A stretch of 64,000 nucleotides of DNA from Lingula anatina (Eukaryota > Animalia > Brachiopoda). Position 1 is the first letter of the stretch. Each line of letters opens with the position of its first letter. Below are positions 1 through 64,000 of the stretch, one piece after another. The position numbers and the translations under genes are program-made. Under the pieces are notes generated by a model. That model searched no databases. It saw only the letters and a program-made list of their open reading frames with translations, and was not told the DNA's origin. The DNA lies in contig CM120642.1 of the NCBI GenBank assembly GCA_051362555.1, positions 21,886,001-21,950,000 on the forward strand, given 5' to 3'.

Positions 1-3000
1 ACACTGAGATGGAGGAGACATAAATGATAATAAATAAATAAATTGACAACACAAACATGCACAGTAATAAAAATAAATGCAAACAAACACAGTCGCAATA
101 CAGACATACACTGTGATCAGAATAAGTAAACATGTACAGTGACAACAGAACCATGTAAAGTAACCAGAATAAGCACAAATTAATCTAATGATTACACAGT
201 CATACATAGTGATCAATGATAGAGTGAAAAGAAACACATACAATGTGATCACAATATATTTACAAACACAGACAATGACAAAACAGAATGGAAACAGCAA
301 TCAGGATATAAACAGACACATACACATTGCTCACAATAAATCTAAACACAAAGAATGACAACACTAACATGCACAGTAATCAAATCAATTATGTTTAGAC
401 TCAAACAGTAATGACACAATCATACACAGTGATCAAAATAAATATTAACATGTGAAGTGACAAAAGTAACATGCACCGTAATGAAAATGAACACAAGGAA
501 AAAGAGTGAAAACATAGCCATACATAGTCTTCACAATATATACAAACACATTCAGTTATAATACAGAATAGAAACAGCAAATAGAATATAAACAGACACA
601 TAGACGTACATTGACAACACCATAGTTCAGCGCAATAGTAATGTTAGCAAACAAAAAGAGTGACAAAACTGACATACACATTGCTCACAATAAATGCAAA
701 CACCAACAGCAATGACACTAACATGAACAGTAATGTAAATAAATACAAACAAACACAGTCAGAATACAGACATACACAGTGATCAAAATAAGTTGACATG
801 TACAGTGACGACACAACCATGTAAAGTAACCAGAATGAACACAAATTGATCCAGTGATAACACAGTCATACACAGTGATCAATGATGGAGTGAAAACACA
901 CACATACAATGTGATCACAATGTACATACAACACATTCAGTGAGAATAGAGAATGGAAACAACAATCGGAATATAAACAGACACATAAACTATGCTTACA
1001 GTAACAACACCAACATGCACAGTTATAATAATGATTAAAAACATATAGACGGAAAAAACTAACATAAACATTGCTCAAATCAATGCAAACACAAACAGTA
1101 AGGACACAAACATATACAGTTATCACAATAAAAAGAAACAGAAACAGTGACAACGTAAACATGCACAGTAATGATAATGATTACAAACAAACACAGTCAG
1201 AATACAGACATACACAGTGATCAAAATAAGTTGACATGTACAGTGACGACACAACCATGTAAAGTAACCAGAATGAACACAAATTGATCCAGTGATAACA
1301 CAGTCATACACAGTGATCAATGATGGAGTGAAAACACGCACATACAATGTGATCACAATGTATTTACAACACATACAATGAGAATAGAGAATGGAAACAG
1401 CAATCGGAATATAAACAGACACATAAACTATGCTTACAGTAACAAAACAACATGCACAGTTATAATAATGATTTAAAACATATAGACTGAAAAAACTGAC
1501 ATACACATTGCTCACAATATATGAAACACAGGGAGTGACAACACTAACATGCACAGTAATCAAATCAATTATGTTTAGACACAAACTGTAACGACACAAT
1601 CATACACTGTGATCAAAATAAGTATTAACATGAACAGTGATAACAGTAACATGCACAGTAATGAGAATGAATAAGGAAGAAAAAGTGAAAACATAGCCAT
1701 ATAAAGTCACAGACAATATATACAAACACATTCAGTTATAATACAGAATAGAAACACAACAGAATATAAACAGACACATAGACATACATTGACAACACCA
1801 TCATTCAGCAATAGTAATGTTTACAAACAAAGAGAGTGACAAAACTGACTTATGCATTGCTAACAATAAATACAAACACCAACAGTAATGACATAAACAT
1901 ACACACTGATCAAATGAAATATTAAAATGTACATTGACAACAGTAATGTACACCATAATGGCAGTGAATATAACTAAAAATAGTGAAAACATAGCTGTAA
2001 ACAGTCATCACAATGTATACAAACACATTCAGTAACAATACAGAAATAGAAACAGACACATAGACACAGACATACATTGACAACACCATCATTCAGCGCA
2101 ATAGTAGTGATAACAGAAAAATAGAGTGAAAAATCTGACATACACAGTGCTCACAATGAATAGAAACACCAACAGTCTTGACACAAACATACACTGTGAT
2201 AAGAATCATATGCAAACACAAACATTGACAACACAAATATGCACAGTGATCAGAATAAATTTTGACTTGTACAGTGACGACAGTAACATCCACCATAATA
2301 AGAATGAACACAAGGAAAAAGAGTGAAACATAGCCCTACACAGTCATCACAATATCTACAAACACATTCAGTAACAATACAGAATAGAAACAGTAAACAG
2401 AATATAAACAGACACATAGTCATACATTGACAACACCATCATTCAGCACAATAGTAATGTTTACAAACAAAGAGAGTGACAAAACTGACATATGCATTGC
2501 TACCAATAAATACAAACACCAACAGTAATGACATGTACAGTGACAACAAAACCATATATAGTAACTAGAATGAAGAATAATTAATTACGTGATAGCACAG
2601 TCATACACAGTGATCAGTGATGGAGTGAAAACACAGACATACACAGTGATCACAATATATATACAAACACATACAATGACAATACAGAATGGAAACAGCT
2701 ATCGGAATATAAACAGACACATAAAATATGCTTACATCAACAACACCAACATGCACTTTCATAATAACGATTAAAAACATATAGACTTAAAAAACTGACA
2801 TACAGATTGCTCAAAATAAATATAAACACAAAGAGTGACAACACTAACATGCACATTAATATAATTAATTATGTGCAAACACAAACATTGACAACACAAA
2901 TATGCACAGTGATCAGAATAAATTTTGACTTGTACAGTGACGACAGTAACATCCACCATAATAAGAATGAACACAAGGAAAAAGAGTGAAACATAGCCGT

Positions 3001-6000
3001 ACACAGTCATCACTATATATACAAACACATTCAGTAGCAATATAGAATAGACACAGCAAACAGAATATAAACAGACACATAGTCACACATAGACAACACC
3101 ATCATTCAACGCAATAGTAATGTTTACAAACAAAAAGAGTGACAAAACTGACTTACGCATTGCTAACAATAAATACAAACACCAACAGTAATGACACTAA
3201 CATGAACAGTAATGTAAATAAATACAAACAAACACAGTCACAATACAGACATACACAGTGATCAGAATAAGTAAACATGTACAGTGACAACAGAACCATG
3301 TAAAGTAACCAGAATAAGCACAAATTAATCTAATGATTACACAGTCATACATAGTGATCAATGATAGAGTGAAAAGAAACACATACAATGTGATCACAAT
3401 ATATTTACAAACACAGACAATGACAAAACAGAATGGAAACAGCAATCAGGATATAAACAGACACATACACATTGCTCACAATAAATCTAAACACAAAGAA
3501 TGACAACACTAACATGCACAGTAATCAAATCAATTATGTTTAGACTCAAACAGTAATGACACAATCATACACAGTGATCAAAATAAATATTAACATGTGA
3601 AGTGACAAAAGTAACATGCACCGTAATGAAAATGAACACAAGGAAAAAGAGTGAAAACATAGCCATACATAGTCTTCACAATATATACAAACACATTCAG
3701 TTATAATACAGAATAGAAACAGCAAATAGAATATAAACAGACACATAGACGTACATTGACAACACCATAGTTCAGCGCAATAGTAATGTTAGCAAACAAA
3801 AAGAGTGACAAAACTGACATACACATTGCTCACAATAAATGCAAACACCAACAGCAATGACACTAACATGAACAGTAATGTAAATAAATACAAACAAACA
3901 CAGTCAGAATACAGACATACACAGTGATCAAAATAAGTTGACATGTACAGTGACGACACAACCATGTAAAGTAACCAGAATGAACACAAATTGATCCAGT
4001 GATAACACAGTCATACACAGTGATCAATGATGGAGTGAAAACACACACATACAATGTGATCACAATGTACATACAACACATTCAGTGAGAATAGAGAATG
4101 GAAACAACAATCGGAATATAAACAGACACATAAACTATGCTTACAGTAACAACATCAACATGCACAGTTAAAATAATGATTAAAAACATATAGACGGAAA
4201 AAACTAACATAAACATTGCTCAAATCAATGCAAACACAAACAGTAAGGACACAAACATATACAGTGATCACAATAAAAAGAAACAGAAACAGTGACAACG
4301 TAAACATGCACAGTAATGATAATGATTACAAACAAACACAGTCAGAATACAGACATACACAGTGATCAAAATAAGTTGACATGTACAGTGACGACACAAC
4401 CATGTAAAGTAACCAGAATGAACACAAATTGATCCAGTGATAACACAGTCATACACAGTGATCAATGATGGAGTGAAAACACGCACATACAATGTGATCA
4501 CAATGTATTTACAACACATACAATGAGAATAGAGAATGGAAACAGCAATCGGAATATAAACAGACACATAAACTATGCTTACAGTAACAAAACAACATGC
4601 ACAGTTATAATAATGATTTAAAACATATAGACTGAAAAAACTGACATACACATTGCTCACAATATATGAAACACAGGGAGTGACAACACTAACATGCACA
4701 GTAATCAAATCAATTATGTTTAGACACAAACTGTAACGACACAATCATACACTGTGATCAAAATAAGTATTAACATGAACAGTGATAACAGTAACATGCA
4801 CAGTAATGAGAATGAATAAGGAAGAAAAAGTGAAAACATAGCCATATAAAGTCACAGACAATATATACAAACACATTCAGTTATAATACAGAATAGAAAC
4901 ACAACAGAATATAAACAGACACATAGACATACATTGACAACACCATCATTCAGCAATAGTAATGTTTACAAACAAAGAGAGTGACAAAACTGACTTATGC
5001 ATTGCTAACAATAAATACAAACACCAACAGTAATGACATAAACATACACACTGATCAAATGAAATATTAAAATGTACATTGACAACAGTAATGTACACCA
5101 TAATGGCAGTGAATATAACTAAAAATAGTGAAAACATAGCTGTAAACAGTCATCACAATGTATACAAACACATTCAGTAACAATACAGAAATAGAAACAG
5201 ACACATAGACACAGACATACATTGACAACACCATCATTCAGCGCAATAGTAGTGATAACAGAAAAATAGAGTGAAAAATCTGACATACACAGTGCTCACA
5301 ATGAATAGAAACACCAACAGTCTTGACACAAACATACACTGTGATAAGAATCATATGCAAACACAAACATTGACAACACAAATATGCACAGTGATCAGAA
5401 TAAATTTTGACTTGTACAGTGACGACAGTAACATCCACCATAATAAGAATGAACACAAGGAAAAAGAGTGAAACATAGCCCTACACAGTCATCACAATAT
5501 CTACAAACACATTCAGTAACAATACAGAATAGAAACAGTAAACAGAATATAAACAGACACATAGTCATACATTGACAACACCATCATTCAGCACAATAGT
5601 AATGTTTACAAACAAAGAGAGTGACAAAACTGACATATGCATTGCTACCAATAAATACAAACACCAACAGTAATGACATGTACAGTGACAACAAAACCAT
5701 ATATAGTAACTAGAATGAAGAATAATTAATTACGTGATAGCACAGTCATACACAGTGATCAGTGATGGAGTGAAAACACAGACATACACAGTGATCACAA
5801 TATATATACAAACACATACAATGACAATACAGAATGGAAACAGCTATCGGAATATAAACAGACACATAAAATATGCTTACATCAACAACACCAACATGCA
5901 CTTTCATAATAACGATTAAAAACATATAGACTTAAAAAACTGACATACAGATTGCTCAAAATAAATATAAACACAAAGAGTGACAACACTAACATGCACA

Positions 6001-9000
6001 TTAATATAATTAATTATGTGCAAACACAAACATTGACAACACAAATATGCACAGTGATCAGAATAAATTTTGACTTGTACAGTGACGACAGTAACATCCA
6101 CCATAATAAGAATGAACACAAGGAAAAAGAGTGAAACATAGCCGTACACAGTCATCACTATATATACAAACACATTCAGTAGCAATATAGAATAGACACA
6201 GCAAACAGAATATAAACAGACACATAGTCACACATAGACAACACCATCATTCAACGCAATAGTAATGTTTACAAACAAAAAGAGTGACAAAACTGACTTA
6301 CGCATTGCTAACAATAAATACAAACACCAACAGTAATGACACTAACATGAACAGTAATGTAAATAAATACAAACAAACACAGTCACAATACAGACATACA
6401 CAGTGATCAGAATAAGTAAACATGTACAGTGACAACAGAACCATGTAAAGTAACCAGAATAAGCACAAATTAATCTAGTGATTACACAGTAATACACAGT
6501 GATCAATGATAGAGTGAAAAGAAACACATACAATGTGATCACAATATATTTACAAACACAGACAATGACAAAACAGAATGGAAACAGCAATGGGAATATA
6601 AACAGACACATAAACTATGCTTACAGTAACAACACCAACATGCACAGTTATAATAATGATTTGTCATCAAAATATATACAAACACATTCAGAAACAATAG
6701 TGAATAGACACAGCAAACAATTAATATAAATAGACACATAGTCATACATTGACAACACAATAAATACAAAGACAGACAGTGACAGCACTAACGTGGACAG
6801 GAATCAAAATAAATTTAAACAAATAGAGTGACAGAAATGACATACACAATGCTCACAATAAATACAAACACCAACAGTAATGACGCAAACATATACAGTG
6901 ATCACAATGAATACAAGCACAAACAGTGACAACATATACATGCATGGTAATGATAATGTTTAAAAACAAATAGGACAAACAAACTTACACAGTGATCACA
7001 ATACTTGCAAACACATACAGTAACAATATAGAATTGACACAGCAAACAGAATATAAACAGACACATAGACATACAGTGACAATACCATGATAAACAAACA
7101 GAGTGAAAAAACTGACAAGAGTCATATAAAGACACAAACAGTGACAACATTAAAATATCCAGTGATCACAATAAAAACAAACACCAACAGTAATGACACA
7201 AACATATACAGTAATCACGATAAATAGAAACACAAACAGTGACAAAACAAACATGCACAGCAATGATAATGATTACAAACAAATAGAAGGACAAACAGAC
7301 TTACACAGTGATCAGAATTATGTGCAGACACAAACAGTAACAACAGAAACATACACAATGATCAAAATAAATAGTAAATGAAAAAGTGATAACAGTAACA
7401 TGCACAATAATGAGAATGAACACAAAGAAAAAGTGTAAACAAAGTGATTCACAGTCATCACAATATATACAAACACATTCAGTAACAATACAGAAAGATA
7501 CAGCAAACAGAATATAAACAGACACATAGACATAACATTGACAGCATGATCATTAGGCTAACTACTAATGATTATAAACAAATAAATTGACAAAACTGAC
7601 ATACACAGTGCTCAAAATAAATACAATCACAAACAGTGACAACACAAACATGCACAGTAATCAAAATAAATACAAAGAAACACAGTCACAATACAGTCAT
7701 AAAAAGTGATCAGAATAAGTAAACATGTACATTGACAAAACAACCATGTAAAGTAACCACGTAACTTTTATATTAGTAACATGCATCATAATGAAAATGA
7801 ACACAAGGAAAAAGAGTGAAAACATAGCCGTACACAGTCATCACTATATATATACAAACACATTCAGTAGCAATATTGAATAAACACAGCAAACAGAATA
7901 TAAACAGACACATAATCACACATTGACAACACCATCATTCAGCGCAATAGTAAATTTACAAACAAAGAGAGTGACAAAACTGACTTACGCATTGCTAACA
8001 ATAAATACAAACACCAACAGTAATGACACAAACATGAACAGTAATGTAAATAAATACAAAGAAACACAGTCACAATACAGACATACACAGTGATCAGAAT
8101 AAATTTTGACATGTACAGTGACAACAAAACCATGCATAGTGACTAGAATGAAGAATAATTAATTAGGTGATAGCACAGTCATACACAGTGATCAGTGATG
8201 GAGTGAAAACACAGACATACACAGTGATCACAATATATATACAAACACATACAATGACAATAGAGAATGGAAACAGCAATCGGAATATGAACAGACACAT
8301 AAACTATGCTTACATCAACATCACCAACATGAACAGTTATAATAATGATTTAAAACATATAGACAGAAAAAACTGACATAAACATTGCTCACAATAAATA
8401 TAAACACAAACAGTAACAACACAAACATATACAGTGACCACAATAAATAGAAAGACAAACAGTGTCAAAACAAACATGCATAGTAATGATAATGATTACA
8501 AACAAGTAGAAGGACAAACAGACCTACACAGTGCTGAGAATTAAATGTAGACACAAACAGTAACAACACTAACATACACAGTGATCAAAATAAATATTAA
8601 TATGTATATTGACAACAGTAATGTGCACCATAATGACAATGAACACAAGGGAAAAGAGTGAAAACATAGTTGTACACATTCATCACAATATGTACAAACA
8701 CATTCAGTAACAATATAGAATAGACACAAAAAACAGAATATAAACAGAAACATAAACATACATTGAAAACTCCATCATTCAGCGCAATAGTAATGATTAC
8801 TAACAAATGGAGTGACAAAACTGACCTATAAAGTGCTCACAATAAATACAAGCACCAACAGTAATGATGCAAACATATACAGTGATCACAATGAATACAA
8901 ACTTAAACATTGACAACATATACATGCACAGTAATCAAAATGAATACAAACAAATAGAGTGACAGAAATGCACAGTGCTCACAATAAATACAAAAACGAA

Positions 9001-10875
9001 CAGTAACGACACAAACATATACAGTGTTCACAATAAATAAAAGCACAAACAATGACAAAACAAACATGCACAGAAATGATAATGATTACAAACAAATAGA
9101 AGGGCAAACAGACTTACACAGTGATCAGAATTTTATGCAGCCACAAACAGTAACAACACAAACAAACACAGTGATCAAAATAGATATTAAAAGAAAAAGT
9201 GATAACAGTAAGATGCACAGTAATGAGAATGAACACAAGGGAAAAAAGTGTAAACATAGACATCTGGAATCATCACTGTATATACAAACACATTCAGTAA
9301 CAATACAGAAAAGACAGAGCAAACAGAATATAAACAGAGACATAGACATAACATTGACAGCATGATCATTCAGCACAGTAGTAATGATTATAAATAAATA
9401 AATTGACAACACAAACATGCACAGTAATAAAAATAAATGCAAACAAACACAGTCACAATACAGACATACACTGTGATCAGAATAAGTAAACATGTACAGT
9501 GACAACAGAACCATGTAAAGTAACCAGAATAAGCACAAATTAATCTAGTGATTACACAGTCATACACAGTGATCAATGATAGAGTGAAAAGAAACACATA
9601 CAATATGATCACAATATATTTACAAACACAGACAATGACAAAACAGAATGGAAACAGCAATCAGGGAATAAAGAGACACATAAACTATGCTTACAACAAC
9701 AACACCAACATGCACATTTATAATAATGATTCAACACATATAGACTAAAAACTGACATACACAGAGCTCACAATAAATCTAAACACAAAGAATGACAACA
9801 CTAACATGCACAGTAATCAAATCAATTATGTTTAGACACAAACAGTAATGGCACAATCATACACAGTGATCAAAATAAATATTAACATGTGAAGTGACAA
9901 AAGTAACGAAAATGAACACAAGGAAAAAGAGTGAAAACATAGCCATACACAGTCTTCACAATATATACAAACACATTCAGTTATAATACAGAATAGAAAC
10001 AGCAAACAGAATATAAACAGACACATAGACGTACATTGACAACACCATAGTTCAGCGCAATAGTAATGTTAGCAAACAAAAAGACAAAACTGACATACAC
10101 ATTGCTAACAATAAATACAAACACCAACAGTAATGACACTAACATGAACAGTAATGTAAATAAATACAAACAAACACAGTCAGAATACAGACATACACAG
10201 TGATCAAAATAAGTTGACATGTACAGTGACGACACAACCATGTAAAGTAACCAGAATGAACACAAATTGATCCAGTGATAACACAGTCATACACAGTGAT
10301 CAATGATGGAGTGAAAACACACACATACAATGTGATCACAATGTACATACAACACATTCAGTGAGAATAGAGAATGGAAACAACAATCGGAATATAAACA
10401 GACACATAAACTATGCTTACAGTAACAACACCAACATGCACAGTTATAATAATGATTAAAAACATATAGACGGAAAAAACTAACATAAACATTGCTCAAA
10501 TCAATGCAAACACAAACAGTAAGGACACAAACATATACAGTGATCACAATAAAAAGAAACAGAAACAGTGACAACATAAACATGCACAGTAATGATAATG
10601 ATTACAAACAACTAAAAGGACAAACAGACTTACACAGCAATCAGAATCATATGCAGACACAAACAGTAACAACACAATCATACACCATGATCAAAATAAA
10701 TATTACCATGAACAGTGATAACAGTAACGTGCACAGTAATGAGAATGAATAAGAAAAAAAAGTGAAAACATAGCCATATAAAGTCACCACAATATATACA
10801 AACACATTCCGTTATAATACACACAGTAAACAGAATATAAACAGACACATAGACGTACATTGACAGCACGATCAT

Positions 10876-12603
10876 ACAGCGAAGTAGAGGAAAGCTTTAA
10901 CACTAAGAACTCTAGGGAATTGTGGTCAAATATATCCTTAATTACTAACTACAAGGGCTCAAAACACTCTGCTGACAAAGGAGATGCGTCACTACCGGAC
11001 AAACTGAATGACTTTTATGTAGGCTTTGATAAAGACAATAGTTCTTCTACAACGGTTCTACCTCCGACTTCCCAAGCTGACAATACTGAAGCAGTTCCGC
11101 TCACCATTCACCCCTGGCAAGTAAAACGGCAATTTATGCGTCTCAATGTTCGTAAGGTGTCTGGGCCGGATGGAATTTCACCTCGTGTTCTCAAACTCTG
11201 TGCTGACCAACATCTTTACTGTCATCTACAATTGGTCTCTACAAATCCTCAAAGTACCATTGCTCTGGAAGACGGCGTCTATCATCCCGGTACCAAAATC
11301 CAACCGAGTTACCAGCTTTAACGATCTTAGACCCGTGGCTCTGACTCCGGTGCCCATGAAAATTTTAGAAAAATTAGTTTTAAATTTTATTAAAGAAATT
11401 GTGCCGAAAACCTTGTACCCACTGCAGTTCGCTTATCGATCTAACAGAAATGTTGAAGATGCAATTAATCTGTGCCTACACACTGTACTACAACACTTAG
11501 ATAACAAAAATTCTTATGCAAGGATTTTATTTATTGACTACAGTTCAGCTTTTAACACAATTGTGCCAAAAAAACTATATCGGAAACTTTTAAACCATCT
11601 TAAGCTACCTGTTTTTATTTGTGACTGGATTTTAGACTTTCTTTTAGATAGAAGACAATCTGTTAAAAACGGCTCTTTTAGCTCAAAAACAACAGTCTTA
11701 AATACCGGTGCACCACAGGGATGCGTCCTTTCACCTTGTCTTTACTCCCTTTTTACCTATGATTGTACTAGTGTAAGCGACGGGACTTTTCTCATGAAAT
11801 TTGCGGATGATACTACGCTTGTGGGGCTAGTTACTGATAATGACGAGAGTACATATAGAGAATCTGTTGAGTCGGTGTTAAGCTGGTGCGAGAGTAATGA
11901 TCTTATCTTGAACGTAGCTAAAACCAAAGAAATGATAGTGGATTTTAGAAGGAATCAGAATGTAAAGGTACCACTCACCATTGGTAATGTTGAAGTTAGT
12001 AGAGGCGAGGAATTTAAACTACTTGGTATACACCTTAACAGTAAATTGAATTGGAAAGATAACACCGCAAAGAGTGTATTTTTTAAGATAATTGAGAACT
12101 TTTACTGATAGCGTGCCTATTTTAGTCAATTTTTACAGGTGTGTAATTGAAAGCATTCTAGCGTACGGAATTATAATATGTATAATTATAATAGCGGAAC
12201 AGCTGGGGAGGAAAGGAAGAAATTAACAAACGTTGTAAAAACTGCAAGCAGGATTATTGGGCAGGATCTCCCCAAGCTGGATGATATTTTTAAAGACAGA
12301 ATGGAGAAAAGAATTGTCAACACCATGAAAGACTCTTTCCATCCTGCATCATCTCTTTTTACTTTTTTACCAAGCAACAGCAGACTTTTAACTTTTAAAG
12401 GCAGTAAACGCTTTTTAAACAGCTTTTATCGAAGTGCAGTGACGCATTTTAATTTGATCTCAAAACTAAATTCTTAATTAATTTATTTATCTATTGTATT
12501 ATTTTATTATTTTACTCTGTATATTGCTCCAAAAGGAAATTGATTTCCGATTTTTATAATTGGCTAAATAAACTCTTATCTTATCTTATCTTATCTTATC
12601 TTA
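10876..12603 (+). mobile_element. 5'-truncated, frameshifted non-LTR retrotransposon (Rex1/Babar-like) with (CTTAT)n tail
   Basis: RT motifs DLRPVALT, LQFAYRSNRNVEDAI, YARILFIDYSSAFNTI, GAPQGCVLSP and KFADDTTLVG in ORF 11146-12108. Upstream SGPDGISPRVLKLCADQ lies in another frame (10860-11321). C-terminal HPASSLFTFLPS is in ORF 12178-12477. AATAAA is followed by (CTTAT)n ending at 12603. Satellite resumes on both sides without a clear TSD. Confidence 0.9.
11146..12108 (+). pseudogene. Reverse transcriptase core of the LINE (disrupted ORF2; endonuclease domain absent)
   Basis: The 320-aa ORF holds RT motifs including FADD. Frame breaks near 11210 and 12070 split the original ORF into three pieces. 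Confidence 0.9.
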
Positions 12604-13323
12604 AGTAATAATGATTATAAACAAATAAAGTGACAAAACAGACAAACACAGTGACAAGAATACATACAAACACATTCAGTGACAATACAAACATGCTCAG
12701 TGATCAAAATAAATACAAACAAACACAGTCACAATACAGACATACACAGTAATCAGAATAAGTTGACATGTACAGTGACAAGACAACCATGTAAAGTAAC
12801 CAGAATGAATACAAATTAATCCAGTGATCAATGATGGAGAGAAAATACACACATACAATGTGATCACAATACATATATTCAAACACAGACGATGACAGTA
12901 ATCAAATCAATAATTTGCAGACACAAACAGTAACAACACAGTCATACACAGTGATCAAAATAAATATTAACATGTACAGTGACAAGAGTAACGTGCACTG
13001 TGCACCATACAGAGTCATCAAAATATATACAAACACATTCAGAAACAATAGTGAATAGACACAGCAAACAATTAATATAAACAGACACATAGTCATACAT
13101 TGACAACACCATCATTCAGCGCAATAGTAATGTTTACAAACAAATAGAGTGACAAAACTGGCAAACACATTGCTCACAATAAATACAAACACCAACAGTA
13201 ATGAAACAAACATGAATAGTAATGTAAATAAATACAAACAAACACAGTCACAATACAGACATATACAGTGATCAGAATAAATTTTGACATGTACAGTGAC
13301 ACCAAAACCATACATAGTAACTA

Positions 13324-14118
13324 CCCAGCGGGCAAATTATGTTGTTTTAATGTTGAAACAACGTTGAACCATAACGTTGAGTAGACATTGAATAAACGTT
13401 GGATTTGAAAGTTGTGTCAACCTCAGATAACAACGTTGTATCAATGTCAGAAAACAATGTTATATCGACCCCACCCAGCGGGACATTAGCCTGGATGTGT
13501 TTAGCAGTAGGACATGTTTGATGGCTAAATATATGTAGGGTATAAATGTATGGCCTTTAAGTTAGAATTTCCAAGATTTATATATATATATATATATATA
13601 TGTATATAAGAAGATAACTACAACCATACATATATAAATATATATATAACAGAGTCACAGTCACCTCAACCTGTCTATCTATAACAGGTTACCAAGAACT
13701 GTTAACTCCATCACATTTACAGCAACTTATTCATCCTAGTGTTAGCTGACCTTGCAAGCAATTCAGTTTATTGGAATGTATTTCTGAATAACAAGTTAAG
13801 AAAATTCACTAGTTCACTAAAGACACAAAACAACTGTCAATTTTAATTTAAAACCATTTTGTTATTATTTTGATAAATTTAGTTACAGTATTGATAAACA
13901 AAGTATCACGTTTTCAATAATTAATATTTTAAATTACAATCCATAACTGCAAGGTTGTGTCATTAACCAAAATACAACGTTGAGTCAACGTCACATTATG
14001 ACAGTGTTTCGACGTGGCTGGATCAACATTGATTTGACGTTGAATTTAGGTAGATCAACAGCAATTCAATGTATCAACCTGTTTTCAACGTTGATCCAAC
14101 GCAACTATGCCTGCTGGG
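13324..14118. mobile_element. Non-autonomous DNA transposon (MITE), 795 bp, CCCAGC(G/A)GGCA TIR, TA target duplication
   Basis: Starts TA|CCCAGCGGGCA and ends TGCCTGCTGGG|TA. The uninterrupted satellite elsewhere reads GTAAC-TA-GAATGAAG. Many subterminal CAACGTTG-like palindromes. CMC/EnSpm-like affinity is an inference from CCC termini plus a 2-bp TSD. Confidence 0.85.
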
Positions 14119-14500
14119 TAGAATCAAGAATAATTAATTAAGTGATAGCACAGTCATACACAGTGATCAGTGATGGAGTGAAAACACAGACATACACAGT
14201 GATCACAATATATATACAAACACATACAATGACAATATAGAATGGAAACAGCAATTGCAATATGAACAGACACATAAACTATGCTTACATCAACATCACC
14301 AACATGCACAGTTATAATAATGATTAAAAACATATAGACTGACAAAACTGACATAAACATTGCTCACAATAAATGCAAACACACAGTAATGATAATGATT
14401 ACAAACAAACACAGTCACAATACAGACATACACAGTGATCACAATAAATTTTGACATGTACAATGACAACACAACCATGCACAGTAACCAGAATAAACAC

Positions 14501-14741
14501 TATAGTACTGTGGTTCGATCTATCTCACAAGGGATTCTCGCTAAGTTGCAAACAACCTAGGGCGCTTAAACATTTAAGATGTCTGGCACGCCTACTAAAG
14601 CTACTAAACAATAATGAGTTACCCCCTAGCAGCTTCAGCAGATGTGACAGACATCTAAGCGGCCTAGGTTCATTTAGTGAGAAAACCCTTGGGGATGGAT
14701 TGATCCTGTTAGATCGATCTAGGTATGGGAACCCTGTCAAG
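14501..14741. repeat. ~200-bp imperfect palindromic (foldback) element, copy 1
   Basis: AAGGGATTCTCGCTAAG pairs with TTTAGTGAGAAAACCCTT. AACCTAGGGCGCTTA pairs with TAAGCGGCCTAGGTT. AGATGTCTGGCACGCCTACTAAAGCTACTA pairs with TAGCAGCTTCAGCAGATGTGACAGACATCT. GATC-containing ends. Confidence 0.8.
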
Positions 14742-17363
14742 ATGAATACAAACACAGTCACAGTGATCAGAATATATGCAAACACACTCTGTTATGTGTT
14801 TGTTTATATTCTTAATACTGTATACACCCCTATTGACACTTTATGTGTCTTAATATTTTTAATTACTCTGTTTATATTTGGCACACAGAATTATATACTT
14901 GCCTTTATGAATGTGATGTAAAGCTGGATGGTAAGTGAATAAGTGTGTTGGTTTGTGTACTGCATTGTACCACACACACACAGCACTTCAAGGCACTTGC
15001 TCTGATGCCATTGCTCTTAGTTCTTCAGATTTGTAGATATGAGACCGATCAAGCACTTGTGTTAGATTTACTGCTTTACTATAAATCAACCATTACATGT
15101 GTGGTCATGAAAATTTAGAAAAATTAGCTAGCCTTGATCAATTAACCAGATAAAAAGAATATCAAAACAAATAACTTTTCCATAGTGTCTCAGCAGTTGT
15201 ATTATTCTTGGCTTTCAGTTAATGCAACTGCTCATAATGCAGTGACAATTGCTTAAATGCCAGCTAAAGAATTTAATAGGCAAGCATATGACTTCGCCTG
15301 GTTTTTAACCCCTCAGGTGAGAAAAGTGAGGGCACTTGGTTGAGAGTTTGGGAATGCATACTACAAAGACAGCTAAATCTTGGTGCGTATAAAGTGGATG
15401 GTCTTTTAAAATTGAATGCAGCCCATTTTTTTAAATATGTAAATGACTATCTTTTCCAAAATCACAATGATTGACTTGTTTGAATCATGTCTCTTACTCA
15501 TTCTCTTTGTTATCTCATAGAATTTTAACAAGACATTTGCAAGATCTCCTCCTCTTCTGTCTTTTCGAAATCCATTAAAATTTATATGAATCATAACAAT
15601 CTCTTTTTTTGAACAACATTTAATTCCTTCAAAATTTTCTCCTGTCCCCCTTAAACAAAGTGGTCCGAGCAGTGCTTCTCTGGCCTCAGGGAGAGAGGGG
15701 AACAGTGGGTTCTCTAATTCAAGATCACTTTTTTCAGGTTTGCAAAAGTCAATTGTTTTATTATATAATTTAAAACCCAAATGTCAATGTCCTCCAAGAC
15801 AACATCAAAGTTGCTATCATCCACCACATTACTGTCCCATTTGTTCTACTTACTTTGAACATTCAAACCATGGATTACCTCAGATTCCCAAGAATCAGAT
15901 TGTATTTCATGCTAATTGTAAAAAATTTTTAATTGGTAATACACAATATTTTGGAAAATCAATTACAAATGCATAATTAAAATTCACAATCAAAAAAACA
16001 ACAAAATCTCAATAATATTAAATTTCTTTTATTCTCATGCTTCACATTTTTTTCATAATCGCCAATAGTTTCATAATAGTTATCACGTGTAAGTGTGCAA
16101 CACAAATATACTCCCCTTATTTTCTACCTTACATTTGTTACATATTAACTTTGGATGAACAACAGAAGCTGCATATGAAAGCCTTTCAAAATTTTTATTC
16201 TTTTATTCAGTACGCATATTTTGTTTGTTGTCAAGTTTCTAAATATCCTGAGCTTTGTCAATGTGATCAGTGGAACAGCTATTTTACTCTTTTCACCGAA
16301 AATACAGGCAAAACTGGCATTATTATTATCATTACCATAACATTACACAGGCTTTCCATACCTTTCAGAAGTTTTTGGTTGGTATTTTTTAATGTCACAT
16401 TATAGGCATATATATAAATATCATTAAATAGTCTGGTAACAATCTTTTGTTCACAGTTTTATGGCAATAGCTGTACATAACATTAAGTTGCACATGCTGT
16501 AAAGGAAATACACCTCCCTCCTGAGCGTAGCACCATTCATATGTGCACTAAAAATTGCCAGAGATACAGCTGTATATATGTGCTTTAAGAGACACAGATA
16601 TAATGCACTCAGCCTCCATTTAGCTGATTTTACTACATAACAGCCAGGCTCATAGTTGTCAATTTCTCAAAACATACTGGTACAGCTGTGTGGCTAAAAT
16701 AACCGATGTGAAAAAAGCCTATAAAAATGTCAAAAGTCAAGCCCATTAACAAAATCTGAATCTCCACATTCTACTTCCTACATATCAGTTACACCTGTTA
16801 CTTCTATTTTTATTTCAGAGATATTCAACACCATTTACTGGCAATATTTTATCTGACTTTTTCACTATAATGATATTACAACACAATGCTGTGGAACTTA
16901 GAATAAAAGACAAATGGCACCAAATATCACTTCTCTAGAACTTATTGCTGTTACCATAACATTTCAATTTTTTTCCTCAACACATACAAGAAACAAGATT
17001 TCAGGGCTAATAGTGATCATAATAACACAATTGCCACAAAAATTAAGTGGTTGGTTTTCCTCCCCTGTAATAAGAACACACCTACAGACAGCCAGGCCAG
17101 GCTGGCACACATCCAATGGATCTCTAGCTCAGACAGAGGTGGTACAACAAAAATGTTCAAATATAATTATTTTCCTAAACATGTTAACATTATACATAAC
17201 AAAGCTGATCAAATCAGACCTAACCTGAAAGACTGAATAAAGGGGTGTAGATATATTTTTCAATGAGTATGAGCAACGTAATAGCTTAAGGGAGACAGAG
17301 ACTAAGCCCTGATATCACTGTCACCATTAGTATCCTTTAAACTAATATAAATATCATATGAAC

Positions 17364-17386
<23 letters not shown>

Positions 17387-17432
<46 letters not shown>
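17387..17432. repeat. (TA)n microsatellite
   Basis: Uninterrupted TA run of ~45 bp. Confidence 0.98.
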
Positions 17433-17435
<3 letters not shown>

Positions 17436-17752
17436 GCACACCTACAATGTAACAGCTGCCTATCTAGCCAACATTTTGAAAAAGAAACAAAATTGTTTTG
17501 GACCTCATATTACTGCCTATGTCACAAACCAGCCACCACTAACAATACTACAAATTACAAACTTCCATCTTGGAATTCAAACTGATTAATGAATTGCATA
17601 AAGACAGCAATTATAACATCTAATCTGCAATGTGTGTTTTTTTTCGTTTCAAGAATTAAAATTTTGTAATATGTGTATGTTTGAAAATTGCATATTTACT
17701 GTATATTCATATTAATATATAGTTAATTTATGACCCCATTCCCATATATTTT

Positions 17753-17940
17753 AGATCCATCTATTCCTTTGGAGAGTCTCCCTAGATTACTGTCAGCTTA
17801 GCCGGCTTAAGTGTCTGTCCCACCTACTAAAAGCTGTAAGGGGGCAATTAACTATGGTGCGCTCGGCTGACTGCAATTTAGTGGAACCCCCAGGGAGTTA
17901 GGTCGATCTAAATCTAAATCTCTGGATCGATCTAAATCTC
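17753..17940. repeat. Palindromic element, copy 2 (opposite orientation, one inner arm missing)
   Basis: GCTTAAGTGTCTGTCCCACCTACTAAAAGCTGTAAGGGGGCAATTAACTAT aligns to the reverse complement of copy 1. Outer stem CTAGATTACTGTCAGCTTAGC / GCTCGGCTGACTGCAATTTAG. GATCTA ends. Confidence 0.7.
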
Positions 17941-18065
17941 TTTCACCAACTAGGAATAACATCATCAAAATTCATACTGGAGAGCATTTTCTGTTGAGAA
18001 GGAATAAATGGAATGCAGACAGCACTTCCCTCAATTGCAGGAGCTTAACTAGTGATAGGCTAGTA

Positions 18066-18097
18066 TCACAGCTCATCTCTTGGTTGTGTACTGGTTT
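18066..18097 (-). pseudogene. UGGT: UGGT terminal coding exon (ETSTQPRDEL*), ER-retrieval signal
   Basis: ctttccag|AAACCAGTACACAACCAAGAGATGAGCTGTGA. In phase with the previous exon and ends in a KDEL-type RDEL. Confidence 0.9.
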
Positions 18098-18853
18098 CTG
18101 GAAAGACAACAAAAACAGAGCTAAGCAACTTGTAGTAAATTTACTGAATATTAACTATACCACTTGGAATACAATCGCCAATTGCAACTTGAACATGACA
18201 CAATTACATAATACTTATGGCTTTATTTTGCAATTTCAATATGCATTTTGTGGACAACTGATAAAAATGAATGTGCATGGGACAAAATATGTACAAAGTA
18301 TAGCCGTTCCACGTTTCCCTTATTTGATATAAATCAACCAGGTTTGAAAATGTTACTAAAATGTCCTCAATAAAAAAATAAAGAAAGCTGATAGCATGTC
18401 TGGAGGCTTTAGGATAGCAGTTGAGTAATGACAGGACAATAAATTATAATAAAAAGTGATTGGAATTATGTTTGAATACAGTTTTATAATAAATGAATAC
18501 GGTAGTGTGCCAAACAGTTTGAATGAGTCTACTTTAAAAATAACATCATTTTGATCGAATAAATTGAAATGCAGCAATAAAAATTTTGGTAAAATATGAA
18601 TTGTTCAGGCCATTCAACTTACCAAAAATATTGCACTTTACCTGAAGTGCTGCTCACTTACACTTCTTATCTAGTTTAACAGACTTGAAAGCTATAGTTT
18701 TTACTAACACACTACACTGTTTATCATCAATGAAGGACAGTAAAAAGCCTCGTACATTTCAACTTTTCTTTTTACATGTGACCCCTTTTTGAGGTGCATT
18801 AACTGCTTTTTGAGGAATTCAAGCAAGATGTCAGAATTCAAAATCTCACTGAC

Positions 18854-19013
18854 CTTGTGCTTAACTGTGGTCAGCACTTAGTGAACTTAGTGTGGGTTTA
18901 TTTCTGGTAAAGTTTTCAAATATCCTCCTTGCTTCATTGTCATATTCTTCCCACTCAGCTACTATTCTCTTAGCTTCATTCAGCTTAGGTCCTTTGGTCT
19001 GCGGGTTATTACA
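18854..19013 (-). pseudogene. UGGT: UGGT exon (CNNPQTKGPKLNEAKRIVAEWEEYDNEARRIF...DHS*AQ)
   Basis: ctccag|TGT...AAG|gtcagt. Matches [27 protein letters not shown]. Premature TAA near the exon end. Confidence 0.95.
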
Positions 19014-19225
19014 CTGGAGTAAACAAAAGGTGAAATATAACCCCCACTCAAGCCACTCTTAGCCCACAAGGTCAGTCTTGATAGCTTTCATAAAACAAGT
19101 TACATTTCTCACAAAATAAAATAAAAATGAAATAGTGACTTCGTTTTTAGCATCAGGTTTCAAAAGTTAAATATGCTCCAGAACTTTGCATTAAACTGAA
19201 ACATTCAAGTAGTCACAACCTCATG

Positions 19226-19470
19226 ACAAGGCAGCAAAGCTGTCAAACGTACAGACAAAAAACAGAAAATGCAGTCTAGGAGGAGAAGCGGTAATGGTGA
19301 CTTGTATCCCATGCGACCCTGCGGAGCTCAAGGAGCCGGCGGAGTTGACACACGCTGGTGGTACTAATGATAATCAAACAGAGCTGGTTTTCTAATTTGG
19401 GCTGTATGTCCATCCTAAGAATCATTCTTGTAAGTTAAAAAAAAAATAGTAAGTAACACAGTTTTCTTTC
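19226..19470 (-). mobile_element. Internally deleted HINE fragment with a GC-rich filler
   Basis: Has the family terminus ACAAGGCAGCAAAGCTGTCAAACGTACAGAC. 19365-19470 matches 31410-31510 of a longer copy. Confidence 0.75.
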
Positions 19471-19749
19471 TATAACAAATGTGCCAAATGAACCATAAAA
19501 TCAGGTTGATATCAGAGTTCAGATGCCAATTGAACATATCACCTATTTCAATATAGGTGAACATCATTCCTATGTGAACAGGCAAGATGTATGAATGATA
19601 CACAGGCTAACACACCAGGCTTTGCTGTTTCTAAATAACAGTTAAGTTGCAAATATCACAATCTTAAAAATAAGCCAAAAGTCACATCCAAACAAATTCT
19701 TTACCTACTACACACAATTAAAATTTTAGGGTGACCAAAAATTCTTTAT

Positions 19750-21285
19750 CCTTCATCTCGACACTAGAATATAATATACATACTTAATCTCTACACTGAA
19801 ATATAACATACACACTTCATCTCTACGCTGGAATACAACATACACACTTCATCTCTACACTGGAATACAACATACACATTTCATCGCTACACTGGATACA
19901 AAATACACACTTCATCTCTACAACATATATACGCTTCAGCTCTACACTGGAATACAACATACACACTTCATCTCTACACTGGAATATAACATACACACTT
20001 CATCTCTACACTGGAATACAATATACACACTTCATCTCTACACTGGAATATAACATACACACTTCATCTCTACACTGGAATACAACATACACACTTCATC
20101 TCTACACTGGAATACAATATACGCACTTCATCTCTACACTGGAAAACAATATACACACTTCATCTCTACACTGGAATACAACATAAACACTTAATCTCTA
20201 CACAGCACAGGCTTCAAACAACTGCGCATGTGCGAAAAGTGCGCTGTTTGAAATAAACAAGTTGGTGAAATTGACAAAGACCGTCTGGTTGATTTTATTT
20301 CATTACCTCTCTGGTGTCTTTTTGAAAATTTATATTAGAAATGTTCTATTGATTTTATGTTGTAAAAAGTAAATCCGTCGGAATTCCTTAGAAAAACATT
20401 TATTTTACCTTCATTTTAAGGGGATTCCCATTGTATTTATAGTGTTATATGTGGCCCCAATGGGGATTTTCACACCTCCCCTACTCTTGATTAATAAAAT
20501 TCTTCACCTGGAGGATTGTAAATTACATTGCAAAATACATTGAAAATCGTAGGAAGGTTAACTGCAGATAATGCTGCGAGGATATTCTTAACAGTGGGGG
20601 AACTCGGCCAATATAAAATTTTTAACTTCGTTTTACGATTTTGGAGCGCCTGTTCTAATTTTTGAAAGCGAGGCAATGGAACCAAACAATGCGATACAAT
20701 TTGTAATCTCGTAAAAATTGCTATTTTTATATAAAGGTTATAGCATGGAGTACATCGAAATGCGACTTGTTTATTATTATGATCTTAAATAATAATTAAT
20801 ATAAAACAAACGATATAATACGTTCTTAACGTTAGCCTATTTATTAGCTTAATTGATTTTTTTTCGTATTTGGAGATTAAAAACACAAAAGTTGTCTGGT
20901 TTCATATCGAGGCACTGCGTTTCATTCGTGTGCTTCTCTACACTGGAATACAACATATACACTTCATCTCTACACTGGAATACAACATAAACACTTCATC
21001 TCTACAACATATATACGCTTCAGCTCTACACTGGAATACAACATACACACTTCATCTCTACAATGGAATATAACATACACACTTCATCTCTACACTGGAA
21101 TACAACATACACACTTCATCTCTTCACTGGAATACAACATACACACATCATCTCTACACTGGAATACAATATACACACTTCATCTCTACACTGGAATACA
21201 ACATAAACACTTCATCTCTACACTGGAATACAACATAAACACTTCATCTCTACACTGGAATATAACATACACCCTTCATCTCCAC
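19750..21285. repeat. 30-bp minisatellite (CTACACTGGAATACAACATACACACTTCAT-like), split by an insertion at 20204-20934
   Basis: Unit repeats with a 30-bp period on both sides of the insertion. Confidence 0.95.
20204..20934. mobile_element. 731-bp non-autonomous DNA transposon, AGCACA...TGTGCT ends, 9-bp TSD TCTCTACAC (MULE-like by TSD length)
   Basis: TCTCTACAC|AGCACAG...GTGTGCT|TCTCTACAC. The 9-bp duplication breaks the 30-bp phase of the host minisatellite. Confidence 0.7.
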
Positions 21286-21334
21286 ATGTTCTTGAAGAAA
21301 AGTGTTATTTTCACAATATGGAAATATGTTTTAC

Positions 21335-21419
21335 CTGGATGAAGAATCTCATAACCCCTCCTCTTGTCTCCTACTCCTCCCAACGAATCATCTGACTCCT
21401 GCCCTGGCTTCTTGCTTAC
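21335..21419 (-). pseudogene. UGGT: UGGT exon (VSKKPGQESDDSLGG...GL*DSSS), apparently frameshifted
   Basis: ttttag|GTAAGCAAGAAG...CAG|gtaaaa. Resembles VQKKADMVNEDLL...GFWDS once a 1-nt shift is allowed. Confidence 0.75.
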
Positions 21420-21421
21420 CT

Positions 21422-21712
21422 AAAAACAGATCACAATGAGAGAGCAATTATTTTGAAAATAAGCAGATCACAATGAGAGAGAGAGCAATTATTTTGAAAA
21501 TAAGCAGATCACAATGAGAGAGAGAAATCATTTTGAAAATAAACAGATCACAATGAAAAGCAATCATTTTGAAAATAAGCAGATCACAATGAGAGAGAGC
21601 AATCATTTTAAAAATAAGCAGATCACAATGAAAAGCAATCATTTTGAAAATAAGCAGATCACAATGAGAGAGAGAGAGCAATCATTTTGAAAATAAGAAG
21701 ATCAGAATGATG
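21422..21712. repeat. ~37-43-bp minisatellite (AAAATAAGCAGATCACAATG(AG)nCAATCATTTTG) abutting a UGGT acceptor
   Basis: About 7 tandem copies starting directly at the exon boundary 21420-21421. Confidence 0.92.
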
Positions 21713-22104
21713 GAGAACTTAGAATGGAACTTAGAATGGACTCTCCGAGTACACACATCCAATTTGAATAACCTGCATGTACATATATGGCAATACCTCA
21801 TAGATGATATAGTTTATATTTTGTGAAGCAAGTGCTTTACACATCTCTGAAACAGGTCAACAAAGCAAGCTTACTGAGCCTTATAAACATAAATTCTGTG
21901 ATATGAATAATACTTGAGAAAATATTCTATAATTAAAACTGAAGAAGCTGGTAGGAATAATATGTTTTAGTTTGATCTTTATCTGTTTTGGTAGTAGTGT
22001 TACAGTATTTTCTGTTTTTAAGTAGTACCTAGAACAGCAGAATCATTCTGTCAACATAAATTTTCCACAAACCCATGAAAGTCACCACCCTCAGCACTAC
22101 CCAC

Positions 22105-22189
22105 CTTGACTTTGATGATTTTACTGAGGAAGCTGTTCATGACAATAGTAATGTTAGGTGAATCTGGTGGAGAGTCTGTCCTCTCATGG
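22105..22189 (-). pseudogene. UGGT: UGGT exon (HERTDSPPDSPNITIVMNSFLSKIIKVK)
   Basis: ctctag|...AAG|gtgggt. Matches SHDGTDSPPDADEVVIVLNNFKSKIIKVK. Confidence 0.95.
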
Positions 22190-22517
22190 CTAGAGGAGGA
22201 AAACATAGAAGATGAACAGTATATAAAGAACTATTATAGCCTTCATTAACTTTTCCTAGCAAGGTTAAAACATTTAGTCTCAACAAAGCAAAATACTAAG
22301 TAATAACATCAACTGGCTGACTTGTTAGTCCAAGGCACTGAAAATGACTCCAGAACACAGAATCATACGTAACTTGAAATGAATACATAATGTAATTGAT
22401 ATTTTCATCGAATTTAGGACATCTACAACCCAAGACAATAACTTACACCACATTAACTTTAGCAAATAAAGGTGATTAAGAACAACTCTACTATGGCAGC
22501 ACAAAGTGGTAACTAAC

Positions 22518-22603
22518 CTTGCTATCTTGTAGATTTCCTCTGAATGTTCATGTTAAAGTTGTAACATCCAAGCCCCTGGCTTAGCTTTCAGTTGGAAATA
22601 ACC
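22518..22603 (-). pseudogene. UGGT: UGGT exon (GYFQLKAKPGAWMLQL*HEHSEEIYKIA)
   Basis: ttttag|...AG|gttagt. In-frame TAA. Matches GYFQLKANPGAWILRLR. Confidence 0.95.
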
Positions 22604-23337
22604 CTAAAATAGTGGTTTAAGGCAAGTTAATATTTCAAGCATTTTGTCAATTGCCAGAATTATTCAAACGAGAAAAACTAACAACAGTGACAGCACAGAA
22701 AAAATGTACACTTAAATGTCTGTACATAAAAAGAACCCCTGCAAAATTGAAGAAAAAAATGATCCACTAATAACACTACATCTAATTTGTGTCTGAAGTA
22801 AGTGAAGAAGTTTTAAAAAACAATAAATGCCAATTACATGCATGTAAAAGAGTGTGTTTAAATTTTAAGATATCCAACTTGGTAAGCTTTAGTATCAGCA
22901 ATATTCTAGGATGTCCCTTATATCAAATATACACAAAGCAACACATTTAAGGGACTGCCATCATACCATGAAAATAAAATGTGAATTTTCATTCAATAAT
23001 TACAGATAAGATAAAAAAATATCCTCAGAGAAGCACTTTGCTATACCTAAATACATCATAGCCTGTACTCCCAGGTCACTTTTCTATGGAAGGTTTAAAC
23101 AGATTACTCTTCAGGTGTTATAATCTCTGACCTATTAGTCCTTTAGTTGATGGAATGTAGAGATTTTCTGTCATGTGAGAAAATATTTGTGATCTCTTTT
23201 GTTAACATATGATTGTTTCAAGAATCTATACTACATTTTCCATTTTGTCAAATCACACACACAAAAAAAAGTTTCCCTGTAGTTCCTTCTTAAGATAAAA
23301 GACACCCCCCACCTGCACACTCTGCCCAGTTACGTAC

Positions 23338-23444
23338 CAGGTTGGCCATGAAGAAAGTGTCCACCACTGCCTGCTGACTCTTGGTCCCCAGTACAAACTG
23401 CAGGCCCCTGGAGGGCTGGCCTGAATTCTGGTCATGGCAGTGAC
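23338..23444 (-). pseudogene. UGGT: UGGT exon (GHCHDQNSGQPSRGLQFVLGTKSQQAVVDTFFMANL)
   Basis: ttgtag|...CTG|gtacgt. Matches GHCYDITTGQPPRGLQFTLGT...DTIVMANL. Confidence 0.95.
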
Positions 23445-23524
23445 CTACAAAGAAATGGGGTCATACTTCATATATCTGTATAACTTGCATTGACTACTGT
23501 GCAAAGAATAATTGAAATGAATGA

Positions 23525-25293
23525 TAGTGCACTAACTTTAGAGTAGTGTAGTGTATTGCAGTGCAGTGTAGTGCAGTGCAGTGTAGTATAGTGCCGTGCA
23601 GTGTAGTGTAGTGTAGTGTATTGCAGTGTAGTGTATTACAGTGCAGTGTAGTATAGTGCAGTGCACTGGAGTGTAGTGTAGTGTATTGCAGTGTAGTGCA
23701 GTGCAATGTATTGCAGTGTAGTGTAGTGCAGTGCAGTGCAGTGCAGTGTAGTGTATTGCAGTGCAGTGTAGTGCAGTGCTATGTTGTGTATTGCAGTGTA
23801 GTGCAGTGCTGTGTAGTGTAGTGCAGTGCTATATAGTGCATTGCAGTGTAGTGCATTGCTATGTAGTGCAGTGCAGTGCTATGCAGTGTAGTGTAGTCCA
23901 GTGCAGTGTAGTGCAGTGCTATGTAGTGTATTGTAGTGTAGTGCAGTGCAGTGTAGTCCAGTGCAGTGCAGTGCTACATAGTGTATAGCAGTGTAGTGTA
24001 GTGCAGTGCAGTGTAGTGCAGTGCTTTGTAGTATATAGCAGTGTAGTGTAGTGCAGTGCTATGTAGTGTATTGTAGTGCAGTGCAGTGTAGTGTAGTGTA
24101 ATACAGTGCAGTGCTACGTAGTGTATTCTAGTGCGGTGCAGTGCAGTATAGTGCAGTGCACTGCAGTTTAGTGTAGTGTATTGCAGAGTAGTGTAGTGTA
24201 GTGCAGTGCTATGTAGTGTATTGCAGTGTAGTGTAGCGCAGTGCAGTATAGTGTAGCACAGTGCAGTATAGTGTAGTGCAGTGTAGTATAGTGCCGTGCA
24301 GTGTAGTGTAGTGTATTGCAGTGTAGTGTATTACAGTGCAGTGTAGTATAGTGCAGTGCACTGCAGTGTAGTGTAGTGTATTGCAATGTAGTGCAGTGCA
24401 GTGCAGTGTATTGCAGTGTAGTATAGTGCACTGCAGTGTAGTGTATTGCAGTGCAGTGCTGTGTAGTGTATTGCAGTGTAGTGCAGTGATATATAGTATA
24501 TTGCAGTGTAGTGCATTGCTATGTAGTGCAGTGCAGTGCAATGCTATGCAGTGTAGTGCAGTGCTATGTAGTGTATTGTAGTGTAGTGCAGTGCAGTGCA
24601 ACATAGTGTAGTGCAGTGCAGTGTAGTGTAATATAGTGCAGTGCTATGTAGTGTATTCTAGTGCAGTGCAGTGTAGTATAGTGCAGTGCACTGCAGTGTA
24701 GTGTAGTGTATTGCAGTGTTGTGTAGTGTAGTGCAGTGCTATGTAGTGTATTGTAGTGCAGTGCAGTGTAGTGTAGTGTAGTGTATTGCAGTGTAGTGTA
24801 TTACAGTGCAGTGTAGTATAGTGCAGTGCACTGCAGTGTAGTGTAGTGTATTGCAGTGTTGTGTAGTGTAGTGCAGTGCTATGTAGTGTATTGTAGTGCA
24901 GTGCAGTGTAGTCGAGTGCAGTGCAGTGCTACGTAGTGTATTGCAGTGTAGTGTAGCACAGTGCAGTATAGTGTACTGCAGTGCTATGTAGTGTATAGCA
25001 GTGTAGTGTAGTGTAGTGCAGTGCTACGTCGTGTATTGTAGTGCAGTGCAGTGTAGTGCAGTGCTATGTAGTGTAGTGCAGTGCAGTCGAGTGCAGTGCA
25101 CTGCAGTGTAGTGTAGTGTATTGCAGTGTAGTGCAGTGCAGTATAGTGTAGTGCAGTGCTATGTAGTGTATAGCAGTGTAGTGTAGTGCAGTGCTACGTT
25201 GTGTATTGTAGTGCAGTGTAGTGCAGTGCTATGTAGTGTAGTGTAGTGCAGTGCAGTGCAGTGTAGTGCAGTGCCATGTAGTGTATTGTAGTG
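23525..25293. repeat. Pentameric satellite (GTGCA/GTGTA)n, ~1.8 kb
   Basis: Continuous 5-bp period with variants GTGCA, GTGTA, TTGCA and GTGCT. Confidence 0.97.
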
Positions 25294-25331
25294 TCTACTT
25301 TGAAATGTTAATATTTCTCAAAGAAACTTAC

Positions 25332-25411
25332 CTTTTCAGTGGCATTTCTGACAATTTTTCTCTGCAATTCATGAACATTTGAATCTTAAGGTTTGCAACT
25401 TTGAGCAGTGC
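25332..25411 (-). pseudogene. UGGT: UGGT exon (ALLKVANLKIQMFMNCREKLSEMPLK)
   Basis: ttgcag|...AG|gtaagt. Matches VFMNCQSKLSDMPLKS. Confidence 0.92.
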
Positions 25412-25440
25412 CTGCAACATAAAACACTGTTATAATGATT

Positions 25441-25530
25441 GGCTTAGATATCTGGCATGTCTACTGAAGCTGCTAAACAATAGTTAATTATGCCCCAATG
25501 GCTTCAGTAGGCATGCCAGACATCAGAGCC
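25441..25530. repeat. Palindromic element, copy 3 (inner hairpin only)
   Basis: GGCTTAGATATCTGGCATGTCTACTGAAGC pairs with GCTTCAGTAGGCATGCCAGACATCAGAGCC. The loop TAAACAATA...CCCC is shared with copy 1. Confidence 0.8.
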
Positions 25531-25622
25531 GCGAAAGTTGAATGCAAGTTATGTGTCCTGGAGATGGGAACAGGGTCTGATAGCAATGACTCTGCCAAGA
25601 CACTTTTCTGTTTGACATTTGA

Positions 25623-28102
25623 AACAAGGCAGCAAAGCTGTCAAATGTACAGACAAAAAACAGGAAATAACTATGCACAAAATAGGCTACTGTCAATTCT
25701 GATGCAAAATTTTAATGACTGAATCTGACAAACTGCAATGATATGAGTTTATTTCCATTTTTGAAACTTTATTACACAATACACGATAACAAGTTTACCA
25801 TCATTTTTACATAATCAACTAATAATGTTGTAAAGATGCAGGAAATGCCAAACAAACACTTTTAAGTATCTTATTAATTAAATAATGAAACTGTTAACAT
25901 GCCTAAGAAATGAATCTGAGGAAATGTGAAAAAACGGCATTTCTTTGAAATAATGGCCCGATTAAGCTGATTTTTGAACTCAACCTGCGTTTTAGCAGGA
26001 ATGACCACTCCTGTGAGTTTCATGACAATTGGCCCATCTGTTTTTCTTATATTGTATTTACTGTGTTGCATATACGCTGAAAAGTGAAGAAAAAAGCATA
26101 ACTACTAAAACAGTGGCCCGATCATGCCGATTTTCGAACCTGACCTGCGTTATAATAAGATCGATTACTCCTGTGAGTTTCATGACAACAGGCCTATCAG
26201 TTTTCCTTGAAATGTGTTTACAGTGTTGCATATATGCTGAAAAGTTAAAAAACAGCATAACTTCCCTTAAAATGGCCCGATCATGCTGATTTTCGAACTT
26301 GACCTGCGTTTTATGAATATTCATCAGCTCTGTAAACATACAGCCAAAAAGTAAAACTGCCTTCCACTTATCATGTTTACAATGAAAGTGCACGGCGCCA
26401 GCGCCGGCGACAGTGATGGCGGCGACGGCAGATACAGGTGATGGCAATATGTACAGACACATCTGTACATATTTACTGTACTGTTTGAGAACAGTAAGTG
26501 ACATTGTTTTTCTTAAATGGTCATCATGGGAGCAGTGCCCAAAATAGTTTTTTTTCAAATTTTGATGCAATATTACATAATGTTTAACAGCATAATGACC
26601 ATCAATTTTAATAATAAAATATTAGCATCATGGATATTCAGAAAATGTGACTAGCAAAGGTCTTCAGGCCCATATGGAACTTCAAAGTCACAACTTGAAA
26701 ATGCCAAAATGTAAACAAGACAGCACTGTTCTGAAATGTTTTTGTTTTCCATTTTTAACAATTTTTTTAACATAAAACAAAATTAACAGGTTATTGCCAT
26801 CTTTATATGATCAACTAAGAAAATTGATGAGATGGGAAAAATATAAATACAACAGTGTTAAATGTCCAATTTCCTCCATTCTGAGATTCTAAACATAGTG
26901 AATGATTGCATCTGACAAACTGCAATGATATGAGTTTATTTCCATTTTTGAAACTTTATTACACAATACATGATAACAAGTTTACCTTCAGTTTTACATA
27001 ATCAACTAATAATGTTGTAAAGATACAGGAAATGTCAACCAAACACTTTAACATGTCTTATTAGTTAAATAATGAGACTGTTAACATGCCTAAGAATTGA
27101 ATCTGAGGAAATGTGAAACAAGACAGCACTGTTCTGACATGGGTTTATTTCCGTTTTTAACACTTTTTTAACATAAAACAAAATAAACATTTTACTGCCA
27201 TTTTTTATGACCAACTAAGAAAATTGATGAGATGAGAAAAGTATCAATAGAACAGTGTTAAATGTCCAATTTCCTCCATTCTGAGATTCTGAACATAGTG
27301 GATGATTGAATCTGACAAACTGCAATGATATGAGTTTATTTCCGTTTTTGACACTTGATTACACAATACATGATAACAAGTTTACCATCATTTTTATATA
27401 ATCAACTAACAATGTTGTAAAGATGCAGGAAATGTCAAACAAACACTTTTACGTATCTTATTACTTAAATAATAAGGCTTTTAAGATGCCTAAGAATTAA
27501 ATCTGAGGAAATCTGAGGAAATGTGAAAAAACAGCATAACTTCTAAAATAATGCCCCGATTATGCTGATTTTCGAACTCCACCTACGTTTTAGTAAGACT
27601 GACCATTCCTGTGAGTTTAATGACAATTGGGCTTTCTGTTTTTCTTATATTGTGTTTACAGTGTTGCATATATGCTGAACAATGAAAAAACCGCAAAACT
27701 ACTAAAATGGTGGCCAGATCATGCTGATTTTCGAACTTGACCTGCGTTTTAGTAAGATTGATTACTCCTGTGAGTTTCGTGACAACAAGCCTAACGGTTT
27801 TCCTTGAAATGTGTTTACAAGGTTGCATATATGCTGAAAAGTGAAAAAACAGCATAACTTCTACAATAATGGCCCGATCATGCTGATTTTCGAACTTGAC
27901 CTGCGTTTTATGAATATTCATCAGCTCTGTAAATATAAAGCCAAAAAGTGAAACTGCTTTCCACTTATCGTGTTTACAAGGAAAGTGCACGGCGCCGGCG
28001 ACGGCATCGGCATCGGCATCGGCATCGCCATCGGCATCGGCGACGGCGACGACAGACGCAGGTGATGGCAATATGTACAGACACATCTGTGTCTGTACAT
28101 AA
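25623..28102 (-). mobile_element. Two head-to-tail Helentron-associated non-autonomous elements (HINE/DINE-1-like): 25623-26471 and 26472-28102 (second lacks one end)
   Basis: On the minus strand: TT, subterminal ATGTACAGAC with nearby inverted GTCTGTACAT, GTCGCC-type microsatellite, ~160-bp core tandem repeats, second GTCTGTACAT, terminal hairpin CAGC-TTT-GCTG, then TTGTT. This is the standard HINE layout. Confidence 0.85.
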
Positions 28103-28334
28103 AAATGCATCCTTACTGCTGAGAATCTATTCTAGATACATGTAAAATCAGCTTACAGTGATTTATTATATTCCAAAACAATGTGTTTCATAAAAACAAT
28201 ACTATATTACATTTACACCCACTTGGCTCCGTCTAACTTCTCCAGCTTGTGCAGGATAAACAGATTAAATATAAACATATCTTCTCTTAGAGTGAAAGAT
28301 GTCAACTATTTGGCAAATCCCAAACTGTACTCAC

Positions 28335-28437
28335 CCTGAGTAATGGGGTCACTTTCTGTGTCTCCTGGGAAACTGGGTCCACTATGAATGTTACATCATA
28401 GGCTGGTTCCTAAGGTTTAGCTGGGATTTTTAACACA
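28335..28437 (-). pseudogene. UGGT: UGGT exon (VLKIPAKP*EPAYDVTFIVDPVSQETQKVTPLLR)
   Basis: Donor gtgagt is intact. The acceptor reads ttcat instead of ttcag. In-frame TAG. Confidence 0.88.
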
Positions 28438-29079
28438 ATGAAGATGTAGGTATTTTAAACAGTCAGTAAAGTACTTATAATTCAACCAGTACATTTTCAC
28501 AGACACTCAGAATTGCCATTATGGTATCAATACCCTGGAAAATACTGAGAGTTACATCAATAACAAAATCCAGTTCTTTTTCCAGAAAAACAATGTCACG
28601 TAAAACAACAAATTGTTAATGACCTGTCAATAATTCTTTTCAATATGCAGCATAATGACTTCAAAGGGTTTCATTCTCCATCCAGCTCCTGAACTTCAGG
28701 ATTAAAAAGGAGTAATTGATGCTTTTTTTAATACTTATTTGTGAATCATATCATATTTCAACTTTTTTTTCTTACTTTTAAATCTCTTTGTCTATGTAAA
28801 ATTTTATTTCATGATGTAATAGTTCAATCAGAAAAATCTACATCATTAAGAAAATGGGAAGATATCCCATTTAACTCAGCAGTGAGTAAACTGACATAGC
28901 TGTAAATGGACTGGCACAAAGTACATACCAATCCCCTGTTCACTGGCTACTTGGCATGTTTCAAGGATAGGTTGTTCATTTTGTGGCTAATTCCAAACAT
29001 AAGTTACAACAATGCAAAAATGCAGTGACACGTCCAAAGGAAGGGTTATTTCCCAGTTTATTTAGTATGACACATCTTA

Positions 29080-29367
29080 TGTGCTGTGTGTGAACATACC
29101 TGCGCTGTGTGTGTGTATGTGTGTGTGTGAACATACCTGTGCTGTGTGTCATCATACCTGTGCTGTATTTGGCAAATGAGTGCGTGTGAACATACCTGTG
29201 CTGTGTGTGAACATGTACTGTGCTGTGTGTGTGAACATACCTGTGCTGTGTGTGAACATACCTGCGCTGTGTGTGTGTGTGTGTGTGTGTGGGAACATAC
29301 CTGCGCTGTGTGAACATCCCGTGCTGTGTGTGGACATACCTGTGCTGTGTGTGAGCATACCTGTGCT
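29080..29367. repeat. Minisatellite built from the exon end plus donor (minus strand AGCACAG|GTATGTTCACACAC)
   Basis: About 12 variable ~20-35-bp units, most carrying CAG|GTATG like the real donor at 29359-29360. Confidence 0.9.
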
Positions 29368-29462
29368 GGTCTCCAGCAAACTGTATGTCAGTCCTGGAGG
29401 CTATGCTGGCCTGCTGATTGGACATCAACAGACTGCCCACCTGCATCACCATGTCACTGACC
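29361..29462 (-). pseudogene. UGGT: UGGT exon (VSDMVMQVGSLLMSNQQASIASRTDIQFAGDQHS)
   Basis: ttcag|...CAG|gtatgc. Phase fits both neighbours. Resembles ASDLVMKVDALL...RIEYQFFEDRHS. Confidence 0.85.
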
Positions 29463-29745
29463 CTGAATAGTTACATAGTATAGATCAATGTCACCGTGTC
29501 ACTGACCCTGAATAAATACATAGTATGGATAAATGTCACCGACCCTGAATAGATACAGAGTATGGATCAATGTCACCATGTCACCGACCCTGAATAGATA
29601 CATAGTATGGATCAATGTCACCATGTCACTGACCCTGAATAGATACAGGGTGTGGATCAAAGTCACCATGTCACTGACCCTGAATAGATACATAGTGTTT
29701 ATAAATGTCACCTTGTCACTGACCCTGATTAGATACACAGTGTGT
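29448..29745. repeat. 45-bp minisatellite built from the acceptor plus exon start (minus strand TTCAG|GGTCAGTGACATGGTGA)
   Basis: About 6-7 units. The ORF track shows the exon's RVSDMV peptide repeated (29499-29885). Confidence 0.9.
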
Positions 29746-30365
29746 ATAAATAAGCAGTTCCTGCTGCAACTACTTGTGATGTTTGTTTTTTTTTTTGAGA
29801 AACTCCCTACAATGCCTTTAATGTGTTTTTTTTTCATGCTCATGACAAAAACTGGGTTATATATTGAATATAATCTAAAGTGCATTCCACTTTAAATCAA
29901 AATGGAGACAAGATAATAAGAGAAATAAAAGCCTCTACGTCATGTTCATGAACACAATAGCAACAATAAACACTAGTTACAACACAAGTTGAGATATATC
30001 TTGCTCTTGTATGTCGCATACAGTGGCCAGTGAGTAGCTGGAACTGACTTATACCATGGCTGGCGCTTTCAACAACAGGATGAATGCACCAAAGCATATG
30101 AAAATACAGGAAAGCCTGTAAGCGAAATACAAGTGCAATTATCCTGTTTTTCGAAGTGCCAGCTTGGGTATAATAAAAATAATTATAATCATAATAAAGG
30201 TAACTTAAAACCACACTCCACCTGTGTCTCATTGCTGTGTACTCAAACAATGAGGGCCATTCCTCAACCCCCTGCCACCATCTACCACTAACAGGAGATA
30301 GGCCAACAATGTGTCCTGATATGAATTGCTTTAGTAGGCCATGAAATAAATCAAAAATAAAGAAT

Positions 30366-33300
30366 ACAAGGCAGCAAAGCTGTCAAATGTACAGACAAAA
30401 AACAGAAAAAAAAAGATGCAAAATAGGTCATTTTGTCAATTTTGATGCAATAATAAATGCTTATAATAGCACAGTCAGTCAACACTGATTTTTAATCATG
30501 CAAAACAGGTAACATGGTCAATAACAGGAGCAGATCTAGAGATATTTTCTGACAGTATTCCAAAGTATCTTTGTTGATCCATCCTCCATTTTGATGGTCT
30601 TCCAACAGAAACCCGTTAATATAAACTTTAAAATCTGACTGTCTTCCAGGAGACCCAGAAAATGGTCTCAATCCACCCCTACAATAAGATTACAGTTTCA
30701 GGACCATGAGAGTTAAAATTCACATGATGAAAGTCCCAATATATGAAAAAAAAAATGACAGTGCATAAAATAATATTACAGCGTGTTTAAAGACATAAAT
30801 ACCAATACAACTGCTTATGTGGAAATACTGAAAATGTGCAGAGCCTCAGGTGGATGGGAGTTAAAAATCACATCTTAAAAATGCCAGTGTTGGAGAAGAA
30901 ATTAAAAAGAAAACAACAAAAATATAATTCCAATGAAGCTGCTATTCACTGCTTCCTTATTATGGACACTATGTTATCTAGCAGAGAGCTTAACCTTTGG
31001 GAGTTTACAGGGAAATATCAACAAGTGTGCTTTATGAAATTTCATTTAATGGCTGCTTAATTAGGCAAATGAGTTTATAGCACTGAAATTAGCCTAGTGA
31101 ATACCCAAGGGGAATTTACAGACTGGCCACACAAATTTGTCTATCAAAGGTCTTCAGGCCCATAAGTCATACCTTAAGAAAAGCAGAAAACAATAATGCA
31201 CAAAATAAAACAGGAGACTGCCAATTCTGATGCAATAATACATTATGTTTAACTGCAAAGTCAACATCAAATTTTAATTATGCACAACAGGTAACACTGA
31301 TGAAAGTAAAAGCATAAGGCTCCAGGCCCATCAGAGTTCAAGTTTACAATTAGAAAGTGCCAGAATGAGAAAAATGAAAATTTCACAAAAAATTCATAAA
31401 TTTAATAAAAATGATAATCCAATAGAGCTGGTTCTCTAATATGAGCTGTATGTCAATCCTAAGAATCATTCTTGTAAGAATAGTTAAAAAAATAGAAAGT
31501 AACACTTTACTTTACATAATATTAATGGATATTAATGAATTTTGATGCAACATTACATAATGATTAACTGATTAAATACCACCAATTTTAAAATATCTAC
31601 TATTAAAAACATGGACATTAAGAAAATTTGATTACCACTGGGCTTCATCCCCAAGGGAGCTCTAAGTCCCACATTGAAAATTGCAACATGTGAAAGATAA
31701 AAATTTTCACAAAAAAACCTGTATTACTTCCAAACAATTAACTAATGAGACAATTTTTCAACTGAAGCTGTATTTCAGTCCTATGTTTCTTTCCTGTAAG
31801 TGTGAGAAGAGCAAGTGACATGGTTTTCCTTTCACCGCCACTATGGAGGCAGTGCCCAGAATAGGGTTTTGATCAATTTTGATGCAATATTGCACAATGC
31901 TTAACAGTATAATAACCATAATTTTTTTAAATTTTATAATAAAAGTATCAGGGATATTCAGAAAATGTGACTAGCCCACAGAGTTTATATAATCAACTAA
32001 CAATGTTGTTAAGATGCAGAAAATGTCAAAAGAACAACTTAATATATCTAATTAGTTCAACAAGGCAGCAAAGCTGTCAAATGTACAGACAAAAAGAAGG
32101 AAAAAACAAAATAGGGTACAGTCAATTCTGATGCAAAAGTACATTATGTTAAACTGCAAATTCAACATCAAATTTTAATTATGCTCAACAGGTAATTTCA
32201 ATGTAAGTAAAATGTGTAACAAGCATAAGGCTTCAGCCCCATAGGAGTTCAAGTTCACACTCTGAAAATGTATAACTTCCAGAAAAAGAAGTCAATTAGA
32301 CTGCTTTTCCAACTCAGGCTGCATTTTAGTCCTGTATTTCTTTTTTGAAAGTTTGGCATACATAAGTAACATGGTTTTCCCATAATGGTTTTCATGGCAG
32401 CAGCACCCAAAATTGTGTGTTCTTCTATTCTGATGCAATATTACATAATGGTTAACAGCATAATGACAATCAATTTTTTATAATAAAATAAAGGTATCAT
32501 GGATTTTCAGAAAATGTGACTAGCATGGGTCTTCAAGCCTGTGGAACTTCAAAGTCACACCTTGAAAATGCCAATATGTGAAAAATTAAACTTTCACAAA
32601 AAACTGTTTAACCGGCAGAAAGAATTACCAAACAGATTGCATTGCCTACTGAAGCTATATTTAAGTCCCATGTTTCTTTCTGTAAGTTTGAGAACAGTAA
32701 ATGACATGGTTTTCCTTAAATGGTCATCATAGGAGCAGTGCCCAAAATAGGTTTATTTTCAAATTTTGATGCAATATTACATAATGTTTAACAGCATAAT
32801 GGTCTTCAATCTTTAATAATATCATGTATATTCAGAAAATGTTACTAGCAAAGGTCTTTATGCCCATGGAACTTCAAAGTGACACCTTGAATATGCCAAA
32901 ATGTAAACTAGACAGCACTGTGCTGAAATGGGTTTATTTCCATTTTTAACACTTTTTTAATATAAGATGAAATAAACAGTTTACTGCCATTTTTATATGA
33001 TCAACTAAGAAAATTGATGAGATGGGACAAATATCAATAGAACTGTCAAATGTCCAATTTCCTCCATTCTGACATTCTGAACATAGTAAATGATTGAATC
33101 TGACTGATATGAGTTTATTTCCATTTTTGACACTTTATTACACAATACACGATAACAAGTCTACCATCATTTATACATAATCAACTAACAATGTTGTAAA
33201 GATGCAGGAAATGTCAAACAAACACTTTTATGTATCTTATTAATTAAATAATAAGACTGTAAACATGCCTAAGAATTGAATTTGAGGAAATGTGAAAAAA

Positions 33301-34808
33301 CAGCATGACTTCTAAAACAATGGTCCGATTATACTAATTTTCAAACTCAACCTGCATTTTAGTAAGATTGACCACTCCTGTGAGTTTAATGACAATTGGT
33401 CTATCTGTTTTTCTTATATTGTGTTTACAGTGTTGCATATATGCTTAAAAGTGAAAAAAAACAGCATAACTACTAAAATAGTGGGCTGATCATGCCGATT
33501 TTCGAACTTGACCTGCATTTTAGTAAGATTGATTACTCCTGTGAGTTTCATGACAACAGGCCTATCGGTTTTCCTTAAAATGTGTTAACAGGGTTGCATA
33601 TATGCTGAAAAGTGAAAAAACAGCATAACTTCTACAATAAAGGCCCGATCATGCTGATTTTCGAACTTGACCTGCATTTTATGAATATTCATCAGCTCTG
33701 TAAATATAAAGCCAAAAAGTAAAACTGCCCTCCACTTATCATGTTAACAAGGCAAGTGCACGGCGCCGGCATCGGCGACGACAGACACAGGTGATGGCAA
33801 TATGTACAGACACATCTGTGTCTGTACATAATAAAAATGAGACTTAACATGCCTGAGCATTATAATTGAGGAAAAAAAACACTTATATACAAAAAAAAAG
33901 GCATAACTTCACCAAACCTTTACTGATCAAGCTTATTTTCCAAACTTAATCTGTATTTCAGTAACACTGATCACTACTGTGAATTTCAGGACAATTGGCC
34001 AATCGATTTTCCTTAAAATGTGTTATAGGTGTTGCATATATGCTGAAAAAAAGTGAAAAAACAGCAAAACTTTTATAAAAATGCTCTGATCATGCCAATT
34101 TTTCGAACTTGACTTGCGTATTATAGATATTCATCAGTTCTGCAAGTTTCAAGCCAAAAAGTAAAGCAGTTTTTCACTTATCGTGTTATCAGGGTTGCAT
34201 ATATGCTGAAAAAAGTGAAAAAAACAGCTGACTTCCATGAAAATGTTCCTATCATGCTGATTTTCGAACTTGACCTGTGTATTATGAATATTTATCAGTT
34301 CTGTAAGTTTCAAGCCAAAAGTTAAAATGGTTTTTCAAATATTGTGTTATCGGTGTTGCATAAATGTTGAAAAAAGTGAAAAAACTGCATTACTTACATA
34401 TTAATGGCCCGATCATGCTAATTTTCGGACTTGACCTGCATATTATGAATATTCATCAGTTCTGTAAGTTTCAAGCCAAAAGGTAAAACGGTTTTCCACT
34501 TATCGTGTTATCGGTGCTACATAAATGCTGAAAAAAGTGAAAAAACAGTGCTACATAAATGCTGAAAAAAGTGAAAAAACAGCATAACTTCCCCAAAAAT
34601 GGCCCGATCATGCTGATTTTCGAACTTGACCTGTGTATTTTGAATATTCATCAGTTCTGTAAATTTCAAGCCAAAAGAAAAAACGGTTTTCCACTTATCA
34701 TGTTATCGGTAAAAGCACACGGCAACGTTGACGACGGCAATGACGGCAACAGGGACGACAGACGCAGGTGATGGCTATATGTACAGACACATCTGTGTCT
34801 GTACATAA
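30366..34808 (-). mobile_element. HINE, outer element (~2.7 kb excluding nested copy)
   Basis: Family terminus at 30366. Opposite terminus GTACAGACACATCTGTGTCTGTACATAA at 34781-34808. ~161-bp core repeats at 34030-34700. Confidence 0.85.
32059..33831 (-). mobile_element. HINE nested inside the outer HINE
   Basis: Both termini present. Removing it rejoins TTAGTTCAA..TAAAAATGAGAC..TTAACATGCC, matching the uninterrupted sequence at ~27060-27090. Confidence 0.85.
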
Positions 34809-35383
34809 TAAAAACACTCACTGCTGATATGTGGGTGCAATGCATTTTACAAATCTGATAAAAAAGTGAAATGTTTCTAACTTTAATTTAGCAAGGTCTC
34901 ATTATCTAAGTAAACTGATTATAAGTGTACACTCAATTTGCCTTTTAGCACTGAAATAGTTTGCAAAAGTCAAATGACCAATAACTATACAAATCCTACT
35001 TAAAGTATCACAATACATACCAAAACATTGCAGTCATGGCAAATATTTTCAAATTGAAAGAAAAAAGTACTGAGCAGTACCAGAAAACTAAATATTTATC
35101 AGAAAAAGAAACGATGTGATAAATTGCAGTGAAATAAAAGCAAAGGATTAAAATTGCTTGCATTTTTGTTTACATTTTCATGACAATTAATTGAAATCAG
35201 ATATGTAATATCAGTGCATGAAAATCAAATATCAGTGCATGAAAATCAAACACATGGATGCACTATAGCCCAGATGTTTCTACCTGATGTAATATCGACA
35301 GTCATTTTACATTTAAATCACAAACCTCAAAGGAGGTAGAAAATTTCAACAGCTTTTTCCACACCAAAGTGAGTCAGCCTTAA

Positions 35384-38300
35384 AAGGACACAAAAGAGGA
35401 TTTCTGCACCAAAATTGATTTATCCCGGGGTAAACAGCATTTTTCCGCAATTAACCAACCTTTAATCTTTCATTCCCAGTACTCGCTATCGCTCTGTAAC
35501 ATTTTTGGAAAATACAATAAAAGAAAAGCTGGGACTCAATCGAAGAAGGAAAGAAAGATAACAAAAAGAAACAAGCCAAAAGGTAAAATGGTTTTCCACT
35601 AACTGTGTTATTGGTGCTGCATATATGCTGAAAAAGTGAAAAAACAGCATACATTCCCTAAAAATGGCCCAATCATGCCGATTTTCGAACTTGACCTGCA
35701 TATTATGAATATTCATCAGTTCTGTAAGTTTCAAGTCAAAAGGTACAATGGTTTTCCACTTATCGTGTTATCAGTGCTGCATATATGTTGAAAAAAGTGA
35801 AAAAACAGCATAAACTCCCTAAGAGTGACCCGATCATGCTGATTTTCGAACTTGACCTGCGTATTATGAATATTCATCAGTTCTGCAAGTTTCAAATCAA
35901 AAGGCAAAATGGTTTTCCACTTATCGTGTTATCGGTAAAAGTGCACGGCGACGACGGCGACGACAGCGACGGCGACGACAGACGCAGATGATGGCTATAT
36001 GTACAGACACATCTGTGTCTGTACATAAAAAGGAAACACCCTTTACAAAAATCAACACCAGAAAAGAAAATGCTAAAAACAGTGTATCAGCAAATATACA
36101 ACAAACAAACAAGCACCGGCAAGGAAGAAGGCATATGAAAACCTGCTTGGGTGGCCATGGATACGAAGGATCGCCAGGCCGTGAAGTATTTACTGGATTT
36201 GTACCATTTACAATAATGTTTGAGATAAGACACCAGTGAAAACATTTATTAAGCACATAGATTAATGTTTATTTATGTGTGTTTGTTGTGTGCTTCTTAA
36301 CGATTCAGTCAGGCTCGTCTGTCAAAATATGCCATGAAATTGTAACGAATATGATTGGTATCGATGACAGAAATTACAAGTGTTGCTCATATGTCGACTC
36401 TGACAGGGTTTGGATTAGTTTATACAGCAAAGAAAGTTTAAATGGAAATGGACATGGTGGGAGATACTAGTCTCATTACATGTACATTTCAATGACCGGG
36501 GCGAATTGTTGACTTACCGAGGGCACATTTCTTGTGCCTCTAACATCTGGGCATACAAAAAACAGTATTTAAGGCGTATGACCAAGATGCTATTTCTTTA
36601 GGCATCTAAATCCCAAAATGAATGTGCAGAAGGTGTTATTGTATCTAAGTTTAACTCAATTTCAAATGGCATGTCAACTATAATTGAAAATATCTTCGAG
36701 TAGTATTTTGATTTTATATTCTAAAGACAATTAAGTTTCCTTTTTACATTAAAAATAAATAAATAAATCAGAAAGGGGATATTGCATGTTTATGTTGGGT
36801 TCATCTATAAAATGTATTAAATAGTCCAGAGTAATGATTTAGACGATACAATTTTTTACATTAGCGTCCAACCAGTATTTCGGAGATTAAACCAATATGA
36901 AGTGATCAAGAAACTTCAAAATTAAGTTGTAGTTAATACTAGTGCAGTTGAAGATGATAGTCTAGATAATTTAAGGTGATCATATTGAGAAAAATGGCAT
37001 TTATACTTATTTCAGTTGAGTTTTATACTTATTTCAATTATGTTTTACATGATTTTTCTCAAACTTGATTATCTTAATTTTATGTACTGTTGCTTTTTTT
37101 TTTTTTTTTGGTTGCGTTATCAAGGTAACATTTTCCTATGGGATGCCTGAACTGGAAGAAGTGCAGATGGAAGAGGAGGAAGATGCTGAAGAAGAGGGAA
37201 TTAAAGGATCCTGATGATCCAACATGGGACTAAAACATGTGTTTAGAGTAAGCAGAATTTTAATCAGCTGATAATCATTCGTCTTATATTAAGCATTACA
37301 GGTGCATGATTTCTCTTTCATCAATTATTTTTCCATATTGGCGACACATAATGTAAATTTTGATTTGCTTTTTTAGACCTTTAAGATTATGAGCAACTGC
37401 CAGTATGATGTCTTGAAGAAGAGATTTTTTTTTTACTTGGAAGAGGAACTCCATGACTCTCCACCAAAAGACGAGGAACTTTTCTTGAGGGTCCAAAGCC
37501 GGGATGAGTTGGATAGTGAGAGACTTTTCCTGACTTTTGAGTGCTCCTTACAGGATATATTCAGTGAACCCATCTTGCCACTGTGACAAAGCATAATCTG
37601 TTGACTTCAAGCCATGTAGTACTGGCATGTATGCTATAATGCAGACAGATTGGAAGTCAAAGTGGTCTTTCCTCCCAAACCAAAGTTATATGCCTGATAT
37701 TGAGAAGAAACCATTTTGGTCCAGCATTTACTTCTTAAATCTAAATTTAATGGCATCAAATGTATTATGGAATATGGTACTGGTGGCATATTGTGACTTC
37801 AACTTGATTTTAAACTACTGTGTTGTCATATTTTGTAAGATCACCAGTTGCAGAGTTTTGTGACTTTGTTACAGCATAAAATTCTGTATTTGGCAAATGA
37901 CTGTATGTCTTTTCTTTTATAAAAGACCTTTCTTCTTTTTTAAAAGACCTTTCTTAAAAGACCTACAAAATGGTTTGAGTGAACACTTGTGCCTGTATTC
38001 AATTCTCCACTCAGCCATAATTTAGAATTCATGTAGGGAAGCCATACCTGTATTTTTTAAAGAAATATTTATACCTTTCTATTTATTCCCTGCACATCTT
38101 GGAAAAGTATGTGTGAATATCTTACCTATGAAACAATTTATGTTTGTGTAAGTTGGGTAAGGCCCTTCTTATGACACATTCCTTTGCATGGAGACTTTTG
38201 TGTCTGCTTACATGAGTCAATACACTGACAGAGAGGGGGATAATTTGTTGATCTGCAATGCCCATGGGTCTGCATGTACATCAGATTCTTAACATGATAG

Positions 38301-40363
38301 CCCGGCTGTTAATAAGTCTCTCTCAAAAATGTTACCATACTATAATGTGTACTGCACAATGTGAAAGTTTGTGAATGCTTGAATGGAAGGCTTATTTATG
38401 AAGAGGACATTAATAAGTATGAAAATAATTATGCATTTTAGCTTGCAATATCTGTGTATGTCTTATTCATTACGTGTGACAGGTAATAATAAAGATGATT
38501 TGGCCAAATTCTAAACTTATGTAGCAAACTTTGTTTATTCTTGTATTTTTGCCAAATATAAATAAAAGATGTTTCAATATTTTAACTTTTATTTCATTTA
38601 TAATCTCTACCCAGTTAATACTACATTGATACTGCAGCTTATGCTTTTGCACATAACAATATGTTAAGTAATAATAATAGTTGGATGGTACATAATGTTA
38701 ATATACTAAAGGGCTAGTTTTTAGAAAAACATGTTAGACATTAAAATATATTCTAAAAAAATATTTTCAAGAATTGCACAAGAATTGAATCTTTGGATGT
38801 ATTTGGCAAAATTATAAAATTATTGAATAGTTGACAATGCCCAGAAAATAAAAGTCCTTGAGGCTCTCGCTGATCTCAGTCTTGTCACTTAAATACATGT
38901 ACATGGGCATTATAATATAAAACTGTTCACTTGGTTTTGGTAAAAGGTGGTGGATTATGTGGTCATCAATGCAAATTCTTTTGTAGCAGTCTTTTTACAC
39001 AACTTGTCACGCCAACATTGAAGTGATGCAGTATTGTAAGATTGGAGTGCTTCCTGGTATGAGTTTTCCAGATATAACTTGGCACTGTAATAGTAAAATT
39101 ACATAAAATGGTTATAAAAAAAAATGTATTGATATTATCATAACAGCACTATTCTTTAACAAAAATCAACAAATTAGAGGGCATGATCACTACATGATAA
39201 CCAGATTTTAATAAAGAAGCAAGTCTGATTATGGCAAAAAAATAATTAAATTTAAATAGCTATAGCTGTATTAAATCATAAAGGCCACAAGAAGAAATAA
39301 CATAATCACACATGGTTTCAAAGAACTGATGTAAAAAAATCACACTATTATTCCCCACTTGGAAATAGAATTTTGACTAGCTAATTTATAGTACTAAACC
39401 ATACCAAATGGCACTGTTCGCCCTCTAAAATACCAAAAATTTTAAGCGGGCCCAGAACCCCACGCCAACTAAAGGGGGAGGGGGGGGGGGGTCGGCTTTG
39501 CATCCGTGCCCCCCACCCCTTCAGATAATCCTGGATCCGCCCCTGTTACCTGCTGTACTGCTAAAATTATTAACATACCCAATCTCTCCACTCATGCTTG
39601 AAGGGGTGTATCACCCAGTTCCTCCTCTGAAAGGCTAAAAAATTCATTCCTTATAATCATATTCATTGACAATATTAAATTTACAAATAAGTTAAGTGTT
39701 GTACAAAGAACACCCTCTATCCCCACTACTCGAGTTACATTGTATATCTCATGGGATTCCCCTGCGGGAATATGGTGTGAGGTTAGTCTGCAAGTACTGG
39801 TAGATGACCACATTGGGCAGAAAAAGGGTATTCCTCCTGCTTTACAGAACCCTGCTTTACAGGGGCTAAGTGCACTACCTAACTTCATGTAACTAGTAGT
39901 ACGTACCCAGTGCGAGTGGTTTGGGGACTGCGAGTGCGTTACCCGAGGAAACGTTTATTAGCAGTTATCTACGCTTTTTAACTTTCACTATCAGACATTT
40001 TGATTTCCACTGCCACCTTCCTATTTTAAATCACTTATAGTGAATATAACTCGCTTACCTGCAAGGATTCTGTGAACAATTACTCTTCCTCTTCACGCCC
40101 ATGCTCACCTTTGAGTCAGACATGCTGTCTGCATTGTTTACATCTCGTATCTGAGTCGAGAAGCCGCGTTATTTCAAACTGTGTCAAGATGGCTGACGCC
40201 CGGGGTTTGAAAGGGGACGGTGAATATGATTCTTTTTTGCGATACTGATTAAGGCCATTTATCTGCCATTTTATGTTTTAAATATATCAATTGTTCTCAG
40301 ATAAGTTCAAAAAGAAGCAATCCATGCACTAAGAAAGCATTTCAGATCCTATTTTTTGTCCCT
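35384..40363. mobile_element. Degenerate Kolobok-like DNA transposon (~5 kb), TTAA TSD
   Basis: TTAA|AAGGACACAAAAGAGGAT at the left end. ATCCTATTTTTTGTCCCT|TTAA at the right (reverse complement AGGGACAAAAAATAGGAT). Purine-purine termini. Internal decayed plus-strand coding-like sequence (DPDDPTWD; ERLFLTFECSLQDIF; NLNLMASNVL) recalls the region preceding the Kolobok DDE domain. Confidence 0.7.
35570..36030 (-). mobile_element. Truncated HINE inside the Kolobok-like element
   Basis: About 2.5 core repeats, a GACGGC microsatellite and the GTACAGACACATCTGTGTCTGTACAT terminus. Confidence 0.85.
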
Positions 40364-40401
40364 TTAAGCCCCATGTTATATCACTTCAACACTCACTGTA
40401 C

Positions 40402-40658
40402 CTCTTTGTGTCCTCTGTAAATCCCGTCAGCATCTGAACAATTTTCTCAGCAGACGACTTCAGTGTATATTTTTCCAGTAGATTTTTGTCATCCTCTATG
40501 AATGCTTCCTTTAACGGACCAATTATTCTTCCATTCAATATAACTCCTCGGGCGCCTGGCTGAAAGCCCAGGACTTGGGTGCTGAAGGCTGAGTGGAACT
40601 GCAGGAAAGCTACCGTCTGTACGCCCAGGGCCTTAAGGTACACCTCCATTACCATACC
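40402..40658 (-). pseudogene. UGGT: UGGT exon (GMVMEVYLKALG...GVILNGRIIGPLKEAFIEDD...)
   Basis: cctag|GGT...AG|gtacag, open frame (ORF 40386-40655). NGRIIGPL matches UGGT. Confidence 0.92.
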
Positions 40659-41017
40659 CTAGGATAAGTTAGACACGATTCTTTATCTAATTAAAAAGAT
40701 ACCACACATAAATACTGCCATAACTTAATGTTTGTCAACTAAGACCAGTGAACTATGAAAAACCTTTATTTATAATGTTATGGTTATAAGGGCCACTTAT
40801 GTCTTCTAATTTTTTTCTGTAGTAATACTAGGCAGCAAAGCTGTCAAATGTACAGTTACATACATTAGTATGGCAACAAGCAGAACATAGACACAGGTAA
40901 TTAGCACATATGTACCAAACCCCATATGACCTTTAGTGAGTAATGGATGGTGGTAACAGTAACCATTCAAACAACCACATGAGAGAGAGAGAGAGAGAGA
41001 CAGGGAGAGATGCTTAC

Positions 41018-41223
41018 ACGAACTTCCAAGTCACTGAGTGACTTTGTCCCTTTCAGTATGGCATGTATGTTGTCCTCTTTCAGCAGCTAGGTTCAGGTGA
41101 CAAAGCTCCTGGCAGTGTGTGGGACCCGAGTTACCAGTACTGTGTGGATGGCCAGTGGAATATGGCTGCCTTCATGCAACTTGGTAATGGGACAATACCA
41201 ACTCTCAGGGTATGACTGTGCTT
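41018..41223 (-). pseudogene. UGGT: UGGT exon (KHSHTLRVGIV...IHTVL...ARSFVT*T*LLKEDN...LSDLEVR), frameshifted
   Basis: ttgtag|...CGT|gtaagc. Length 206 bp is not a multiple of 3 although both neighbours are phase 0. Contains ACC TGA ACC TAG. Confidence 0.8.
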
Positions 41224-42099
41224 CTACAAAGATACACAGAATGGCTGATTATTTGATTGATTTTAAATATCTGAAAAATAAGTCATTTGACTGACAGATG
41301 CTTCGAACAGAATTAATAAGAAAAACATAAAATATGTAGCTGTATTAGACTGTGTTCACATGAAAAATCTATTTTCTAAAATTCTATTTGCGGTAGGTTG
41401 TGATCACGGTCTGTGCCCTGAATACCCCACGACGTAATTATGGGCAGCGCGAGCCAGTTACTTCCAAAGCTGTAATTAATTTTCGGCGCTGCCGAGAATT
41501 GATCATAAAAGATACATAAAAGTAGAAATATGGTGACTACAAGCAAGTGAAATCAATGCTTAATGTTATCTTAGATACATAATAACATCAACACATTATA
41601 TACAATTATACATATCCATATACATATATCTTAATAAGTAAACCAGGTACTCCACCCTTTTGATATGGAAGAAGGGGAGGTGGGTGGGCTAATTACCTCT
41701 CATTTGAATTAGAAACTGCATAGAACTCTAATCAAATTTCAATGAATTTCATTTAATTTCTTTATTCTATTTCATTTCCACACAAATGAGGCCGTACAAA
41801 ATCCCCGTTTTAGGCGAGAACACATGCACACTCATAGCACATACATTTGCTGGTAATTATGAGAGCAATTATAGCTCAATTGAATAGTTCAACATACTTT
41901 TTCTAAGTATTTAAAACTGCTTCTGAAAATTCTTTGCCTTTAATTACTTCACCGTTATAATTTGCAATACTTGGTCTTTTTTTAAAGCAATCCAGCTGCT
42001 TTTAAAATGTTATCAATGCATTGAAATTCATGCTGTCTTTGTTGCAGTCACTGCTGTGGCTCAGGTTGAATGAAACCACACTATTTATCTACACTCCTT

Positions 42100-42450
42100 G
42101 CATTAGTGGGCTTGATTTGATCTTAAAGTGCAATTTAAGATGACAAATAGTCTTACGTAATCTTAAAACATGAGTAAAACCATTTCTAGTCTGACAGCCA
42201 ATTAAGTTGTCTGCCCTTACACATTCTCCTATTGTGAGCAGAGGTGTCCTCTATTGTGAGGGGAGGTATCCCCCATTGTGAGGGGATGAAACTGCTTGAC
42301 CACTTAAGTAGATATCAGATCATTTTTGACCTTAAAAGCAGATTCAGTCCATTTTAAGACTACTATTAAGATTAAGATCGTGTAAGATCACCTGTGAACT
42401 TAAATTGCACTTTAAGACCAATTCTAGCCCACTAATGAATTGGTACACCA
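42100..42450. mobile_element. ~350-bp MITE with ~40-bp TIRs
   Basis: CATTAGTGGGCTTGATTTGATCTTAAAGTGCAATTTAAG pairs with CTTAAATTGCACTTTAAGACCAATTCTAGCCCACTAATG. A second copy starts at ~63826 and runs off the window. Confidence 0.75.
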
Positions 42451-43212
42451 ATGTTCTAATCTGACAAGCTATTGTATCTCTTGAAACTGACAAAAAGGGC
42501 ATTCTGCTACCTATAAAAATTTATCCTGACCATTTGCATGATTTAATGATTTTGTTCTTTTTAAATATTCATTACAAAATGTCAACATACAATCTCCTAC
42601 CTACAATATAAATTGTACAGTTATTCCATCTACACCTGGTCTTGTTTGCTTTAGTTTCTTTAATCATAATTATTGTGAAGTTCAAACTCTAGGCACTTCA
42701 TTCAATGCAAAGCCTGTCCTCTTCATAAGTGACATGTAGCTTCAGTTGCAAGATCTTATAATGATGAGTATCTTGCTGACATATTTCCATTAAATAATTC
42801 ACAACAATTGATGCATCTGACTGTGTTGTGTTTGGATGTGCTAGGTGGAATGTCCTTTTGAAAACATTATAATAAAAGGGAAAGTTCCCCTGTTGTAGAC
42901 TAATATTGCACACCAGCAGTATTTATAAAACTATAACAAAAAATATCTTCATAAAGATCAGTTTGAAATCCTGTATATTTGCTGCACTAGGTCCATAAAA
43001 ATTAGTCTTCCTATCATGTGAAGACATTCTTCACTGATGCAGTGGGTCTGCCTTCTAAGAAACTTATCTAATTTGCTGTTTAATCTTGTTGCAAACACAC
43101 ACATTCCTAAACTGCCACAACACTAATTATTCCAGGCTCACTAAGTGGCAATGACGGCCACAGGCACTGACTGTATCTCAAGATACATTCCAGAACACTC
43201 TATGATATTTAC

Positions 43213-43306
43213 CAAATGTCTAACAGCACTGCAGAGGTGAGCTCTTCCAGCAGGTGAGGAAAGATTAGCCACCACCCAAATCGTAATAGGGTGCTGTCTG
43301 TCTCCT
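43213..43306 (-). pseudogene. UGGT: UGGT exon (GDRQHPITIWVVANLSSPAGRAHLCSAVRHL)
   Basis: ttttcag|...TTG|gtaaat. Resembles UGGT1 RPVTFWIVGDFDSPSGRQLLYDAIKH. Confidence 0.85.
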
Positions 43307-43570
43307 CTGAAAATTAAAAGAACAGAGTACATGAACAGTAGCAGTACAAACACAGTTTCCCTACCTTGACATTTCATATATACCATGCTAGCAGCTAGTG
43401 ATGTGGTCAGCTCTTTGTCGGTCATATCAGTATATATGCCGGCTTTGTTCACGTCAATCAAACCTGAAATTGTGCCATGTAAACATATTTCAAACAATCT
43501 TTGTAATATATACTGTACTTGTAACTGTACTGTATACTGTACTGAAGAAAATCAGTTCATTCTAGCAATT

Positions 43571-43767
43571 CGGGAAGTAGCCTTTGGTAGAGTACCTGAA
43601 ATAACTCATTAAAAACGTCATTAATAACATATTAAAGAAATAATAATTATATTCCATGTCAAGAGAAAGATTTGTAGAGTCTAACAATACCAAATTTATG
43701 AAAATCGGGCCAAAATTGGTCGAGTTATTAACAATTAAATAGGGACCCGTAAAACCGACTATTACCC
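43571..43767. mobile_element. 197-bp insertion in the left arm only, AATT (or CAATT) TSD, imperfect GGG(A/T)A(G/A)TAG TIR
   Basis: The right arm shows the empty site CTAGCAATTACCTCT. The left arm has CTAGCAATT-[insert]-AATTACCTCT. Confidence 0.8.
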
Positions 43768-44319
43768 AATTACCTCTATAGATCTATCACCGGACAGAAA
43801 TTCGACCACGAACTCATACAGAATCGCACAATCACGCAAAAAAGCAGAGCAATAGACTTGTGAAAATCATTCGCAAATAATAAACACGTATGCTATTTAC
43901 CATGATATTCAACATGCACTATCATCGTGTCGTCTGAGAATATTATGCACCGGAAACGCATCTGCGCAGACTCGGACTCCTTCTTGAGGAGAGTCGATGT
44001 AAACAAACAGTCGGGTAAACAGAAATCCCCCACCCCATTAATACTAGAAGCTCTAATTCCCATTGATTTGTCAAGGTCAACCCCCTCCTAGATTTTGAAA
44101 CAATTGGCCGCACTTACACCATTTATCTGCACCAATATATTGACACCGCCAACGGTCTGGCATTAAAGAATAAAGTATAAACTATGCCGCATACCGAAGA
44201 CAATACCGGTTCTTACTTATGAACCTGGACTAATCTCAACGCTTTACACTCACCGAAATTGATAGATGTGATTGGGGGGGGGGGGGGGGTAGGGGGGGTA
44301 GGGGGGGGGGAAGAAAACA

Positions 44320-47300
44320 GAACGCTCCCCCTCGGATTTGAACCCGGGGACTCTTGCACACCGGGGGGGCTACTCTACCAACTGAGCTAGCCAACCAAAG
44401 CTAACTCGACCACAAGGGATAACCGATCTTGACATCTTTAATTGACTGCCCTAGTGTGATAGTAGAGCTGGACCAATCGAGGCACTTTCGACACACTGCT
44501 TACCATGGTTCCAACAAATTCCAGCATTTTTAAATTACTTTCAAAGGACTAGAGCCGATTTTGATAGCTTGGACTTTCCGATTGTGGTAGTTGAGCTGGA
44601 CCAATCACTGAGCTGCTAAAAAAAGTCAACTCGAACCCGGGGTCTCTTGTACACCGTGCGGGTGCTCTACCAACTGAGCTACCCGGCCAGGACTAACCTC
44701 CAGCAGCCACCACAAGGGCTAAAGCCGATCTTGACTTTCCAAGTGTGGTAGTAGAGCTGGACCAATTGCGACCCTTTCAACACACTGCTTACCATGGTTC
44801 CGACAAATTCCATTATTTTTAAATGACTTTCAAAGGACTAGAGCCAATTTTCATAGCTAAAACTTTTCGATTGTGGTAGTTGCGCTGGACCAATCGCTGG
44901 GCTGCGTGAAAAGTCCAGGCTCCCCCTGGGATTCGAACCCGGGGACTCTTGCACACCGTGCGGGTGCTCTACCAACTGAGCTACACAGCCAAGGCCAACC
45001 CTGCATGTCACCACAAGGGCTAAAGGCGATCTTGACGTCATCGACATTCCGAGTGTGGTGGTAGAGCTGGACCAATCACAACGCTTTCGACACACCGCTT
45101 ACCATGGTTCCGACAAATCCCAGTATTTTTAAAGTACTTTCAAAGGACTAGAGCCGATTTTGATAGCTATGACTTTCTGATTGTGGTAGTTGAGCTAGAC
45201 CAATCGCTGGGCTGCGAGAAAAGTCCAGGCTCCCCCTGGGATTCGAACCCGAGGACTCTTGCACAAAGTGCTGGTGCTCTACCAACTGAGCTACCCAGCC
45301 AGGACCAACATCCAGCAGCCACCACAAGGGCTAAAGCCGGTCTTGACATCTTCGACTTTCCGAGTGTGGTAGTAGAGCTAGACCAATGGCAACGCTTTCG
45401 ACACACCGCTTACCATGGTTCCAACAAATTCCAGTATTTTTAAAGTACTTTCAAAGGACTAGAGCCGATTTTGATAGCTATGACTTTCTGATTGTGGTAG
45501 TTGAGCTAGACCAATCGCTGGGCTGTGAGAAAAGTCCGGCCCCCCTGGGATTCGAACCTGAGGACTCTTGCACAAAGTGCTGGTGCTCTACCAACTGAGC
45601 TACACAGCCAAGGCCAACCCTGCATGTCACCACAAGGGCTAAAGGCGATCTTGACGTCATCGACTTTCCGAGTGTGGTGGTAGAGCTGGACCAATCACAA
45701 CGCTTTCGACACACCGCTTACCATGGTTCCAACAAATTCCAGTATTTTTAAAGTACTTTCAAAGGACTTGAGCCGATTTTGATAGCTTGGACTTTTCGAT
45801 TGTGGTAGTTGAGCTGGACCAATCGCAACATTTTCGAAACACCGCTTACCATGGTTCCAACAAATTCCAGTATTTTTAAAGTACTTTCAAAGGACTAGAG
45901 CCGATTTTGATAGCTATGACTTTCTGATTGTGGTAGTTGAGCTAGACCAATCGCTGGGCTGCGAGAAAAGTCCAGGCTCCCCCTGGGATTCGAACCCGGG
46001 GAATCTTGCACAAAGTGCGGGTGCTCTACCAACTGAGCTACCCAGGCAAGGCCAACCTTACAAACTACCACAGCCACTAGAGCCGATCTTGATATCATCG
46101 CCCTTCAGAGTGTGGTAGTAGAGCTGGACCAATCGCGACGCATTCGACACACCGCTTACCATGGTTCCAACAAATTCCAGTATTTTTAAAGTACTTTCAA
46201 AGGACTAGAGCCGATTTTGATAGCTATGACTTTCTGATTGTGGTAGTTGAGCTAGACCAATCGCTGGGCTGTGAGAAAAGTCCAGGCTCCCCCTGGGATT
46301 CGAACCCGGGGACTCTTGCACAAAGTGCGGGTGCTCTACCAACTGAGCTACCCAGGCAAGGCCAACCCTGCATGTCACCACAAGGGCTAAAGCCGATCTT
46401 GACGTCATCGACTTTCCGAGTGTGGTGGTAGAGCTGGACCAATCACAACGCTTTCGACACACCGCTTACCATGGTTCCGACAAATTCCAGTATTTTTAAA
46501 GTACTTTCAAAGGACTTGAGCCGATTTTGATAGCTTGGACTTTTCGATTGTGGTAGTTGAGCTGGACCAATCGCAACGTTTTCGAAACACCGCTTACCAT
46601 GGTTCCAACAAATTCCAATATTTTTAAAGTACTTTCAAAGGACTAGAGCCGATTTTGATAGCTATAACTTTCTGATTGTGGTAGTTGAGCTAGACCAATC
46701 GCTGGGCTGTGAGAAAAGTCCAGGCTCCCCCTGGGATTCGAACCCGGGGACTCTTGCACAAAGTGCAGGTGCTCTACCAACTGAGCTACACAGCCAAGGC
46801 CAACCCTGCATGTCACCACAAGGGCTAAAGCCGATCTTGACGTCATCGACTTCCCAAGTGTGGTAGTAGAGCTGGACCAATCGCGACGCTTTCGACACAC
46901 CGCTTACCATGGTTCCAACAAATTCCAGTATTTTTAAAGTACTTTCAAAGGACTAGAGCCGATTTTGATAGCTATGACTTTCTGATTGTGGTAGTTGAGC
47001 TAGACCAATCGCTGGGCTGCGAGAAAAGTCCAGGCTCCCCCTGGGATTCGAACCCGAGGACTCTTGCACAAAGTGCGGGTGCTCTACCAACTGAGCTACA
47101 CAGCCAAGGCCAACCCTGCATGTCACCACAAGGGCTAAAGCCGATCTTGACGTCATCGACTTTCCGAGTGTGGTGGTAGAGGTGGACCAATCACAACACT
47201 TTCGACACACCGCTTACCATGGTTCCGACAAATTCCAGTATTTTTAAAGTACTTTCAAAGGACTTGAGCCGATTTTGATAGCTTGGACTTTTCGATTGTG

Positions 47301-50300
47301 GTAGTTGAGCTGGACCAATCGCAACGTTTTCGAAACACCGCTTACCATGATTCCAACAAATTCCAATATTTTTAAAGTACTTTCAAAGGACTAGAGCCGA
47401 TTTTGATAGCTATGACTTTCTGATTGTGGTAGTTGAGCTAGACCAATCGCTGGGCTGTGAGAAAAGTCCAGGCTCCCCCTGGGATTCGAACCCGGGGACT
47501 CTTGCACAAAGTGCAGGTGCTCTACCAACTGAGCTACACAGCCAAGGCCAACCCTGCACCACAAGGGCTAAAGCCGATCTTGACGTCATTGACTTTCCGA
47601 GTGTGGTAGTAGAGCTGGACCAATCGCGACGCTTTCGACACACCGCTTACCATGGTTCCAACAAATTCCAGTATTTTTAAAGTACTTTCAAAGGACTAGA
47701 ACCGATTTTGATAGCTATGACTTTCTGATTGTGGTAGTTGAGCTAGACCAATCGCTGGGCTGCGAGAAAAGTCCAGGCTCCCCCTGGGATTCGAACCCGA
47801 GGACTCTTGCACAAAGTGCGGGTGCTCTACCAACTGAGCTACACAGCCAAGGCCAACCCTGCATGTCACCACAAGGGCTAAAGCCGATCTTGACGTCATC
47901 GACTTTCCGAGTGTGGTGGTAGAGCTGGACCAATCACAACGCATTCGACACACCGCTTACCATGGTTCCAACAAATTCCAGTATTTTTAAAGTACTTTCA
48001 AAGGACTAGAGCCAATTTTGATAGCTATGACTTTCTGATTGTGGTAGTTGAGCTAGACCAATCGCTGGGCTGTGAGAAAAGTCCAGGCTCCCCCTGGGAT
48101 TCGAACCCGGGGACTCTTGCACAAAGTGCGGGTGCTCTACCAACTGAGCTACCCAGGCAAGGCCAACCCTGCATGTCACCACAAGGGCTAAAGCCGATCT
48201 TGACGTCATCGACTTTCCGAGTGTGGTGGTAGAGCTGGACCAATCACAACACTTTCGACACACCGCTTACCATGGTTCCGACAAATTCCAGTATTTTTAA
48301 AGTACTTTCAAAGGACTTGAGCCGATTTTGATAGCTTGGACTTTTCGATTGTGGTAGTTGAGCTGGACCAATCGCAACGTTTTCGAAACACCGCTTACCA
48401 TGGTTCCAACAAATTCCAATATTTTTAAAGTACTTTCAAAGGACTAGAGCCGATTTTGATAGCTATAACTTTCTGATTGTGGTAGTTGAGCTAGCCCAAT
48501 CGCTGGGCTGTGAGAAAAGTCCAGGCTCCCCCTGGGATTCGAACCCGGGGACTCTTGCACAAAGTGCAGGTGCTCTACCAACTGAGCTACACAGCCAAGG
48601 CCAACCCTGCATGTCACCACAAGGGCTAAAGCCGATCTTGACGTCATCGACTTCCCAAGTGTGGTAGTAGAGCTGGACCAATCGCGACGCTTTCGACACA
48701 CCGCTTACCATGGTTCCAACAAATTCCAGTATTTTTAAAGTACTTTCAAAGGACTAGAGCCGATTTTGATAGCTATGACTTTCTGATTGTGGTAGTTGAG
48801 CTAGACCAATCGCTGGGCTGCGAGAAAAGTCCAGGCTCCCCCTGGGATTCGAACCCGAGGACTCTTGCACAAAGTGCGGGTGCTCTACCAACTGAGCTAC
48901 ACAGCCAAGGCCAACCCTGCATGTCACCACAAGGGCTAAAGCCGATCTTGACGTCATCGACTTTCCGAGTGTGGTGGTAGAGCTGGACCAATCACAACGC
49001 TTTCGACACACCGCTTACCATGGTTCCAACAAATTCCAGTATTTTTAAAGTACTTTCAAAGGACTAGAGCCGATTTTGATAGCTATGACTTTCTGATTGT
49101 GGTAGTTGAGCTAAACCAATCGCTGGGCTGTGAGAAAAGTCCAGGCTCCCCCTGGGATTCGAACCCGGGGACTCTTGCACAAAGTGCGGGTGCTCTACCA
49201 ACTGAGCTACCCAGGCAAGGCCAACCCTGCATGTCACCACAAGGGCTAAAGCCGATCTTGACGTCATCGACTTTCCGAGTGTGGTGGTAGAGCTGGACCA
49301 ATCAAAACGCTTTCGACACACCGCTTACCATGGTTCCAACAAATTCCAGTATTTTTAAAGTACTTTCAAAGGACTAGAGCCGATTTTGATAGCTATGACT
49401 TTCTGATTGTGGTAGTTGAGCTAGACCAATCGCTGGGCTGTGAGAAAAGTCCAGGCTCCCCCTGGGATTCGAACCCGGGGACTCTTGCACAAAGTGCGGG
49501 TGCTCTACCAACTGAGCTACCCAGGCAAGGCCAACCCTGCATGTCACCACAAGGGCTAAAGCCGATCTTGACGTCATCGACTTTCCGAGTGTGGTGGTAG
49601 AGCTGGACCAATCACAACGCTTTCGACACACCGCTTACCATGGTTCCGACAAATTCCAGTATTTTTAAAGTACTTTCAAAGGACTTGAGCCGATTTTGAT
49701 AGCTTGGACTTTTCGATTGTGGTAGTTGAGCTGGACCAATCGCAACGTTTTCGAAACACCGCTTACCATGGTTCCAACAAATTCCAATATTTTTAAAGTA
49801 CTTTCAAAGGACTAGAGCCGATTTTGATAGCTATGACTTTCTGATTGTGGTAGTTGAGCTAGACCAATCGCTGGGCTGTGAGAAAAGTCCAGGCTCCCCC
49901 TGGGATTCGAACCCGGGGACTCTTGCACAAAGTGCGGGTGCTCTACCAACTGAGCTACACAGCCAAGGCCAACCCTGCATGTCACCACAAGGGCTAAAGC
50001 CGATCTTGACGTCATCGACTTCCCAAGTGTGGTGGTAGAGCTGGACCAATCACAACGCTTTCGACACACCGCTTACCATGGTTCCAACAAATTCCAGTAT
50101 TTTTAAAGTACTTTCAAAGGACTAGAGCCGATTTTGATAGCTATGACTTTCTGATTGTGGTAGTTGAGCTAGACCAATCGCTGGGCTGTGAGAAAAGTCC
50201 AGGCTCCCCCTGGGATTCGAACCCGAGGACTCTTGCACAAAGTGCGGGTGCTCTACCAACTGAGCTACCCAGGCAAGGCCAACCTTGCAAACTACCACAG

Positions 50301-50795
50301 CCACTAGAGCCGATCTTGATATCATCGCCTTTTCGAGTGTGATAGTAGAGCTGGACCAATCGCGACGCTTTCGACACACTGCTTACAATGGTTCCAACAA
50401 ATTCCAGTATTTTTTAATTACTTTCAAAGGACTTGAGCCGATTTTGATAGATTGGACTTTCCGATTGTGGTAGTTGAGCTGGACCAATCGCTGGGCTGCG
50501 GGAAAAGTCCAGGCTCCCCCTTGGATTCGAACCCAGAGACTCTTGCACACCGTACGGCCGCTGTACCAACTGAGCTACCCAGCCAGGACCAACCTCCAGC
50601 AGCCACCACAAGGGCTAAAGCCGGTCTTGACATCTTCGACTTTCCGAGTGTGGTAGTAGAGCTAGGCCAATGGCAACGCTTTCGACACACCGCTTACCAT
50701 GGTTCCAACAAATTCCAGTACTTTTAAATTACTTTGAAAGGACTTGAGCCGATTTTGATAGCTTGGACTTTCGATTGTGGTAGCTGAGCTGGACC
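44320..50795 (-). repeat. Left-arm tandem array: ~310-bp units with tRNA-like cassette (~19 copies) plus 128-bp cassette-less units; 1,801-bp higher-order repeat
   Basis: ORF offsets of 310 and 438 (=310+128). 46205/48006, 46643/48444 and 46953/48754 all differ by 1801. Confidence 0.95.
46722..46795 (-). ncRNA. Representative left-arm tRNA-like Pol III cassette (not a canonical tRNA)
   Basis: GGCTGTG-TAGCTCAGTTGGTAGAGC-A-CCTGCACTTTGTGCAAG-AGTCC-CCGGGTTCGAATCCCAG-GGGGAGCCT, then GGACTTTT. Intact D arm/A box and T loop/B box. Acceptor and anticodon stems mismatched. Confidence 0.7.
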
Positions 50796-53700
50796 CCTTC
50801 TTTCTTCATCTCTAAAGCCCTTCCTTTCCTTTCTTTTTTCATCTCTGAATCCCTTCCTTTCCTTTCTTTTCACGTCTCTTAAGCCCTTTTTTTTTCATCT
50901 CTAAAGCCCTTCCTTTATTTTCTTTTTTCATCTCTATGCCCTTCTTTTTATTTCTTTTTTGCTCTCTAAAGCCCTTCTTTCTTCATCTCTTAAGCCCTTC
51001 CTTTCCTTTCTTTTTTGCTCTCTTAAGCTCTTCCTTTCCTTTCTTTTTTCATCTCTGATACCCTTCCTTTCCTTTCTTTTTGCACTCTTAAGCCCTTCTT
51101 TTTCATCTCTAAAGCCCTTCTTTTTCTTTCTTTTTTGCTCTCTACAGCCCTTCCTTTCCTTTCTTTTTTCATCTCTTAAGCCCTTCTTTTTTCATCTCTG
51201 AAGCCCTTCCTTTCCTTTCTTTTTTGCTCTCTTAAGCCCTTCCTTTCCTTTCTTTTTGCACTCTTAAGCCCTTCTTTTTCATCTCTAAAGCCCTTTTTTT
51301 TCTTTCTTTTTTGCTCTCTTAAGCCCTTCCTTTCCTTTCTTTTTTGCTCTCTTAAGCCCTTCCTTTCCTTTCTTTTTTGCTCTCTTAAGCCCTTATTTTT
51401 TCATCTCTGAAGCCCTTCTTTCCTTTCTTTTCACGTCTCTTAAGCCCTTCTTTTTTCATCTCTAAAGCCCTTCCTTTCCTTTCTTTTCACGTCTCTTAAG
51501 CCCTTCTTTTTATTTCTTTTTTGCTCTCTAAAGCCCTTCTTTCTTCATCTCTTAAGCCCTTCCTTTCCTTTCTTTTTTGCTCTCTTAAGCCCTTCCTTTC
51601 CTTTCTTTTTTGCTCTCTTAAGCCCTTATTTTTTCATCTCTGAAGCCCTTCCTTTCCTTTCTTTTCACGTCTCTTAAGCCCTTCTTTTTTCATCTCTAAA
51701 GCCCTTCCTTTATTTTCTTTTTTCATCTCTATGCCCTTCTTTTTATTTCTTTTTTGCTCTCTAAAGCCCTTCTTTCTTCATCTCTAAAGCCCTTCCTTTC
51801 CTTTCTTTTTTGCTCTCTTAAGCTCTTCCTTTCCTTACTTTTTTCATCTCTGAAGCCCTTCCTTTCCTTTATTTTTGCACTCTTAAGCCCTTCTTTTTCA
51901 TCTCTAAAGCCCTTCTTTTTCTTTCTTTTTTGCTCTCTACAGCCCTTCCTTTCCTTTCTTTTTTCATCTCTTAAGCCCTTCTTTTTTCATCTCTGAAGCC
52001 CTTCCTTTCCTTTCTTTTTTGCTCTCTTAAGCCCTTCCTTTCCTTTCTTTTTGCACTCTTAAGCCCTTCTTTTTCATCTCTAAAGCCCTTTTTTTTCTTT
52101 CTTTTTTGTTCTCTTAAGCCCTTCTTTTTCATCTCTAAAGCCCTTCTTTTTCTTTCTTTTTTGCTCTCTACAGCCCTTCCTTTCCTTTCTTTTTTCATCT
52201 CTTAAGCCCTTCTTTTTTCATCTCTGAAGCCCTTCCTTTCCTTTCTTTTTTGCTCTCTTAAGCCCTTCCTTTCCTTTCTTTTTTCGTCTCTGAAGCCCTT
52301 CCTTTCCTTTCTTTTTTGCTCTCTTAAGCCCTTATTTTTTCATCTCTGAAGCCCTTCCTTTCCTTTCTTTTCACGTCTCTTAAGCCCTTCTTTTTTCATC
52401 TCTAAAGCCCTTCCTTTATTTTCTTTTTTCATCTATATGCCCTTCTTTTTATTTCTTTTTTGCTCTCTAAAGCCCTTCTTTCTTCATCTCTAAAGCCCTT
52501 CCTTTCCTTTCTTTTTTGCTCTCTTAAGCTCTTCCTTTCCTTACTTTTTTCATCTCTGAAGCCCTTCCTTTCCTTTATTTTTGCACTCTTAAGCCCTTCT
52601 TTTTCATCTCTAAAGCCCTTTTTTTTCTTTCTTTTTTGTTCTCTTAAGCCCTTCTTTTTCATCTCTAAAGCCCTTCTTTTTCTTTCTTTTTTGCTCTCTA
52701 CAGCCCTTCCTTTCCTTTCTTTTTTCATCTCTTAAGCCCTTCTTTTTTCATCTCTGAAGCCCTTCCTTTCCTTTCTTTTTTGCTCTCTTAAGCCCTTCCT
52801 TTCCTTTCTTTTTGCACTCTTAAGCCCTTCTTTTTCATCTCTAAAGCCCTTTTTTTTCTTTCTTTTTTGTTCTCTTAAGCCCTTCTTTTTCATCTCTAAA
52901 GCCCTTCTTTTTCTTTCTTTTTTGCTCTCTACAGCCCTTCCTTTCCTTTCTTTTTTCATCTCTTAAGCCCTTCTTTTTTCATCTCTGAAGCCCTTCCTTT
53001 CCTTTCTTTTTTGCTCTCTTAAGCCCTTCCTTTCCTTTCTTTTTGCACTCTTAAGCCCTTCTTTTTCATCTCTAAAGCCCTTCTTTTTCTTTCTTTTTTG
53101 CTCTCTAAAGCCCTTCCTTTCCTTTCTTTTTTCATCTCTTAAGCCCTTCTTTTTTCATCTCTGAAGCCCTTCCTGTCCTTTCTTTTTTTGCTCTCTTAAG
53201 CCCTTCCTTTCCTTTCTTTTTTGCTCTCTTAAGCCCTTCTTTTTCATCTCTAAAGCCCTTTTTTTTCTTTCTTTTTTGCTCTCTTAAGCCCTTCCTTTCC
53301 TTTCTTTTTTGCTCTCTTAAGCCCTTCCTTTCCTTTCTTTTTTGCTCTCTTAAGCCCTTCCTTTCCTTTCTTTTTTGCTCTCTTAAGCCCTTCTTTTTTC
53401 ATCTCTTAAGCCCTTCCTTTCCTTTCTTTTTTGCTCTCTTAAGCCCTTCTTTTTTCATCTCTGAAGCCCTTCCTGTCCTTTCTTTTTTGCTCTCTTAAGC
53501 CCTTCCTTTCCTTTCTTTTTTGCTCTCTTAAGCCCTTCTTTTTTCATCTCTTAAGCCCTTCCTTTCCTTTCTTTTTTGCTCTCTTAAGCCCTTCTTTTTT
53601 CATCTCTGAAGCCCTTCCTGTCCTTTCTTTTTTGCTCTCTTAAGCCCTTCCTTTCCTTTCTTTTTTCATCTCTTAAGCCCTTCTTTTTTCATCTCTGAAG

Positions 53701-55494
53701 CCCTTCCTTTCCTTTCTTTTTTGCTCTCTTAAGCCCTTCCTTTCCTTTCTTTTTGCACTCTTAAGCCCTTCTTTTTCATCTCTAAAGCCCATCTTTTTCT
53801 TTCTTTTTTGCTCTCTAAAGCCCTTCCTTTCCTTTCTTTTTTCATCTCTGAAGCCCTTCCTTTCCTTTCTTTTTTCATCTCTAAAGCCCATCTTTTTCTT
53901 TCTTTTTTGCTCTCTAAAGCCCTTCCTTTCCTTTCTTTTTTCATCTCTGAAGCCCTTCCTTTCCTTTCTTTTTTCATCTCTGAAGCCCTTCCTTTCCTTT
54001 CTTTTTTCGTCTCTGAAGCCCTTCCTTTCCTTTCTTTTTTGCTCTCTTAGGCCCTTCTTTTTTCATCTCTGAAGCCCTTCCTTTCCTTTCTTTTCACGTC
54101 TCTTAAGCCCTTCTTTTTTCATCTCTAAAGCCCTTCCTTTTCTTTCTTTTTTGCTCTCTTAAGCCCTTCCTTTCATTTCTTTTCACGTCTCTTAAGCCCT
54201 TCTTTTTTCATCTCTAAAGCCCTTCCTTTATTTTCTTTTTTCATCTCTATGCCCTTTTTTTTATTTCTTTTTTGCTCTCTAAAGCCCTTCTTTCTTCATC
54301 TCTAAAGCCCTTCCTTTCCTTTCTTTTTTGCTCTCTTAAGCTCTTCCTTTCCTTTCTTTTTGCACTCTTAAGCCCTTCTTTTTCATCTCTAAAGCCCTTC
54401 TTTTTCTTTCTTTTTTGCTCTCTAAAGCCCTTCTTTTTCATCTCTAAAGCCCTTCTTTTTCTTTCTTTTTTGCTCTCTACAGCCCTTCCTTTCCTTTCTT
54501 TTTTATCTCTTAAGCCCTTCTTTCTTCATCTCTAAAGCCCTTCCTTTCCTTTCTTTTTTGCTCTCTTAAGCTCTTCCTTTCCTTTCTTTTTGCACTCTTA
54601 AGCCCTTCTTTTTCATCTCTAAAGCCCTTCTTTTTCTTTCTTTTTTGCTCTCTAAAGCCCTTCTTTTTCATCTCTAAAGCCCTTCTTTTTCTTTCTTTTT
54701 TGCTCTCTTAGGCCCTTCCTTTCCTTTCTTTTTTGCTCTCTTAAGCCCTTCTTTTTTCATCTCTGAAGCCCTTCCTGTCCTTTCTTTTTTGCTCTCTTAA
54801 GCCCTTCCTTTCCTTTCTTTTTTGCTCTCTTAAGCCCTTCTTTTTTCATCTCTTAAGCCCTTCCTTTCCTTTCTTTTTTGCTCTCTTAAGCCCTTCCTTT
54901 CCTTTCTTTTTTGCTCTCTTAAGCCCTTCCTTTCCTTTCTTTTTTGCTCTCTTAAGCCCTTCTTTTTTCATCTCTGAAGCCCTTCCTTTCCTTTCTTTTT
55001 TCATCTCTGAAGCCCTTCCTTTCCTTTCTTTTTTCATCTCTGAAGCCCTTCCTTTCCTTTCTTTTTTGCTCTCTAAAGCCCTTCTTTTTTGCTCTCTTAA
55101 GCCCTTCCTTTCCTTTCTTTTTTCATCTCTGAAGCCCTTCCTTTCCTTTCTTTTTTCATCTCTGAAGCCCTTCTTTTTTCATCTCTAAAGCCCTTCCTTT
55201 CCTTTCTTTTTTCATCTCTAAAGCCCTTCCTTTCCTTTCTTTTTGCTCTCTAAAGCCCTTCTTTTTTCATCTCTAAGGCCCTTCCTTTCTTTTCTTTTCT
55301 GCTCTTTTAAGCCCTTCCTTTTTTTTTTATTTCTCTTAAGCCCTTCCTTTCCTTTCTTTTTTCGTCTCTAAAGCCCTTCTTTTTCTTTCTTTTTTGCTCT
55401 CTAAAGCCCTTCTTTTTTGCTCTCTAAAGCCCTTCTTTTTTCATCTCTAAAGCCCTTATTTTTCATCTCTAAGGCCCTTCCTTTCTTTTCTTTT
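50796..55494. repeat. 4.7-kb polypyrimidine/polypurine satellite (AAGCCCTTCCTTTCCTTTCTTTTTTGCTCTCTT ~32 bp and AAGCCCTTCTTTTTTCATCTCT ~23 bp units)
   Basis: The plus strand is almost entirely C/T punctuated by AAG. Larger blocks recur at ~700-800 bp (ORFs 50959/51754/52460; 51971/52732). Confidence 0.97.
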
Positions 55495-58400
55495 GTCGGA
55501 ACCATGGTTAGCGGTCTGTCAAAAGCGTCGCAATTGGTCCAGCTATACTACCACACTCGGAAAGTCGAAGATGTCAAGATCAGCTCCAGTCCTTATGGTG
55601 GCTTGCAGGGTTGACATTGTCTGGGTAGCTCAGTTGGTAGTCTCCGGGTTCAAATCCCAGGGGGAACCTGGACTTTTCTCGCAGCCCAGCGATTGGTCCA
55701 GCTCAACAACCACAATCGGAAGTCCAAGCTATCAAAATCGGCTCTAGTCCTTTGAAACTAATATAAAAATACTGGAATTTGTCGGAACCATGGTTAGCGG
55801 TCTGTCGAAAGCGTCGCAATTGGTCCAGCTATACTACCACACTCGGAAAGTCGAAGATGTCAAGATCAGCTTCAGTCCTTATGGTGGCTTGCAGGGTTGA
55901 CCTTGGCTGGGTAGCTCAGTTGTTAGAGCAGCCACACTGGTGTGCAGGAGTCTCCGGGTTCAAATCCCAGAAGGAGCTTGGACTTTTTTCGCAGCCCAGC
56001 GATTGTTCAGCTCAACTACCACATTCGGAAAGTCCTTCGAAAGTACTTTAAAAATACTGGAATTTGTTGGAACCATGGTAAGAGGTGTGTCGAAAGCGTC
56101 GCAATTGGTCCAGCTATACTACCACACTCGGAAAGTCGAAGATGTCAAGATCAGCTCCAGTCCTTGTGGTGGCTTGCAGGGTTGACCTTGTCTGGGTAGC
56201 TCAGTTGGTAGAGCAGCCACACTGGTGTGCAGGTGTCTCCGGGTTCAAATCCCAGGGGGAGCTTGGACTTTTTTCGCAGCCCAGCGATTGGTCAGCTCAA
56301 CTACCACAATCAGAAATTCCAAGCTATCTAAATCGACTCTAGTCCTTTGAAAATACTTTAAAAATACTGGAATTTGTCGGAACCATGGTTAGCGGTCTGT
56401 CGAAAGCGTCGCAATTGGTCCAGCTCTACTACCATACTCGGAAAGTCGAAGATGTCAAGATCGGCTTTAGCCCTTGTGGTGGCTTACAGGGTTGACCTTG
56501 GCTGGGTAGCTCAGTTGGTAGAGCAGCCACACTGGTGTGCAGGAGTCTCCGGGTTCAAATCCCAGGGGGAGCTTGGACCTTTTTCGCAGCCCAGCGATTG
56601 TTCAGCTCAACTACCACATTCGGAAAGTCCAAGCTATCAAAATCGGCTCTAGTCCTTCGAAAGTACTTTAAAAATACTGGAATTTGTTGGAACCATGGTA
56701 AGAGGTGTGTCGAAAGCGTCGCAATTGGTCCAGCTATACTGCCACACTCGGAAAGTCGATGATGTCAAGATCGGCTTTAGCCCTTGTGGTGGCTTACAGG
56801 GTTGACCATGGCTGGGTAGCTCAGTTGGTAGAGCAGCCACACTGGTGTGCAGGTGTCTCCGGGTTCAAATCCCAGGGGGAGCTTGGACTTTTTTCGCAGC
56901 CCAGCGATTGGTCAGCTCAACTACCACAATCAGAAATTCCAAGCTATCTAAATCGACTCTAGTCCTTTGAAAATACTTTAAAAATACTGGAATTTGTCGG
57001 AACCATGGTTAGCGGTCTGTCGAAAGCGTCGCAATTGGTCCAGCTCTACTACCATACTCGGAAAGTCGAAGATGTCAAGATCGGCTTTAGCCCTTGTGGT
57101 GGCTTACAGGGTTGACCTTGGCTGGGTAGCTCAGTTGGTAGAGCAGCCACACTGGTGTGCAGGAGTCTCCGGGTTCAAATCCCAGGGGGAGCTTGGACCT
57201 TTTTCGCAGCCCAGCGATTGTTCAGCTCAACTACCACATTCGGAAAGTCCAGGCTATCAAAATCGGCTCTAGTCCTTCGAAAGTACTTTAAAAATACTGG
57301 AATTTGTTGGAACCATGGTAAGAGGTGTGTCGAAAGCGTCGCAATTGGTCCAGCTATACTGCCACACTCGGAAAGTCGATGATGTCAAGATCGGCTTTAG
57401 CCCTTGTGGTGGCTTACAGGGTTGACCATGGCTGGGTAGCTCAGTTGGTAGAGCAGCCACACTGGTGTGCAGGAGTCTCCGGGTTCAAATCCCAGGGGGA
57501 GCTTGGACTTTTTTCGCAGCCCAGCGATTGGTCAGCTCAACTACCACAATCAGAAATTCCAAGCTATCTAAATCGACTCTAGTCCTTTGAAAATACTTTA
57601 AAAATACTGGAATTTGTCGGAACCATGGTTAGCTCAACTACCACATTCGGAAAGTCCAAGCTATCAAAATCGGCTCTAGTCCTTCGAAAGTACTTTAAAA
57701 ATACTGGAATTTGTCGGAACCATGGTAAGAGGTGTGTCGAAAGCGTCGCAATTGGTCCAGCTATACTACCACACTCGGAAAGTCGAAGATGTCAAGATCA
57801 GCTCCAGTCCTTATGGTGGCTTGCAGGGTTGACATTGTCTGGTTAGCTCAGTTGGTAGAGCAGCCACACTGGTGTGCAGGAGTCTCCGGGTTCAAATCCC
57901 AGGGGGAACCTGGACTTTTCTCGCAGCCCAGCGATTGGTCCAGCTCAACTACCACAATCGTAAAGTCCAAGCTATCAAAATCGGCTCTAGTCCTTCGAAA
58001 GTACTTTAAAAATACTGGAATTTGTTGGAACCATGGTAAGAGGTGTGTCGAAAGCGTCGCAATTGGTCCAGCTATACTACCACACTCGGAAAGTCGAAGA
58101 TGTCAAGATCGGCTTTAGCCCTTGTGGTGGCTGCAGGATTGACCTTGGCTGGGTAGCTCAGTTGGTAGAGCAGCCACACTGGTGTGCAGGAGTCTCAGGG
58201 TTCAAATCCCAGGGGGAGCTTGGACTTTTTTCGCAGCCCAGCGATTGGTCAGCTCAACTACCACATTCGGAAAGTCCATGCTATCAAAATCGGCTCTAGT
58301 CCTTCGAAAGTACTTTAAAAATACTGGAATTTGTTGGAACCATGGTAAGAGGTGTGTCGAAAGCGTCGCAATTGGTCCAGCTATACTACCACACTCGGAA

Positions 58401-61400
58401 AGTCGAAGATGTCAAGATCAGCTCCAGTCCTTATGGTGGCTTGCAGGGTTGACATTGTCTGGTTAGCTCAGTTGGTAGAGCAGCCACACTGGTGTGCAGG
58501 AGTCTCCGGGTTCAAATCCCAGGGGGAACCTGGACTTTTCTCGCAGCCCAGCGATTGGTCCAGCTCAACTACCACAATCGTAAAGTCCAAGCTATCAAAA
58601 TCGGCTCTAGTCCTTCGAAAGTACTTTAAAAATACTGGAATTTGTTGGAACCATGGTAAGAGGTGTGTCGAAAGCGTCGCAATTGGTCCAGCTATACTAC
58701 CACACTCGGAAAGTCGAAGATGTCAAGATCGGCTTTAGCCCTTGTGGTGGCTGCAGGATTGACCTTGGCTGGGTAGCTCAGTTGGTAGAGCAGCCACACT
58801 GGTGTGCAGGAGTCTCAGGGTTCAAATCCCAGGGGGAGCTTGGACTTTTCGCAGCCCAGCGATTGGTCAGCTCAACTACCACATTCGGAAAGTCCATGCT
58901 ATCAAAATCGGCTCTAGTCCTTCGAAAGTACTTTAAAAATACTGGAATTTGTTGGAACCATGGTAAGAGGTGTGTCGAAAGCGTCGCAATTGGTCCAGCT
59001 ATACTGCCACACTCGGAAAGTCGATGATGTCAAGATCGGCTTTAGCCCTTGTGGTGGCTTACAGGGTTGACCATGGCTGGGTAGCTCAGTTGGTAGAGCA
59101 GCCACACTGGTGTGCAGGAGTCTCCGGGTTCAAATCCCAGGGGGAGCTTGGACTTTTTTCGCAGCCCAGCGATTGGTCAGCTCAACTACCACAATCAGAA
59201 ATTCCAAGCTATCTAAATCGACTCTAGTCCTTTGAAAATACTTTAAAAATACTGGAATTTGTCGGAACCATGGTTAGCTCAACTACCACATTCGGAAAGT
59301 CCAAGCTATCAAAATCGGCTCTAGTCCTTCGAAAGTACTTAAAAAATACTGGAATTTGTCGGAACCATGGTAAGAGGTGTGTCGAAAGCGTCGCAATTGG
59401 TCCAGCTATACTACCACACTCGGAAAGTCGAAGATGTCAAGATCAGCTCCAGTCCTTATGGTGGCTTGCAGGGTTGACATTGTCTGGTTAGCTCAGTTGG
59501 TAGAGCAGCCACACTGGTGTGCAGGAGTCTCCGGGTTCAAATCCCAGGGGGAACCTGGACTTTTCTCGCAGCCCAGCGATTGGTCCAGCTCAACTACCAC
59601 AATCGTAAAGTCCAAGCTATCAAAATCGGCTCTAGTCCTTCGAAAGTACTTTAAAAATACTGGAATTTGTTGGAACCATGGTAAGAGGTGTGTCGAAAGC
59701 GTCGCAATTGGTCCAGCTATACTACCACACTCGGAAAGTCGAAGATGTCAAGATCGGCTTTAGCCCTTGTGGTGGCTGCAGGATTGACCTTGGCTGGGTA
59801 GCTCAGTTGGTAGAGCAGCCACACTGGTGTGCAGGAGTCTCAGGGTTCAAATCCCAGGGGGAGCTTGGACTTTTTTCGCAGCCCAGCGATTGGTCAGCTC
59901 AACTACCACATTCGGAAAGTCCATGCTATCAAAATCGGCTCTAGTCCTTCGAAAGTACTTTAAAAATACTGGAATTTGTTGGAACCATGGTAAGAGGTGT
60001 GTCGAAAGCGTCGCAATTGGTCCAGCTATACTGCCACACTCGGAAAGTCGATGATGTCAAGATCGGCTTTAGCCCTTGTGGTGGCTTACAGGGTTGACCA
60101 TGGCTGGGTAGCTCAGTTGGTAGAGCAGCCACACTGGTGTGCAGGAGTCTCCGGGTTCAAATCCCAGGGGGAGCTTGGACTTTTTTCGCAGCCCAGCGAT
60201 TGGTCAGCTCAACTACCACAATCAGAAATTCCAAGCTATCTAAATCGACTCTAGTCCTTTGAAAATACTTTAAAAATACTGGAATTTGTCGGAACCATGG
60301 TTAGCTCAACTACCACATTCGGAAAGTCCAAGCTATCAAAATCGGCTCTAGTCCTTCGAAAGTACTTTAAAAATACTGGAATTTGTCGGAACCATGGTAA
60401 GAGGTGTGTCGAAAGCGTCGCAATTGGTCCAGCTATACTACCACACTCGGAAAGTCGAAGATGTCAAGATCAGCTCCAGTCCTTATGGTGGCTTGCAGGG
60501 TTGACATTGTCTGGTTAGCTCAGTTGGTAGAGCAGCCACACTGGTGTGCAGGAGTCTCCGGGTTCAAATCCCAGGGGGAACCTGGACTTTTCTCGCAGCC
60601 CAGCGATTGGTCCAGCTCAACTACCACAATCGTAAAGTCCAAGCTATCAAAATCGGCTCTAGTCCTTCGAAAGTACTTTAAAAATACTGGAATTTGTTGG
60701 AACCATGGTAAGAGGTGTGTCGAAAGCGTCGCAATTGGTCCAGCTATACTACCACACTCGGAAAGTCGAAGATGTCAAGATCGGCTTTAGCCCTTGTGGT
60801 GGCTGCAGGATTGACCTTGGCTGGGTAGCTCAGTTGGTAGAGCAGCCACACTGGTGTGCAGGAGTCTCAGGGTTCAAATCCCAGGGGGAGCTTGGACTTT
60901 TTTCGCAGCCCAGCGATTGGTCAGCTCAACTACCACATTCGGAAAGTCCATGCTATCAAAATCGGCTCTAGTCCTTCGAAAGTACTTTAAAAATACTGGA
61001 ATTTGTTGGAACCATGGTAAGAGGTGTGTCGAAAGCGTCGCAATTGGTCCAGCTATACTGCCACACTCGGAAAGTCGATGATGTCAAGATCGGCTTTAGC
61101 CCTTGTGGTGGCTTACAGGGTTGACCATGGCTGGGTAGCTCAGTTGGTAGAGCAGCCACACTGGTGTGCAGAATTCTCCGTGTTCAAATCCCAGGGGGAG
61201 CCTGGACTTTTCTCGCAGCCCAGCGATTGGTCCAGCTCAACTACCACAATCGGAAAGTCCAAGCTATCACAATCGGCTCTAGTTCTTTGAAACTAATATA
61301 AAAATACTGGAATTTGTTAGAACCATGGTAAGAGGTGTTTCGAAAGCGTCGCGAATGGTCCAGCTCAACTACCACAATCGGAAAGTCCAAGCTATCAAAA

Positions 61401-61960
61401 TCTGCTCTAGTTCTTCGAAAGTACTTTAAAAATACTGGAATTTGTTGGAACCATGGTAAGCGGTGTGTCGAAAGCGTCGCAATTGGTCCAGCTATACTAC
61501 CACACTCGGAAAATCGATGATGTCAAGATCGGCTTAAGCCCTTGTGGTGGCTGCTGGGGGTTGGTCCTGGCTCTGTAGCTCGGTTGGTAGAGTACCCGCA
61601 CTGTGTGCAAGAGTTTCCTGGTTAGAATCCCATGGGGAGCCTGGACTTTTCTCGCAGCCTAGCGATTGGTCCAGCTCAACTACCACAATCGAAAAGTCCA
61701 AGCTATCAAAATCGGCTCTAGTCCTTTGAAAGTAATTTAAAAATACTGGAATTTGTTGGAACCATGGAAAGCAGTGTGTTGAAAGCGTCGCGATTGGTCC
61801 AGCTCTACTATCACACTTGGAAAGTCAATTAAAGATGTCAAGATCGGCTTTAGCCCTTCCGGTGACATCCAGAGTTAGCCTTGGTTGGGTAGCTCAGTTG
61901 GTAGAGCACCCACACCGGTGTGCAAGAGTCTCCTGGTTCAAATCCCAGTGGGATCATTCA
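55495..61960 (+). repeat. Right-arm tandem array: ~310-bp units with tRNA-like cassette (~20 copies); 620-bp and 1,027-bp higher-order repeats
   Basis: ORF offsets of 620 (56374/56994, 57732/58352) and 1027 (58970/59997/61024, 59377/60404). Confidence 0.95.
56500..56574 (+). ncRNA. Representative right-arm tRNA-like Pol III cassette
   Basis: GGCTGGG-TAGCTCAGTTGGTAGAGC-A-GCCACACTGGTGTGCAGG-AGTCT-CCGGGTTCAAATCCCAG-GGGGAGCTT, followed by GGAC and a T run. Confidence 0.7.
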
Positions 61961-62880
61961 GTTTCCTTCCCCCCCCCCCCCCCCACCCACCCACCACCAC
62001 CACCACCACCACCAATCACATCTATTAATTTCGGTGAGTGTAAAGCGTTGAGATCGGTCCAGGTTCATAAGTAATAACCGGTATTGTCGTCGATATGCGG
62101 CATAGTTTAAACTTTATTCTTTAATGCCAGACCGGTGGCTGTGTCAACATATTGGTACAGATAAATAGTGTAAGCGCGGCCAATTGTTTCAAATTCTAGG
62201 AGGGGGTTGACCTTGACAAATCAATGGGAATTAGAGCTTCTAGCATTAATGGGGTGGGGGATTTCTGTTTACCCGACTGTTTGTTTACATCGACTCTCCT
62301 CAAGAAGGAGTCCGAGTCTGCGCAGATGCGTTTCCGGTGCATTTCCAATATTTTCAGACGACACGAAAATGCTGCATGTTGATTATCATGGTAAGTAGCA
62401 TACGTGTTTATTATTTGCGAAAGATTTTCACAAGTCTATTGCTCTGCTTATTTGCGTGATTGTGCGATTGTGTGTGAGTTCGTGGTCGAATTTCTGTCCG
62501 GTGATAGAGGCCGCTATATAAGAGATTTTCGCCTCAAAATTTTCCGTTTTTAGATCTACAGAGGTAATTGCTAGAATGAACTGATTTTCTTCAGTACAAG
62601 TACAGTATATATTACAAAGATTGTTTGAAATATGTTTATATGTCACAATTTCAGGTTTGATTGACGGGAACAAAGTCGGCATATACACTGATATGATCGA
62701 CAAAGAGCTGACCGCATCACTAGCTGCTAGCATGGTACATGTATAAATGAAACGCCAAGGTAGGGAAACTGTGTTTGTACTGCTACTGTTCATGACTTTT
62801 CATATATTACACAATCATAATTGTTCCATGTTGTTTTTCCCCATCTTCCCATAGCTGTTGGTATCCTATTAGACTTGCAC

Positions 62881-63100
62881 TTTTATTATGTACATACATG
62901 GTGTTTACTTTTGCCATCATCTTGTTGCTGTTGTCATCACGATGCACTTTCAGAGATGACATGATAAGTGGAAAACCATTTGACCCATTGTCTTCAAATT
63001 TACAGGACTGATGAATATTAGGAAAATATAGATCCAGTTCAAAAAACGGTTTGATTGGACCAGTTTTAAATTAAGTTTAATTTTTTCAGTTTGTATAATA
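62881..63100 (+). mobile_element. Old diverged HINE fragment, opposite orientation
   Basis: TTATGTACA...GCCATCA...GCACTTTC...GATAAGTGGAAAACCATTTGAC...CTGATGAATATT matches the reverse complement of the HINE end and core. Confidence 0.6.
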
Positions 63101-63556
63101 CTACATGTATATGTAATTTAGATGACACATTAAGGGTATTGTAAGCCTTTAGTGTCATCCAGACACCAAAAAGGAGTTTTTTCCTGCATCTAATTACTCA
63201 ACTATTTGTATCTTTTGTGTGTAAATCTCTTCTAGTAGATGTACATAATCATGGTAGATAACATTATTTAACATTTTGTTGGATCAGTGGGAGCATTAAA
63301 GTGGAATTACCTGGCTAACGAAGTAAAACCGTGGAAGTGATTTGCTTTTTGGTTTTACTTTGTTGTATTTTTGATATGCTGTATGGTATGTGATGGTAAA
63401 CTAGAATCAATGTTAATTCTCCAAAGGATTGGCAGGCCCATAGCCGGGGGGGGGGGGGGGGGGGTCAAAAGAACCACCCGTTTTGTCAGGAAGAGGTCCA
63501 TTTTGGAAAAAATTTTACCTAGGTACACATAAGTTTCATTGAAGTTTCATAAGTTT

Positions 63557-64000
63557 CATTGAATGAAGTGCCTAGAGTTTGAACTTCAAAATAATTATGT
63601 TTTATTTAAGATTGAAGAAACTAAAGCAAACAAGACCAGGTGTAGATGCAATAACTGTACGATTTATATTGTAGGTAGGAGATTGTATGTTGACATTTTG
63701 TAATGAATATTTAAAAAGAACAAAATCATTAAATGATGCAAATGGTCAGGATAAATTTTTATAGGTAGCAGAATGCCCTTTTTGTCAGTTTCAAGAGACA
63801 CAATAGCCAGACAGATTAGAACATTGGTGTACCAATTCACTAGTGGGCTAGATTTGGTCTTAAAGTGCAATTCAAGTTCACAAGTGATCTTACACTATCT
63901 TAATCATTATAGCAGTAGTCTTAAAATGGACTGAATCTGCTTTTAAGGTAAAAAATGATCTGACATCTATTTAAGTGGTCAAGCAGTTTCATCCCCTCAC
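63557..64000. repeat. Inverted copy of 42277-42707 (MITE plus adjacent flank), continuing past the window end
   Basis: CTCTAGGCACTTCATTCAATG, GCATTCTGCTACCTATAAAAATTTATCCTGACC and GTGAGGGGATGAAACTGCTTGACC all recur as reverse complements. Confidence 0.92.

Follow-up and report, generated by a model that had tools for sequence, protein, structure and literature searches.

Helenus elements (TRIMp3) are miniature LTR retrotransposons whose LTR includes a tRNA-like sequence (Kojima 2024, PMC10886601). According to the published description, Lingula contains three Helenus families, with LTRs of 127–132 bp, internal parts of 58–60 bp and 4-bp duplications (PMC10886601). In the same work, bivalve Helenus elements are reported to have tRNA-Thr-like heads, the conservation of Helenus promoters is taken as an argument that they probably function, and tandem arrays are noted for one family, LTR-11_DR (Kojima 2024, PMC10886601). 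Long tandem arrays are also formed by Cassandra, a TRIM whose LTRs contain 5S RNA (Kalendar et al. 2020, PMC7215508). Among amphibians, the described Pol III tandem families include PolIII/TAN of Cynops, Rana/polIII, Hy/polIII and Xenopus OAX/satellite I (PMC10702118), of which PolIII/TAN is reported to be transcribed in vitro (Vassetzky et al. 2023, PMC10702118).

Here, we describe a locus within a 64,000-nt stretch of Lingula anatina DNA, referred to as the window. An earlier note, made from the sequence alone, had proposed that about 39 self-contained tRNA-like cassettes at this locus could be small ncRNA genes or insulator sites. Our comparison suggests that a 310-bp repeat arranged in two inverted arms probably descends from a Helenus-type miniature LTR retrotransposon, and that the tRNA-like heads are probably decaying repeats, not a new class of small-RNA genes.

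Two inverted arrays of a higher-order repeat

To describe the locus, we refer to the following features of the window, where a dot denotes no strand:

42278..44310, dot: left flank, an inverted copy of 61974–64000
43213..43476, minus: first exon present of a truncated UGGT1-like gene, residues 689–757 of P0121
44263..44321, minus: outer end of the left array, a C run (unit strand) after the last head
44322..50795, minus: left array, 19 heads in 310-bp units; 438-bp variants have one extra 128-bp monomer
50796..55491, dot: core, a T/C-rich satellite with periods of 23, 33, 56 and 89 bp
55492..61963, plus: right array, 20 heads in 310-bp units; 407-bp variants have an extra 97-bp piece
61964..62014, plus: outer end of the right array, a C run and (CCA)n, then AATCACATCTA
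61974..64000, dot: right flank, an inverted copy of the left flank
62032..62161, plus: decayed further unit in the flank, consisting of a primer-site-like piece, an X' box, a linker and the start of a tRNA-like head

In agreement with the earlier count, we found 39 tRNA-like heads, 19 on the minus strand (44322–50795) and 20 on the plus strand (55492–61963), all pointing away from the core as had been stated. A search of the 64-kb window with TAGCTCAGTTGGTAGAGC, allowing up to two mismatches, returned 38 matches against an expectation of 0; these comprised 19 on the minus strand at 44372–50577 and 19 on the plus strand at 55912–61907. The remaining copy lies at 55626 and has lost the anticodon region through an internal deletion. 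A profile search for the unit across the whole window yielded 50 pieces, all of them within 44322–50795 (minus) or 55492–61963 (plus) and none outside the two arrays.

Each head makes up ∼85 nt of a 310-bp higher-order tandem unit, a finding at odds with the idea of self-contained cassettes: the remainder of the unit is at least as well kept, and by hand alignment the stretch preceding the head resembles the start of a described LTR, as detailed below. The periods of 310, 438 and 407 bp are built on a 128-bp base, with 88–96% matches, and the X and X' boxes are alike at 54 of 66 positions. Copies run head-to-tail within each array, the most divergent being the outermost. The spacing patterns of the two arms are unlike each other, and arm-specific variants are present. 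The arrays are thus satellite DNA by their long head-to-tail arrangement, higher-order periods, arm-specific homogenization and divergent edges. The observed/expected CpG ratio was 0.63–0.68 in the arrays and 0.45 over the whole window. Repeats of telomere type were absent.

The two arrays are the arms of an inverted duplication that extends from at least 42278 to the end of the window. The flank blocks are 91.8–92.9% identical in inverted orientation, interrupted by one non-homologous stretch, and the match continues to the window end. Because the duplication takes in the flanks as well, it accounts for the outward orientation of the heads. The core is strand-asymmetric and therefore not palindromic. 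Its satellite cuts the inner ends of both arrays, and the junctions fall at unlike positions of the unit (profile column 102 on the left and 186 on the right). The decayed unit at 62032–62161 had a local alignment score of 44, whereas 200 shuffles gave a mean of 22.7 and a maximum of 38; its left-arm counterpart aligns at ∼44225–44255 (minus). The higher-order repeat, the inverted symmetry reaching into the flanks and the presence of the family elsewhere in the genome, described below, all lie beyond what the earlier note had described.

The UGGT1-like exon is 88% identical to UGGT1 of Lingula anatina, the closest match to a named protein in the window, and this points to Lingula as the host. 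The exon is partly mirrored in the right arm at 62651–62758 (plus); in total, 11 exon matches were mapped on the minus strand and 1 was mirrored in the right arm. Pfam domains were sought in 14 long ORFs distributed over the window and in 36 from the flanks. No transposase or integrase was identified, the matches being an RT fragment, UGGT domains and otherwise weak ones only. The homologs of the RT fragment were limited to fish-biased LINE matches at 40–60% identity and were uninformative about the host.

Promoter elements and predicted folds of the heads

The A-box pattern was fitted by 37 of the 39 heads, a B box at tRNA spacing was present in 35, and a T run (at least 4 T) in 38, bearing out the claim that nearly every unit has these parts. 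The internally deleted head at 55626 retains the B-box letters, closer to the A box. The T run is T4–T7 in nearly all copies and starts 77–81 nt from tRNA position 1 in 36 of 39. Judged from its letters, a head with both boxes and the T run would permit a Pol III RNA of ∼80 nt. The rest of the unit is filled by the 128-bp-period repeat, with neither a SINE body nor a tail, as had been noted. A tRNA-derived SINE was considered and rejected on the grounds of the T run at nt 77–81, the 128-bp-period remainder, the lack of a tail and the head-to-tail arrangement of the copies.

The heads are tRNA-derived and no longer tRNAs, which upholds the earlier assessment. ARAGORN predicted 0 tRNA genes; with the Rfam tRNA model, the best score was 27.3 bits against a cutoff of 29, found in 3 of 39 copies and covering only model positions 8–63, and no head passed the gathering score. 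The D and T arms are well kept. As previously pointed out, pairing of the acceptor stem is limited to GGCT/AGCC and U33 is missing: position 33 of the aligned anticodon loop is C, and all variants lack U33, including the oldest outer copies. The outer copies have GGT at the anticodon place, as does the published Helenus-2_LAn consensus (PMC10886601), and a tRNA-Thr origin of the heads is plausible, tRNA-Lys and tRNA-Cys being other candidate ancestors.

The proposal that the anticodon loop is zipped into a longer hairpin held for the left arm, where the predicted folds contain GCAC-UUU-GUGC. It did not hold for the right arm, whose hairpin is a 3-bp stem with a 4-nt loop since a 5-bp stem would leave a loop of only 2 nt. 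By eye, the register of hairpin pairing is not the same in the left and right arms, and there is therefore no covariation. No stable common structure emerged from the MFE folds of seven copies; these varied from copy to copy and were no more stable than mononucleotide shuffles (z of −0.16 to −1.77).

Variation within the unit

Variant events were more frequent in the head (1.17 per column) than in the rest of the 310-bp unit (0.73). The prediction that the A and B boxes would vary less than the rest of the unit was nominally borne out for the A box and failed for the B box. With 2 events, the A box varies less than any other 12-column stretch: 0 of 213 windows elsewhere in the unit were as low. 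It is nominally under-varied (Poisson P = 0.011), as would be expected from selection on a promoter. By contrast, the B box had 6 events in 11 columns (Poisson P = 0.37) and was no better conserved than the rest of the unit. The consensuses of the two arms differed at 9 of 85 head columns versus 15 of 229 elsewhere, or 7.6% overall, comparable to the divergence of the flanks (∼7%). Overall, the heads as a whole show no excess constraint relative to the rest of the unit or the flanks, which speaks against small ncRNA genes or insulators.

Likeness to Helenus-2_LAn

We compared the unit with Helenus by hand alignment, by eye, and with two short motifs. The parts of one unit and an example of the primer-site-like motif are:

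49009..49021, minus: primer-binding-site-like motif ATGGTAAGCGGTG in spacer S, found by motif search
56475..56597, plus: LTR-like segment of the example unit, from motifs and hand comparison with the Helenus-2_LAn consensus
starts 56475, plus: TGTGGTGGCT, LTR-5'-end-like
from 56500, plus: tRNA-like head, with the A box at 56507–56518 and the B box at 56552–56562
from 56580, plus: T run, then CGCAGCCCAGCG

In the hand alignment of the copy at 50577 with the published Helenus-2_LAn LTR, ∼90 of 129 columns matched over the whole LTR (∼70%), and ∼83 of 111 up to the T run. On these letters, such identity would represent family-level likeness at best, and part of it is owed to shared tRNA ancestry. 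Outside the tRNA part, the likeness comprises a stretch of 31 upstream bases, a primer-site-like motif of 13 bases and the C-rich end of the LTR. Of the 31 bases ahead of GGTAGCTC, 21 agree with the published consensus, gap-free and in register (binomial P = 7e-7 for p = 0.25 and 2e-4 for p = 0.35).

The motif of the LTR 5' end, with one mismatch allowed, had 10 matches against 1.19 expected, all inside the arrays. Eight of TGTGGTGGCTG, which is one base off the start of the published Helenus-2_LAn consensus, lie 29–31 nt ahead of GGTAGCTC; the distance in the consensus is 31 nt. These eight copies place the head, a tRNA-derived sequence with A and B boxes, 29–31 nt inside the LTR-like segment, as in Helenus. 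The LTR 3' end was recognizable by eye in the two outermost copies only; at the left outer end, the C run and AATCACATCTA resemble by eye the 3' end of the published LTR. The motif ATGGTAAGCGGTG occurs in 22 exact copies against 0.01 expected, again all in the arrays, although the counts of this and the LTR-end motif are not independent, the units being copies of one another. It is two bases shorter than the published Helenus consensus motif. In the 310-bp unit it is ∼100 nt from the LTR-like end, which it adjoins only in the decayed outermost unit: in this oldest unit, the LTR-like part directly abuts the primer-site-like piece, followed by X', the linker and a head remnant. No polypurine tract was seen by eye before TGTGG, where the unit has GGCTTTAGCCCT and the published consensus GGCATTTAGGGGGGAGGAG. 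Finally, the stretch between the LTR-like parts is 190 bp, three times the internal length published for Helenus.

Copy number and RNA reads

In the DNA runs, 103–165 contigs per run matched the unit. In run X1, the summed depth on the X/S part was ∼140–400 times that of an exact single-copy contig, and the flank at 62140–62342 amounted to ∼6–8 single-copy equivalents. The unit family is therefore also present elsewhere in the genome. RNA reads, sampled from ∼6% of each run, were compared with one right-arm unit. Run X14 yielded 6 reads (3 pairs) and run X15 yielded 2 partial reads, all 90–95% alike to the unit; the X14 pairs thus come from copies that are 90–95% alike to it, and the later pairs cross the T run. 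Runs X11 (poly-A) and X17 (oligo-dT) gave 0 reads, and libraries of these types would not hold 80-nt RNAs.

Alternative explanations

The A and B boxes at tRNA spacing and the T run in nearly all copies are what a selected cluster of Pol III small ncRNA genes, or a TFIIIC-bound insulator array, would present, and the nominally under-varied A box (P ∼0.01) and the published opinion that Helenus promoters are probably functional (Kojima 2024, PMC10886601) are consistent with it. However, the B box is conserved no more than the unit remainder (P = 0.37), the head is more variable than that remainder (1.17 vs 0.73 events per column) and its divergence between arms equals that of the flanks. Folds that vary among copies and are no stabler than shuffles, hairpins that by eye pair in a different register in each arm without covariation, and X14 read pairs that derive from copies 90–95% alike, the later ones spanning the T run, also argue against such a cluster, which we consider quite unlikely. 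Loss of tRNA function at a later date, from a cluster like the tandem tRNA arrays of animals, would fit the well-kept D and T arms and the three copies at 27.3 bits with the Rfam tRNA model. Nevertheless, a decaying tRNA gene cluster is exceedingly improbable given 0 copies found by ARAGORN and 0 above the Rfam cutoff, an unpaired acceptor stem, the lack of U33 in all variants down to the oldest outer copies, and upstream sequence that by hand alignment resembles the published LTR.

A satellite might also have arisen from a tRNA pseudogene or the head of a tRNA-derived SINE, with no LTR element involved. The amphibian families are outwardly alike in design, with tandem units a few hundred bp long that contain a Pol III promoter of tRNA type, and LinSINE1, a tRNA-headed SINE, is reported from Lingula (PMC4824008). 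This origin is unlikely: likeness to the published Helenus-2_LAn continues in register for 31 bases ahead of the tRNA part, the repeat has a primer-site-like motif and an LTR-like end rich in C, and SINE body and tail are both absent. On a larger scale, long inverted tandem-repeat arms around a non-palindromic centre, together with the ∼6–8 single-copy equivalents of the flank 62140–62342 in X1, would suit a transposon of the foldback type, or a portion of some larger unit that is mobile or segmentally duplicated. Against this, the inverted homology runs past the array ends and through the gene exon to the window edge, so that element termini and target duplications are not definable, and no transposase domain was detected in the 14 long window ORFs and 36 flank ORFs; we regard it as very unlikely.

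Discussion

The features of the locus are best accounted for by descent of the 310-bp repeat from a Helenus-type element, followed by amplification. A Helenus-like element, comprising an LTR, a primer-binding site and an internal part, probably inserted at the locus, and unequal recombination probably amplified its LTR-internal units, as described for Cassandra and LTR-11_DR. The internal part may then have acquired the 128-bp sub-repeat, giving rise to higher-order units of 310, 438 and 407 bp. The array and its flank, including the exon of the truncated UGGT1-like gene, would have been duplicated in inverted orientation; the unrelated 23-bp satellite now occupies the centre. Homogenization would then have proceeded separately in each arm. 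The units are probably no longer mobile because the polypurine tract has been lost and the primer site altered.

It is decidedly improbable that the LTR was domesticated such that the 39 outward promoters are live Pol III/TFIIIC sites under selection, of which the invariance of the A box would be a hint. Were this so, the locus, situated at the breakpoint of a duplicated gene, could act as a chromatin boundary of the tDNA kind or give rise to ∼80-nt RNAs, and each repeat of the satellite would be a functioning Pol III gene. If the promoters are active, the arrays would provide a convenient natural system for studying Pol III/TFIIIC binding on repeated DNA. Under the Helenus-type origin that we favor, the locus illustrates how a miniature LTR retrotransposon may become an array of convincing tRNA-like genes with promoter and terminator, and such arrays can mislead the annotation of tRNAs and ncRNAs. 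It would also add, from a brachiopod, a case in which a Helenus-type element became a higher-order satellite, here in the form of two large inverted arrays bordering a truncated gene copy.

In the hand comparison with the published Helenus-2_LAn, the unit appears to share an LTR-like start (TGT.GTGGCTG) enclosing a tRNA-like segment with A and B boxes, a T run, GCACGGT.TGC at the anticodon place, a C-rich 3' end, the primer-site-like ATGGT..AGCGGTG and the host genus. Unlike it, the unit is without a polypurine tract, its primer site is two bases shorter, and the inter-LTR stretch is 190 bp with an internal 128-bp repeat instead of 58–60 bp. Moreover, the 39 copies of the window lie in tandem within two mutually inverted arrays, whereas Helenus is described as LTR-internal-LTR with 4-bp duplications.

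Cassandra is likewise a non-autonomous LTR element, and its LTR contains a terminator and a segment resembling a Pol III gene. In its arrays, LTRs serve as units and internal domains as spacers, such that these arrays mimic a small-RNA gene cluster (PMC7215508). By contrast, it is a plant element whose segment derives from 5S and not from tRNA, with arrays described as comprising at least 12 copies; the published abstract mentions no inverted pair (PMC7215508). The amphibian families, likened here by description only, have tandem units of ∼200–360 nt (OAX longer) with tRNA-related sequence; they are from vertebrates, and their published description does not report LTR-element ancestry (PMC10702118). 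In the SINE satellites described from squamates, part of a short Pol III-promoted retroelement was similarly amplified into tandem arrays of modest copy number; those satellites derive from SINEs (Squam1–3) (Vassetzky et al. 2023, PMC10702118), while the unit of the window most likely derives from an LTR-type element. Finally, the macro-dyad symmetries reported for Tribolium madens also arrange satellite arrays in large inverted symmetry, at the megabase scale and in a beetle (PMC13081366).

tRNA-like heads are part of a longer tandem unit

To locate the tRNA-like segments, or heads, we searched the whole window with the pattern TAGCTCAGTTGGTAGAGC. At ≤2 mismatches, this pattern had 38 matches against 0 expected, distributed as follows:

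44372 to 50577, minus strand: 19 pattern matches (left array)
55912 to 61907, plus strand: 19 pattern matches (right array)

When all copies were printed with their flanks, a 39th head, whose anticodon region is deleted, was found at 55626, in agreement with the earlier note's estimate of about 39 units. A profile of the unit recovered 50 pieces, every one inside 44322-50795 (minus strand) or 55492-61963 (plus strand), and none elsewhere in the window.

The elements attributed to nearly all heads were confirmed: the A-box pattern is present in 37/39, the B box lies at tRNA spacing in 35/39, and 38/39 have a run of at least four T, and in 36/39 the distance from tRNA position 1 to its start is 77-81 nt. 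As also noted previously, U33 is absent (position 33 is C) and the acceptor stem pairs at GGCT/AGCC only. The anticodon region is indeed a short hairpin, but the 5-bp stem and 2-nt loop proposed for the right arm were not recovered: the minimum-energy fold of these heads has a 3-bp stem and a 4-nt loop at the anticodon place. ARAGORN detected no tRNA in the window. The best score to the Rfam tRNA model was 27.3 bits (cutoff 29), reached by three heads over model positions 8-63 only, and across the window no Rfam family scored at or above its gathering threshold. Such scores had been anticipated for pseudo-tRNAs.

The heads are not the self-contained cassettes they were taken for. Each makes up ~85 nt of a tandemly repeated unit of 310 bp, with 88-96% matches between copies. 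After the T run, the unit continues with box X (65 bp), spacer S (63 bp), another box, X', alike to X at 54/66 positions, and a linker of 22 bp. Longer units, of 438 bp in the left arm and of 407 bp in the right, contain an additional X-S monomer, complete or partial, which gives a base period of 128 bp. The two arms differ in how long and short units follow one another.

The arrays form an inverted pair with their flanks

On the minus strand, the left flank is part of a UGGT1-like gene that is truncated; a piece of this gene recurs in the right arm:

43476 down to 18855, minus strand: 11 UGGT1-like exon matches, residues 689-1516 of a 1526-residue protein
62651-62758, plus strand: partial mirror copy of the first UGGT1-like exon

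Among named proteins, UGGT1 of Lingula anatina, a brachiopod, is closest (88% across the open frame; 62-97% identity per exon), which we take to place the host in Lingula or close to it. The window lacks the N-terminal half of UGGT1. About 850 bp separate the first exon from the array, and a 382-residue Lingula protein model (P0122) begins in this exon.

The right flank (61974-64000) is a reverse match of the left flank (44310-42278) at 91.8-92.9% identity, which reaches the window edge and contains one non-homologous block. The outward orientation of the heads, correctly described in the earlier note, is a by-product, because array and flank were duplicated together in inverted orientation. 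The core between the arms (50796-55491) is a T/C-rich satellite with 23-, 33-, 56- and 89-bp periods and a unit of about TTCTTTTTTCATCTCTTAAGCCC. Unrelated to the arms, this satellite has a strong strand asymmetry, with GC and AT skews down to -0.68 and -0.69, respectively, so the core is not itself palindromic. The core-arm junctions fall at different unit positions on the two sides.

The window contains further repeats. Five short arrays of a ~160-bp repeat (2-3.3 copies each; 25952-35933) lie inside UGGT1-like introns, and one of these arrays is overlapped by an ORF (26058-26621, minus strand) that weakly matches Pfam Cybc1/Eros (E 5.9e-6; 26.7 bits, cutoff 27). A GT-rich 20-bp minisatellite, AGTGTAGTGTAGTGCAGTGC, occupies 23545-25293 between UGGT1-like exons in ~89 copies, and a 32-bp repeat, CTTCATCTCTACACTGGAATACAACATACACA, forms two arrays ~730 bp apart, of 14 and 11 copies, within 19751-21286. 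A/C-rich satellites with periods of 49, 96, 147, 350 and 384 bp lie within 1-14500; a direct duplication places 565-2533 again at 3710-5678, ~3145 bp away. A LINE reverse-transcriptase fragment (11125-12108, plus strand; RVT_1, E 1.2e-29) has teleost LINE proteins as its nearest named relatives (40-60% identity).

Constraint, abundance and expression

Variation was counted as distinct minor letters per column over all 50 aligned pieces. The A box had 2 events in 12 columns (Poisson P 0.011 against non-CpG columns), and 0/213 12-column windows in the rest of the unit had as few. The B box, which had also been suggested for comparison with the rest of the unit, was not under-varied (6 events in 11 columns, P 0.37). 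Overall, the head had 1.17 events per column and the rest of the unit 0.73. Consensuses of the two arms, built from those complete units that measured 300-315 bp (12 left and 13 right, of 37 in all; the remaining 12 were excluded for length), differ at 24/316 columns (7.6%), like the flanks. The differences fall at 9/85 columns of the head, including 0/12 in the A box, 1/11 in the B box and 5/19 in the anticodon arm, and at 15/229 elsewhere. Together, these data indicate that drift in the head as a whole has been no slower than in the sequence around it. By eye, the register of pairing in the anticodon hairpin differs between the arms, without covariation, and fold stability above shuffles was not found in seven copies (z -0.16 to -1.77). 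A hint of constraint comes from the A box alone, and from copies that share ancestry.

Abundance was estimated from contigs of four DNA runs (three studies) at ≥80% likeness over 61560-62400. An exact contig over the right flank (62023-62322) had a depth of ~72, 25 and 66 in runs X1, X2 and X4, respectively. In X1, the X/S part of the unit had a summed depth of 10,000-28,500, or roughly 140-400 single-copy equivalents, against ~90 X-like boxes in the window; contig depth is not copy number, and these equivalents are rough only. Many variant contigs and loose ends represent other arrangements of the unit. The flank at 62023-62400 amounted to roughly 6-8 such equivalents in X1, in several variant contigs that included left-arm variants; array edge and flank are therefore a low-copy repeat in the genome. 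We take the unit family and flank to be present at several loci, and the right-arm flank in independent samples.

Among four RNA runs, one contained 6 reads (3 pairs) on one unit and another 2 partial reads; the libraries would not contain 80-nt RNAs, and the two zero-read runs are uninformative. All matching reads were 90-95% alike to the unit and therefore derive from other copies. Later pairs cross the T run into X and S.

Likeness to Helenus and origin of the arrays

Helenus elements are miniature LTR retrotransposons with tRNA-like sequence in their LTRs (Kojima 2024, PMC10886601). For Lingula anatina, that paper describes three or more families, with consensus sequences in a supplementary file, and it notes that one family, from fish, occurs in tandem arrays. 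We aligned the copy at 50577 by eye with the Helenus-2_LAn consensus. The LTR start, TGTAGTGGCTG, corresponds to TGTGGTGGCTG, and 21/31 bases before GGTAGCTC match, gap-free and in register (chance of at least 21 matches: 7e-7 at p=0.25; 2e-4 at p=0.35). Within the tRNA-like parts, ~3/4 of columns match, among them GCACGGT.TGC at the anticodon place, and in both sequences the head is followed by TTTTC and a C-rich stretch. In total, ~90/129 columns match in this hand alignment. Further, the X' end, TCGGCTTTAGCCCT, which precedes TGTGG, is similar to that of the Helenus internal part, TTTGGCATTTAGGGGGGAGGAG, which precedes TGTAG, although the purine tract is lost there in the unit. In the two outermost copies, the end consists of GTTTTCTTCCCCCC, a C run that has lengthened and AATCACATCTA, resembling the LTR 3' end, GTTTTCTCCCCCCAAATCGCTACA.

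In the window, the LTR-start motif with one mismatch had 10 matches (1.19 expected) and the primer-site-like motif ATGGT(0-3)AGCGGTG had 22 (0.01 expected), all within the arrays; since the units are copies of one another, each count is worth one match per family. Beyond the outermost copy, the primer-site-like piece, X', linker and head start can be aligned with the flank (score 44; mean 22.7 and maximum 38 in 200 shuffles). The oldest unit thus had an LTR-like part followed directly by a primer-site-like piece, as in a TRIM.

Several other origins were weighed. A satellite that arose from a tRNA or SINE with no LTR ancestor, comparable to the amphibian PolIII/TAN families summarised in PMC10702118, would account for the heads and their tandem arrangement; beside the LTR-start and primer-site-like matches, we consider it unlikely. 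Functional small-RNA genes or insulators, as first proposed, are somewhat less probable still: the A box speaks for them, the drift of the head as a whole against them. The inverted arms recall a foldback-type mobile unit, around a non-palindromic core, and we give this reading little credence. Least probable of all is a decayed tRNA gene cluster.

The data directly demonstrate the anatomy, symmetry and non-tRNA status of the arrays, and their likeness to the published Helenus consensus at the level described. From these, we infer a history that is probable as a whole. A Helenus-type TRIMp3, whose tRNA-derived LTR segment would be the element's own putative Pol III promoter, was probably multiplied as LTR-internal units by unequal recombination, a process documented for Cassandra (PMC7215508). 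It would then have gained the 128-bp sub-repeat and higher-order units, and a later inverted duplication would have included a piece of the UGGT1 copy. The locus is thus most likely a Helenus-derived satellite rather than a new gene class; what is notable in such a satellite is the higher-order structure and the inverted pair of arrays.
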